Part shown: in pieces, positions 1 through 24,000 of the stretch
How the letters are laid out: each line of letters opens with the position of its first letter
Position numbering within the stretch: position 1 is the stretch's first letter
Assembly (NCBI GenBank): GCA_036278995.1
Contig: DASUJZ010000101.1
Coordinates: 57,631-81,630, forward strand
From: Terriglobia bacterium
Lineage (GTDB): Bacteria; Acidobacteriota; Terriglobia; UBA7540
Length of the DNA stretch: 24,000 bases
Direction: 5' to 3'
Made by a program: the position numbers and the translations under genes
Notes under the pieces: model-generated
The model's input: the letters and a program-made list of their open reading frames with translations, nothing else
The model's database searches: none
What the model was told of the DNA's origin: nothing

Positions 1-324
1 GCCAGGAATGGTAAGCCAGTCTGTCAGCGAATCATGCTCTCTGGCAATGGGGTCCCGGCGCATGAAGGTGCTGTCAAGGTTCTTGAAGGCGTTCAGGTAC
101 AGGTGGAAGTAGAGGTCACGGATGGCGTCGTCGGTGTGATTCCACCACGTCAGTACGTAATGCCCCTTAACGGTCTTTGTGCCGGGATACAACGAGGCCG
201 ACATTTTGTAGTGAACGATGGGATGTTCAATGCGCGACTGGTAGGTCTGAGCTGTAGCGAGAGAGGCAATCGCGGTTAAGCAAGCAACCAGGCTGCCCAC
301 CAGGACTCTCCAGGATTGGCGCAT
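1..324 (-). CDS. Secreted M1-family metallopeptidase (aminopeptidase N-like), N-terminal fragment; the gene continues past the window start
   Basis: Absent from the ORF track because it has no stop in the window. The reverse complement of 1-324 is open and in frame from ATG (324-322): MRQSWRVLVGSLVACLTAIASLATAQTYQSRIEHPIVHYKMSASLYPGTKTVKGHYVLTWWNHTDDAIRDLYFHLYLNAFKNLDSTFMRRDPIAREHDSLTDWLTIPG. It has a signal peptide followed by the 'L.W.N....I..LYFHLYLNAFKN' block that I associate with bacterial M1 peptidase N-terminal domains. The HExxH catalytic motif would lie outside the window, so the family call is from memory only. Confidence 0.45.
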   Translation of the reverse strand, partial: MRQSWRVLVGSLVACLTAIASLATAQTYQSRIEHPIVHYKMSASLYPGTKTVKGHYVLTWWNHTDDAIRDLYFHLYLNAFKNLDSTFMRRDPIAREHDSLTDWLTIPG

Positions 325-664
325 CAATTCCGCCTCACAAGCGGCCTGAAAGGTGAAATGAGCTCAGTGCTCTGCCACTGCTACTCGAAACGGCGGTTAT
401 TTTATCAAAAGTGGGGCGGTACGGGGAGGCATTCGATCATTATGAGCGATGGCGTCCGGAGGCATCCCGCAACGGCAAGGCATTTTTAGGCATCCAAAGA
501 TTCTCGTGGTCCATGGCCCGAGTGGGGGCTATGCAGCATGGAACTTAAGCGGCTATACTTGAAATTTTGCGTACGTTAAGTCGTTGTCAACAGAGCGTTG
601 TGGGAGGGAATCCGTCAGAAAAACGGCGCAGCCCACCAAAGATCAGGAAGGAACAGGTAAGCTT

Positions 665-3247
665 TTGCAGACTGGCGCACACCACTTTAAATTCAGGCAA
701 CCGGCTGTTTTCGCTCTTCTCATCCTCGTACTTGCCATCCTTCATAGCCCCGTTTCCTATGGGGCTTCCCCCCAGTCGACTCAGGAACTGCGAGGCCAGA
801 TTCTTGACGAAAACAACGGCCCGATTGCCGGAGTTGATTGCATTCTCCAGGGAGGCATCCTGCCCACCCAAGGGGTTACCGTGACAACTGGCTCGAGAGG
901 TGACTTCAGCATCCGGGGCTTGCTGCCGGGGCAGTACGTCCTGACCTGCACGGCGCTCGGATATCAGCCGTATGTCAAGACCGATCTGGCCGTAGCCGCG
1001 GGCCAGGCTAACTACCTTCGAGCCGCTATGCCGACGCAAAAGAAGCTTATCCAGAAGATAGAAGTTCGGGCCAAGGCGGGCAGCGCTGTAGAGCAGAGCG
1101 GGGCGCCTCCGGCCACACTCGGTTCTGAGGAATTAACAACCTTGCCGATCGCAGAGCAAAAATTCAAGGCATTCCTGCCGCTGGTTCCAGGGGTGATTCG
1201 ATCTCCGAATGGAAAGATCAATATCAAGGGATCCGTAGAAAATCAGGGCATGCTGCTGGTGGATGGCGCACAGACCGTGGATCCCATCACAGGGAGCTTC
1301 GACATCGATCTTTCGATCGACGCCATCCAATCGCTGAATGTTTACAAGGCGCCTTTTGACGCCCATTATGGCGGCTTCTCGGGCGGATTAACCACGATTG
1401 ACACCAAAGCTCCTTCCTACCAGTGGGGCTGGGATTTCAACGACGTTTTTCCTGGTTTTCGGGGCCGGAGCGGGCATCTGGTGGGCATCAACGACTGGGA
1501 ACCCAGGCTCACCTTTACCGGTCCCATCCTGAAAAATCGCCTCAACTTTTCCGAGTCATTCAACTACGACATCTTGAAGATCCCCGTCCGGGGACTTGCC
1601 TGGCCCAATAACGAGACGAAGAGGGAAGGCTATAATTCACTCACCACGTTGCAATATGTCTTCTCACCCCGGCATCTTTTGTCATTCAACCTTCATCTGT
1701 TCCCGCACAAGCAGGAATTCGCCAACATCAATTCGCTGGTCCAGCAGCCTGCCTCCGCCAATCTTTCGGAGCGCGGCTATTCCGTGCAGGGGAATGACAG
1801 CTATCAATTCGAATCAGGCAGCATCCTGAACAGCTTTTTCAAATACACGCGGTTTGACGCCAACTCGCACGGCCAGGGCTCTGAGACGATGCTGATTACA
1901 CCCAACGGCTTTGGCGGAAACTATTTCAACGCATGGGCGCGAAAGAGTAATCAGGAAGAGGGCAGCCTGACTTACCGACTCCGTGGTTGGAACTGGCTGG
2001 GCAAGCATCAGTCCGAAATCGGCGGCGATTTTATCTATCGCTCCTATACGGGAACCAGCGTGTCCCGTACGGTTCTGGTGACACGGCAGGATGGCACGGT
2101 GGCGAAACAGGTCGATTTTCTGGGTGCAGGCGGCGTTCCTTCCACCCAGTCTCCGTCTTTGTTTTCGACCAGCAATGCGGAGGGGGCGGCGTACGCGGGC
2201 GACCATTGGATGCTGACCGATCGCGCCGCCGTGGACTTCGGATTTCGCTACTACGGCCAGGCCGTGGGCGACCCCGCCACTTTCGCGCCGCGAATGGGAA
2301 TTGTGTTCACTCCAGGCAAAACGGGCCGGACGGTCATTCGGGCTGGTGTCGGAATATTCAAATCGCGCATACCACTGCTGGAGGCGGATTATGGCAGCAA
2401 CCCCGCGCGCGTAATTTCCCTGTTCGACCCCACTGGAACTATGGTGGGCCTTCCTGTGACCTACATGAGCCAGTGCGCCACAAGAATCCACACCGGGCTG
2501 CGACTCGTATCGGATTGTTCTGATCTTGATGCCACACCTTACAACCTGACATGGAGCGCGGAGCTCGATCGACAGATCACCAGCCGCATAGCTGTCCGGG
2601 CCAGCTTCCTGGGCAGCAGCACGTATAAGGATTTCGTGGTCAACCCTCTGCAAACGTCGGCGATAGAGGGTATGATGTTGCTCTCCAACCGCGGGGCAGC
2701 GCGATACCACGAATTAGAGGCCATGGTAAGTTATCGAGACAATCGGGGAAACGAGCTCAACGCTTCGTACGTCCGCAGTAGAACGATTGGCGACCTGAAC
2801 TCCATGTCACACATCTACGTCCCCTTTGAGGATCCCATCATTCAGCCAGACGTATACGCCAGCCTTGATGCCGACGTTCCGGACCGTATGATTGCATGGG
2901 GAGTTTTTCACCTCCCGCAGAAGGTCGTGTTTGCTCCAGTTATTGATTTGCACACGGGATTCCCATGGTCAAAGGTCGACGAGTTCCAGAATTATGTTGG
3001 CCCGCCCAATAGCAACAGGTTTCCGACATTCTTCTCCCTGGACTTCAAGATCTGGAAAGTGCTTCCTCTGCCGCGCTGGCTTCCCTGGGGAGGCGGTTTC
3101 AAGCTGCGGTGGGGCATTGGGATCCGCAACCTGACAGATGCTCGGGATCCGCGGGACGTTTACAACAACATCACTTCGCCCAATTTTGGCCACTTTGTCG
3201 GATTGCAGCACCGAGTGATCGAGGTCAACGTAGACACGGGAGAATAG
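665..3247 (+). CDS. Oar-like TonB-dependent outer-membrane receptor with N-terminal carboxypeptidase-regulatory-like domain
   Basis: Track ORF 584..3247 (TTG start). It has a signal-like segment FRQPAVFALLILVLAILHSPVSYGA. This is followed by a CarboxypepD_reg-like module (LRGQILDENNGPIAGVDCILQGG...GDFSIRGLLPGQYVLTCTALGYQP). Next comes a TBDR plug-like block (INIKGSVENQGMLLVDGAQTVDPITGSFDIDLSIDAIQSLNVYKAPFDAHYGGFSGGLTTIDTK), then about 600 aa of Gly/Tyr/Asn/Ser-rich barrel-like sequence. The only other in-frame start is TTG 665, preceded by GGAAGGA (646-652). It puts the signal peptide at the N-terminus, so I prefer 665; 584 remains possible. Confidence 0.8.
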   Translation: MQTGAHHFKFRQPAVFALLILVLAILHSPVSYGASPQSTQELRGQILDENNGPIAGVDCILQGGILPTQGVTVTTGSRGDFSIRGLLPGQYVLTCTALGYQPYVKTDLAVAAGQANYLRAAMPTQKKLIQKIEVRAKAGSAVEQSGAPPATLGSEELTTLPIAEQKFKAFLPLVPGVIRSPNGKINIKGSVENQGMLLVDGAQTVDPITGSFDIDLSIDAIQSLNVYKAPFDAHYGGFSGGLTTIDTKAPSYQWGWDFNDVFPGFRGRSGHLVGINDWEPRLTFTGPILKNRLNFSESFNYDILKIPVRGLAWPNNETKREGYNSLTTLQYVFSPRHLLSFNLHLFPHKQEFANINSLVQQPASANLSERGYSVQGNDSYQFESGSILNSFFKYTRFDANSHGQGSETMLITPNGFGGNYFNAWARKSNQEEGSLTYRLRGWNWLGKHQSEIGGDFIYRSYTGTSVSRTVLVTRQDGTVAKQVDFLGAGGVPSTQSPSLFSTSNAEGAAYAGDHWMLTDRAAVDFGFRYYGQAVGDPATFAPRMGIVFTPGKTGRTVIRAGVGIFKSRIPLLEADYGSNPARVISLFDPTGTMVGLPVTYMSQCATRIHTGLRLVSDCSDLDATPYNLTWSAELDRQITSRIAVRASFLGSSTYKDFVVNPLQTSAIEGMMLLSNRGAARYHELEAMVSYRDNRGNELNASYVRSRTIGDLNSMSHIYVPFEDPIIQPDVYASLDADVPDRMIAWGVFHLPQKVVFAPVIDLHTGFPWSKVDEFQNYVGPPNSNRFPTFFSLDFKIWKVLPLPRWLPWGGGFKLRWGIGIRNLTDARDPRDVYNNITSPNFGHFVGLQHRVIEVNVDTGE

Positions 3248-3351
3248 TCCTTTCCGGGGCATGCCGCTCCGGCCGCGTGTGAGCGTGCCCTGGCTCTGCG
3301 TAATCACGATGAGAGGTCCGGCTGCTGCAGATTAGCGCTCGGATGTAATTG

Positions 3352-5190
3352 ATGCCTCAATACGAAGTAGAGCACGACACACTGAACTCCAACAAGCCTC
3401 GGCAAACAGCTTCTACGCCCGCGCGGAACGCCATCCCGTGGATTTTGATCCTCATCGTCTGGATGTCGGTTTATTTGCAGGGCGCATTCCGTCCTTCTCT
3501 GCTGGACGACGCCGATTCCACACACGCCGAAGCGGCGCGTGAGATGTACGAATCGAGAGATTACGTTACGCTGCACGTGAACGGCATCCGGTATCTTGAA
3601 AAGGCTCCTTTGCCCTACTGGCTGGTGGCGTTTGGATTCTCCGCTTTTGGAGTTTCGGAGTTTGCGGTGCGCCTGCCGATCATACTTTCCATCCTGCTTA
3701 TGATTGGCCTGGGGGCGCTGTGGGGATTGCGGGCGTTCGGCAGGCGCGGGGGAATCTATGCCGGGCTGTTTGTAGCAACATGTATCGGCTGCTTCCTGTT
3801 CACGCGAATCTTTATCCCTGACGTTATTCTCAGCCTGCTGATTGCCCTGTCGCTCTATTTCTTCCTTTCGGCGCTCCAGTCAAGTCGGCAGCGTGAGTGG
3901 CGATGGTATGCTGCGTACGCCCTCATCGCCCTTGCTGTGCTCACAAAGGGCCTGGTGGCAGCGGTGTTTATCGTCATTCCTGCTATCGGATACCTGGCGC
4001 TGACGGGCGAGTGGCGGCGCTGGCGGGAACTGCGACTGGGCAAAGGAATTCTCATCTTCATTTTGGTGTGTGCTCCGTGGCACATCCTGGCAGGCGTCCG
4101 CAATCACGGATTCTTCTGGTTCTATTTCGTCAACGAGCAGTTCCTGCGCTTTTTGGGAGAACGCTACCCACACGACTACAATAAACTGCCGCCCGTCCTC
4201 TACTGGGGCCTGCATCTGGTCTGGCTGTTTCCCTGGAGCCTCTATTTTCCGCTGATCTTCCGCGACCTTAAGAGGGACATCGCGGCGGCGCGAAATCCAT
4301 CGGCGCTTAACTTCGCAATCCGTACGCGGGCGCTCTGCTGGGTCTGGGCAGGCGTCGTGCTGGTTTTCTTTTCATTTTCGACCAACCAGGAATACTATAC
4401 CTTTCCCGCTTATCTTCCCCTGCTGCTGCTAATCGCCGGGAGCCTGGCGCGCGATGAAAAACAGAAACGTTCAAGCCGATGGACGGTTGTCGGCAACGGG
4501 CTTTATGCTGCCGCAGGCCTGGCCGCGGGCGCTGTGCTGGTGGCCGCGCTGTGGGCTTCAAGAAACGTGCCGCCCGCCGCCGATCTAGGCGAATTGCTGG
4601 TCCATCGCGAGGTTGCCAATAACACGCTATCGATGTCAAAATTTTTCGATCTCACCACTTCGGCTTTTGCGGCGCTGCGCCTGCCGGCGGGACTGGCCGC
4701 CGCCGCGCTACTTATCGGACCGCTCGCGGCCCTTCTTCTGCGCCTCCGCAGGAAGCACCTGGCCGCCACCTGGGCCACGGGCCTTGCCACCGCGGTTTTC
4801 CTGATTGCGGCTCAACTCGCGTTTGTCCGGTTCGGGCCGTTTCTCTCTTCGAGCCGTCTGGCCGATGCGATCCGGAGCCGTGAAAAGCCGGGGGATATGG
4901 TGATGATCTATGGCGACCAGGCTTACGGGTCATCGCTGCTGTTCTACTTAAAGAGGCCGATTGATCTGGTGAATGGGCGGACGACTTCAATGTGGTTTGG
5001 CTCGACATTTCCTGACGCGCCGCACATCTTTTTGGATGATGGTGAGCTTGCCCGCGACTGGGGCGGCGAGCATAGGATATTTCTATTCGTTCCTCCAGGG
5101 CAGCTCGACACGGTAAATCAAGTTCTGCCCCAGCCTCGATATGTTGTCGCTGAAAGCTCCGGGAAAATTGTCTACAGCAACCAGCGGTGA
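3352..5190 (+). CDS. GT-C fold membrane glycosyltransferase, ArnT/PMT-like (GT39/GT83-type, polyprenyl-phosphate-sugar dependent)
   Basis: Track ORF 3349..5190 (TTG), with ATG at 3352. It is a polytopic protein with at least 10 hydrophobic segments. The first loop, LLDDADSTHAEAAREMYESRDYVTLHVNGIRYLEKAPLPYWLVA, matches the acidic-motif / 'KxPLxYW' N-terminal signature of ArnT/PMT_2 family enzymes. There is a soluble C-terminal domain of about 120 aa (MVMIYGDQAYGSSLLFYLKRPIDLVNG...). Donor and acceptor cannot be read from the sequence. Confidence 0.75.
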   Translation: MPQYEVEHDTLNSNKPRQTASTPARNAIPWILILIVWMSVYLQGAFRPSLLDDADSTHAEAAREMYESRDYVTLHVNGIRYLEKAPLPYWLVAFGFSAFGVSEFAVRLPIILSILLMIGLGALWGLRAFGRRGGIYAGLFVATCIGCFLFTRIFIPDVILSLLIALSLYFFLSALQSSRQREWRWYAAYALIALAVLTKGLVAAVFIVIPAIGYLALTGEWRRWRELRLGKGILIFILVCAPWHILAGVRNHGFFWFYFVNEQFLRFLGERYPHDYNKLPPVLYWGLHLVWLFPWSLYFPLIFRDLKRDIAAARNPSALNFAIRTRALCWVWAGVVLVFFSFSTNQEYYTFPAYLPLLLLIAGSLARDEKQKRSSRWTVVGNGLYAAAGLAAGAVLVAALWASRNVPPAADLGELLVHREVANNTLSMSKFFDLTTSAFAALRLPAGLAAAALLIGPLAALLLRLRRKHLAATWATGLATAVFLIAAQLAFVRFGPFLSSSRLADAIRSREKPGDMVMIYGDQAYGSSLLFYLKRPIDLVNGRTTSMWFGSTFPDAPHIFLDDGELARDWGGEHRIFLFVPPGQLDTVNQVLPQPRYVVAESSGKIVYSNQR

Positions 5191-5196
5191 TCGCTG

Positions 5197-6411
5197 CTAC
5201 ACGGGACAACCTGCGTCGCTGGAATCCGTCGCGCCTGGACGGTTTTGAGGGACCATCCGCCCGCCAGCAACGAGCCGATAGCGCTCTCCGCGCCAGTCAA
5301 TCTCTGAACCCCAAAAGCTCCCGCACCACAGGATGAATCCAAGAAGGTCGCGAAGCGGATAGAGCCAGCAGTAGAGCGCGGAGTCGCGGTCGCGATTGAC
5401 GCCCCATCCAACCACCAGCGCCTGGACCACGCGGTTGACAAATGCAATAGCTAGCAAGCCCAGCCCGAGCACCCAATTGCCGGACATCCATCCGGCAGCC
5501 AGGGCGAGCACGCCAAACGGCATAGCAAACGTCAGGCCCGTTCCAATATGGCCCAGACTTCGCGAAAATCGCGAGCTCTTCATCCAGCGAAGCTGGTGGA
5601 GCATGGAAGCCCGCGCAGAGCGGTTCAGAACGATGTGGTTAATCACATGGTGCGACAGCACCACCTTGCTGCCGGCTGCATGGGTTAAGGCGCCCATGAC
5701 GAAATCGTCGGCACAGTAATCCCGCAAAACCCCAAAGCCGCCCCACCCCTCCAGCACGTCTTTCCGGATGACCATTGTGGGGCCAAGCGCGAACTTCATC
5801 CCTTCCAGTAGATTAGCCACGAGCACGCCGGAAGCTAATTCGATCGACATGCCGAGCGCTTCGAGAAGCGACCAGAAGCCCCCGGTCGAAACTCCGCGAT
5901 AGAGACAAGTAACCATGCCGACCTCCGGATCAAGCATGGGCTTTACCACTTGTGCGAGGTAATCCGGTGCGACGCGCACGTCGCTGTCGGTGATGAACAG
6001 CGTCGAATGGTTGGCCAGCGGCACCATCTTCTCCATCAGGCATACCTTGGCGTTCGGGTAGCCCGGATGGCCAGAGAGAACGGTCTGAGTTGAAACGTGC
6101 GCGTACTTCTTACTGAGGGATTCGACGATGGCGAGCGCCGGGTCTGACCGAACCCGCGCGCCAAAGATAAGTTCGTAATCCGGATAATCCTGGCGGAAAA
6201 AGCTTTCCAGACATTCTTCGAGCAAGGGCTCGGTGCCGTGCAAGGCCTTCAAAACGCTCACCGGCGGCAGGGCTGCCTTCCCCTCTGTTGGAACCGAGTA
6301 AAGCTGGGCCGAAATCCGAAAGCGCACAGAAGCGACCACCACCAGAACAAGGTAAATGCTGGCAGCGGACAGCCCGACACCGGCGATGATGAATAGAACG
6401 TGTTCAATCAT
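5197..6411 (-). CDS. hpnI: HpnI-type (GT21 / ceramide-glucosyltransferase-like) hopanoid glycosyltransferase, paralog A
   Basis: Track ORF 5197..6420 (GTG); ATG at 6411 gives MIEHVLFIIAGVGLS... It has an N-terminal TM segment. Motifs present: PPVSVLKALHGTEPLLEECLESFFRQDYPDYELIFG, the DxD-like ITDSDVRVAPDYL, CADDF, the QxxRW motif (HQLRWMKSSR), and C-terminal TM segments. This is the GT21 architecture shared by HpnI (BHT N-acetylglucosaminyltransferase). The 'LHG.EP...L.SF..QDYP' block looks closest to the canonical HpnI I remember. The symbol is tentative because a second paralog sits next door. Confidence 0.65.
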   Translation of the reverse strand: MIEHVLFIIAGVGLSAASIYLVLVVVASVRFRISAQLYSVPTEGKAALPPVSVLKALHGTEPLLEECLESFFRQDYPDYELIFGARVRSDPALAIVESLSKKYAHVSTQTVLSGHPGYPNAKVCLMEKMVPLANHSTLFITDSDVRVAPDYLAQVVKPMLDPEVGMVTCLYRGVSTGGFWSLLEALGMSIELASGVLVANLLEGMKFALGPTMVIRKDVLEGWGGFGVLRDYCADDFVMGALTHAAGSKVVLSHHVINHIVLNRSARASMLHQLRWMKSSRFSRSLGHIGTGLTFAMPFGVLALAAGWMSGNWVLGLGLLAIAFVNRVVQALVVGWGVNRDRDSALYCWLYPLRDLLGFILWCGSFWGSEIDWRGERYRLVAGGRMVPQNRPGATDSSDAGCPV

Positions 6412-6513
6412 GCGCCACACAACGACAATGCGCCTGAAATATCATAAGGCAAGGAGTGTAAATCGAGCCAAGATACCAGGAATGGTCGCGCTGTAAGGCA
6501 GGAAACGCAGCGC

Positions 6514-7674
6514 TTAGTGTTTACTGGGCGCAGGACTCAGCCGGCCCTTGCGGATATAGAACGCGTTGCCGCGCCACTCGATGCGCCGTTTGGAAAAGCT
6601 GGCGGCCAGGATGAAGAATGCGAGCGCATCCCAGACAGGCACCAGCCACCATTTCCTGCTCAGCAGTGGATCTTTCAGGCCCCACACGCCCACAGTCCAG
6701 GCGACAGCCATCCGAAGCATCAGGTACGCTGACCAAAATCCCGCTGTTGCCTCCCATGTGTGGTGCACCAGGGTGGCCGCAATGATCCACGGCAGCGCCT
6801 GGGTAAGCAGCCTGCCCAATTGGCCCCACGGCCGCGAATTGGTTACTCCAACGGCCCAGCGAAGCTGGTGTCTGATTGCGTCGAACAGCCCTTGCGATGG
6901 AGAAATGCTTGCAACTGTGTAAGGGATCAACTCGACTTCGTGACCCACATCAGCGATCCGGCGCCCCAGTTCAAAATCATCGGAAAAGCAATCCGCAATG
7001 GCCTCGAATCCGCCCAGTTCTTCGAGGCGCTCGGCGGTTACGGCGATGCTTGCGCCCAGCGCAAATTTCACGCCTTCCAACTGCCGGGCCACGACCACGC
7101 CGGCCATAAAGTCGGAAGTGAGGCCGACGGCCTCGATCTCAGAAGGCAGTTTGGGTTCCGGCTGCATGCGGTACATGCAGGTGACAGCGCCGACGTTCGG
7201 GTTCCGAAACGGGTTGACAATGGCCCGCAGATAATCGGGTTCAACCCGAATGTCGCTGTCACTCAGCACCAGGACCGGGTAGCGGGCTTCGTGCGACAGC
7301 CGGCACAATTGGCGCACCTTGCGGTTCCAGCCCTTCCACGGAGAACCAACAAAGAGGCGGATGGCCCGGCTGGGGTAATCCTCGATGAGCCTCCGGATGA
7401 CAGGGATAACGGGGTCATCGACGTCCATCACTCCGAAGAGTATTTCGTATTCGGGGTAATCGAGATTGCAGAAGCTGGCGAAGTTCTCGTAGCATTCGCG
7501 GTCCATCCCCTTGACAGGTTTCAGGATGCTGACCGGCGGGCAGAAGTCAGGATGGCGATCGACAGGACGGCGGAAATACCTCCAGGCGCTGAAGAGCGCG
7601 GCCAGATAGTAAAGCAGTGAAACGATAGCGCCAACTGAAACAACCCATTCCACCAGGTGAAAGTGCGCATGCAT
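6514..7674 (-). CDS. HpnI-like GT21-family glycosyltransferase, paralog B
   Basis: 386 aa, ATG at 7674. It has an N-terminal TM segment, then PPVSILKPVKGMDRECYENFASFCNLDYPEYEILFG, LSDSDIRVEPDYL, FSDDFELGRRIA, QLRWAVGVTNSR, and C-terminal TM segments. It aligns by eye along its whole length with paralog A, with roughly one third of residues identical. Confidence 0.7.
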   Translation of the reverse strand: MHAHFHLVEWVVSVGAIVSLLYYLAALFSAWRYFRRPVDRHPDFCPPVSILKPVKGMDRECYENFASFCNLDYPEYEILFGVMDVDDPVIPVIRRLIEDYPSRAIRLFVGSPWKGWNRKVRQLCRLSHEARYPVLVLSDSDIRVEPDYLRAIVNPFRNPNVGAVTCMYRMQPEPKLPSEIEAVGLTSDFMAGVVVARQLEGVKFALGASIAVTAERLEELGGFEAIADCFSDDFELGRRIADVGHEVELIPYTVASISPSQGLFDAIRHQLRWAVGVTNSRPWGQLGRLLTQALPWIIAATLVHHTWEATAGFWSAYLMLRMAVAWTVGVWGLKDPLLSRKWWLVPVWDALAFFILAASFSKRRIEWRGNAFYIRKGRLSPAPSKH

Positions 7675-7692
7675 TGCCTTCGTCCTATGTTT

Positions 7693-8064
7693 TCAGATGC
7701 AAACCAGAGCTACTCCGATACAGACGATGATGACGCCGGTCCACCTCTCCCGGTTTACATACTCGCCCAGTAGAAATTTAGCGCCCAGAGCGCCAACCGC
7801 GTAACTCGCAGCCGTAGCTGGAACCACCAGGCTCACGTTGGCCCACGAAAGAAGCGCCAGCAGCGAAAAAAACGCCACGGCCATCAGGCCCATTCCGATC
7901 CACAGCCACTTCACTCTGAGAGCCCGGCCGAGAAACCGCAACACGCTGAGCGGGGTGAAGCTCTTGACGTCGCCAACGGTTTTCATGGCGAGAGAAAGGG
8001 AAATATCGCCCATCTGTCCCGCCACCACAATAATCGCGATAAATAGGGCTGTGCGACCCGTCAT
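7693..8064 (-). CDS. Half-size (4-TM) EamA/DMT-superfamily membrane protein, subunit 2 of a putative heterodimer
   Basis: 123 aa with four hydrophobic segments. The C-terminal block LSWANVSLVVPATAASYAVGALGAKFLLGEYVNRERWTGVIIVCIGVALV is EamA-like. Its ATG (8064) overlaps the stop of the upstream paralog (ATGA on the minus strand, 8061-8064). Confidence 0.7.
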   Translation of the reverse strand: MTGRTALFIAIIVVAGQMGDISLSLAMKTVGDVKSFTPLSVLRFLGRALRVKWLWIGMGLMAVAFFSLLALLSWANVSLVVPATAASYAVGALGAKFLLGEYVNRERWTGVIIVCIGVALVCI

Positions 8065-8477
8065 GAATTATGACTTGTGCTGGGGTGCGTCCTGCCAACC
8101 ACGAAAACGCCTACGCAGATCAGGCCAACGCCGATCCAACGTGTGGGCGGGACATGCTCTCCCAGAAAGAAGTATCCCATCAGGGCCACCAAAACATAGC
8201 CAATCGCCGAGGCAGGCGAAACGTAGCTGAAGTCCGCCCAGGAAAGCACAAGCATGTAGCTCACCAGGAAGAGCATCAGGAGGGCAATAGCCAACCAGAT
8301 GGTCCCACTGCCAAACGCTCTGGCAAAAAAAGCGATTGCGCTCCCCAGAAACCAGTGCTGGGGTTCACCCAGCCGTTTCATACCCCGGCTCAGCAGGACA
8401 TCACCCGATGACCCAAAGGTGACCATAAACGCCAGCAGGATGAGGGTCTTGCCTCGCTGGCTTTTCAATTCAGACAT
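8061..8477 (-). CDS. Half-size (4-TM) EamA/DMT-superfamily membrane protein, subunit 1 of a putative heterodimer
   Basis: 138 aa with four hydrophobic segments. The EamA-like end is LSWADFSYVSPASAIGYVLVALMGYFFLGEHVPPTRWIGVGLICVGVFVV. It starts 20 nt after the hpnJ stop. Size, topology and pairing resemble ArnE/ArnF-type small DMT pairs. Confidence 0.7.
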   Translation of the reverse strand: MSELKSQRGKTLILLAFMVTFGSSGDVLLSRGMKRLGEPQHWFLGSAIAFFARAFGSGTIWLAIALLMLFLVSYMLVLSWADFSYVSPASAIGYVLVALMGYFFLGEHVPPTRWIGVGLICVGVFVVGRTHPSTSHNS

Positions 8478-8497
8478 GAGCTTTCATAGCCCAAAAA

Positions 8498-10006
8498 TCA
8501 AGTGTTCGATGGAGGTTCGGAGGCCAGATCGATCGCTGGCACGCTGATGGAGGTTGTTTTAAAGGGGCCATTGCGGGCAAAGTTGAGCCGCTCGCTTCGC
8601 AACCGGAGAAACTCGACGCCTTCATGGTACAGGCGCTTCCGCTCATCTTTGTCCCACAGCGCCTTGCGCACGATTCGCCACACCACGCGTGGCCTGAAGT
8701 AATACTCATCATAAAAACGGTTGACGGCGTCCATCATCTGCGCGGTGGTCAGGCCCGGATACTGGATGTGCGGCAATTGGTGGCCGCTGGTGTCGGACAT
8801 GGGAAGACTCACCAGGTGGCCGGCTTGCAACAACTGGTTGTACATCTCCGTCCCCGGGTAGCCGTGCGCGAGGGAAACCTGGATGGTTTCCGAGTCGAGT
8901 TCCCTGGCAAAATCGATGGTGCGCTGAATGGTTTCCGGGGTCTCACCCGGCAATCCGATGATGAAGTCAGCGTGGATTGCGATGCCGAGCTTCTTACAGT
9001 TTTTCGCAAACCTGCGGCCCATTTCCGCCGTTGCGCCCTTCTTGATGTTCTTCAGGATCTGGTCATCACCGGATTCGAAGCCCACAATTAAGAGGCGGGC
9101 GCCTCCGTCAGCCATGGCTTTCAGCGTCTCGTAGTCGCTGTGGACGCGGGCCGTGCAGGACCACCTGAAGCCCAACGGCTTGAACTTCTTTGAAAGTTCG
9201 ATGACACGGTCTTTGCGGATATTGAAAGTATCGTCATCGAAGAAAAACTCCTTTGCCTGCGGGAATAGCTTAAGCGCCTGCCGGATTTCCGTCGCGACGT
9301 TATCTACCGAACGTGTGCGCCACGCGTGGCCGGAAAGGGTCTGCGGCCACAGACAGAAGGTGCAAAGGGCGGGACAGCCGCGTGAAGAATAGAAAGAGAC
9401 GAAGGGATGAAGCAGAAACGGAACGTTGTAATTCTCAATGGTCAGGTTGCGCTTGTAAACCTCTGTGGCGAACGGCAGGCGGTCCAGGTCTTCGGTCTGC
9501 AGTTCCTTTCGCGGCGGGTTGTGGATGATTTTTCCATCCTTGCGATAACTCGCACCGGGAATTTCGCTGAGCGGCTTACCCTGCGCAAACTCCACTACTG
9601 CATAATCAAATTCGCCGCGCACAATAAAATCGATATCGTCGCTGGCCATTAAACTCTGATCGGGCTTCACCTGCACCGGCGGCCCCACAAAAGCTATCTG
9701 AAGGCTCGGCTTCGCCTCTTTCATCCGGCGGGCAAGCTCGAGGTCGTTCTCGAAACCGACAGCGGACGTGAAAAGGACGACGAATTCATAGTCCCTGGCG
9801 ATTTCGACGGTCTGCTGAGGAGTGACTTTGTGCGGAGGAGCATCGAGCAGGCGGCTGCCGGGCAGCATTCCCGCGGGATAGGTGAGCCAGACGGGATACC
9901 AATACGACTCAATCTCGCGTGTTGCGGGCCACCTCGAACTTGCGCCCCCATCAAACTTCTCGAAACTCGGAGGATTCAGCAACAGCGTCTTCAAAACAGA
10001 CACCAT
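8498..10006 (-). CDS. hpnJ: Hopanoid-associated B12-binding radical SAM protein HpnJ (cyclitol-ether forming enzyme family)
   Basis: 502 aa. The N-terminus LKTLLLNPPSFEKFDGGASSRWPATREIESYWYPVWLTYPAGML matches the HpnJ-family N-terminus as I remember it (..APSF.GFDGGAGSRYQA.REI.SFWYPTWLA). The radical SAM CxxxCxxC motif is present (SSRGCPALCTFCLWP), preceded by a B12-binding-like Rossmann segment. AAGGGAG lies just upstream of the ATG (revcomp of 10009-10015). It is adjacent to HpnI-type GTs and faces the shc operon. Confidence 0.75.
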   Translation of the reverse strand: MVSVLKTLLLNPPSFEKFDGGASSRWPATREIESYWYPVWLTYPAGMLPGSRLLDAPPHKVTPQQTVEIARDYEFVVLFTSAVGFENDLELARRMKEAKPSLQIAFVGPPVQVKPDQSLMASDDIDFIVRGEFDYAVVEFAQGKPLSEIPGASYRKDGKIIHNPPRKELQTEDLDRLPFATEVYKRNLTIENYNVPFLLHPFVSFYSSRGCPALCTFCLWPQTLSGHAWRTRSVDNVATEIRQALKLFPQAKEFFFDDDTFNIRKDRVIELSKKFKPLGFRWSCTARVHSDYETLKAMADGGARLLIVGFESGDDQILKNIKKGATAEMGRRFAKNCKKLGIAIHADFIIGLPGETPETIQRTIDFARELDSETIQVSLAHGYPGTEMYNQLLQAGHLVSLPMSDTSGHQLPHIQYPGLTTAQMMDAVNRFYDEYYFRPRVVWRIVRKALWDKDERKRLYHEGVEFLRLRSERLNFARNGPFKTTSISVPAIDLASEPPSNT

Positions 10007-10215
10007 ACAGACTCCCTTCTATTGCATCCCGATGCTACGAGGCTGTCTAACTCCCACCACGCATTGTACCCGAAAGGCTATAACTTCTTTTGAATTTACT
10101 TTGCTGTAAAACGGGGTCCTATCCGCAAACGTCCCGCCTACGATTCTAACGCCTTGCACCGAAACTGGCTACCCACTTGTGACGCGCCACCGATTTCAGC
10201 CATCCGCCTGTATGG

Positions 10216-11214
10216 CTAATTCGCACCCAGGCGCTTGAGAGCGTCGCGGGCCGCCTGATTGTCAGGGCTCAGCCGGAGAGCCGACCGGTATTGCTCGATC
10301 GCCTGCTCCTTCCGCCCCCACATTTCATAGATGCGCCCCAGCCAGTCATGCGCCGCCGCGTGCGGCGGAAAATCGTCGCGCCGCGGAGTTCCGGCCAGGT
10401 ACGCCTTCAGGTCCTGCTCCGCCCCTTCGAGGTCACTGCGCTTCATAACGCTGGCCACGGCGCTGTAGTAATTCACGCGCGGATCTTTGGGTACGATCGA
10501 AGCCACCGCCCGGACAGCGGCATCCACTTGCGCCGGCTTCTGATCAGCCTCGTAAAAGTCCGCAATCTGAAAGTAGGCATCAGCCTGCTGCGGTCGCGCT
10601 TTCAGGACCTTTCCATACTCCTTATCGGCCAAGTCCGGCCTGTTCAAGTCACGCCAATAGATGCCGCGCGCGAGATTGCCTTCTGTGGCGTCACGGGAAG
10701 CAATGGCTTGCACCTGGTCCTCGGCTTTATCCCTGCTCCCACCCAGTATCCACGGAGCCTGAAGATAGAACTCCATTAAATCGCGCCGGGCGGCAAGGTT
10801 GTCGGGATCCAGATGGATGGCTCTCTGATATTCCACCTTTGCCTTTCGGGCAAGCCAGAAGCTACGATCCGTATCGGCTTTCATGCCGTAAGAGCGCGCC
10901 AACCAGAAGTGCGATTCTGAGCAGTCGGGAGACAAATTAACGGCGCGTTCGCCGAAGGCCACTGCCTTGTCATAATTGCCCAGATCCAGGAAGGAACGCG
11001 CCAGCCACAGCGTGGCTTGGGCATCCTTGGGATTGTTTGCCACGTGTCGCTGGAGAACCAAGGCCGCCTCGGCATACTTCCCCGCGTCCAGGTCATTAGC
11101 AATTGCCGGGCGAGCGGGGCAGGGGCTGGTCGAGGAGTGACCTGAAGCCCATCCGCGCGCAAGCGCGCAAATACAGAGCAACGCCGCAAAAATTTTTATT
11201 TTCAAAGAATGCAT
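10216..11214 (-). CDS. Secreted/lipoprotein-like tetratricopeptide (TPR) repeat protein
   Basis: 332 aa. It has a signal peptide MHSLKIKIFAALLCICALARG. Repeated TPR-like units follow (AQATLWLARSFLDLGNYDKAVAFGERAVNLSPD; HFWLARSYG...YQRAIHLDPDN; AHDWLGRIYEMWGRKEQAIEQYRSALRLSPDN). Function unknown. Confidence 0.7.
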   Translation of the reverse strand: MHSLKIKIFAALLCICALARGWASGHSSTSPCPARPAIANDLDAGKYAEAALVLQRHVANNPKDAQATLWLARSFLDLGNYDKAVAFGERAVNLSPDCSESHFWLARSYGMKADTDRSFWLARKAKVEYQRAIHLDPDNLAARRDLMEFYLQAPWILGGSRDKAEDQVQAIASRDATEGNLARGIYWRDLNRPDLADKEYGKVLKARPQQADAYFQIADFYEADQKPAQVDAAVRAVASIVPKDPRVNYYSAVASVMKRSDLEGAEQDLKAYLAGTPRRDDFPPHAAAHDWLGRIYEMWGRKEQAIEQYRSALRLSPDNQAARDALKRLGAN

Positions 11215-11524
11215 AGTTAAAGGGTCGGCCGGTTTGGGCTAGGAAGTAACCTGAGGTAGGCCTCCGTTGTGGGAACAATCCATAATCGGGTTATTGTACC
11301 AAAAGTCTCGGCAAGATGTATAGACAGTAAATGCACGACAATCGAACCCCCTCGGAAATTTGATGCATCGTTTTATCAAACGGCTACATCAATCAATCTG
11401 GAGGTTAGATGCGCCGGGCGGCCAGGAAAGCAGTACCGAACCTCTGCTTATCTTGACGGTGCGGAAAGACCATGAGAGGATTATCTTTAGAGGGTATGTA
11501 GCAGGAAAGGATGATGTCAAAACA

Positions 11525-12493
11525 ATGAACGTGGCTCCTCACGTTGAGAACTCTGTCCGCGCTGAACCAAGAACTTTGATGCTGTTACGACCCAGGGGCT
11601 TTTGCGCGGGTGTGATCCGCGCGATTGACGTTGTCCGCATGGTTCTCGACAAACTGGGACCTCCCGTTTATGTGCGCCGGGAGATTGTTCACAACCGCTA
11701 CGTTGTGGACGAACTGGCCGGCCAGGGCGCCATATTCGTTGAAAATCTGGAAGAGGTGCCGACAGGAGCAGCGGTTATTTTCAGCGCGCATGGAGTCTCC
11801 CCTGCAGTGCGCGAAGAAGCGCGCGCCCGGCAGCTCCGCATCATTGACGCCACCTGCCCGCTGGTGACCAAGGTCCATCTGGAGGTGATCCGGTACGCCC
11901 GCGAAAAATACACCATTGTCCTTATTGGCCATCGCGACCACGATGAAATGATCGGCACGCTGGGGGAAGCCCCCGAGTCCATCCAGTTGATTTGCTCGGT
12001 GGAAGACGTGGAGGCGCTGGACCCACCCGATCCCAACCGGATTGTGTATTTGACGCAGACCACATTGAGTCTGGATGATACCGCGGAAATCGTCGAGCGG
12101 CTCAAATACCGATTTCCTGCCATTATCGGGCCGCCGGGACAGGATATATGCTACGCCACACAGAACCGGCAGATGGCCGTCAAGGCCATTGCCCCCAAGG
12201 CTGATGGAATCCTCGTGGTGGGAGCCCAGAATAGTTCCAATTCGAACCGGCTGGTGGAAGTTGCCCGGCGGGGAGGGACGATGGCCTACTTGATCGGCAA
12301 CGCTGACGACATCCTTCCGGAATGGGTGAGCGGCCAGCGACGTATCGGTGTCACCGCAGGCGCGTCCACGCCGGAAGTGCTGGTTCGGCAGGTCGTCGAC
12401 CGGCTGAAGGAATGGGGCTTTACGCGAGTAGAGGAAGTAGAGTGGATCGAAGAAGACGTCCGGTTTGCCCTGCCTGCGGAATTGAAGGTCTAA
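11525..12493 (+). CDS. ispH: 4-hydroxy-3-methylbut-2-enyl diphosphate reductase (IspH/LytB)
   Basis: The three conserved Cys contexts are present: PRGFCAGVIRAI, IDATCPLVTKVH and DICYATQNRQ. The SSNSNRL and VTAGASTPE blocks are also present. The track ORF starts at 11360, but its first 55 codons fall in a lower-GC, non-homologous stretch. ATG 11525 (MNVAPH...) or ATG 11579 (MLLRPRGFCAGV, which matches the E. coli-type N-terminus) are the realistic starts. Confidence 0.9.
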   Translation: MNVAPHVENSVRAEPRTLMLLRPRGFCAGVIRAIDVVRMVLDKLGPPVYVRREIVHNRYVVDELAGQGAIFVENLEEVPTGAAVIFSAHGVSPAVREEARARQLRIIDATCPLVTKVHLEVIRYAREKYTIVLIGHRDHDEMIGTLGEAPESIQLICSVEDVEALDPPDPNRIVYLTQTTLSLDDTAEIVERLKYRFPAIIGPPGQDICYATQNRQMAVKAIAPKADGILVVGAQNSSNSNRLVEVARRGGTMAYLIGNADDILPEWVSGQRRIGVTAGASTPEVLVRQVVDRLKEWGFTRVEEVEWIEEDVRFALPAELKV

Positions 12494-12515
12494 AGGCGCA
12501 TAGTGAGTACGCGGG

Positions 12516-14558
12516 GTGTTCATGACACAGGAAGCGGGAGTTGAGCTCGAACCGTTCAAAAACGGCCGTGCGGTTGGAGCAGTGGATGCTGGCCTCGATC
12601 AGCGTGTACGACGGGCGGTTGACAGCGCGACCGAGCATCTGCTTTCCTTGCAATCGCCGGAGGGCTACTGGGTCGGCGAACTACAGGCTGACTCCACCCT
12701 GGAATCCGACTATATATTTTTTCTCTACGTGGCCGGCCAGTTTGCCCCGGGGCGCATCGCGAAGCTATCGAACTACATCCGCCGCAGACAGCTCCCGGAT
12801 GGTGGATGGAATATCTATCAGGGCGGCCCTTCCGAGCTCAATGCCACTGTCAAAGCTTACGTCGCGCTCAAGCTGGCCGGTAACTCGCCTGAGGAGCCTC
12901 ACATGGTGGCTGCCCGCCAGAGGATCCATGACCTCGGTGGGCTTGAAGAGACCAACTCGTACACGCGTTTTTACCTGGCGCTGGGTGGCGCCCTCGAATG
13001 GAAGCACGTGCCGGCAATTCCCCCGGAGTTAATGCTTTCGCCGTGCTGGTTCTTCTTCAACGTTTACTCCCTGTCATCGTGGACGCGGGCGATCGTGGTG
13101 CCGCTCACGATCCTTTATGCTCTGCGCCCGCCGTGGGGTTTGCCGGAGCACGCGCGCGTTGATGAGCTTTTTCGCAATCCCTCGAGACATATTCCGGTCT
13201 TTGACTGGGACCGAAAGATCATCACCTGGCGAAATCTGTTTCTGGCCATTGACCGTCTGTTCAAACTGCACGAATCCCTCCCCTGGAGACCTTTCCGCAA
13301 GATGGCGCTTGCGCGGGCGCAGAACTGGCTGCTGGAACACCTGGAGCGGAGCGAGGGGCTGGGGGCTATTTACCCGGCCATGCTCAACTCGCTCTTTGCC
13401 TTGCTGGCTATGGGGTATCCGGCTGACGATCCCCTAACGACACGTGAACTCGAACATCTGCGCGGCTTCGAGGTTGAAAAGGGCGACACGATCTCTCTTC
13501 AACCATGCCTCTCACCGGTCTGGGACACCGCAATTGCAATGTACTCGCTGGAGGAGGCGGGGCTGCCTTCAGATCATCCGGCCCTGGTCAATGCCGCGCG
13601 GTGGCTGCTCGATCGACAAATTGTCGGTCCCGGCGACTGGCAAGTTAAGAACCAGGACGCTCCTCCGGGAGGCTGGGCGTTTGAATTTCGGAATGATTTT
13701 TATCCCGACGTAGACGACGCCTCCTTTGTGATGATGGCGCTGCAACGGGTTGCCTACCCGGACAAGCTCCGGCTTGAGCATGCACTCCGGCGCGGATGCC
13801 GGTGGCTGGTCAGCATGCAGAACCGCGACGGCGGCTGGGGCGCCTTCGACCGCGACAACGATTGCGCAGTGCTTACGCGTGTGCCCTTTGCTGATCACAA
13901 TGCCATGATTGATCCCTCAACTGCGGATGTCACCGCGCGGGTGCTGGAGTGCATCGCGCACCTAGGGTGGCCGGCTTCCCACCCCGTGGTGCAGCGCGCG
14001 CTCGACTATCTGCGGAAGGAGCAGACGGCAGAAGGCGCCTGGTACGGACGCTGGGGTGTGAACTACGTCTATGGAACCAGCGGTGTCCTGCGGATGCTGG
14101 AAGCGTTCGACCTAGGCAAGACCCCGGAAGCCCAGAAGGGGTCTGACTGGCTCTGTTCCGTTCAGAATCGAGGGGGTGGTTTTGGAGAATCATGCGCCTC
14201 CTACGACGATCCTTCCCTGAAGGGAAGAGGGCCCTGCACACCCTCGCAAACCGCATGGGGCTTGATCGGGTTGCTGGCAACCCGCAGCGTCGATGATCCG
14301 GCCGTCATCAATGCCGTGCAGTATCTGCTGGATGAACAAACCGAGGAGGGATTCTGGAAAGAAAGCGAGTTTACGGGGACCGGCTTCCCGAGTGTCTTCT
14401 ATCTTCGTTACACCCTCTACCGCAATACCTTCCCACTTTATGCGTTGGCACACTATCAGAACCTCCGCCTCAAAAGGGAGCAGACGGACTCCATTAGCGT
14501 TTCGCCAGCCGAATTCGAGCGGCATAATGGAAATGGAAAGAAAAACGGGAGGAATTGA
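12516..14558 (+). CDS. shc: Squalene-hopene cyclase
   Basis: 680 aa. The catalytic DxDD motif is in FYPDVDDASFVMMAL (DVDD = 13707-13718). There are multiple QW-type repeats (RRQLPDGGWNIYQGG; SMQNRDGGWGAFD; KEQTAEGAWYGRWG; SVQNRGGGFGES; DEQTEEGFWKE). GTG at 12516; ATG at 12522 is an alternative start. Confidence 0.95.
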   Translation: MFMTQEAGVELEPFKNGRAVGAVDAGLDQRVRRAVDSATEHLLSLQSPEGYWVGELQADSTLESDYIFFLYVAGQFAPGRIAKLSNYIRRRQLPDGGWNIYQGGPSELNATVKAYVALKLAGNSPEEPHMVAARQRIHDLGGLEETNSYTRFYLALGGALEWKHVPAIPPELMLSPCWFFFNVYSLSSWTRAIVVPLTILYALRPPWGLPEHARVDELFRNPSRHIPVFDWDRKIITWRNLFLAIDRLFKLHESLPWRPFRKMALARAQNWLLEHLERSEGLGAIYPAMLNSLFALLAMGYPADDPLTTRELEHLRGFEVEKGDTISLQPCLSPVWDTAIAMYSLEEAGLPSDHPALVNAARWLLDRQIVGPGDWQVKNQDAPPGGWAFEFRNDFYPDVDDASFVMMALQRVAYPDKLRLEHALRRGCRWLVSMQNRDGGWGAFDRDNDCAVLTRVPFADHNAMIDPSTADVTARVLECIAHLGWPASHPVVQRALDYLRKEQTAEGAWYGRWGVNYVYGTSGVLRMLEAFDLGKTPEAQKGSDWLCSVQNRGGGFGESCASYDDPSLKGRGPCTPSQTAWGLIGLLATRSVDDPAVINAVQYLLDEQTEEGFWKESEFTGTGFPSVFYLRYTLYRNTFPLYALAHYQNLRLKREQTDSISVSPAEFERHNGNGKKNGRN

Positions 14559-15607
14559 TGAGATTTCCGCTCAGTTTGACGGCAAATCTGAGTACCTACA
14601 TAGCTGGAAAGAGACTTCATCGCGTTGATAAATTTCCTTTGGTCATGATGCTGGAACCGCTGCATGCCTGCAATCTAACCTGCACGGGATGTGGACGCAT
14701 TCGAGAATACAAAGATACCATCCGCGACAAGCTGACCGTCGAGCAGTGCCTCAACGCAGTGGATGAGTGCGGCGCACCTGTCGTTTCCATTTGCGGCGGC
14801 GAGCCGATGATCTATCCTGACCTGCCGCGCCTGGTGAGTGAGATCCTGGACCGCAAAAAAAACATCTACCTGTGCACCAACGGGATGTTCATTCGAAAGC
14901 GTCTTCAGGATTACAAGCCCACCTCACGGATGTTCTTCAACATCCATCTGGACGGCATGGAGGCTACTCACGACCTCTGCGTGGAACGCAAAGGGGTCTT
15001 CCGCGAGGCCGTCGCGGCCATCAAGTTCGCCAAAGACCGCGGCTTCCAGGTGTGTACCAACACAACTATTTACAAGCAGACTGACCTGAACGAGATCGCA
15101 GAGCTGTTCGAATTCCTGCGGGGCCTCGGTGTGGACGGGCACATGCTTTCACCGGCCTATTCCTATCTTGCTGTCCAGACCAAAGAAATCTTCATGTCTC
15201 GCCAGGAAATTCATGCCAAGTTTCGCGAGGCCAGCCGGCTGTTGGAAAAATATTGCGTGATGACTTCGCCAATCTATCTGGAATATCTACGCGGCGAGCG
15301 CGAACTGGAATGTACGGCCTGGGGCAATCCTACTTACAATCCGCGCGGCTGGAAGGGGCCGTGCTACCTGATCACTGACGGGCATTACGCCACCTTCAAG
15401 GAGTTTATGGAATCCACGCCCTGGGAAAACTACGGCCCAGGGAAGGATCCTCGATGCGAACACTGTATGGTCCACGTGGGCTTTGAACCTTCCGCGGTGC
15501 TGGGCGCCAACCGCAACTTCCCCGATACCTGGAAACTCCTCAGATGGCAGCTTACAAAACCGAAGGGCGGACACAACAGCAACAGTGCCCTTTACGCGAA
15601 TGGATGA
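14558..15607 (+). CDS. hpnH: Adenosylhopane synthase, radical SAM protein HpnH
   Basis: The N-terminus MRFPLSLTANLSTYIAGKRL...FPLVMMLEPLHACNLTCTGCGRIREY carries CxxxCxxC, and the C-terminal Cys-rich region is CYLITDGHY...DPRCEHCMVHVGFEP. ATG 14558 overlaps the shc stop (TGATG) and is preceded by GGGAGGA (14547-14553). The track start TTG 14555 is one codon longer. Confidence 0.9.
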   Translation: MRFPLSLTANLSTYIAGKRLHRVDKFPLVMMLEPLHACNLTCTGCGRIREYKDTIRDKLTVEQCLNAVDECGAPVVSICGGEPMIYPDLPRLVSEILDRKKNIYLCTNGMFIRKRLQDYKPTSRMFFNIHLDGMEATHDLCVERKGVFREAVAAIKFAKDRGFQVCTNTTIYKQTDLNEIAELFEFLRGLGVDGHMLSPAYSYLAVQTKEIFMSRQEIHAKFREASRLLEKYCVMTSPIYLEYLRGERELECTAWGNPTYNPRGWKGPCYLITDGHYATFKEFMESTPWENYGPGKDPRCEHCMVHVGFEPSAVLGANRNFPDTWKLLRWQLTKPKGGHNSNSALYANG

Positions 15608-16656
15608 CCGGGATGACTTCTCTTGTAACAGGGGCAAGCGGATTTGTGGGCAGCCACGTAGCGCGGATGCTGGCTGATCGTGGCGATCAGGTCCGCGTTC
15701 TGGTGCGGCCGCAAAGCAGCCTTTTCGCGCTTGAAGGAGTACCGGTAGAAACGGTCTTCGGCGACCTGCGAGATGCCAGCTCGCTGGGCGCTGCTGTCGA
15801 AGGCGTCGATCGAGTCTTTCATGTTGCAGCCGATTATCGGCTGGGCGCTACCCGTCCTCAGGAAATCTACGATTCCAACGTAACCGGCACGCGAAATCTG
15901 CTGGAAACAGCAGGCAGGGAGAAGGTTCAGCGAATTATCGTTACGAGCAGCATCGCCACCATTGCGGTGGACCGCGGCTTGACCTTGCCGAACGAGGCAA
16001 CTGAGGCGCGCGTCGAGGAGATGATTGGTCATTACAAGCGCTCAAAATTCCTCGCCGAGAAGGAAGCGCTGAAGGCGGCACGCGAAGGCATGCCGGTGGT
16101 GATTGTCAACCCCACCACTCCGGTCGGTCCGGGTGACTGGAAGCCGACGCCGACTGGACGCATTATCGTGGACTTTCTAAACGGCAGGATTCCGGCATAC
16201 GTGGAAACCGGTCTCAACTGGGTACCGGTTGAAGATGTTGCGGTTGGGCACTGGCTGGCCGCGGAGCGCGGGCGCGTCGGCGAGCGGTACATCCTCGGCG
16301 GCCGCAACATGCTGCTGAAAGAAGTTCTCGACATCCTGGCGCGAATCAGCGGACGCACCAGCCCTCGCCTTCGCCTGCCGCATTCTGTCGCCATGGCAGC
16401 AGGTTACGCTGACCACATCTTTTCACGCATCGTTAACCGTCCGCCACGAATCCCGCTGGAGGGGGTTCGGATGGCCCGGCACAAGATGTTCGTGGACTGC
16501 TCAAAAGCTTCCGCCGAGCTTGGTTTCAAGGCTGGCCCGGTGGAGGCCGCACTGGAAAGGGCAGTCGCTTGGTACCTACAGCGCGGTTACGCCAACAATA
16601 ACCATCCTGCGACAAGCTTCGAACGGGCGGCATTAGCAAGCCGTGAACGGAAATGA
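15604..16656 (+). CDS. hpnA: Hopanoid-associated NAD(P)-dependent sugar epimerase/reductase (extended SDR) HpnA
   Basis: Rossmann motif LVTGASGFVGSHVARML, followed by GDLRD..SL, VFHVAADYRL and YKRSKFLAE (YxxxK). ATG 15604 overlaps the hpnH stop (ATGA, 15604-15607); ATG 15613 is an alternative. The track ORF from 15544 would overlap hpnH by 64 nt and adds no homologous sequence. Confidence 0.8.
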   Translation: MTGMTSLVTGASGFVGSHVARMLADRGDQVRVLVRPQSSLFALEGVPVETVFGDLRDASSLGAAVEGVDRVFHVAADYRLGATRPQEIYDSNVTGTRNLLETAGREKVQRIIVTSSIATIAVDRGLTLPNEATEARVEEMIGHYKRSKFLAEKEALKAAREGMPVVIVNPTTPVGPGDWKPTPTGRIIVDFLNGRIPAYVETGLNWVPVEDVAVGHWLAAERGRVGERYILGGRNMLLKEVLDILARISGRTSPRLRLPHSVAMAAGYADHIFSRIVNRPPRIPLEGVRMARHKMFVDCSKASAELGFKAGPVEAALERAVAWYLQRGYANNNHPATSFERAALASRERK

Positions 16657-17408
16657 AAATTCTAGCGACATTTGCGGTGGAGTGGGAATTTAAACCCTGG
16701 CGTCGCCTGGGAAAATTTCAACCAACTCGCGGCAACGGTCGGGTCTTTTTTGCACAAGCGGCCGGGAATGAGATCACGGTCGTCCTCACCGGAATCGGAG
16801 CGGCGAACGCGGCGCGGGCCATCAGAAGTTTGGTCGATTACCAGCCGGACATCTGTATCGCGTCGGGACTGGCAGGCGGACTGAAACCCAAACACCGCTC
16901 GGGAGAAATTCTGGCTGCAAGGAGAGTCCGAGCAGAAAGCGCCAGAATCTCATACGAAAGTGCCGAGGCTCTTTTCAGCGCTGCCGTTGAGTGCGGAGCA
17001 AAACCGGTGGACCAATTTATTTCCAGCGGGCATGTGATTCGTACGGCGCAGGAGAAATTCTGCCTCGGAGTTGCAGCGGACGCAGTTGAGATGGAAACTT
17101 GTGCCGTGATGAAGGAAATGCATGCGCTGGGCGTGCCCTGCGTCGCCGTCCGAGCCATCGCCGATCCCGCGGGCATGGACATACCTTGCGACTTTGACCG
17201 CGCTATGGATGACTCGGGACACATCCGGATTGTCCAGGTCTTGAGTCAGGTTGCTGGTGATCCGCGACGAGTCTGGCCGCTCGCGCAGTTGGGCTTGAGA
17301 AGTACGCGCGCCGCCACAGCGCTTGCCCGATACCTTGAGGGTTTCACAACCTGGTTGGCCGGACATATAGAGATAACGGACCTGAGCGTCCAAACAATCA
17401 GCCAATGA
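16653..17408 (+). CDS. hpnG: Hopanoid-associated nucleosidase/phosphorylase HpnG (adenosylhopane to ribosylhopane)
   Basis: 251 aa with PNP_UDP_1-like blocks: VVLTGIGAANAARA, IASGLAGGL, DAVEMETCAV, VAVRAIADPA. Its ATG overlaps the hpnA stop (ATGA, 16653-16656). The position after hpnH/hpnA fits the hpn cluster context. Confidence 0.75.
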   Translation: MKILATFAVEWEFKPWRRLGKFQPTRGNGRVFFAQAAGNEITVVLTGIGAANAARAIRSLVDYQPDICIASGLAGGLKPKHRSGEILAARRVRAESARISYESAEALFSAAVECGAKPVDQFISSGHVIRTAQEKFCLGVAADAVEMETCAVMKEMHALGVPCVAVRAIADPAGMDIPCDFDRAMDDSGHIRIVQVLSQVAGDPRRVWPLAQLGLRSTRAATALARYLEGFTTWLAGHIEITDLSVQTISQ

Positions 17409-18511
17409 CAACCACCAGAACAGAAGCCGGAGCAGCGTCGGGGGTCCAGCAGCAGACCAAGCGGATGTGGGCTGGAGTCTACCGCGGACAGGGTCGGGTG
17501 GTTACTGAGGAGGTTCCCCTGCCGGAGATTGGGGCCGGCGAGGTGCTGGTGCGAGTCCGCGCCTGTGGCATTTGCGGGACTGATATTAAGAAGATCAAGC
17601 ACGGATTTCTGCCTCCGCCGCAGATATTCGGTCACGAAATTGCCGGAACGGTCGAGGCTGTTGGCGACGGGGTGCGCCAGTGGCGGCCCGGCGACCGCGT
17701 GCTGACCTTCCATCACATCCCCTGCGGCGATTGCTTCTATTGCGCTCGGAAGCTCTATTCACAGTGCCCCACCTACAAGAAGGTGGGAGTCACCAGCGGC
17801 TTCCGCCCCAGTGGCGGTGGCTTTGCGGAATACGTCCGTGTCATGGATTGGATCGCCGAACGCGGGATGATCCGGATCCCGCCGGAGGTCAGCTTTGAGC
17901 AAGCCTCCTTTGTCGAGCCGGTCAACACGTGCCTGAAGGCCGTCTACAAGGCACGAATCGAGGCGCGCGATACTGTTCTGGTAGTGGGCCAGGGGCCTAT
18001 CGGCATGCTGCTGATGATGTTGGCCCGCATCTGCGGCGGGAGCAGAGTGATGACGAGCGATCCGATGCCCGCGCGCTGCCGGAAGAGCGTGGAACTCGGA
18101 GCTGAGGAGGCCTTTGATCCTGCGGGCGTGGACCTGGTTGAAGCCATTCGCGCTCGGACTTCCGGCCGTGGTGCGGATGTCGTGCTGGTTGCCGCGCCCC
18201 AGCGTGAACTCCTGGAGCAGGCGCTGACGCTTACCCGTCCCGGAGGCCGTGTCCTGCTTTTTGCATATAACGATCCGCTGCTGCGCGTTGAATTCCCTGC
18301 CGCCACAGTGGGTATCGACGAAAAGGAAATTCTCGGCAGTTATAGCGCTTCATACGATCTGCAGCAAGAATCCGCCCGGTTGATTTTTGAACGCGTCCTT
18401 CCGGTGGAGAAGTTAATTTCTCACCGGCTCCCACTTTCTGAAATCGAGCAGGCTATACATCTGGCAGCTCATCCTACTGAGGAGTCTCTTAAAATCATAG
18501 TGGTGCCTTAA
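17405..18511 (+). CDS. Zinc-dependent medium-chain dehydrogenase/reductase (polyol/threonine-dehydrogenase-like), NAD(H)-type fingerprint
   Basis: 368 aa. Catalytic zinc ligands are in ACGICGTD, FGHEIAG and FVEPVNTC. The structural zinc motif is CGDCFYCARKLYSQC (CxxCxxCx7C). The Rossmann motif is VVGQGPIGM, followed by RVMTSD (an acidic residue at the end of beta-2). ATG 17405 overlaps the hpnG stop (ATGA). ATG 17465 (MWAGVYRG...) is an alternative start. Confidence 0.8.
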   Translation: MTTTRTEAGAASGVQQQTKRMWAGVYRGQGRVVTEEVPLPEIGAGEVLVRVRACGICGTDIKKIKHGFLPPPQIFGHEIAGTVEAVGDGVRQWRPGDRVLTFHHIPCGDCFYCARKLYSQCPTYKKVGVTSGFRPSGGGFAEYVRVMDWIAERGMIRIPPEVSFEQASFVEPVNTCLKAVYKARIEARDTVLVVGQGPIGMLLMMLARICGGSRVMTSDPMPARCRKSVELGAEEAFDPAGVDLVEAIRARTSGRGADVVLVAAPQRELLEQALTLTRPGGRVLLFAYNDPLLRVEFPAATVGIDEKEILGSYSASYDLQQESARLIFERVLPVEKLISHRLPLSEIEQAIHLAAHPTEESLKIIVVP

Positions 18512-19569
18512 TGGAAACTGATCTCAACGGCGAGATGAACGCCGCGGTGTTGTACGGTCGCGAAGACCTGAAAATTGAACGAATTCCGATACCAACCTTC
18601 ACTCCTGACGAAGTCCTGGTGCGGGTGAAGGTGGCCCTGACATGCGGAACCGACCTGAAAGTCTGGCGGCAAGGTTATCACGCCAGGATGATTGTGCCTC
18701 CGGCCGTTTTTGGACATGAACTCTCCGGAATTGTGGAAGCGGTTGGAAGCGATGTGGATAACGGGCTAAAGCCCGGCGCCTGGGTGGTGCCTGCGAATTC
18801 TGCCCCCTGCAATAAATGCATCTTCTGCCGCAAGGGCCAGTCGAACCTGTGCAATTCGCTTCTGTTTAACAATGGCGCCTACGCTGAGTACATCCGGATT
18901 CCAGGCCGAATCGTCCGTGAGAATACTCTCGAAATTCCTCCCCATGTTCCCTTTCGAGACGCCGCTTTGGTGGAACCGCTTGCCTGCATCCTGCGCGGCA
19001 TTGAAGAAACAGGGATTCAAGCCGGCGATACCACAGTTATTGTGGGATGCGGGCCCATCGGGCTGAAGTTCATCCGAGTTCTGTCCGTCCGCGGCGTGAG
19101 GGTGATCGCCCTCGGCAAGAGGAAGAGCCAGACTCGTACTGCGGAACAACTGGGTGCCTATGCCGCATTTGACGTTTCACGGATGGACAACCCCGTTTCT
19201 GCGGTGCGCCAGCTTACCGAAGGAGGCCTTGGCGCCGACTCGGTAATTGAGGCAGTGGGAATCCCACAGACCTGGCAATGGGCCGTGCAGATGGTGCGGC
19301 GCGGCGGCACGGTCAACCTGTTCGGAGGGTGCCCGCGCGGCAGCCAGGTGCAATTTGACCCGTCGCTGCTTCACTACTCAGAAATCACCATACGGTCGAC
19401 CTTTCATCACACTCCGCAATTCGTTCGCAAGGCCCTCGATGCCGTGGCAAAAGGGGAAATCCGAGCCTCAGACTTTGTGACGGGCGACATCCCGCTGGAT
19501 GAATTGCCTGATTTCTTCCAAAAAATGAAGCACCGGAATGGCGAATTAAAGATGGCGGTCATCCCGTGA
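18511..19569 (+). CDS. Zinc-dependent medium-chain dehydrogenase/reductase (polyol-dehydrogenase-like), NADP(H)-type fingerprint
   Basis: 352 aa. Zinc and Rossmann motifs present: ALTCGTD, FGHELSG, LVEPLAC, CNKCIFCRKGQSNLC and IVGCGPIGL. The Rossmann motif is followed by RVIALGKRKS, which has no acidic residue and a basic cluster. Its ATG overlaps the stop of the upstream dehydrogenase (TAATG, 18509-18513). Confidence 0.8.
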   Translation: METDLNGEMNAAVLYGREDLKIERIPIPTFTPDEVLVRVKVALTCGTDLKVWRQGYHARMIVPPAVFGHELSGIVEAVGSDVDNGLKPGAWVVPANSAPCNKCIFCRKGQSNLCNSLLFNNGAYAEYIRIPGRIVRENTLEIPPHVPFRDAALVEPLACILRGIEETGIQAGDTTVIVGCGPIGLKFIRVLSVRGVRVIALGKRKSQTRTAEQLGAYAAFDVSRMDNPVSAVRQLTEGGLGADSVIEAVGIPQTWQWAVQMVRRGGTVNLFGGCPRGSQVQFDPSLLHYSEITIRSTFHHTPQFVRKALDAVAKGEIRASDFVTGDIPLDELPDFFQKMKHRNGELKMAVIP

Positions 19570-19806
19570 TCTCCCGCCAGATTTAACGGAAAAGTTACTA
19601 CACCACTGTACATTCAAAGCCGACTGCCCAAGAACATTACACGCACGTGGGCTATTGCTCCAAGGTTGCAGCTCGCCCTGATAATGTTCGCTATGGCGTC
19701 GTAAATCCATTTAAATCCTGCCGCTTACCCGTTTTGCCAGCCCGCCGCGCCCTTGCAATCGGTTGCACATGCCCACTTTTCAGATACCTTACTGATCATC
19801 TGGAGC

Positions 19807-19835
19807 TTGCCGAAAACGGATTCAGGATATATCCT
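19807..19835 (+). promoter_or_regulatory. Weak candidate promoter overlapped by a 12-bp perfect palindrome
   Basis: TTGCCG (19807-19812), a 17-nt spacer, then TATCCT (19830-19835), each 4/6 to consensus. The perfect palindrome AGGATATATCCT (19824-19835) covers the putative -10. It lies in the 405-nt non-coding gap upstream of the PEGA gene. Confidence 0.2.
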
Positions 19836-19974
19836 AGGACGTAAGTTTTGAAAGGCCACCGCTATGGGAGGCAGCCGGGAGGGGGTTCCGCGCAGTGAAG
19901 GGCTGGGTGAGGTACGTGTGCCTGGTTACATCATGAGCGCGAGTGAAGACTCCGTACTTCGAAAGGATGTGAAC

Positions 19975-20586
19975 ATGACCCCACTCCGCAGGAACTTTGA
20001 ACACGCTGAGCAAGTGTGGCTGCTGGAATTGGCACGGCCTTTGTTGGTGCCGCTATTGCACCTACTCGAATTGTCCCTACTCCTCGTTCTGGCTAGTAGC
20101 TGTCTCTACGCGCAAGCTGCCGCGGAATATGGTGGGGCTACCTCAGGTATGGCCGCCAGCATCAGCAGAACCAATCTGATGAAGAATGTCACTGTTCCTG
20201 ACATGAGCGCGAACGGCGACAAGTCGGTTATCATGAGCCAGCCGATGAAGACTGCCGGCGCCAACCCAAAATACATCTTCGACTCCATGAAACAGGGCTC
20301 GGTGGCCGAAAACCGCAAGGCGCTGGAAGTGCAGGCGGGCAAGAACGCGGCCAAGCTCATGCTCCGTTCGACGCCCACTCATGCTGACGTGAAGATTGAC
20401 GGTAAACCGGTCGGCAAGACTCCGATCCTGCTGGTTCTGTCTCCCGGCCAATATGATGTAGCGATGAACGGACCGCGAATGGACCACGCAGAGCAGAACA
20501 TCGATCTGCTGCCGAATGAAACACGAGAGTTCCTGCTGCCTCTCAAACAGCTTTACCCGACTACGGTCAAGATTCAACTGCACTGA
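19975..20586 (+). CDS. Secreted/membrane-anchored PEGA-domain protein
   Basis: The C-terminal region LMLRSTPTHADVKIDGKPVGKTPILLVLSPGQYDVAMNG matches the PEGA consensus (S.P.gA.V.iDG...G.TP). There is a hydrophobic leader LLELSLLLVLASSCLYAQAAA. The track ORF starts at 19864. ATG 19975 has GAAAGGA (19961-19967) 7 nt upstream and places the hydrophobic segment near the N-terminus. Confidence 0.65.
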   Translation: MTPLRRNFEHAEQVWLLELARPLLVPLLHLLELSLLLVLASSCLYAQAAAEYGGATSGMAASISRTNLMKNVTVPDMSANGDKSVIMSQPMKTAGANPKYIFDSMKQGSVAENRKALEVQAGKNAAKLMLRSTPTHADVKIDGKPVGKTPILLVLSPGQYDVAMNGPRMDHAEQNIDLLPNETREFLLPLKQLYPTTVKIQLH

Positions 20587-20616
20587 AAGCGCGGAGTAAT
20601 TTGCAGGGAGTTTGCC

Positions 20617-21594
20617 ATGGGCGGTCCAGTATTTGACAGGCAGGTATTTGTAAAAAAGACGGAGCCGAAAGCTCCTCTGTCAAGATCCCCGTTGCCGGGA
20701 GGCATGGTGCTCTTGCTGGTTGCGGCGCTGTCTGCTTTTGCCACCTACCGGTACGTGAAAGCCGGCGGCAAGGATCCTTCAAACCCCGCGGACAAAGCCC
20801 AAATCGCCGAACTGCAGACCAAGCTGAGGGTGGCGCAGGACCGCGTGAACGAACTTGAGAAGCGGAGACACGCCGCGCCTGCCAGACGAGCCCCTGTCAA
20901 AAGCATCGCCAACACCACCAAAGCGGCGCCCTCCGAGAGCAGATTGCTGGCTGCGTCGGCAGCGCGACCTACCGGTCACTTTCGCGGTGAACCGCTCGCC
21001 GGCAACGTGCATCATTCTACCACCGGCGGATCGCCCTCGGCCGCGCTTCCTGCTGCCGGACCTGCTTCGGAAAAGGCGCCAGACCCTGCGGCCAAAGCCC
21101 CGGCCACAAACGGCCAGGTATTGCCCGCCAAAGAACTGAATGCGATCCAGGGAAACCTTGCTGCCAGCCACGACGAATGGCGCGCAACGACGGACCGCCT
21201 GGGTAACGTGGTCGGCGAGCTCGACACGCAGCGCTCGGCAATCCAGCAGACGCAAAGCGGCGTGAACTACCTTCTTGAAAGAGCCCAACGATCCGATGTT
21301 CCCTTCAAGCTCGCAAAAGGATCCGGACTCCAGCGCATCGGCCCAATCCCGATGGAGCTGGAATCCACCAGTGTCAGAGAGCAGCATTACACCGTTCGCA
21401 TGATGGTGGACGACAAGTCCGTTGTGTTGAAAGACCGCGCCCTGAATGAAATCGTGCAGTTCTACACTTCGCGAAGCAAGTATCCTCTTCGGCTGATCGT
21501 TTCACAGATTGGAAGAGGAGAGGTTTCAGGGACGCTGGCCATTCCAACAGAATTAACCCACCAGATGAGCAACACTCAGCTTCGAGAGAGGTAG
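20617..21594 (+). CDS. Hypothetical single-pass membrane protein: TM anchor, coiled coil, Ala/Pro-rich linker and an uncharacterised C-terminal domain
   Basis: 325 aa. AGGGAG (20605-20610) lies 6 nt before the ATG, and the gene starts 30 nt after the PEGA gene stop. It has a TM segment MVLLLVAALSAFATY and a heptad-like stretch AQIAELQTKLRVAQDRVNELEKRR. A low-complexity A/P/S region follows (AAPARRAPV...SPSAALPAAGPASEKAPDPAAKAPA). A second helical stretch comes next, then an approximately 100-aa C-terminal domain (...HYTVRMMVDDKSVVLKDRALNEIVQFYTSRSKYPLRLIVSQIGRGEVSGTLAIP). I recognise no family. Confidence 0.55.
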   Translation: MGGPVFDRQVFVKKTEPKAPLSRSPLPGGMVLLLVAALSAFATYRYVKAGGKDPSNPADKAQIAELQTKLRVAQDRVNELEKRRHAAPARRAPVKSIANTTKAAPSESRLLAASAARPTGHFRGEPLAGNVHHSTTGGSPSAALPAAGPASEKAPDPAAKAPATNGQVLPAKELNAIQGNLAASHDEWRATTDRLGNVVGELDTQRSAIQQTQSGVNYLLERAQRSDVPFKLAKGSGLQRIGPIPMELESTSVREQHYTVRMMVDDKSVVLKDRALNEIVQFYTSRSKYPLRLIVSQIGRGEVSGTLAIPTELTHQMSNTQLRER

Positions 21595-21781
21595 GCAGAA
21601 GGCCTGGGCGCCGGACGCCCGCTATCTCGATTTCTTGCAGCTTGAATCCCTGGACACTTTCCGCCACCGTTCGAGTTAATCTCGCTTCCGCAGATCGCTT
21701 TCTCCCAAACTGCTGATCCTCCTTTGCCAATCTGGGTCTGTTCGCGCCGATTAAAACGGAGCGGCACGTCCGCCTTTCTCT

Positions 21782-21810
21782 TTGACTTCGGACCGCGGAA
21801 TAGCCATAAT
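21782..21810 (+). promoter_or_regulatory. Candidate sigma70-type promoter for the GH78-like gene
   Basis: TTGACT (21782-21787), an exact 17-nt spacer, then CATAAT (21805-21810). That is 5/6 plus 5/6 to consensus, about 83 nt upstream of ATG 21893. Promoter consensus in this phylum is poorly defined, so this is tentative. Confidence 0.35.
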
Positions 21811-21840
21811 CGCGGCCTTGGACCGATTCAGCATCCGTCG

Positions 21841-21868
21841 TATTGGCAATCAACTCTTGATTGCAATA
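21841..21868. repeat. Inverted repeat (candidate operator or 5'-UTR hairpin) between the candidate promoter and the RBS of the GH78-like gene
   Basis: TATTGGCAATCAA (21841-21853), CTC, TTGATTGCAATA (21857-21868). The right arm is the exact reverse complement of the left arm apart from one bulged G (21845/21846), giving 12 paired positions. It ends 10 nt before the AGGAG. Confidence 0.35.
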
Positions 21869-21892
21869 CACAAGCCTCAGGAGATTCCCGTG

Positions 21893-24000
21893 ATGAGCGC
21901 GAGCAGCGTCCGAATACTAATTTTTGTTGCATGCTTTCTAAGCGCATTCCCTTCCACGAGCTCCAGTTCCAGGAAGTCAAATCCGGCCATCCTGCATCAG
22001 CACTGGACGAGCCAATGGATTGCGAGTCCCGGCAGTCCGCATCGCGAGTTCGGCGTTTACTATTTTCGAAAGGAGTTTTCAGTTGCGAGCCAGCCCGAGC
22101 ACTTTGTCATTCATGTGAGCGCCGATAACCATTACCAGCTCTTCGTAAACGGTACGCGAGTCTCCACAGGCCCGGCGCGGGGCGACCTGTTCCACTGGCG
22201 GTACGAAACCCTCGACATCGCCAGCCATCTCCAGAGCGGACGCAACGTTATCGCCGCCATTGTCTGGAACTTTGCCGAGCTTGCTCCCATGGCCCAGATA
22301 AGTAATGAGACCGGTTTGATTGTGCAGGGCGACACCGCAGAGGAAGCAGCGGTGAATACCAACGCAAGCTGGAAAGTCCTGGAGAGCCAGGCCGTCCGGA
22401 TGATTCCCGTCAACCGCAAGGCGATTCCCTTCTATATGGTGGTGGGCCCGGGGATTCGGCTGGACGCATCCCGCGTTCCCTGGGGATGGCAGGATGCGGG
22501 TTTTGACGACACAGCGTGGAAACCGGCGGCGGTGCTGGTGGAAGGAGGACCGCGCGGAATTCAGGACAGCCACTCCCCCTGGATGCTGGTGCCGCGAACC
22601 ATCCCCATGATGGAAGAGAAACTTCAGCGCCTGGTGAGCGTCAGAAGGTCGCAGGGCGTCGAGATTCCGGACACGTTTCTGCAAGGGCATTCGCCGGTGA
22701 CCATCCCGGCCAACACAACCGCCGCACTGCTTTTCGACCAGAGTTTTGAAACGACCGCCTATCCGGAACTCGTGGTCAGTGGCGGGAAAGGCTCGGTGAT
22801 TACGCTGACCTATGCGGAGGCGTTGTGGAAGGGCCGCGAGAAAGGGGACCGGAACGACATTCAGGGCAAAAAGATGCTGGGGATGCAGGACCAGTTCCTT
22901 CCCGACGGCGGCCGGCGACGCATGTTCCGGACGCTCTGGTGGCGCACTTTCCGTTACCTGGAGCTTGCGATCACCACCGGCGACGAACCCCTCACGCTCG
23001 ACGACCTTCGCGGGATCTTTACCGCGTATCCATTCACCGTAAATGCCAGCTTTGAGAGCGGAGACCCGACGCTCCAGAAGATGTGGAAGGTCGGCTGGCG
23101 CACCGCGCGGCTCTGCGCTCACACAACCTATATGGATTGCCCGTACTATGAGCGATTGCAGTACGGCGGCGACACGCGAATCCAGATATTGATCTCGCTT
23201 TACATGACGGGCGACGACCGCCTGGCGAAGAATGCCATCGAACTGCTGAACGAGTCGCGCATTCCTGAAGGCATCACGCAAAGCCGTTATCCTTCGCGCC
23301 TGCCGCAATTCATTCCTCCGTTTTCGCTCTTCTGGATCGGCATGATGCACGACGTCTGGTGGTATCACGGCGACACGGCATTTCTCGAGCAGTATCTTCC
23401 GGGCATGAGGGACGTCCTCGGGTGGTTCGAACGCCGGATGAGCCCGTCCGGTTTGCTGGGGCGGCTGGAGTGGTGGAACTTTGTTGACTGGACTCCGCAA
23501 TTCAACGATGGCGTGCCTCCCCAGGAAGCGGACGGGCAATCGTCAATCCTCACGCTGCAATTTGTCGCGGCGCTTCAAGATGCCGCCGACCTGGAATCAA
23601 GTCTCGGCAACAAGTCCTTCGCAGAACAGGACCGCGCTCTGGCGGCAAAAATTGCGCGCGCTGTTTACGACAAGTGCTGGGACCCGGCACGCGGCCTGCT
23701 CGCTGATACTCCCGCGCACAAGAACTTTAGCCAGCATGCCAACATCCTCGGCGTCCTCACCAACGCCATCGCCGCCGAGCAACAGAAAGGCGTGATGCAG
23801 AAAGTTTTGACGGAGTCTGCACTGGCGCAGTGCTCATACTACTTTCGGTTCTACCTGTTCCGCGCCGTTAAGAAAGTCGGGCTGGGCGATGAGTATCTCA
23901 GCCTGCTAGGGCCGTGGCGGCAGATGCTCGATCTCGGCCTGACCACCTGGGCAGAGGAACCTGAGCCCGTGCGGTCTGACTGCCACGCCTGGAGCGCCCA
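21893..24000 (+). CDS. Secreted GH78-like glycoside hydrolase (alpha-L-rhamnosidase family, six-hairpin catalytic domain), 3'-truncated by the window end
   Basis: Absent from the track because it has no stop in the window. The frame is open from ATG 21893 (AGGAG at 21879-21883) to 24000. It has a signal peptide MSASSVRILIFVACFLSAFPS. The rhamnosidase N-domain pattern is WTSQWIASPGSPHREFGVYYFRKEFSVASQPEHFVIHVSADNHYQLFVNGTRVSTGPARGD...ETLDIASHLQSGRNVIAAIVWNF. The catalytic-domain pattern is MDCPYYERLQYGGDTRIQILISLYMTGDDRLAKNAIELL...EGITQSRYPS...FSLFWIGMMHDVWWYHGD. The family call is by motif memory and substrate is not assignable. Confidence 0.6.
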   Translation, partial: MSASSVRILIFVACFLSAFPSTSSSSRKSNPAILHQHWTSQWIASPGSPHREFGVYYFRKEFSVASQPEHFVIHVSADNHYQLFVNGTRVSTGPARGDLFHWRYETLDIASHLQSGRNVIAAIVWNFAELAPMAQISNETGLIVQGDTAEEAAVNTNASWKVLESQAVRMIPVNRKAIPFYMVVGPGIRLDASRVPWGWQDAGFDDTAWKPAAVLVEGGPRGIQDSHSPWMLVPRTIPMMEEKLQRLVSVRRSQGVEIPDTFLQGHSPVTIPANTTAALLFDQSFETTAYPELVVSGGKGSVITLTYAEALWKGREKGDRNDIQGKKMLGMQDQFLPDGGRRRMFRTLWWRTFRYLELAITTGDEPLTLDDLRGIFTAYPFTVNASFESGDPTLQKMWKVGWRTARLCAHTTYMDCPYYERLQYGGDTRIQILISLYMTGDDRLAKNAIELLNESRIPEGITQSRYPSRLPQFIPPFSLFWIGMMHDVWWYHGDTAFLEQYLPGMRDVLGWFERRMSPSGLLGRLEWWNFVDWTPQFNDGVPPQEADGQSSILTLQFVAALQDAADLESSLGNKSFAEQDRALAAKIARAVYDKCWDPARGLLADTPAHKNFSQHANILGVLTNAIAAEQQKGVMQKVLTESALAQCSYYFRFYLFRAVKKVGLGDEYLSLLGPWRQMLDLGLTTWAEEPEPVRSDCHAWSA

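Follow-up and report, generated by a model that had tools for sequence, protein, structure and literature searches.

In Enterobacteria and Burkholderia, the Arn pathway consists of the GT2 glycosyltransferase ArnC, the deformylase ArnD, the small DMT/SMR-like pair ArnE/F and the GT-C glycosyltransferase ArnT, and the characterised enzymes of the ArnT family have lipid A or the lipopolysaccharide (LPS) core as their substrate. The Lgm system of Bordetella transfers glucosamine to lipid A by means of a GT2 (LgmA), a deacetylase (LgmC) and an ArnT-like GT-C (LgmB), and mycobacterial PimE is a periplasmic GT-C that extends a glycolipid acceptor; we know of no GT-C enzyme with a hopanoid acceptor and of no precedent for a triterpenoid glycoside in this role. 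Hopanoids rank among the major membrane lipids and give rise to abundant molecular fossils, and in proteobacteria HpnJ converts a sugar head group to a cyclitol ether. To our knowledge, no hopanoid flippase or periplasmic hopanoid-modifying enzyme has been described, and head-group chemistry outside the Proteobacteria is poorly known. Few groups of soil bacteria are as abundant as the Acidobacteria. HpnI and HpnJ domains are confined to genomes with SHC and HpnH (bioRxiv 10.1101/2025.07.29.667474), and the genes for HpnI, HpnK and HpnJ are either all there or all missing in Alphaproteobacteria (PMC12583986). Acidobacteria of Subdivisions 1 and 3 carry hpnI and hpnJ without hpnK (PMC5462960). 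Acidobacterial hopanepolyols are mostly non-extractable, with approximately 10 times better recovery from whole cells than from solvent extracts in Subdivisions 1 and 3 (PMC5462960), and this low solvent recovery fits large polar head groups.

Genes of the block and their homologues

The block studied here (positions 3352-10006) lies in a 24,000-nucleotide stretch of DNA, hereafter the window, from a soil acidobacterium of the Terriglobia. All six genes that the original prediction had assigned to it were found, with positions and strands as predicted. The block and its neighbours are:

584-3247, plus strand: TonB-dependent-receptor-like outer membrane protein, a lineage-specific neighbour (CarboxypepD_reg, Plug and OMP barrel domains)
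3352-5190, plus strand: ArnT-like GT-C glycosyltransferase (GT-C), 612 aa (PMT_2, 74 bits; ArnT model NF009784, about 103 bits)
5197-6420, minus strand: GT21-A, HpnI paralogue and conserved partner of GT-C (Glyco_transf_21, 143 bits; HpnI TIGR03472, 306.9 bits)
6514-7674, minus strand: GT21-B, HpnI-type glycosyltransferase of the hpnJ operon (HpnI, 332.8 bits)
7693-8064, minus strand: DMT-b, half-size DMT membrane protein, 123 aa (37% identity to DMT-a)
8061-8477, minus strand: DMT-a, half-size DMT membrane protein, 138 aa, of ArnE/F-like architecture (EamA, 31 bits)
8498-10006, minus strand: hpnJ, B12-binding radical SAM enzyme of hopanoid side-chain modification (TIGR03471, about 718 bits)
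10216-11214, minus strand: TPR protein, putative remnant of an MFP-TPR-MacB-OEP exporter set (TPR families; homologue in the exporter rows of relatives)
11360-17408, plus strand: hopanoid core of ispH, shc, hpnH, hpnA and an hpnG-like gene (profile scores)

The minus-strand row hpnJ, DMT-a, DMT-b, GT21-B, GT21-A converges with the plus-strand GT-C gene, and only 6 bp separate the stop codons of GT-C and GT21-A, an orientation in which these two are not co-transcribed. The hopanoid core, which directly adjoins the block, scored 455 (IspH), 767 (SHC), 435 (HpnH) and 446 bits (HpnA), and the hpnG-like gene 102 bits, under the HpnG cut-off of 187. Family membership shows shc, hpnH and the hpnG-like gene to be the putative makers of the C35 hopanoid side chain. 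HpnJ itself scored 718.1 bits, over the TIGR03471 cut-off of 577.6. In agreement with the earlier survey (PMC5462960), profile searches found no match to the YdjC/HpnK deacetylase among the genes of the window, suggesting that the substrate of HpnJ may differ from the canonical one; a YdjC gene is found in some relatives only (212 bits, cut-off 232.6). With HpnJ (718 bits) and an HpnI-type enzyme (333 bits) near shc and hpnH, the locus resembles the bacteriohopanetetrol cyclitol ether pathway (HpnI, HpnK, HpnJ) of Burkholderia, Zymomonas and Alphaproteobacteria, but differs from it by the missing HpnK, the DMT pair placed between hpnJ and hpnI, the second HpnI paralogue and the attached GT-C.

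The two GT21 enzymes share 33% identity and fall into separate clades, that of GT21-B being the clade of the hpnJ-DMT-DMT-GT21 operons. Relative to the HpnI cut-off of 310 (TIGR03472), GT21-B lies above and GT21-A just below, with GT21-A orthologues ranging from 288 to 342 bits. Both aligned over their full length with a solved ceramide glucosyltransferase (100-113 bits), the best solved relative of GT21-A (100.7 bits), and neither matched a structure of ArnC, GtrB or DPMS; GT21-A also had a weak 28-bit hit to 6yv7. The DxD, catalytic-type Asp and (Q/R)xxRW motifs, common to ceramide glucosyltransferases and GT21 enzymes, were present in 94-95 of 95 GT21 sequences, including both window copies. 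This signature, together with ceramide glucosyltransferase as the sole structure match, argues for a lipid hydroxyl as acceptor. As judged by homology, the two predicted GT2-fold enzymes of the window are of the HpnI/ceramide-glucosyltransferase type, not of the ArnC type. They differ from ceramide glucosyltransferases in their HpnI model scores, which are approximately 300 bits or higher, and in lying among hopanoid genes or beside a GT-C, with no sphingolipid genes nearby. GT21 enzymes of Agrobacterium reportedly use diacylglycerol as acceptor, and the acceptor of GT21-A could be some other lipid.

DMT-a and DMT-b are adjacent, with a 4-bp overlap of their genes, and each has 3-4 hydrophobic segments (about four helices). 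DMT-a scored 28.5 bits against the ArnE model, under its cut-off of 92, and DMT-b had no match in the NCBIfam profile search. The family is small, with nearly all members in Terriglobia. In a DMT-anchored survey of 30 loci with good flanks, a GT21 was present in 28, hpnJ in 19, and GT-C or GT-C' (a GT-C paralogue with 38% identity) in 12; GT-C was absent within 10 kb in 16 of the 19 hpnJ-type loci. Since the DMT pair is found with GT21 and hpnJ also in loci that have no GT-C nearby, it more likely carries the product of GT21 and HpnJ than a donor of the Arn type.

GT-C scored 103.2 bits against the ArnT equivalog NF009784, far under the cut-off of 567, and 136.9 bits against the Cupriavidus ArnT structure 5EZM, with residues 27-402 and 441-609 aligned, across the membrane part as well as the C-terminal domain in the periplasm. 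Its residues D52-D53, E83-K84, D157, R266 and Y348 align with D55, E84-K85, D158, R270 and Y345 of 5EZM, which we take to comprise acidic positions in the first periplasmic loop and the Lys, Arg and Tyr that bind undecaprenyl phosphate. DD52-53, E83-K84, K199, R266 and Y348 were invariant across GT-C orthologues and GT-C', and D157 is replaced by Glu in one relative (L157). The predicted catalytic and undecaprenyl-phosphate-binding residues of ArnT are retained in GT-C. This homology, the overlapping pair of half-size transporters with about four helices each and, in some relatives, cassettes with an ArnC-like GT2 and a deacetylase are what the locus has in common with the Arn system. It differs in its ArnT and ArnE scores far below the cut-offs, in the replacement of the ArnT zinc-site histidines (H265 and H267 of 5EZM) by Asn and Gln ('FVNEQF' versus 'FIHEHW'), in its HpnI/GT21-type GT2-fold enzymes and in being embedded in a hopanoid locus; no Ara4N pathway genes (arnA/B/C/D) were found among the genes of the window by profile searches. 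The acceptor of GT-C is probably other than lipid A.

Gene orders across the Terriglobia

A GT-C-anchored survey covered 86 loci, the window included. GT-C adjoined GT21-A in 27 of them and lay within 10 kb of it in 14 more, and the two remained neighbours in at least six unrelated flanking contexts. In one locus (L015) both genes point the same way, and in one clade an NDP-heptose operon has been inserted between them. The 45 loci without a GT21 within 10 kb form one large Acidobacteriaceae clade, in which GT-C lies among housekeeping genes. Association of GT-C with the TonB-type receptor upstream, rather than with the hopanoid genes, would have spoken against the original prediction; the receptor adjoined GT-C in only 6 of the 86 loci and in L090, all of the window's clade, supporting the view that GT-C is evolutionarily tied to GT21 genes and not to the receptor.

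Conservation of the block as a whole had also been proposed as a test of that prediction, and it held for the parts but not for their exact arrangement. GT21, the DMT pair, hpnJ and an ArnT-like GT-C co-occur in no fewer than six gene orders among the Terriglobia, and it is this recurrence in many related loci that places the arrangement beyond chance. The exact block was found in five loci of the window's clade (the window, L001, L007, L010 and L090), and two close relatives have incomplete versions, L091 without GT-C and L092 without GT21-A and GT-C. Among the other orders are a single-strand row hpnJ-DMTa-DMTb-GT21A-AsnB-GT-C' (L116), a row MFP-TPR-MacB-OEP-hpnJ-DMT-DMT-GT21-YdjC-GT2 convergent with GT21A-GT-C'-AsnB (L119, L134), and DMT-DMT-GT21A convergent with GT-C-GT2-YdjC (L157, L167). 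In relatives with the MFP-TPR-MacB-OEP exporter set, hpnJ is preceded by it, and the TPR gene in those rows is homologous to that of the window. The ArnC-like GT2 whose search had been proposed is thus present, together with a YdjC deacetylase, in the cassettes of a few relatives, where it scored 163-182 bits against ArnC and GtrB structures (182 for 9hwj) and 197 bits on the ArnC model; the window has neither gene.

A candidate pathway and its alternatives

Taken together, gene context and homology suggest that larger sugar head groups are built on hopanoid membrane lipids by a pathway not described before. The reading to which we give the highest probability, roughly 40% for the whole of it, is that a Terriglobia-specific cassette acts in two compartments to build up the polar head groups that extended hopanoids carry. 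At the cytoplasmic face, GT21-B and GT21-A would each use a nucleotide-activated sugar to glycosylate a hydroxyl group of the hopanoid polyol, the sugar of GT21-A perhaps varying by lineage, as judged from the heptose-pathway operon that GT21-A heads in some genomes. HpnJ would remodel the GT21-B product, and a DMT-a/DMT-b heterodimer would carry the glycosylated hopanoid across the membrane into the periplasmic leaflet, in the way that ArnE/F flip a lipid-linked sugar. There, the ArnT-like GT-C would attach one more sugar, taken from a polyprenyl-phosphate-linked donor; the window holds no synthase for this donor, and in some relatives the ArnC-like GT2 paired with the YdjC deacetylase may supply it. 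In relatives with a MacB-type tripartite pump beside hpnJ, the pump may export the product to the outer membrane. Transfer of a polyprenyl-phosphate sugar to a flipped glycolipid head group is the same in kind as the PimE reaction, but GT-C belongs to another family and the proposed acceptor is a triterpenoid glycoside. The cassette is a new variation on known logic. We regard as tentative, and somewhat doubtful, the description of Terriglobia hopanoid-anchored glycoconjugates as primed by an HpnI-type enzyme, moved by an ArnE/F-like flippase and extended at the head group by an ArnT-family GT-C.

Several observations count against a hopanoid pathway: the GT-C loci without GT21 (45/86), the hpnJ-type DMT loci without GT-C (16/19), L091 and L092, the convergent orientation of GT-C and GT21-A, and the donor synthase missing from the window.

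If the hopanoid head-group pathway is true, GT-C would be the first enzyme of the GT-C type to act on a triterpenoid lipid, and the DMT pair the first flippase dedicated to hopanoids; the pathway would also account for the solvent-resistant majority of acidobacterial hopanepolyols. The presence of hpnI and hpnJ without hpnK in Acidobacteria is so far unexplained, and the cassette offers concrete candidate genes for the missing chemistry.

One alternative is a true Arn logic, in which HpnI-like GT21 paralogues (GT21-A; GT21-Ib in relatives) would charge polyprenyl phosphate with a sugar, which the DMT pair would flip and GT-C would pass to a periplasmic acceptor such as a hopanoid, lipid A or the LPS core. 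GT21 is indeed the sole cytoplasmic glycosyltransferase of most cassettes, and it neighbours both the DMT pair and GT-C. Some cassettes (AsnB-GT-C'-SqdB-like / GT21 / DMT-DMT; a GT21A-heptose operon / GT-C; plain GT-C/GT21A pairs) formally amount to a complete Arn-type pathway, combining a nucleotide-sugar enzyme with a flippase-like pair and a GT-C. However, GT21-A and GT21-B are full-length homologues of HpnI and ceramide glucosyltransferase and keep the Asp and (Q/R)xxRW signature of hydroxyl-glycosylating enzymes, and several cassettes hold both a GT21 and a genuine ArnC-like GT2, which would be redundant. We consider this logic rather unlikely, and in its strict form, with a GT2 making the polyprenyl-phosphate donor, the analogy fails for the window as it stands because its GT2-fold enzymes are not of the ArnC type. 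The original prediction was borne out in part, in that its components recur together and GT-C is tied to GT21.

It is unlikely that GT-C is an ordinary ArnT/Lgm-type modifier of lipid A or the LPS core, its proximity to hopanoid genes reflecting co-regulated outer-membrane remodelling or inherited gene order and not a shared substrate. Its ArnT homology with conserved donor-binding residues, its position amid housekeeping genes in the large Acidobacteriaceae clade and its absence from L091 are consistent with this. As in Arn and Lgm, it shares an operon with a deacetylase and an ArnC-like GT2 in two relatives (L157, L167), and the GT2, deacetylase and ArnT-like GT-C of L157, L167 and L127 equal Lgm in component logic. 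They differ from Lgm in that the deacetylase is YdjC/HpnK-like and the set is coupled to an HpnI-like GT21, the DMT pair and hpnJ, and the window itself lacks the GT2 and deacetylase genes. A lipid A role would leave unexplained why an HpnI-like GT21 is the immediate neighbour of GT-C or GT-C' in at least six arrangements, including co-directional overlapping genes and a row beginning with hpnJ; the low ArnT equivalog score (103 versus 567) and the lack of Ara4N genes nearby also argue against it. If GT-C does target lipid A, the locus would still document coordinated hopanoid and LPS remodelling.

That the hpnJ-DMT-DMT-hpnI and GT-C/GT21-A modules landed side by side by a lineage-specific accident, functionally unconnected, is very unlikely: the full block is limited to five loci and each module occurs alone in many other genomes, but GT21-A follows GT21-B on the same strand after 93 bp with no recognisable terminator, and the modules are joined in unrelated arrangements elsewhere (L114, L115, L116, L119, L134, L157 and L167).

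Enzymes of the GT-C/hpnJ block

ORF listing and profile searches recovered exactly the six-gene block (GT-C to hpnJ) that the original prediction had read as a possible Arn-like system for glycosyl transfer onto or from a hopanoid-derived lipid, or onto lipid A.

Gene content of the window (position, strand, assignment)
3352-5190, plus: GT-C, ArnT-like glycosyltransferase, 612 aa; PMT_2 74 bits, ArnT model 103 bits (cut-off 567)
5197-6420, minus: GT21-A, HpnI-type glycosyltransferase; HpnI TIGR03472 306.9 bits (cut-off 310)
6514-7674, minus: GT21-B, second HpnI-type glycosyltransferase; HpnI 332.8 bits
7693-8064, minus: DMT-b, small membrane protein; no NCBIfam hit
8061-8477, minus: DMT-a, EamA-type membrane protein; ArnE model 28.5 bits (cut-off 92)
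8498-10006, minus: hpnJ; 718 bits (cut-off 577.6)
10216-11214: TPR gene, beyond hpnJ
Past the TPR gene, plus, in this order: ispH, shc, hpnH, hpnA, hpnG-like gene, two Zn-dependent alcohol dehydrogenases
Upstream of GT-C: TonB-dependent-receptor-like gene

GT-C and GT21-A are convergent, with 6 bp between their stop codons. No HpnK/YdjC, PIG-L deacetylase or ArnC-like GT2 was detected within the window by ORF and profile searches, and promoter and terminator scans of the window yielded chance-level signals only. A minus-strand ORF of 486 aa (22079-23539) matched no family and is probably spurious, because a plus-strand rhamnosidase is called at this site on L171, a contig of the same organism.

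GT-C aligned with Cupriavidus ArnT (5EZM, 137 bits) over both the membrane and the C-terminal domain. It keeps ArnT's acidic residues of the first loop and its E-K pair, as well as the undecaprenyl-phosphate-binding Arg and Tyr, whereas the two zinc-site histidines of ArnT are not conserved. Nearly all ArnT-matching residues are invariant in the orthologues and in GT-C', a 38%-identical paralogue found in relatives. GT21-A and GT21-B share 33% identity, and the solved structures that they match are essentially those of ceramide glucosyltransferase only (full length, 100-113 bits). Together with the DxD, Asp, (Q/R)xxRW signature, present in 94-95 of 95 collected GT21 sequences, this match argues that both are lipid-hydroxyl glycosyltransferases of the HpnI/GT21 type and not ArnC-type polyprenyl-phosphate transferases. 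DMT-a and DMT-b are 37%-identical paralogues of about four hydrophobic helices each, encoded with a 4-bp gene overlap; they share the architecture of ArnE/F but miss the ArnE family cut-off.

Association of the block genes in relatives

GT-C has many homologues in the Terriglobia (55-90% identity). Eighty genome loci from an alignment-based scan, five from exact look-up and the window (86 loci) were compared by tblastn and ORF clustering. GT21-A lay directly downstream of GT-C, in convergent orientation, in 27 of the 86 loci, with flanks in at least six unrelated contexts, and 8-10 kb away in four. In 10 loci, all of one clade, an operon encoding an NDP-heptose pathway is inserted between the two genes (GT21A, SDR, HddA-like kinase, nucleotidyltransferase, GmhA/GmhB fusion, transaldolase). 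The remaining 45 loci, a large Acidobacteriaceae clade with housekeeping neighbours, had no GT21 within 10 kb of GT-C; in eight of them the sequence downstream is shorter than 5 kb. All deep branches of the GT-C tree have the GT21-A-adjacent state, and in GT21 trees the GT-C-linked copies all fall in the GT21-A clade, distinct from GT21-B. A partnership of GT-C with the TonB-type receptor was rejected, as this adjacency is limited to the window's clade.

The heptose operon occurs in Sulfotelmatobacter-type genomes (L062, L064, L065, L068, L070, L075, L078, L079, L081, L084) about 0.1-7 kb downstream of GT-C; its SDR is an epimerase/dehydratase and its nucleotidyltransferase is of the sugar-1-phosphate type. 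GT21-A is its first gene, suggesting that in that clade the enzyme's sugar donor is of the heptose type. In another clade (L003, L004, L022, L031, L042, L051) the GT-C/GT21-A pair is accompanied, two genes upstream of GT-C, by a PIG-L/BshB1-like N-acetylglucosaminyl deacetylase that has a hydrophobic segment at its N-terminus; the deacetylase was dropped as evidence because too few lineages carry it. Protein P0042 (L089, 298-620) was considered as a GT21-GT-C fusion enzyme and rejected, as its GT21 part is a frameshifted N-terminal remnant of only 43 residues that runs in frame into the beginning of a GT-C orthologue where the contig ends, probably a decayed co-directional arrangement or an assembly artefact.

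The DMT-a family (318 matches) is found almost exclusively in Terriglobia. Three exact look-ups and 80 metagenome loci gave 83 DMT-containing loci, and neighbours were counted in the 30 with at least 4 kb on either side of the pair: GT21 (28), hpnJ (19), a MacB-type permease and/or outer-membrane factor (17), GT-C or GT-C' (12), a UDP-sulfoquinovose-synthase-like gene (11), an AsnB-like amidotransferase (10), an ArnC-like GT2 (3) and YdjC (2). GT21, present in every DMT-anchored locus with GT-C, is the hub: the DMT pair and GT-C or GT-C' share it as a neighbour.

Recurrent architectures of the DMT-anchored loci
1: [MFP-TPR-MacB-OEP]-hpnJ-DMTa-DMTb-GT21
2: AsnB-GT-C'-SqdB-like, convergent with a GT21 that is divergent from DMTa-DMTb; variant DMTa-DMTb-AsnB-GT-C'-SqdB-like
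3 (L116): hpnJ-DMTa-DMTb-GT21A-AsnB-GT-C', single strand
4 (L119, L134): MFP-TPR-MacB-OEP-hpnJ-DMTa-DMTb-GT21-YdjC-GT2, convergent with GT21A-GT-C'-AsnB
5 (L157, L167): DMTa-DMTb-GT21A, convergent with GT-C (62% orthologue)-GT2-YdjC
6 (L114): hpnJ-DMT-DMT-GT21B-GT21A

The ArnC-like GT2 that the original prediction had proposed to look for, absent from the window, was found in some of these cassettes: it matched the ArnC model with 197 bits and ArnC and GtrB structures with 163-182 bits, which by sequence marks it as a genuine ArnC/GtrB homologue. The accompanying YdjC protein is HpnK-like (212 bits, cut-off 232.6).

Among the surveyed loci, the complete window-like block was confined to the window, L001, L007, L010 and L090. 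In L091 (DMT-a 84% identical; ~12063-13421) hpnJ-DMT-DMT-GT21B-GT21A is followed directly by the TonB-type receptor, GT-C being cleanly missing, and L092 lacks both GT21-A and GT-C; in these close relatives the module thus proves dispensable or mobile. The view after the GT-C survey, that the block joins two unrelated modules, was rejected because the DMT-anchored metagenome scan revealed the same parts recombined in several further orders. The exact block is lineage-specific (five loci) and the association of its parts recurs. The case for a functional association of GT-C, GT21, the DMT pair and hpnJ is far stronger than the gene order of one window could make it. The original interpretation was supported in this part and not in the whole; the window's own GT2s are not ArnC-like, both being of the HpnI/GT21 type.

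Several relatives carry additional genes. Upstream of the hpnJ-DMT-DMT-GT21 operon, a membrane fusion protein (MFP), a TPR protein, a MacB/FtsX-type permease and an outer membrane factor (L086, L088, L093, L119, L120, L131, L134, L145, L147, L159, L164) look like a tripartite exporter, through which a hopanoid glycolipid could reach the outer membrane; of these genes the window keeps the TPR gene alone. Genes of the dTDP-rhamnose type (RmlA, RmlB, RmlC, RmlD), with a 267-aa GT2 and a ~490-aa membrane protein (weak DUF6798 match), adjoin the hpnJ operon upstream of MacB-OEP-hpnJ in a subset of genomes (L087, L095, L103, L114, L135, L139, L140). An hpnJ-less cassette (L097, L099, L104, L108, L122, L125, L127, L133, L154, L158) combines the AsnB-like amidotransferase, GT-C', the UDP-sulfoquinovose-synthase-like gene (497 bits, cut-off 575), a third GT21 subclade and the DMT pair; a possible product is a sugar lipid that is sulfonated or amidated.

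Proposed pathway and hopanoid chemistry

HpnJ and HpnI profile hits have been reported solely in SHC- and HpnH-bearing genomes (bioRxiv 10.1101/2025.07.29.667474), tying the GT21 hub to hopanoids. The DMT pair accompanies hpnJ and GT21 also where GT-C is not nearby, so that it most likely transports the GT21/HpnJ product. In the most economical scheme, a hopanoid glycoside made by GT21 would serve as the acceptor, which the DMT pair would flip and GT-C would extend from a polyprenyl-phosphate sugar; the acceptor, donor and sugars of this chemistry we infer entirely. Arn/Lgm systems follow the same two-compartment logic of lipid glycosylation, to which the locus would add wiring to hopanoid side-chain enzymes. 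Alternatively, the GT21 paralogues may have assumed the function of ArnC and produce the donor, because most cassettes have no cytoplasmic glycosyltransferase other than GT21; in the several that contain both GT21 and the ArnC-like GT2, one of the two would then be superfluous. GT-C may also have a conventional lipid A target.

In Alphaproteobacteria, hpnI, hpnK and hpnJ are clustered and occur all-or-none (PMC12583986). Acidobacteria of subdivisions 1 and 3 have hpnI and hpnJ and lack hpnK, the consequence of which was left open (PMC5462960). The same study obtained about ten times more hopanols by direct Rohmer degradation of whole acidobacterial cells than from solvent extracts, so that the greater part of acidobacterial hopanepolyols extracts poorly, as would be expected if their polar head groups were large or bound covalently. 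The cassette provides testable gene candidates for this unexplained hopanoid chemistry of a dominant soil bacterial group. HpnL, HpnM, HpnS and HpnT were proposed in a recent study of microsynteny around shc, which mentioned neither a DMT pair nor a GT-C. Full-text literature searches found no paper joining hopanoids with EamA/ArnE-type or GT39/ArnT-type genes, and those on Acidobacteria with lipid A or heptose gave nothing relevant.

The window's hpnG-like gene (16653-17408, plus) scored only 102 bits against an HpnG cut-off of 187. The tandem alcohol dehydrogenases translationally coupled to it (17405-18511 and 18511-19569) resemble scyllo-inosose and threonine dehydrogenases. The same dehydrogenase gene follows hpnG in L091 and L092; the hpnG-coupled dehydrogenase is equivalent to 'ug1', an unknown gene in Sinninghe Damste 2017, and is a plausible candidate enzyme for reducing ribosylhopane to bacteriohopanetetrol.

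Follow-up and report, generated by a model that had tools for sequence, protein, structure and literature searches.

In Escherichia coli, undecaprenyl-phosphate-α-L-Ara4N is flipped by ArnE and ArnF (PmrL/PmrM), which are thought to form a heterodimer. Each has four transmembrane (TM) helices and about 110–130 residues and belongs to the DMT/SMR superfamily, and the two genes are adjacent and overlapping in a lipid-glycosylation operon with arnC (polyprenyl-phosphate-sugar synthase) and arnT (GT-C) as partners, next to arnA, arnB, and arnD for Ara4N synthesis. The SMR transporters, such as EmrE, Gdx, and the paired SMR heterodimers, have a four-helix fold with an essential membrane-embedded carboxylate in TM1, and are found in a stress or drug-resistance context. 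The 10-TM DMT/EamA transporters, among them YddG, the SLC35 nucleotide-sugar transporters, and LicB, carry an EamA double repeat in one polypeptide, and their known substrates are soluble. In hopanoid biosynthesis, HpnI, a GT21 glycosyltransferase, adds a sugar to bacteriohopanetetrol (BHT) at the cytoplasmic face of the membrane. HpnJ, a radical-SAM enzyme that binds B12 and takes part in forming the BHT cyclitol ether, acts on a membrane lipid and remodels the sugar on the same face, together with HpnK where this is present. Four factors of hopanoid transport are known or proposed, HpnN, HpnM, HpnS, and HpnT; they have been worked out in Proteobacteria and act past the inner-membrane crossing. 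We know of no protein assigned to the inner-membrane crossing of hopanoid polar heads. Of the papers searched and read, none connects an EamA/DMT gene with hopanoid transport, in line with the view of an earlier first-pass annotation that the flipping step has no assigned gene. One paper names an ‘EamA-like transporter’ as a domain within the hopanoid cluster of Leptospirillum ferriphilum, according to its own listing (PMC12654047).

The window analyzed here is a stretch of 24 000 nucleotides from a Terriglobia bacterium (contig DASUJZ010000101.1). Between hpnJ and hpnI, it contains two small genes, which we call B and A in the order of their transcription (Table 1). The first-pass annotation had described them as paralogous membrane proteins, coupled by an ATGA overlap and lying in one same-strand run with hpnJ and two GT21 genes, and the sequence agrees with this description throughout. 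Both open reading frames are present, and their products are 37% identical over 119 residues in a pairwise comparison (E = 8e-25). At 8061–8064, the plus strand reads tcat, so that the coding strand carries ATGA there. Thus, the TGA stop codon of B overlaps the ATG start codon of A, and the genes are translationally coupled. The second GT21 gene, which scores just under the HpnI cutoff, occurs in some of the related loci only. The only Pfam domains matched in HpnJ are the B12-binding and radical-SAM domains. The gene for an ArnT-like GT-C glycosyltransferase is convergent with the hpnI paralogue, and its linkage to the pair is variable. No arnA, arnB, arnC, or arnD gene was found in the window, and neither was a gene for an ArnC/Dpm1-type polyprenyl-phosphate-sugar synthase. 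A scan for promoters and terminators over positions 5000–11 500 gave counts at the chance level, so it is silent on the operon boundaries.

Table 1. Genes in and around the pair, with positions counted from the first nucleotide of the window.
Feature	Position	Strand	Remarks
ArnT-like GT-C membrane glycosyltransferase	3349..5190	+	PMT_2, 74 bits; ArnT model, 103 bits (cutoff 567)
Second HpnI-like GT21 paralogue	5197..6420	−	306.9 bits, just under the cutoff of 310; 93 nt downstream of hpnI
hpnI	6514..7674	−	TIGR03472, 332.8 bits (cutoff 310); GT21; 18 nt downstream of A
Subunit A	7693..8064	−	123 aa, ATG start; paralogue of B; start overlaps the stop of B
Subunit B	8061..8477	−	138 aa, ATG start; divergent half-size protein of the EamA/DMT type; four TM helices and a short amphipathic helix
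hpnJ	8498..10006	−	TIGR03471, 718 bits (cutoff 577.6); 20 nt upstream of B, operon-like run
Secreted TPR protein	10216..11214	−	Upstream of hpnJ

Judged by their sequences, A and B are divergent members of the DMT/SMR superfamily, with remote similarity to EamA, ArnE, and EmrE. B matches the Pfam EamA model (PF00892) with 31.1 bits, above the gathering threshold of 28.2, over a C-terminal block of residues 62–127. A gives 18.7 bits at the same block, below this threshold, and 22 bits with TMEM234, also below threshold. The ArnE model NF011625, with a cutoff of 92 bits, gives 28.5 bits for B and 17.1 for A, so both fail, and the score with the NCBIfam EmrE model, 18.9 bits, falls far short of its cutoff of 162. 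Neither protein matches Pfam Multi_Drug_Res (SMR) at E ≤ 0.01. No curated subfamily, including those of exporters with soluble substrates, was reached by A or B in this Pfam/NCBIfam search, so that the characterized soluble-substrate exporter family that would speak against the first-pass annotation did not appear; the matches were weak ones to EamA, ArnE, and EmrE. In hhalign, the B family aligns with ArnE with a probability of 94.8% and 33% identity over TM2–TM4; the comparison with EmrE gives a probability of 91.5% over TM3–TM4, and ArnF gives no significant match. Among solved structures, a sequence search picked out the CMP-sialic acid transporter and EmrE, with marginal matches only (E of at least 0.012).

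The AlphaFold2 model of B, of only moderate confidence (pLDDT 67.6), has four long helices; a short amphipathic one, inserted after TM1 and before TM2, distinguishes the pair from SMR proteins. The best Foldseek matches of this model are EmrE chains, with TM-scores of 0.61–0.64 normalized to the target (0.62 for the best match) and probabilities of 0.98–1.0. Together with the EamA matches of B and A, the model bears out the four hydrophobic segments and EamA-like C-terminal block noted in the first reading of the sequence. Although A and B share the superfamily and this C-terminal block with the 10-TM transporters, they are separate, single 4-TM halves.

How far does the analogy with ArnE/ArnF, also drawn in the first-pass annotation, extend? 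In both pairs, two neighboring genes overlap, encode 4-TM proteins of similar size, and are embedded in a lipid-glycosylation operon, and the hhalign result points to ArnE. However, the resemblance is remote, and the failed ArnE threshold, together with the missing arn genes, rules out true ArnE/ArnF orthologues. The partners here are hpnI and hpnJ rather than arnC and arnT, and the ArnT-like GT-C of the window is distant from ArnT and is encoded on the opposite strand. In a MAFFT alignment, the TM1 position that is acidic in the pair is Gln in both ArnE and ArnF, in a region of low confidence. Since this alignment, which also included EmrE, placed TM1 unreliably, and hhalign covers TM2–TM4 or TM3–TM4 only, we dropped the equation of the TM1 acid with Glu-14 of EmrE. 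Within the family, the TM1 residue of A is Glu or Asp in all 81 homologues, and that of B is Asp in 64 and Asn in 17 of 81.

We compared the window with 80 fetched related loci (L001–L080), giving a sample of 81 that comes mostly from one phylum, Acidobacteriota. Homologues of B and A, 49–89% identical to the window proteins, are found in the order B-then-A in all 80 loci, so these are real genes, and chance open reading frames are ruled out. Among the 81 loci, with the window counted, 80 have a gap between B and A of −10 to +6 nt. The gene immediately upstream of the pair is hpnJ in 60 of 74 loci, and the one immediately downstream is hpnI in 55 of 69. Furthermore, hpnJ or an hpnI-like gene is present in 37 of the 39 loci that have at least 9 kb on both flanks. 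Because the loci are mostly from one phylum, part of this synteny reflects shared ancestry. The core is constant while the flanks vary: some loci have an shc cluster there, and others have genes for a MacB/OEP pump. In other Acidobacteriota loci, homologues of the TPR protein are encoded upstream of hpnJ, flanked by pump genes of the HlyD and MacB types. In most of these Acidobacteriota, hpnK is not near the pair (see also PMC5462960). In the Acidobacteriaceae, the pair lies beside genes for an ArnT-like GT-C and sugar-nucleotide enzymes; the hpnI-like genes are kept, and hpnJ is not nearby. A carrier of the variant without hpnJ is Tunturiibacter gelidiferens. Homologues outside a hopanoid context are found in two loci (L073 and L080), as a fused gene on a plasmid of Gloeothece verrucosa PCC 7822, and as an orphan copy of B, also plasmid-borne, in Acidisarcina. 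The survey therefore upholds the linkage to hpnJ and hpnI on which the first-pass annotation was built, but these four exceptions count against its phrase ‘dedicated to hopanoids’.

In distant relatives, B and A are found as the two domains of a single fused gene, which is also located beside hpnI and hpnJ. The fused gene of L087 adjoins hpnI (312.5 bits) and is near hpnJ (791 bits), and in L088 the order is hpnJ–fusion–GT21. The order in L089 and L090 is hpnJ–B–A–hpnI, and in L092 and L093, which belong to one lineage, it is hpnK–B–A. The B-like domain comes first and the A-like domain second in the fusions, and these natural fusions support the heterodimer that had been proposed for the pair. 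Separate A has a strong positive-inside K/R bias (+7), which assigns loops 1 and 3 to the cytoplasm; unfused B is nearly neutral (+1.5), and its orientation is ambiguous by this measure. In all seven fusions, the K/R bias of one domain is opposite to that of the other, and a conserved hydrophobic linker that contains Pro connects the two. The layout of the fusions is apparently 4+1+4, not 5+5. When a natural fusion was folded, its best Foldseek matches were 10-TM DMT transporters, with a poor superposition (TM-scores of 0.3–0.41). From these sequence features, A and B probably form a heterodimer with antiparallel subunits, as in SMR transporters.

On this circumstantial evidence, the pair is the best candidate yet for the inner-membrane crossing of sugar-decorated hopanoids. 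We consider it an evenly balanced proposition that A and B, as a heterodimer of probably antiparallel subunits, flip or export the glycosylated bacteriohopanepolyols that derive from HpnI, with the gene neighborhood pointing to both transport and substrate. B and A would together make a 4+4-TM transporter of the DMT/SMR superfamily, and the substrate would be the lipid product of the HpnI/HpnJ branch, with HpnK where it is present. After glycosylation by HpnI and remodeling by HpnJ, the pair would bring the hopanoid with its polar head into the periplasmic leaflet, or release it from the inner membrane. The conserved acidic residues that TM1 places within the membrane may bind the headgroup, with the hopanoid rings remaining in the bilayer. 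This role would parallel that of ArnE/ArnF with undecaprenyl-phosphate-Ara4N, although here a triterpenoid glycolipid is predicted as the substrate, not a polyprenyl phosphate. The neighborhood, the fusions, and the HMM results all favor the flippase interpretation of the first-pass annotation, which we regard as partly supported, with a polyprenyl-phosphate-sugar substrate as a rival. The pair offers a concrete target for knockout and reconstitution of the inner-membrane step. It is also a further marker by which producers of composite bacteriohopanepolyols, compounds used as geochemical biomarkers, could be predicted among soil bacteria.

The main rival is that the pair flips a polyprenyl-phosphate sugar, as ArnE/ArnF does, so that a lipid-linked sugar made by a GT2 enzyme in the cytoplasm is flipped and a GT-C enzyme then attaches the sugar to an acceptor in the periplasm, for example lipid A or a hopanoid. 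ArnE is the closest characterized relative of the pair, and the ArnT-like GT-C, which is present in the window and in 16 of the 80 loci, is a possible periplasmic partner. Two loci (L060 and L079) have B, A, and the GT-C gene on one strand, comparable to arnT–arnE–arnF, and 12 Acidiferrales loci have genes for a Dpm1/PpgS-like GT2 and a protein of at least seven TM helices 3–5 kb upstream. The gene content of the Acidobacteriaceae loci also fits this explanation. However, a GT-C gene is found within 10 kb in only 7 of the 39 loci with full flanks, and there is none within this distance in close relatives of the window (L001–L003, L005, and L009) or near the pair or fusion in L087–L090. Furthermore, the window is without a synthase of the ArnC/Dpm1 type, and the invariant partners of the pair are hpnI, hpnJ, and hpnK. 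We thus regard a polyprenyl-phosphate-sugar flippase as rather unlikely. The GtrA type of such a flippase was rejected, as there is no Pfam match.

Alternatively, the pair could be an ordinary proton-coupled efflux pump of the SMR/DMT type for a soluble or amphiphilic small molecule, such as a cationic metabolite or a toxin, and be carried along with the hopanoid genes. The EmrE-like fold, the weak EmrE and EamA matches, and the external annotation of these proteins as EamA or EmrE-like all agree with a pump, as do the several homologues without hopanoid context and the conserved TM1 acid, which is comparable to that of proton-coupled SMR pumps. Such a pump does not explain why, in distant lineages, the pair is placed so tightly between hpnJ and hpnI in the operon or why it has persisted as a fusion, and the curated exporter subfamilies were not reached. 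We find the efflux pump improbable. Unlike SMR genes, the pair is in a lipid-biosynthesis context. Very improbable, finally, is a nontransporting membrane accessory of HpnI/HpnJ, which would hold the soluble radical-SAM enzyme at the membrane or offer it the headgroup of the glycolipid: the pair does lie between both enzyme genes with gaps of 18–20 nt, and HpnJ has no domain beyond B12-binding and radical-SAM and acts on a membrane lipid, but the Acidobacteriaceae pair is with hpnI-like genes away from hpnJ, HpnJ of Proteobacteria functions without the pair, and the fold and family are of the transporter type.

Returning to the hopanoid flippase, the observations can be joined in a wider scheme, which we hold to be quite unlikely as a whole. 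The pair would be the first dedicated flippase for triterpenoid glycolipids, an SMR-like heterodimer, antiparallel and proton-coupled, whose TM1 carboxylates bind the headgroup of the bacteriohopanepolyol, an amino sugar or a cyclitol. In Acidobacteriota, it would feed the adjacent MacB-type tripartite pump (HlyD–TPR–MacB–OEP), and together they would form an HpnN-independent route of composite hopanoids to the outer membrane. HpnL would then be the nonhomologous proteobacterial counterpart of the pair.

HpnL is related to the membrane domain of the lysyl-phosphatidylglycerol synthase MprF and to AglD. Like A and B, it is an integral membrane protein encoded with hpnI, hpnJ, and hpnK, in Proteobacteria, but it is a single polypeptide of about 350 residues, of unrelated fold and family and without sequence similarity to the pair, and neither A nor B matches the HpnL model TIGR03476. 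It is a membrane protein still without an assigned function (10.1101/2025.07.29.667474; PMC12583986). HpnL, an uncharacterized flippase-like candidate already present in the hpnI/J/K operons of Proteobacteria, was left unmentioned in the first-pass annotation, which limits the support for the interpretation given there. No HpnL gene lies within 10 kb of the pair in the 80 acidobacterial loci and the window, and the three proteobacterial hpnI/J/K loci examined have HpnL (TIGR03476) but not the pair. Thus, HpnL and the pair have a complementary distribution in the loci examined and occupy the same operon niche, and the pair suggests a testable function for proteobacterial HpnL. Two of the three HpnL proteins also match TIGR00374, which is named ‘flippase-like domain’ by NCBI.

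The window is a hopanoid biosynthesis cluster of a Terriglobia (Acidobacteriota) metagenome-assembled genome, and its genes are listed in the table; neither hpnK nor hpnL was found in it. The first-pass annotation had described two small paralogous membrane proteins, here called B and A, lying between hpnJ and hpnI, coupled by an ATGA overlap and sharing an EamA-like C-terminal block, and all of this was borne out. The + strand reads tcat at 8061-8064, so that the TGA stop of B overlaps the ATG start of A, and the gaps are 20 nt from the end of hpnJ to B and 18 nt from the end of A to hpnI. The two proteins are 37% identical (E 8e-25); B is above the Pfam EamA gathering score, and A has the same block at a sub-threshold score. 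B is 100% identical to the NCBI entry 'EamA family transporter [Terriglobia bacterium]'. Its AlphaFold2 model (pLDDT 67.6) has helices at residues 2-36, 58-80, 86-105, and 111-128, with an extra short amphipathic helix at 44-56.

Genes of the hopanoid cluster in the window
Feature	Coordinates	Strand	Remarks
ArnT-like GT-C glycosyltransferase	3349-5190	+	convergent with the - strand run
Second HpnI-like GT21	5197-6420	-	306.9 bits
hpnI	6514-7674	-	TIGR03472, 332.8 bits vs cutoff 310
Protein A	7693-8064	-	123 aa
Protein B	8061-8477	-	138 aa
hpnJ	8498-10006	-	TIGR03471, 718 bits
Secreted TPR protein	10216-11214	-	
ispH	11360-12493	+	ORF with TTG start; ~65-70 residues precede the IspH domain
shc		+	
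hpnH		+	
hpnA	15544-16656	+	ORF overlaps the hpnH end by 64 nt
hpnG		+	
First Zn-dependent dehydrogenase	17405-18511	+	tandem, after hpnG
Second Zn-dependent dehydrogenase	18511-19569	+	tandem, after hpnG

In a scan of a one-genome-per-species collection, relatives are encoded at 462 sites, of which the best 80 were retrieved; these carry Acidobacteriota labels with few exceptions (Terriglobia, Acidiferrales, Acidobacteriaceae) and include the isolate Tunturiibacter gelidiferens. Tblastn with the window proteins finds B followed by A in all 80 of these best loci, and B and A are separated by -10 to +6 nt in 80 of 81 loci, the window counted and start codons chosen heuristically. Of the 74 loci with sufficient sequence ahead of the pair, 60 have hpnJ as the immediate upstream neighbour on the same strand; hpnI is the immediate downstream neighbour in 55 of 69, and hpnJ or an hpnI-like gene occurs in 37 of the 39 loci whose flanks both extend for at least 9 kb. 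The hpnJ-B-A-hpnI core is kept even where B identity drops to ~50% and the flanks differ, the flank being the shc cluster in the window's clade and HlyD-TPR-MacB/FtsX-OEP, immediately upstream on the same strand, in Acidiferrales. Almost all loci share only one partner, an HpnI-type glycosyltransferase.

When 1.84 billion representatives were searched by profile, 3,997 relatives had E <= 1e-3, 1,074 had E <= 1e-10, and 62 had E <= 1e-30; the distant ones include two-domain proteins of 277-285 aa. On the TARA ocean contig L087, where the remaining genes appear cyanobacterial, to judge from domains such as SLH/OprB, DICT, and CHASE6_C, a fusion of this kind is directly upstream of HpnI (312.5 bits), with HpnJ (791 bits) nearby. 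The order in the further relative L088 is HpnJ, fusion, GT21 gene, all on one strand; L090 has HpnJ-B-A-HpnI, L089 has MFP-TPR-MacB-OEP-HpnJ-B-B'-A-HpnI, and in L092 and L093 B-A directly follows an HpnK homologue. Since domain 1 of the natural fusions is more B-like and domain 2 more A-like, a Rosetta-stone argument suggests that B and A would act as a single unit. Extra B-like genes, as in L089 (8414-8890, three small DMT genes in a row) and L042 (10001-10893, a duplicated B), suggest variable subunit composition. After hpnI, the L087 contig has genes for a sugar aminotransferase resembling DegT/PseC and for a BlsE-like radical-SAM protein (12185-14518), which suggests different sugar chemistry on the hopanoid there.

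Across 81 aligned pairs, a G-[DE] motif in TM1 of A is invariant (E in 64, D in 17), and the TM1 acidic position of B is D in 64 and N in 17; a low-confidence MAFFT alignment places Gln there in both ArnE and ArnF. Also invariant or nearly so are, among others, the S-W-A-D motif that follows TM2 in B and, in both proteins, the E-x5-R-W loop preceding TM4. The positive-inside bias of A is strong, with ~9 K/R in loops 1 and 3 and ~2 elsewhere, which places its short termini in the periplasm; that of B is nearly neutral (mean difference +1.5). In each of the seven fusions the two domains have opposite K/R bias, and the linker between them is at first rich in K/R and then continues as a conserved hydrophobic, Pro-containing segment (13-21 residues). 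Linker and bias would fit a 4+1+4 topology with antiparallel domains. Apart from the linker, a fusion was modelled by AlphaFold2 with fairly good confidence (pLDDT 77.6, pTM 0.76), and the best Foldseek matches of this model are 10-TM DMT transporters, at TM-scores of only 0.3-0.41. We lean towards an antiparallel arrangement of B and A.

What is the function of the pair? To our knowledge, no protein has been assigned to the inner-membrane crossing of polar-headed hopanoids. In work on Burkholderia cenocepacia, HpnI adds GlcNAc to bacteriohopanetetrol, HpnK deacetylates the product, and the cyclitol ether arises by ring contraction through HpnJ, a radical-SAM enzyme; the cofactors of these three enzymes are cytoplasmic, and the RND-type HpnN carries hopanoids to the outer membrane (PMC12583986, PMC5462960). 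From gene neighbourhood, we suggest that a B/A heterodimer moves the HpnI-derived glycolipid across the inner membrane, a reading to which we give about an even chance and which opens an unassigned step in the cell biology of hopanoids to direct testing. During the crossing the headgroup would sit close to the TM1 carboxylates while the hopanoid rings stay in the bilayer, in analogy to the action of ArnE/ArnF on undecaprenyl-phosphate-Ara4N.

Alternatively, the pair could flip a polyprenyl-phosphate-sugar for a GT-C enzyme. Some loci do contain ArnT-like genes (7 of the 39 with at least 9 kb on both sides) or a Dpm1/PpgS-like GT2, but GT-C genes are missing in most loci and in the independent lineages, and we consider this unlikely. 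The Dpm1/PpgS-like protein, a candidate polyprenyl-phosphate-sugar synthase (267 aa, weak matches of ~57 bits; L018-L028 and similar loci), is ~3-7 kb upstream on the opposite strand (e.g. L020:4780-5583, L030:2143-3606). It adjoins a 487-aa protein that may be a GT-C-like enzyme, with a match to DUF6798 and 7 or more TM segments predicted. Linkage of the second HpnI paralogue to the ArnT-like GT-C is variable, since the window's close relatives L001-L003, L005, and L009 keep the paralogue and lack the GT-C.

Only remote family relationships are detectable. The curated ArnE model (28.5 and 17.1 bits, cutoff 92) and EmrE model (18.9 bits, cutoff 162) are far from reached, the Pfam SMR and GtrA models match neither A nor B, none of the curated HMMs names the family, and a sequence search of solved structures gave marginal best matches (E >= 0.012). 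In profile-profile comparison, the B family matches ArnE of E. coli (94.8% probability; TM2-4, with 33% identity) and EmrE (91.5%, TM3-4), with no relationship to ArnF detected. In fold, the B model comes closest to EmrE chains (TM-score normalised to EmrE, 0.61-0.64), then to Gdx and SLC35B1. The pair is therefore a distinct family within the DMT/SMR superfamily, with ArnE as the nearest characterised relative. That it is an ordinary SMR/DMT efflux pump seems to us improbable, and we give very little credence to a non-transporting accessory of HpnI/HpnJ. Full-text searches (hopanoid/EamA, hpnJ/hpnI/flippase, hpnL) found no paper linking a DMT/EamA pair to hopanoids. The latest microsynteny survey around shc, which itself notes few acidobacterial sequences, proposes HpnL, HpnM, HpnS, and HpnT and has 'EamA domain', unremarked, at rank 130 of a supplementary table (10.1101/2025.07.29.667474); a paper on Leptospirillum ferriphilum names, without comment, an EamA-like transporter among the domains of that organism's hopanoid cluster (PMC12654047). 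We regard the pair as a candidate small paired DMT/SMR lipid-sugar flippase, new in family, pathway, and predicted substrate class.

For comparison, the hpnJ loci of three Proteobacteria were examined, taken from plasmid or chromid records of Paraburkholderia graminis, Mycetohabitans rhizoxinica, and Methylobacterium bullatum. Each combines hpnI, hpnJ, and hpnK in one operon with HpnL (TIGR03476, 328-340 bits), and two of the three HpnL proteins also match the NCBI 'flippase-like domain' model TIGR00374. None of the three loci has a homologue of the pair, and within +/-10 kb neither the window nor the 80 acidobacterial loci have an HpnL homologue. Because the distributions are complementary in the loci examined, a lead is that the pair and HpnL occupy the same operon niche in different phyla. 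HpnK occurs in only 2 of the 80 acidobacterial loci (+/-10 kb), in agreement with the finding of Sinninghe Damste et al. 2017 that subdivision 1 and 3 Acidobacteria have hpnI and hpnJ without hpnK (PMC5462960).

Some homologues occur in other settings. In the Acidobacteriaceae loci L043, L050, L060, L062, L064, L076, L077, and L079, hpnJ is not nearby, and the pair is beside an HpnI-like GT21 (in L043, 297 bits, just under cutoff), an ArnT-like GT-C, and a UDP-sulfoquinovose-synthase-like enzyme (507 bits, cutoff 575). This setting, also seen in L033 and L071, spans 3375-9731 in L043, where an asparagine-synthase-like amidotransferase is included; in L060 and L079, a MacB-type gene directly precedes the pair (MacB/FtsX-B-A-GT-C). 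It hints at a novel glycolipid, possibly a sulfo- or amino-sugar hopanoid. Loci L073 and L080 have neither hpnI nor hpnJ within 10 kb. Two plasmid-borne homologues have no hopanoid genes within 9 kb. That of Gloeothece verrucosa PCC 7822 (L096, 9001-9843) is a fused gene among stress-type genes, and that of Acidisarcina polymorpha (L097, 8974-9390) is an orphan B copy, which has no A partner and is beside recombinase genes or fragments.

In many Acidobacteriota loci (L017-L041, L047, L048, L089, and similar), genes for a tripartite pump directly precede hpnJ on its own strand, ~1.5-7 kb ahead of the pair (e.g. L089:1412-6365). They encode an HlyD-type adaptor, a TPR protein that is secreted, a permease of MacB/FtsX type whose core domain is periplasmic, and a TolC-like OEP. 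Of this set, the window retains the TPR gene alone. The pump may be a hopanoid export route other than HpnN, and we speculate that it would fit an extraction step after flipping.

The best matches of the tandem Zn-dependent dehydrogenases, both sub-threshold, are scyllo-inosose 3-dehydrogenase IolM and threonine dehydrogenase, and the position of the first is conserved in close relatives L002-L012; a cyclitol or polyol headgroup could be their target. The ispH and hpnA ORF starts were probably both called too far upstream in the mechanical ORF list.

What the first reader, a model, noticed from the sequence alone, without database searches (positions are those of the whole stretch)
17405..19569. 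Two zinc-MDR dehydrogenases translationally fused to the end of the hpnH-hpnA-hpnG operon: candidates for the unassigned ribosylhopane-to-bacteriohopanetetrol reduction
Seen in sequence: the hpnG stop overlaps the first dehydrogenase start (ATGA, 17405-17408). The first dehydrogenase stop overlaps the second start (TAATG, 18509-18513). Both proteins keep full catalytic-zinc, structural-zinc (CxxCxxCx7C) and GxGxxG signatures, so both look active. Established knowledge: HpnH makes adenosylhopane and HpnG releases ribosylhopane. The canonical hpn gene set (hpnA-hpnP, hpnR) as I know it contains no MDR dehydrogenase. The next step is reduction of the open-chain aldehyde form of ribosylhopane to BHT. 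From memory, this step has been demonstrated only in cell-free extracts as an NADPH-dependent activity, with no gene assigned. Inference: sorbitol/polyol-type MDR enzymes catalyse exactly aldose/ketose-to-alditol chemistry, and their position directly after hpnG fits that missing step. Alternative roles are oxidation of BHT-type polyol side chains or redox tailoring of the aminosugar/cyclitol head group.
Basis: partly seen in the sequence, partly recalled or inferred. Interest (0 to 1): 0.78.

Follow-up and report, generated by a model that had tools for sequence, protein, structure and literature searches.

The report
Two dehydrogenases inside acidobacterial hopanoid operon
Two zinc dehydrogenase genes are a conserved, tightly coupled part of the hopanoid-lipid operon of Acidobacteriota; they were already listed in 2017 as unknown genes "ug1/ug2", and they are plausible but unproven candidates for the still unassigned redox step(s) that finish the hopanoid side chain.

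Summary
hpnG, MDR1 (17405-18511) and MDR2 (18511-19569) overlap by ATGA and TAATG. Both proteins keep the catalytic-zinc, structural-zinc and GxGxxG motifs.

The gene order hpnA-hpnG-MDR1-MDR2 occurs in all 80 species-level genomes recovered. It also occurs in 41 of 44 informative metagenome loci, in a lineage only about 40% identical, and next to hpnCDE in an Armatimonadota genome. In most relatives hpnC-hpnD-hpnE follow, so the pair sits inside the operon, not at its end.

The association is not new. Sinninghe Damsté et al. 2017 listed these genes as ug1 and ug2, "function not established". No paper I could search assigns ribosylhopane-to-BHT reduction to any gene.

New here: MDR1 has a conserved NAD-type cofactor site (Asp219). 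MDR2 has a conserved NADP-type site (Gly-Lys-Arg). Only MDR2 therefore fits an NADPH reductase, and MDR1 should oxidise something.

- Both enzymes belong to the polyol/threonine-dehydrogenase branch, which acts on secondary alcohols, not to the aldehyde reductases.
- Per the 2017 paper, C. thermophilum makes BHT without ug2.
- The pair occasionally occurs without hpn genes nearby.

Verdict: a real hopanoid-linked enzyme pair, with a plausible but untested function.

The parts
17405..18511 (+). MDR1 (= 'ug1' of Sinninghe Damsté 2017). A 368-aa zinc MDR dehydrogenase of the threonine/polyol-dehydrogenase type with a predicted NAD(H) site.
   Evidence: PF08240 and PF00107 hits. Best NCBIfam matches are TDH at 161 bits and IolM at 154 bits, both far below their cut-offs. 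Best PDB matches are 4cpd, 4ej6 and 2dq4. The AlphaFold2 model has pLDDT 83.9, and Foldseek top hits are 4ejm and threonine dehydrogenases. An exact match exists in a Terriglobia MAG (P0001).
18511..19569 (+). MDR2 (= 'ug2'). A 352-aa zinc MDR dehydrogenase of the sorbitol-dehydrogenase/ketose-reductase type with a predicted NADP(H) site.
   Evidence: PF08240 and PF00107 hits. Best NCBIfam match is IolM at 164 bits against a cut-off of 450. Best PDB matches are 4ej6, the NADP(H) ketose reductase 1e3j, and 1pl6. It is 30% identical to MDR1.
17405..17408 (+). ATGA overlap of the hpnG stop codon with the MDR1 start codon.
   Evidence: Conserved in 54 of 81 loci.
18509..18513 (+). TAATG overlap of the MDR1 stop codon with the MDR2 start codon.
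   Evidence: A 4-nt or 1-nt overlap is found in 58 of 80 loci.
18059..18061 (+). MDR1 Asp219 codon (GAT) at the end of Rossmann strand beta-2. This is the NAD(H)-specificity determinant.
   Evidence: The position is acidic in 87 of 87 orthologues: Asp in 84 and Glu in 3. It is also acidic in the distant pairs.
19114..19122 (+). MDR2 Gly202-Lys203-Arg204 at the same cofactor position. This is an NADP(H)-type signature.
   Evidence: The pattern is G/A then K/R then R with almost no exceptions in 80 orthologues. One of the 80 has Asp at 202, and three lack K/R at 203 or R at 204. It aligns to Asp203 of human SDH and to Ala199-Arg200-Ser201 of the NADP ketose reductase 1E3J.
17723..17767 (+). MDR1 structural-zinc motif C107-x2-C110-x2-C113-x7-C121.
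   Evidence: Read from the translation. Each cysteine is kept in 86 of 87 orthologues.
18808..18852 (+). MDR2 structural-zinc motif C100-x2-C103-x2-C106-x7-C114.
   Evidence: Read from the translation. Kept in 80 of 80 orthologues.
16653..17408 (+). HpnG-like adenosylhopane nucleosidase/phosphorylase, directly upstream of MDR1.
   Evidence: The best family is TIGR03468 HpnG, but at 102 bits it is below the cut-off of 187. It also hits PF01048. It is the least conserved gene of the operon, with a median identity of 39%.
15604..16656 (+). hpnA, a hopanoid-associated SDR 'sugar epimerase'. The start is inferred at the ATGA overlap; the ORF is open from 15544.
   Evidence: TIGR03466 at 446 bits, above the cut-off of 368. 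Junction shown.
14558..15607 (+). hpnH, the radical-SAM adenosylhopane synthase.
   Evidence: TIGR03470 at 435 bits. A GGGAGG sequence lies upstream of the ATG at 14558.
12516..14558 (+). shc, squalene-hopene cyclase.
   Evidence: TIGR01507 at 767 bits.
11360..12493 (+). ispH, the first gene of the + strand run. The true start is probably downstream of 11360.
   Evidence: NF002189 at 455 bits. The family match begins at residue 66 and the Pfam LytB match at residue 75.
5197..10006 (-). Divergent hopanoid genes: two HpnI-like GT2 genes (5197-6420 and 6514-7674), two small EamA/ArnE-like membrane proteins (7693-8064 and 8061-8477), and hpnJ (8498-10006).
   Evidence: HpnJ scores 718 bits, and the HpnI-like genes score 307 and 333 bits. 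One search covers the small membrane proteins.

Best explanation
MDR1 and MDR2 are a two-enzyme redox module that belongs to the acidobacterial hopanoid pathway. They most likely act on the ribose-derived C32-C35 side chain that HpnG exposes.

**Shown.**
- Both are intact zinc MDR dehydrogenases of the polyol/threonine-dehydrogenase branch.
- They are co-transcribed with overlapping reading frames, in the order shc-hpnH-hpnA-hpnG-MDR1-MDR2.
- The arrangement is conserved across Acidobacteriota.
- They are as conserved as Shc and HpnH.

**Inferred from cofactor-site residues.** MDR1 uses NAD+ and so works in the oxidising direction in vivo. MDR2 uses NADPH and so works in the reducing direction.

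**Inferred mechanism.** MDR2 reduces a side-chain carbonyl. The best single candidate is C-35 of ring-opened ribosylhopane, which would give bacteriohopanetetrol. I put this sub-claim at about 0.3. MDR1 oxidises a side-chain CH-OH: either a secondary hydroxyl such as C-34, or the C-35 hemiacetal of ribosylhopane. Together the pair would set the oxidation state, and possibly the configuration, of the polyol. This is the same logic as NADPH-reductase/NAD+-dehydrogenase couples in polyol pathways.
For: **Synteny.**
- 80 of 80 GTDB species loci (56-87% identity) carry hpnA-hpnG-MDR1, and all but one truncated contig carry MDR2 next.
- hpnCDE follow MDR2 in about 65 of those loci.
- In the metagenome sample (41-57% identity), 50 of 55 loci with enough room have MDR2 after MDR1. 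Of 44 informative pairs, 41 have hpn neighbours.
- L167 (43% and 39% identity) keeps shc-hpnA-hpnG-MDR1-MDR2-hpnCDE.
- An Armatimonadota MAG has the pair upstream of hpnCDE.

**Coupling and conservation.** The start/stop overlaps are conserved. Median identities are MDR1 63% and MDR2 70%, against Shc 61% and HpnH 71.5%.

**Cofactor signatures.**

**Enzyme class.**

**The step is unassigned.**. The Methylobacterium cell-free activity was NADPH-dependent (Bodlenner 2015; from my own knowledge, because the paper is not held).

**Independent report.** PMC5462960 records ug1/ug2 in the hopanoid-producing acidobacterial subdivisions SD1, SD2 and SD3.
Against: - There are no biochemical or genetic data for any member of the family.
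- Both zinc sites are Cys-His-Glu. That type is typical of enzymes acting on secondary alcohols or hemiacetals (SDH, TDH, glucose dehydrogenase), not of aldehyde reductases. The Ahr model scores only 68-74 bits.
- MDR2 has Phe-His-His where SDH and ketose reductase have the substrate-binding Phe-Arg-Tyr.
- BHT is made without these genes in C. thermophilum, which lacks ug2. From my own knowledge, the same holds for the proteobacterial model organisms.
- When the operon is split, the pair follows hpnCDE in L081, L103, L119, L129 and L131. According to the 2017 paper, ug1 and ug2 can themselves be separated.
- Pairs at 41-53% identity occur with no hpn gene within 5-10 kb: L083, L085, L086, L096 and L120.
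Confidence: 0.45

Rival explanations
1. Epimerase couple. MDR1 (NAD+) oxidises one secondary hydroxyl of the side chain or of the ribosyl ring to a ketone. MDR2 (NADPH) re-reduces it from the opposite face. The result is a BHT stereoisomer, and neither enzyme is the ribosylhopane reductase.
For: The pair has opposite, conserved cofactor signatures and an obligate two-gene architecture even at 40% identity. Both enzymes are of the secondary-alcohol type. BHT itself can be made without these genes.
Against: No BHT stereoisomer is reported for Acidobacteria in the searchable literature. The 2017 study used Rohmer degradation, which erases that information. There is no direct evidence that the two enzymes share a substrate.
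Confidence: 0.2
2. Head-group tailoring. The pair modifies the aminosugar or cyclitol moiety made by the HpnI and HpnJ enzymes encoded in the same neighbourhood. This could compensate for the absence of hpnK in these bacteria.
For: IolM (scyllo-inosose 3-dehydrogenase, a cyclitol enzyme) is the best or second-best NCBIfam match. Two hpnI-like genes and hpnJ lie 7-12 kb upstream, and no hpnK is in the window. SD1 and SD3 Acidobacteria have hpnI and hpnJ but lack hpnK.
Against: The IolM scores (154-164 bits) are far below the cut-off of 450. The pair is coupled to hpnG and hpnCDE, not to hpnI/hpnJ, which lie on the other strand. The Armatimonadota locus has the pair with hpnCDE and no hpnI or hpnJ within 10 kb.
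Confidence: 0.12
3. Unrelated soluble metabolism. The pair is an old polyol, sugar or threonine redox module that merely rides in the hopanoid operon.
For: The module exists without hpn neighbours in several lineages. A single MDR1-like gene sits in a cyanobacterial contig with no hpn genes. JGI annotates the family as L-iditol 2-dehydrogenase. A threonine-aldolase-like gene precedes the pair in Armatimonadota.
Against: Conserved overlapping start/stop codons, and a fixed position between hpnG and hpnC in more than 120 independent loci down to 40% identity, are hard to explain by hitch-hiking. No sugar transporter or kinase genes accompany the pair.
Confidence: 0.08
4. Helper of squalene synthesis, for example a redox partner for HpnC, HpnD or HpnE.
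For: ug2 was described as preceding hpnC-D-E. The pair stays with hpnCDE when clusters split.
Against: From my own knowledge, HpnC, HpnD and HpnE alone suffice for squalene synthesis in heterologous hosts (Pan et al. 2015, cited in PMC5462960). The 2017 authors also judged ug2 not essential for squalene synthesis. The window lineage keeps the pair with hpnG and without hpnCDE.
Confidence: 0.05

Closest known systems
ug1 and ug2 of acidobacterial hopanoid gene clusters (Sinninghe Damsté et al. 2017, Front Microbiol 8:968, PMC5462960)
   Same: These are the same genes. ug1 is a Zn-dependent ADH of about 370 aa that follows hpnA-hpnG. ug2 is a Zn-binding ADH of about 350 aa that precedes hpnC-D-E. 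Both are present in the hopanoid-producing subdivisions SD1, SD2 and SD3.
   Different: That paper left the function 'not established' and suggested HpnA for the ribosylhopane-to-BHT step. It did not analyse cofactor sites, coupling or distribution outside Acidobacteria.
Sorbitol dehydrogenase and NADP(H)-dependent ketose reductase (PDB 1PL6, 1E3J)
   Same: The fold, the Cys-His-Glu(+Glu155) catalytic zinc site and the Rossmann motif are shared. The cofactor pocket of MDR2 matches the NADP-type pocket of 1E3J.
   Different: Identity is only about 25-30%. MDR2 has Phe298-His-His where SDH has the substrate-binding Phe297-Arg-Tyr, and Val51 and Met60 where SDH has Tyr50 and Phe59. Both window proteins keep a structural zinc site. 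The genomic context is a lipid operon, not sugar catabolism.
L-threonine 3-dehydrogenase (TIGR00692; PDB 2DQ4, 2DFV, 3GFB)
   Same: It is the top NCBIfam match and among the top structural matches for MDR1. It has an NAD-type Asp and a structural zinc site.
   Different: The score is 161 bits against a cut-off of 458. No kbl partner gene is present. MDR1 has a family-specific insertion, KKVGVTSGFRPSGGGFAEY.
NADPH-dependent ribosylhopane-reducing activity of Methylobacterium organophilum extracts (Bodlenner et al. 2015, cited)
   Same: It is the reaction proposed for MDR2, and it matches the NADPH preference predicted for MDR2.
   Different: No gene is known for that activity. From my own knowledge, Methylobacterium hpn clusters contain no MDR. 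The closest non-acidobacterial relatives found here are not proteobacterial.
Polyol pathway logic (an NADPH aldose/ketose reductase plus an NAD+ polyol dehydrogenase, as in the fungal L-arabinose pathway)
   Same: A reducing NADPH enzyme is paired with an oxidising NAD+ polyol-type MDR acting on the same carbon chain.
   Different: In known pathways the aldose reductase is an aldo-keto reductase, not an MDR. The substrates are soluble sugars.

Membership tests
Zinc-containing medium-chain dehydrogenase/reductase (MDR) superfamily | An ADH_N (GroES-like) domain plus an ADH_zinc_N Rossmann domain | tested here: met
   PF08240 scores 99.5 and 82.4 bits. PF00107 scores 74.4 and 74.2 bits. All are above the gathering cut-offs.
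Zinc-containing medium-chain dehydrogenase/reductase (MDR) superfamily | Catalytic zinc ligands, the structural-zinc Cys4 lobe and GxGxxG | tested here: met
   MDR1 has C54/H77/E78/E171, C107/110/113/121 and G195-G200. MDR2 has C45/H69/E70/E155, C100/103/106/114 and G179-G184. All are conserved in 80-87 orthologues, except that MDR2 C45 is Asp in 16 of 80.
Polyol/threonine dehydrogenase branch of the MDRs (SDH, TDH, ketose reductase) | The third zinc ligand is Glu next to His (HE motif), and a conserved Glu-Pro replaces the second Cys of classical ADHs | tested here: met
   GHE and EP motifs are invariant in both proteins. The best PDB and NCBIfam matches are TDH, SDH, ketose reductase and IolM.
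L-threonine 3-dehydrogenase (TIGR00692 / NF003808 equivalogs) | Score at or above the curated cut-off | tested here: not met
   MDR1 scores 161 against 458 and 158 against 380. MDR2 scores 141 against 458.
scyllo-inosose 3-dehydrogenase IolM (NF041097) | Score at or above the curated cut-off | tested here: not met
   The scores are 154 and 164 bits against a cut-off of 450.
Sorbitol dehydrogenase (human SDH type) | Substrate-binding residues Tyr50, Phe59 and Phe297-Arg298-Tyr299 | tested here: not met
   MDR2 has Val51, Met60 and Phe298-His299-His300 (invariant). MDR1 has Ser-Tyr-Ser-Ala in the corresponding segment.
MDR aldehyde reductases (Ahr/YjgB type, NF047908) | Score at or above the cut-off, and a Cys-His-Cys catalytic zinc site | tested here: not met
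   The scores are 68 and 74 bits against a cut-off of 470. Glu, not Cys, sits at the third ligand position.
Hopanoid biosynthesis (hpn) gene set | Conserved clustering with shc, hpnH, hpnG and hpnCDE across species | tested here: met
   80 of 80 genome loci and 41 of 44 informative metagenome loci show it, as do L167 and the Armatimonadota locus.
Hopanoid biosynthesis (hpn) gene set | A demonstrated effect on hopanoid structure (mutant or enzyme assay) | not testable with these tools
   No experimental report was found in the searchable literature.
Ribosylhopane reductase (activity known, gene unknown) | NADPH-dependent reduction of ribosylhopane to BHT | tested here: inconclusive
   MDR2 has an NADP-type pocket, and MDR1 does not. 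Substrate specificity cannot be tested in silico. The MDR2 AlphaFold2 model was too poor to use (pLDDT 65.8).

The most novel reading that the evidence does not exclude
MDR2 is the long-sought NADPH-dependent ribosylhopane reductase (BHT synthase) of Acidobacteriota. MDR1 is an NAD+-dependent hopanoid side-chain dehydrogenase. Together they would form a lipid-anchored 'polyol pathway'. That pathway would control the oxidation state or stereochemistry of soil bacteriohopanepolyols, for example keto- or lactone-BHPs or BHT stereoisomers.
Probability: 0.25. Interest if true: 0.8.

Novelty: new member of a known kind. Interest (0 to 1): 0.55.

Why it matters
Bacteriohopanepolyols are major membrane lipids and widely used geochemical biomarkers. 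Acidobacteriota are among the most abundant soil bacteria. The step from ribosylhopane to bacteriohopanetetrol is the one side-chain step with no gene. Current reviews still call it unassigned or non-enzymatic.

This pair gives two concrete, strongly conserved candidates. It also gives a testable prediction: MDR2 is NADPH-dependent and reducing, and MDR1 is NAD+-dependent and oxidising. If the prediction holds, it would fill the gap at least for one phylum, and it could explain side-chain variants in soil BHP records. If it fails, it still removes a long-standing pair of 'unknown genes' (ug1/ug2) from the candidate list.

Tried and rejected
1. **HpnG-MDR1 gene fusion as Rosetta-stone evidence.** The 602-aa relative P0131 is fused to a sugar-1-phosphate nucleotidyltransferase, not to HpnG. 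P0187 is a 249-aa fragment that reads from the end of HpnG into MDR1. With an ATGA junction this is most likely a frameshift or read-through. I did not use it as evidence.
2. **Filing the proteins as TDH, IolM, SDH or Ahr.** All fail the curated cut-offs or lack key residues.
3. **Structure-based pocket analysis.** The MDR1 model is good but only confirms the generic TDH/ADH fold. The MDR2 model is poor (pLDDT 65.8), so I did not search with it. The tools do not expose coordinates, so I could not examine a hydrophobic channel.
4. **Promoter and terminator scan of 10-21 kb.** The counts equal the shuffled expectation, so the scan is uninformative.
5. **Reading Bodlenner 2015 and Liu 2014 to verify NADPH dependence.** Neither paper is held. 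No other paper in the library states it.
6. **A reported BHT stereoisomer in Acidobacteria.** None was found.
7. **Whole-genome presence/absence profiling against shc.** This is not possible with these tools, which retrieve only local context.

Full report
**1. Observation**

The window carries a + strand run of genes:
- ispH (11360-12493)
- shc (12516-14558)
- hpnH (14555/14558-15607)
- hpnA (15544/15604-16656)
- an HpnG-like gene (16653-17408)
- two zinc MDR dehydrogenases, MDR1 (17405-18511, 368 aa) and MDR2 (18511-19569, 352 aa)

The three junctions upstream also overlap: TTGATG for shc/hpnH, ATGA for hpnH/hpnA and ATGA for hpnA/hpnG. So shc to MDR2 is one chain of overlapping reading frames. 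The genes are coupled, not fused.

Both MDRs have the catalytic zinc residues, the CxxCxxCx7C structural-zinc lobe and GxGxxG. The two proteins are 30% identical to each other. MDR1 is identical to a protein of a Terriglobia MAG, so the window comes from an uncultured member of the Acidobacteriota.

The minus strand upstream carries two HpnI-like glycosyltransferases, two small EamA/ArnE-like membrane proteins, HpnJ and a TPR protein. An ArnT-like PMT_2 glycosyltransferase lies on the + strand. No hpnK is present.

**2. Comparative genomics**

*Genome scan.* I scanned one genome per GTDB species with an MDR1 alignment. The scan hit its 600-stretch limit, and 591 of the stretches encode a relative. 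All of the best 80 loci (56-87% identity) are labelled Acidobacteriota, Terriglobia or 'Acidiferrales', apart from a few MAGs filed under other phyla. Where the contig allows:
- Every locus shows shc-(hpnH)-hpnA-hpnG-MDR1, and all but one truncated contig show MDR2 next.
- In about 65 of the 80 loci, hpnC-hpnD-hpnE follow MDR2 directly.

So the pair normally sits in the middle of the hopanoid operon. Only the window's own lineage (the window, L001-L003 and L124) has a PEGA-domain gene downstream instead.

*Junctions and conservation.* The ATGA overlap of hpnG and MDR1 is kept in 54 of 81 loci. An overlap of MDR1 and MDR2 is kept in 58 of 80. Median identity to the window across 77 species is 63% for MDR1 and 70% for MDR2. 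For comparison, it is 61% for Shc, 71.5% for HpnH, 65% for HpnA and 39% for HpnG.

*Metagenome scan.* A second scan of metagenome contigs, seeded with distant relatives, returned 80 loci that are mostly 41-57% identical to the window's MDR1.
- 50 of 55 loci with enough room have MDR2 next to MDR1.
- 41 of 44 informative pairs have hpn neighbours, usually in the order ispH-shc-(hpnH)-hpnA-hpnG-MDR1-MDR2-hpnCDE.
- The gene between hpnA and MDR1 is HpnG-like in both loci I checked, L105 and L132.

*Most distant cases.* A frameshift-rich contig with MDR1 at 43% and MDR2 at 39% identity still has shc-hpnA-hpnG-MDR1-MDR2-hpnCDE. An Armatimonadota MAG has a threonine-aldolase-like gene, then MDR1, MDR2, an 89-aa ORF and hpnC-hpnD-hpnE.

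*Limits of the association.*
- When the cluster is split, the pair goes with hpnCDE in L081, L103, L119, L129 and L131. It goes with hpnG in the window lineage.
- Pairs with no hpn gene within 5-10 kb exist: L083 (TARA marine), L085, L086, L096 and L120.
- Single MDR1-like genes of 43-48% identity occur without a partner, one of them on a cyanobacterial contig.
- Representatives at 42% identity or less are archaeal or Omnitrophota proteins, that is, generic MDRs.

So the pair is an old two-gene module. In Acidobacteriota, and at least once elsewhere, it is built into hopanoid operons.

**3. Prior knowledge**

Sinninghe Damsté et al. 2017 (PMC5462960) already described 'cluster C' as hpnA, hpnG and ug1, and 'cluster A' as ug2, hpnC, hpnD and hpnE. 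Their Table S1 lists ug1 as a Zn-dependent alcohol dehydrogenase of about 370 aa and ug2 as a Zn-binding alcohol dehydrogenase of about 350 aa. For both, the function is 'Not established'. They reported ug2 in all SD1 and SD3 strains but not in Chloracidobacterium thermophilum, which nevertheless makes BHT and BHT cyclitol ether. They proposed HpnA, not ug1 or ug2, for the ribosylhopane-to-BHT step.

That is the only paper in the library that mentions hpnG together with an alcohol dehydrogenase. A 2025 survey states that the enzyme converting ribosylhopane to BHT 'has not yet been established'. A 2026 review still draws the step as predicted to be non-enzymatic. The gene association is therefore published. 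The functional proposal is not, as far as I could search.

**4. What the proteins are**

Both proteins belong to the polyol/threonine-dehydrogenase branch of the MDRs.
- Best NCBIfam models are TDH and IolM at 141-164 bits, far below their cut-offs.
- Best solved relatives are 4EJ6, TADH (4CPD), threonine dehydrogenases, the whitefly NADP(H) ketose reductase 1E3J and human SDH.
- The MDR1 AlphaFold2 model (pLDDT 83.9) matches the same set.
- The MDR2 model was poor (pLDDT 65.8), and I did not use it.

The catalytic site is Cys-His-Glu plus the Glu-Pro motif. That is the type found in enzymes oxidising a secondary alcohol or a hemiacetal carbon. The aldehyde reductase model Ahr scores only 68-74 bits. 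Neither protein can be filed as TDH, IolM or SDH. In particular, MDR2 has invariant Phe-His-His where SDH and ketose reductase have the substrate-binding Phe-Arg-Tyr.

**5. Cofactor sites (the main new finding)**

The residue at the end of Rossmann strand beta-2 decides NAD versus NADP preference in this fold. This is established knowledge for MDRs: Asp203 in SDH, and Ala199-Arg200 in the NADP ketose reductase.
- MDR1 has an acidic residue there in 87 of 87 orthologues (Asp219 in 84, Glu in 3). The distant pairs also have one.
- MDR2 has Gly/Ala202, Lys/Arg203 and Arg204 in essentially all 80 orthologues, with a single Asp at 202.

MDR1 is therefore predicted to use NAD(H) and MDR2 NADP(H). 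In cells this usually means that the first oxidises and the second reduces.

**6. Mechanism**

The canonical route needs only one reduction after HpnG: the C-35 aldehyde of ring-opened ribosylhopane is reduced to BHT. Of the two proteins, only MDR2 fits this. It also fits the NADPH dependence I recall for the Methylobacterium cell-free activity (Bodlenner 2015; the paper is not held). MDR1 must then do something else.

Chemically sensible options for MDR1, given its class, are:
- oxidation of a secondary side-chain hydroxyl, for example C-34, which would be the sorbitol-dehydrogenase-type position;
- oxidation of the C-35 hemiacetal to the ribonolactone-type hopanoid, which has been discussed as a pathway side product.

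I therefore commit to this model: a side-chain redox pair acting after HpnG, with MDR2 as the reductase and best candidate for BHT formation, and MDR1 as an NAD+-dependent dehydrogenase. My confidence is 0.45 that the substrate is the side chain. It is about 0.3 that MDR2 is the ribosylhopane reductase.

The main rival is an oxidation/re-reduction epimerase couple (0.2). The others are head-group tailoring with HpnI/HpnJ in these hpnK-less bacteria (0.12), an unrelated soluble polyol module (0.08) and a helper role in squalene synthesis (0.05).

Points against my model:
- the zinc-site class of both enzymes;
- the absence of the pair from other BHT producers;
- the equally strong linkage to hpnCDE;
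- the pairs that have no hpn neighbours.

**7. Verdict**

- Synteny is excellent and the step is still open.
- The association was published in 2017.
- 'Both enzymes' cannot be the one reductase.
- The enzyme class argues mildly against aldehyde reduction.
- The pair cannot be the general solution across bacteria.

These are uncharacterised members of a known enzyme family sitting in a known pathway. Their value is that they make an old open question directly testable in one abundant soil phylum.

Noticed in passing
window 5197-6420, 6514-7674 and 8498-10006 (- strand): Two tandem HpnI-like GT2 genes (307 and 333 bits on TIGR03472; only the second passes the cut-off of 310) lie with hpnJ, but the window has no hpnK deacetylase. 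This matches the 2017 report that SD1 and SD3 Acidobacteria have hpnI and hpnJ without hpnK. It leaves open which composite hopanoid they make.
   Followed up: partly
window 3349-5190 (+), 7693-8064 and 8061-8477 (-); also L081 128-1858 and L083 9885-11633: An ArnT-like PMT_2 (GT-C) glycosyltransferase and a pair of small EamA/ArnE-like membrane proteins accompany the hopanoid genes. The small proteins are probably ug4 and ug5 of the 2017 paper. A PMT_2 gene also lies near the MDR pair in the Armatimonadota and TARA marine loci, and upstream of shc in about half of the acidobacterial loci. This suggests a polyprenyl-phosphate-sugar transfer linked to these clusters.
   Followed up: partly
window 16653-17408; L105 8668-9426; L132 9174-9908: The acidobacterial HpnG-like proteins score only 92-102 bits on TIGR03468, whose cut-off is 187. 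They are by far the least conserved operon member, with a median identity of 39%. They score almost as well on MTA/SAH nucleosidase models. Whether they are hydrolases or phosphorylases is open.
   Followed up: partly
L066, L068, L073, L077 and L079 (about 7.3-8.0 kb); L008, L013, L014, L018 and others: In five species a different, shorter gene that is only 23-30% identical to HpnH occupies the hpnH slot between shc and hpnA. In about 25 species no hpnH lies between shc and hpnA at all.
   Followed up: no
MDR2 orthologues in L007, L015, L037, L043, L052, L054, L066, L068, L069, L072-L074 and L077-L080: The catalytic-zinc Cys45 of MDR2 is replaced by Asp in 16 of 80 species. All other zinc and cofactor residues are kept. 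This may be an altered metal site in part of the family.
   Followed up: partly
L081 8946-9977, L082 683-1714, L090 about 3087-4100: A GntG/low-specificity threonine-aldolase-like PLP enzyme (394 bits on NF041359) sits directly upstream of the MDR pair in the Armatimonadota MAGs and in one metagenome contig. An aldolase acting on an aldehyde next to two dehydrogenases may be meaningful.
   Followed up: no
L096 12260-13803: In one pair without hpn neighbours, MDR2 is followed by a SAM methyltransferase and a PEMT-like phospholipid methyltransferase. That is another lipid-related context.
   Followed up: no
protein P0131 (602 aa): An MDR1-like domain (40% identity) is fused to an N-terminal sugar-1-phosphate nucleotidyltransferase domain. 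This hints that the nearest out-group enzymes act on activated sugars or inositols.
   Followed up: no
window about 21890-24000 (+) and 22079-23539 (-): A long + strand ORF (748 codons open from 21755) runs off the 3' end of the window. By eye it looks like a glycoside hydrolase (rhamnosidase-like). The listed 486-aa minus-strand ORF has no family hit and is probably its antisense shadow.
   Followed up: partly
window 11360-11580: The ispH ORF starts at a TTG about 65-75 codons before the family matches begin (residue 66 in NCBIfam, 75 in Pfam LytB). The real start is probably downstream. That would leave a 150-300 nt untranslated region between the divergent TPR gene and ispH, where the operon promoter should lie.
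   Followed up: no
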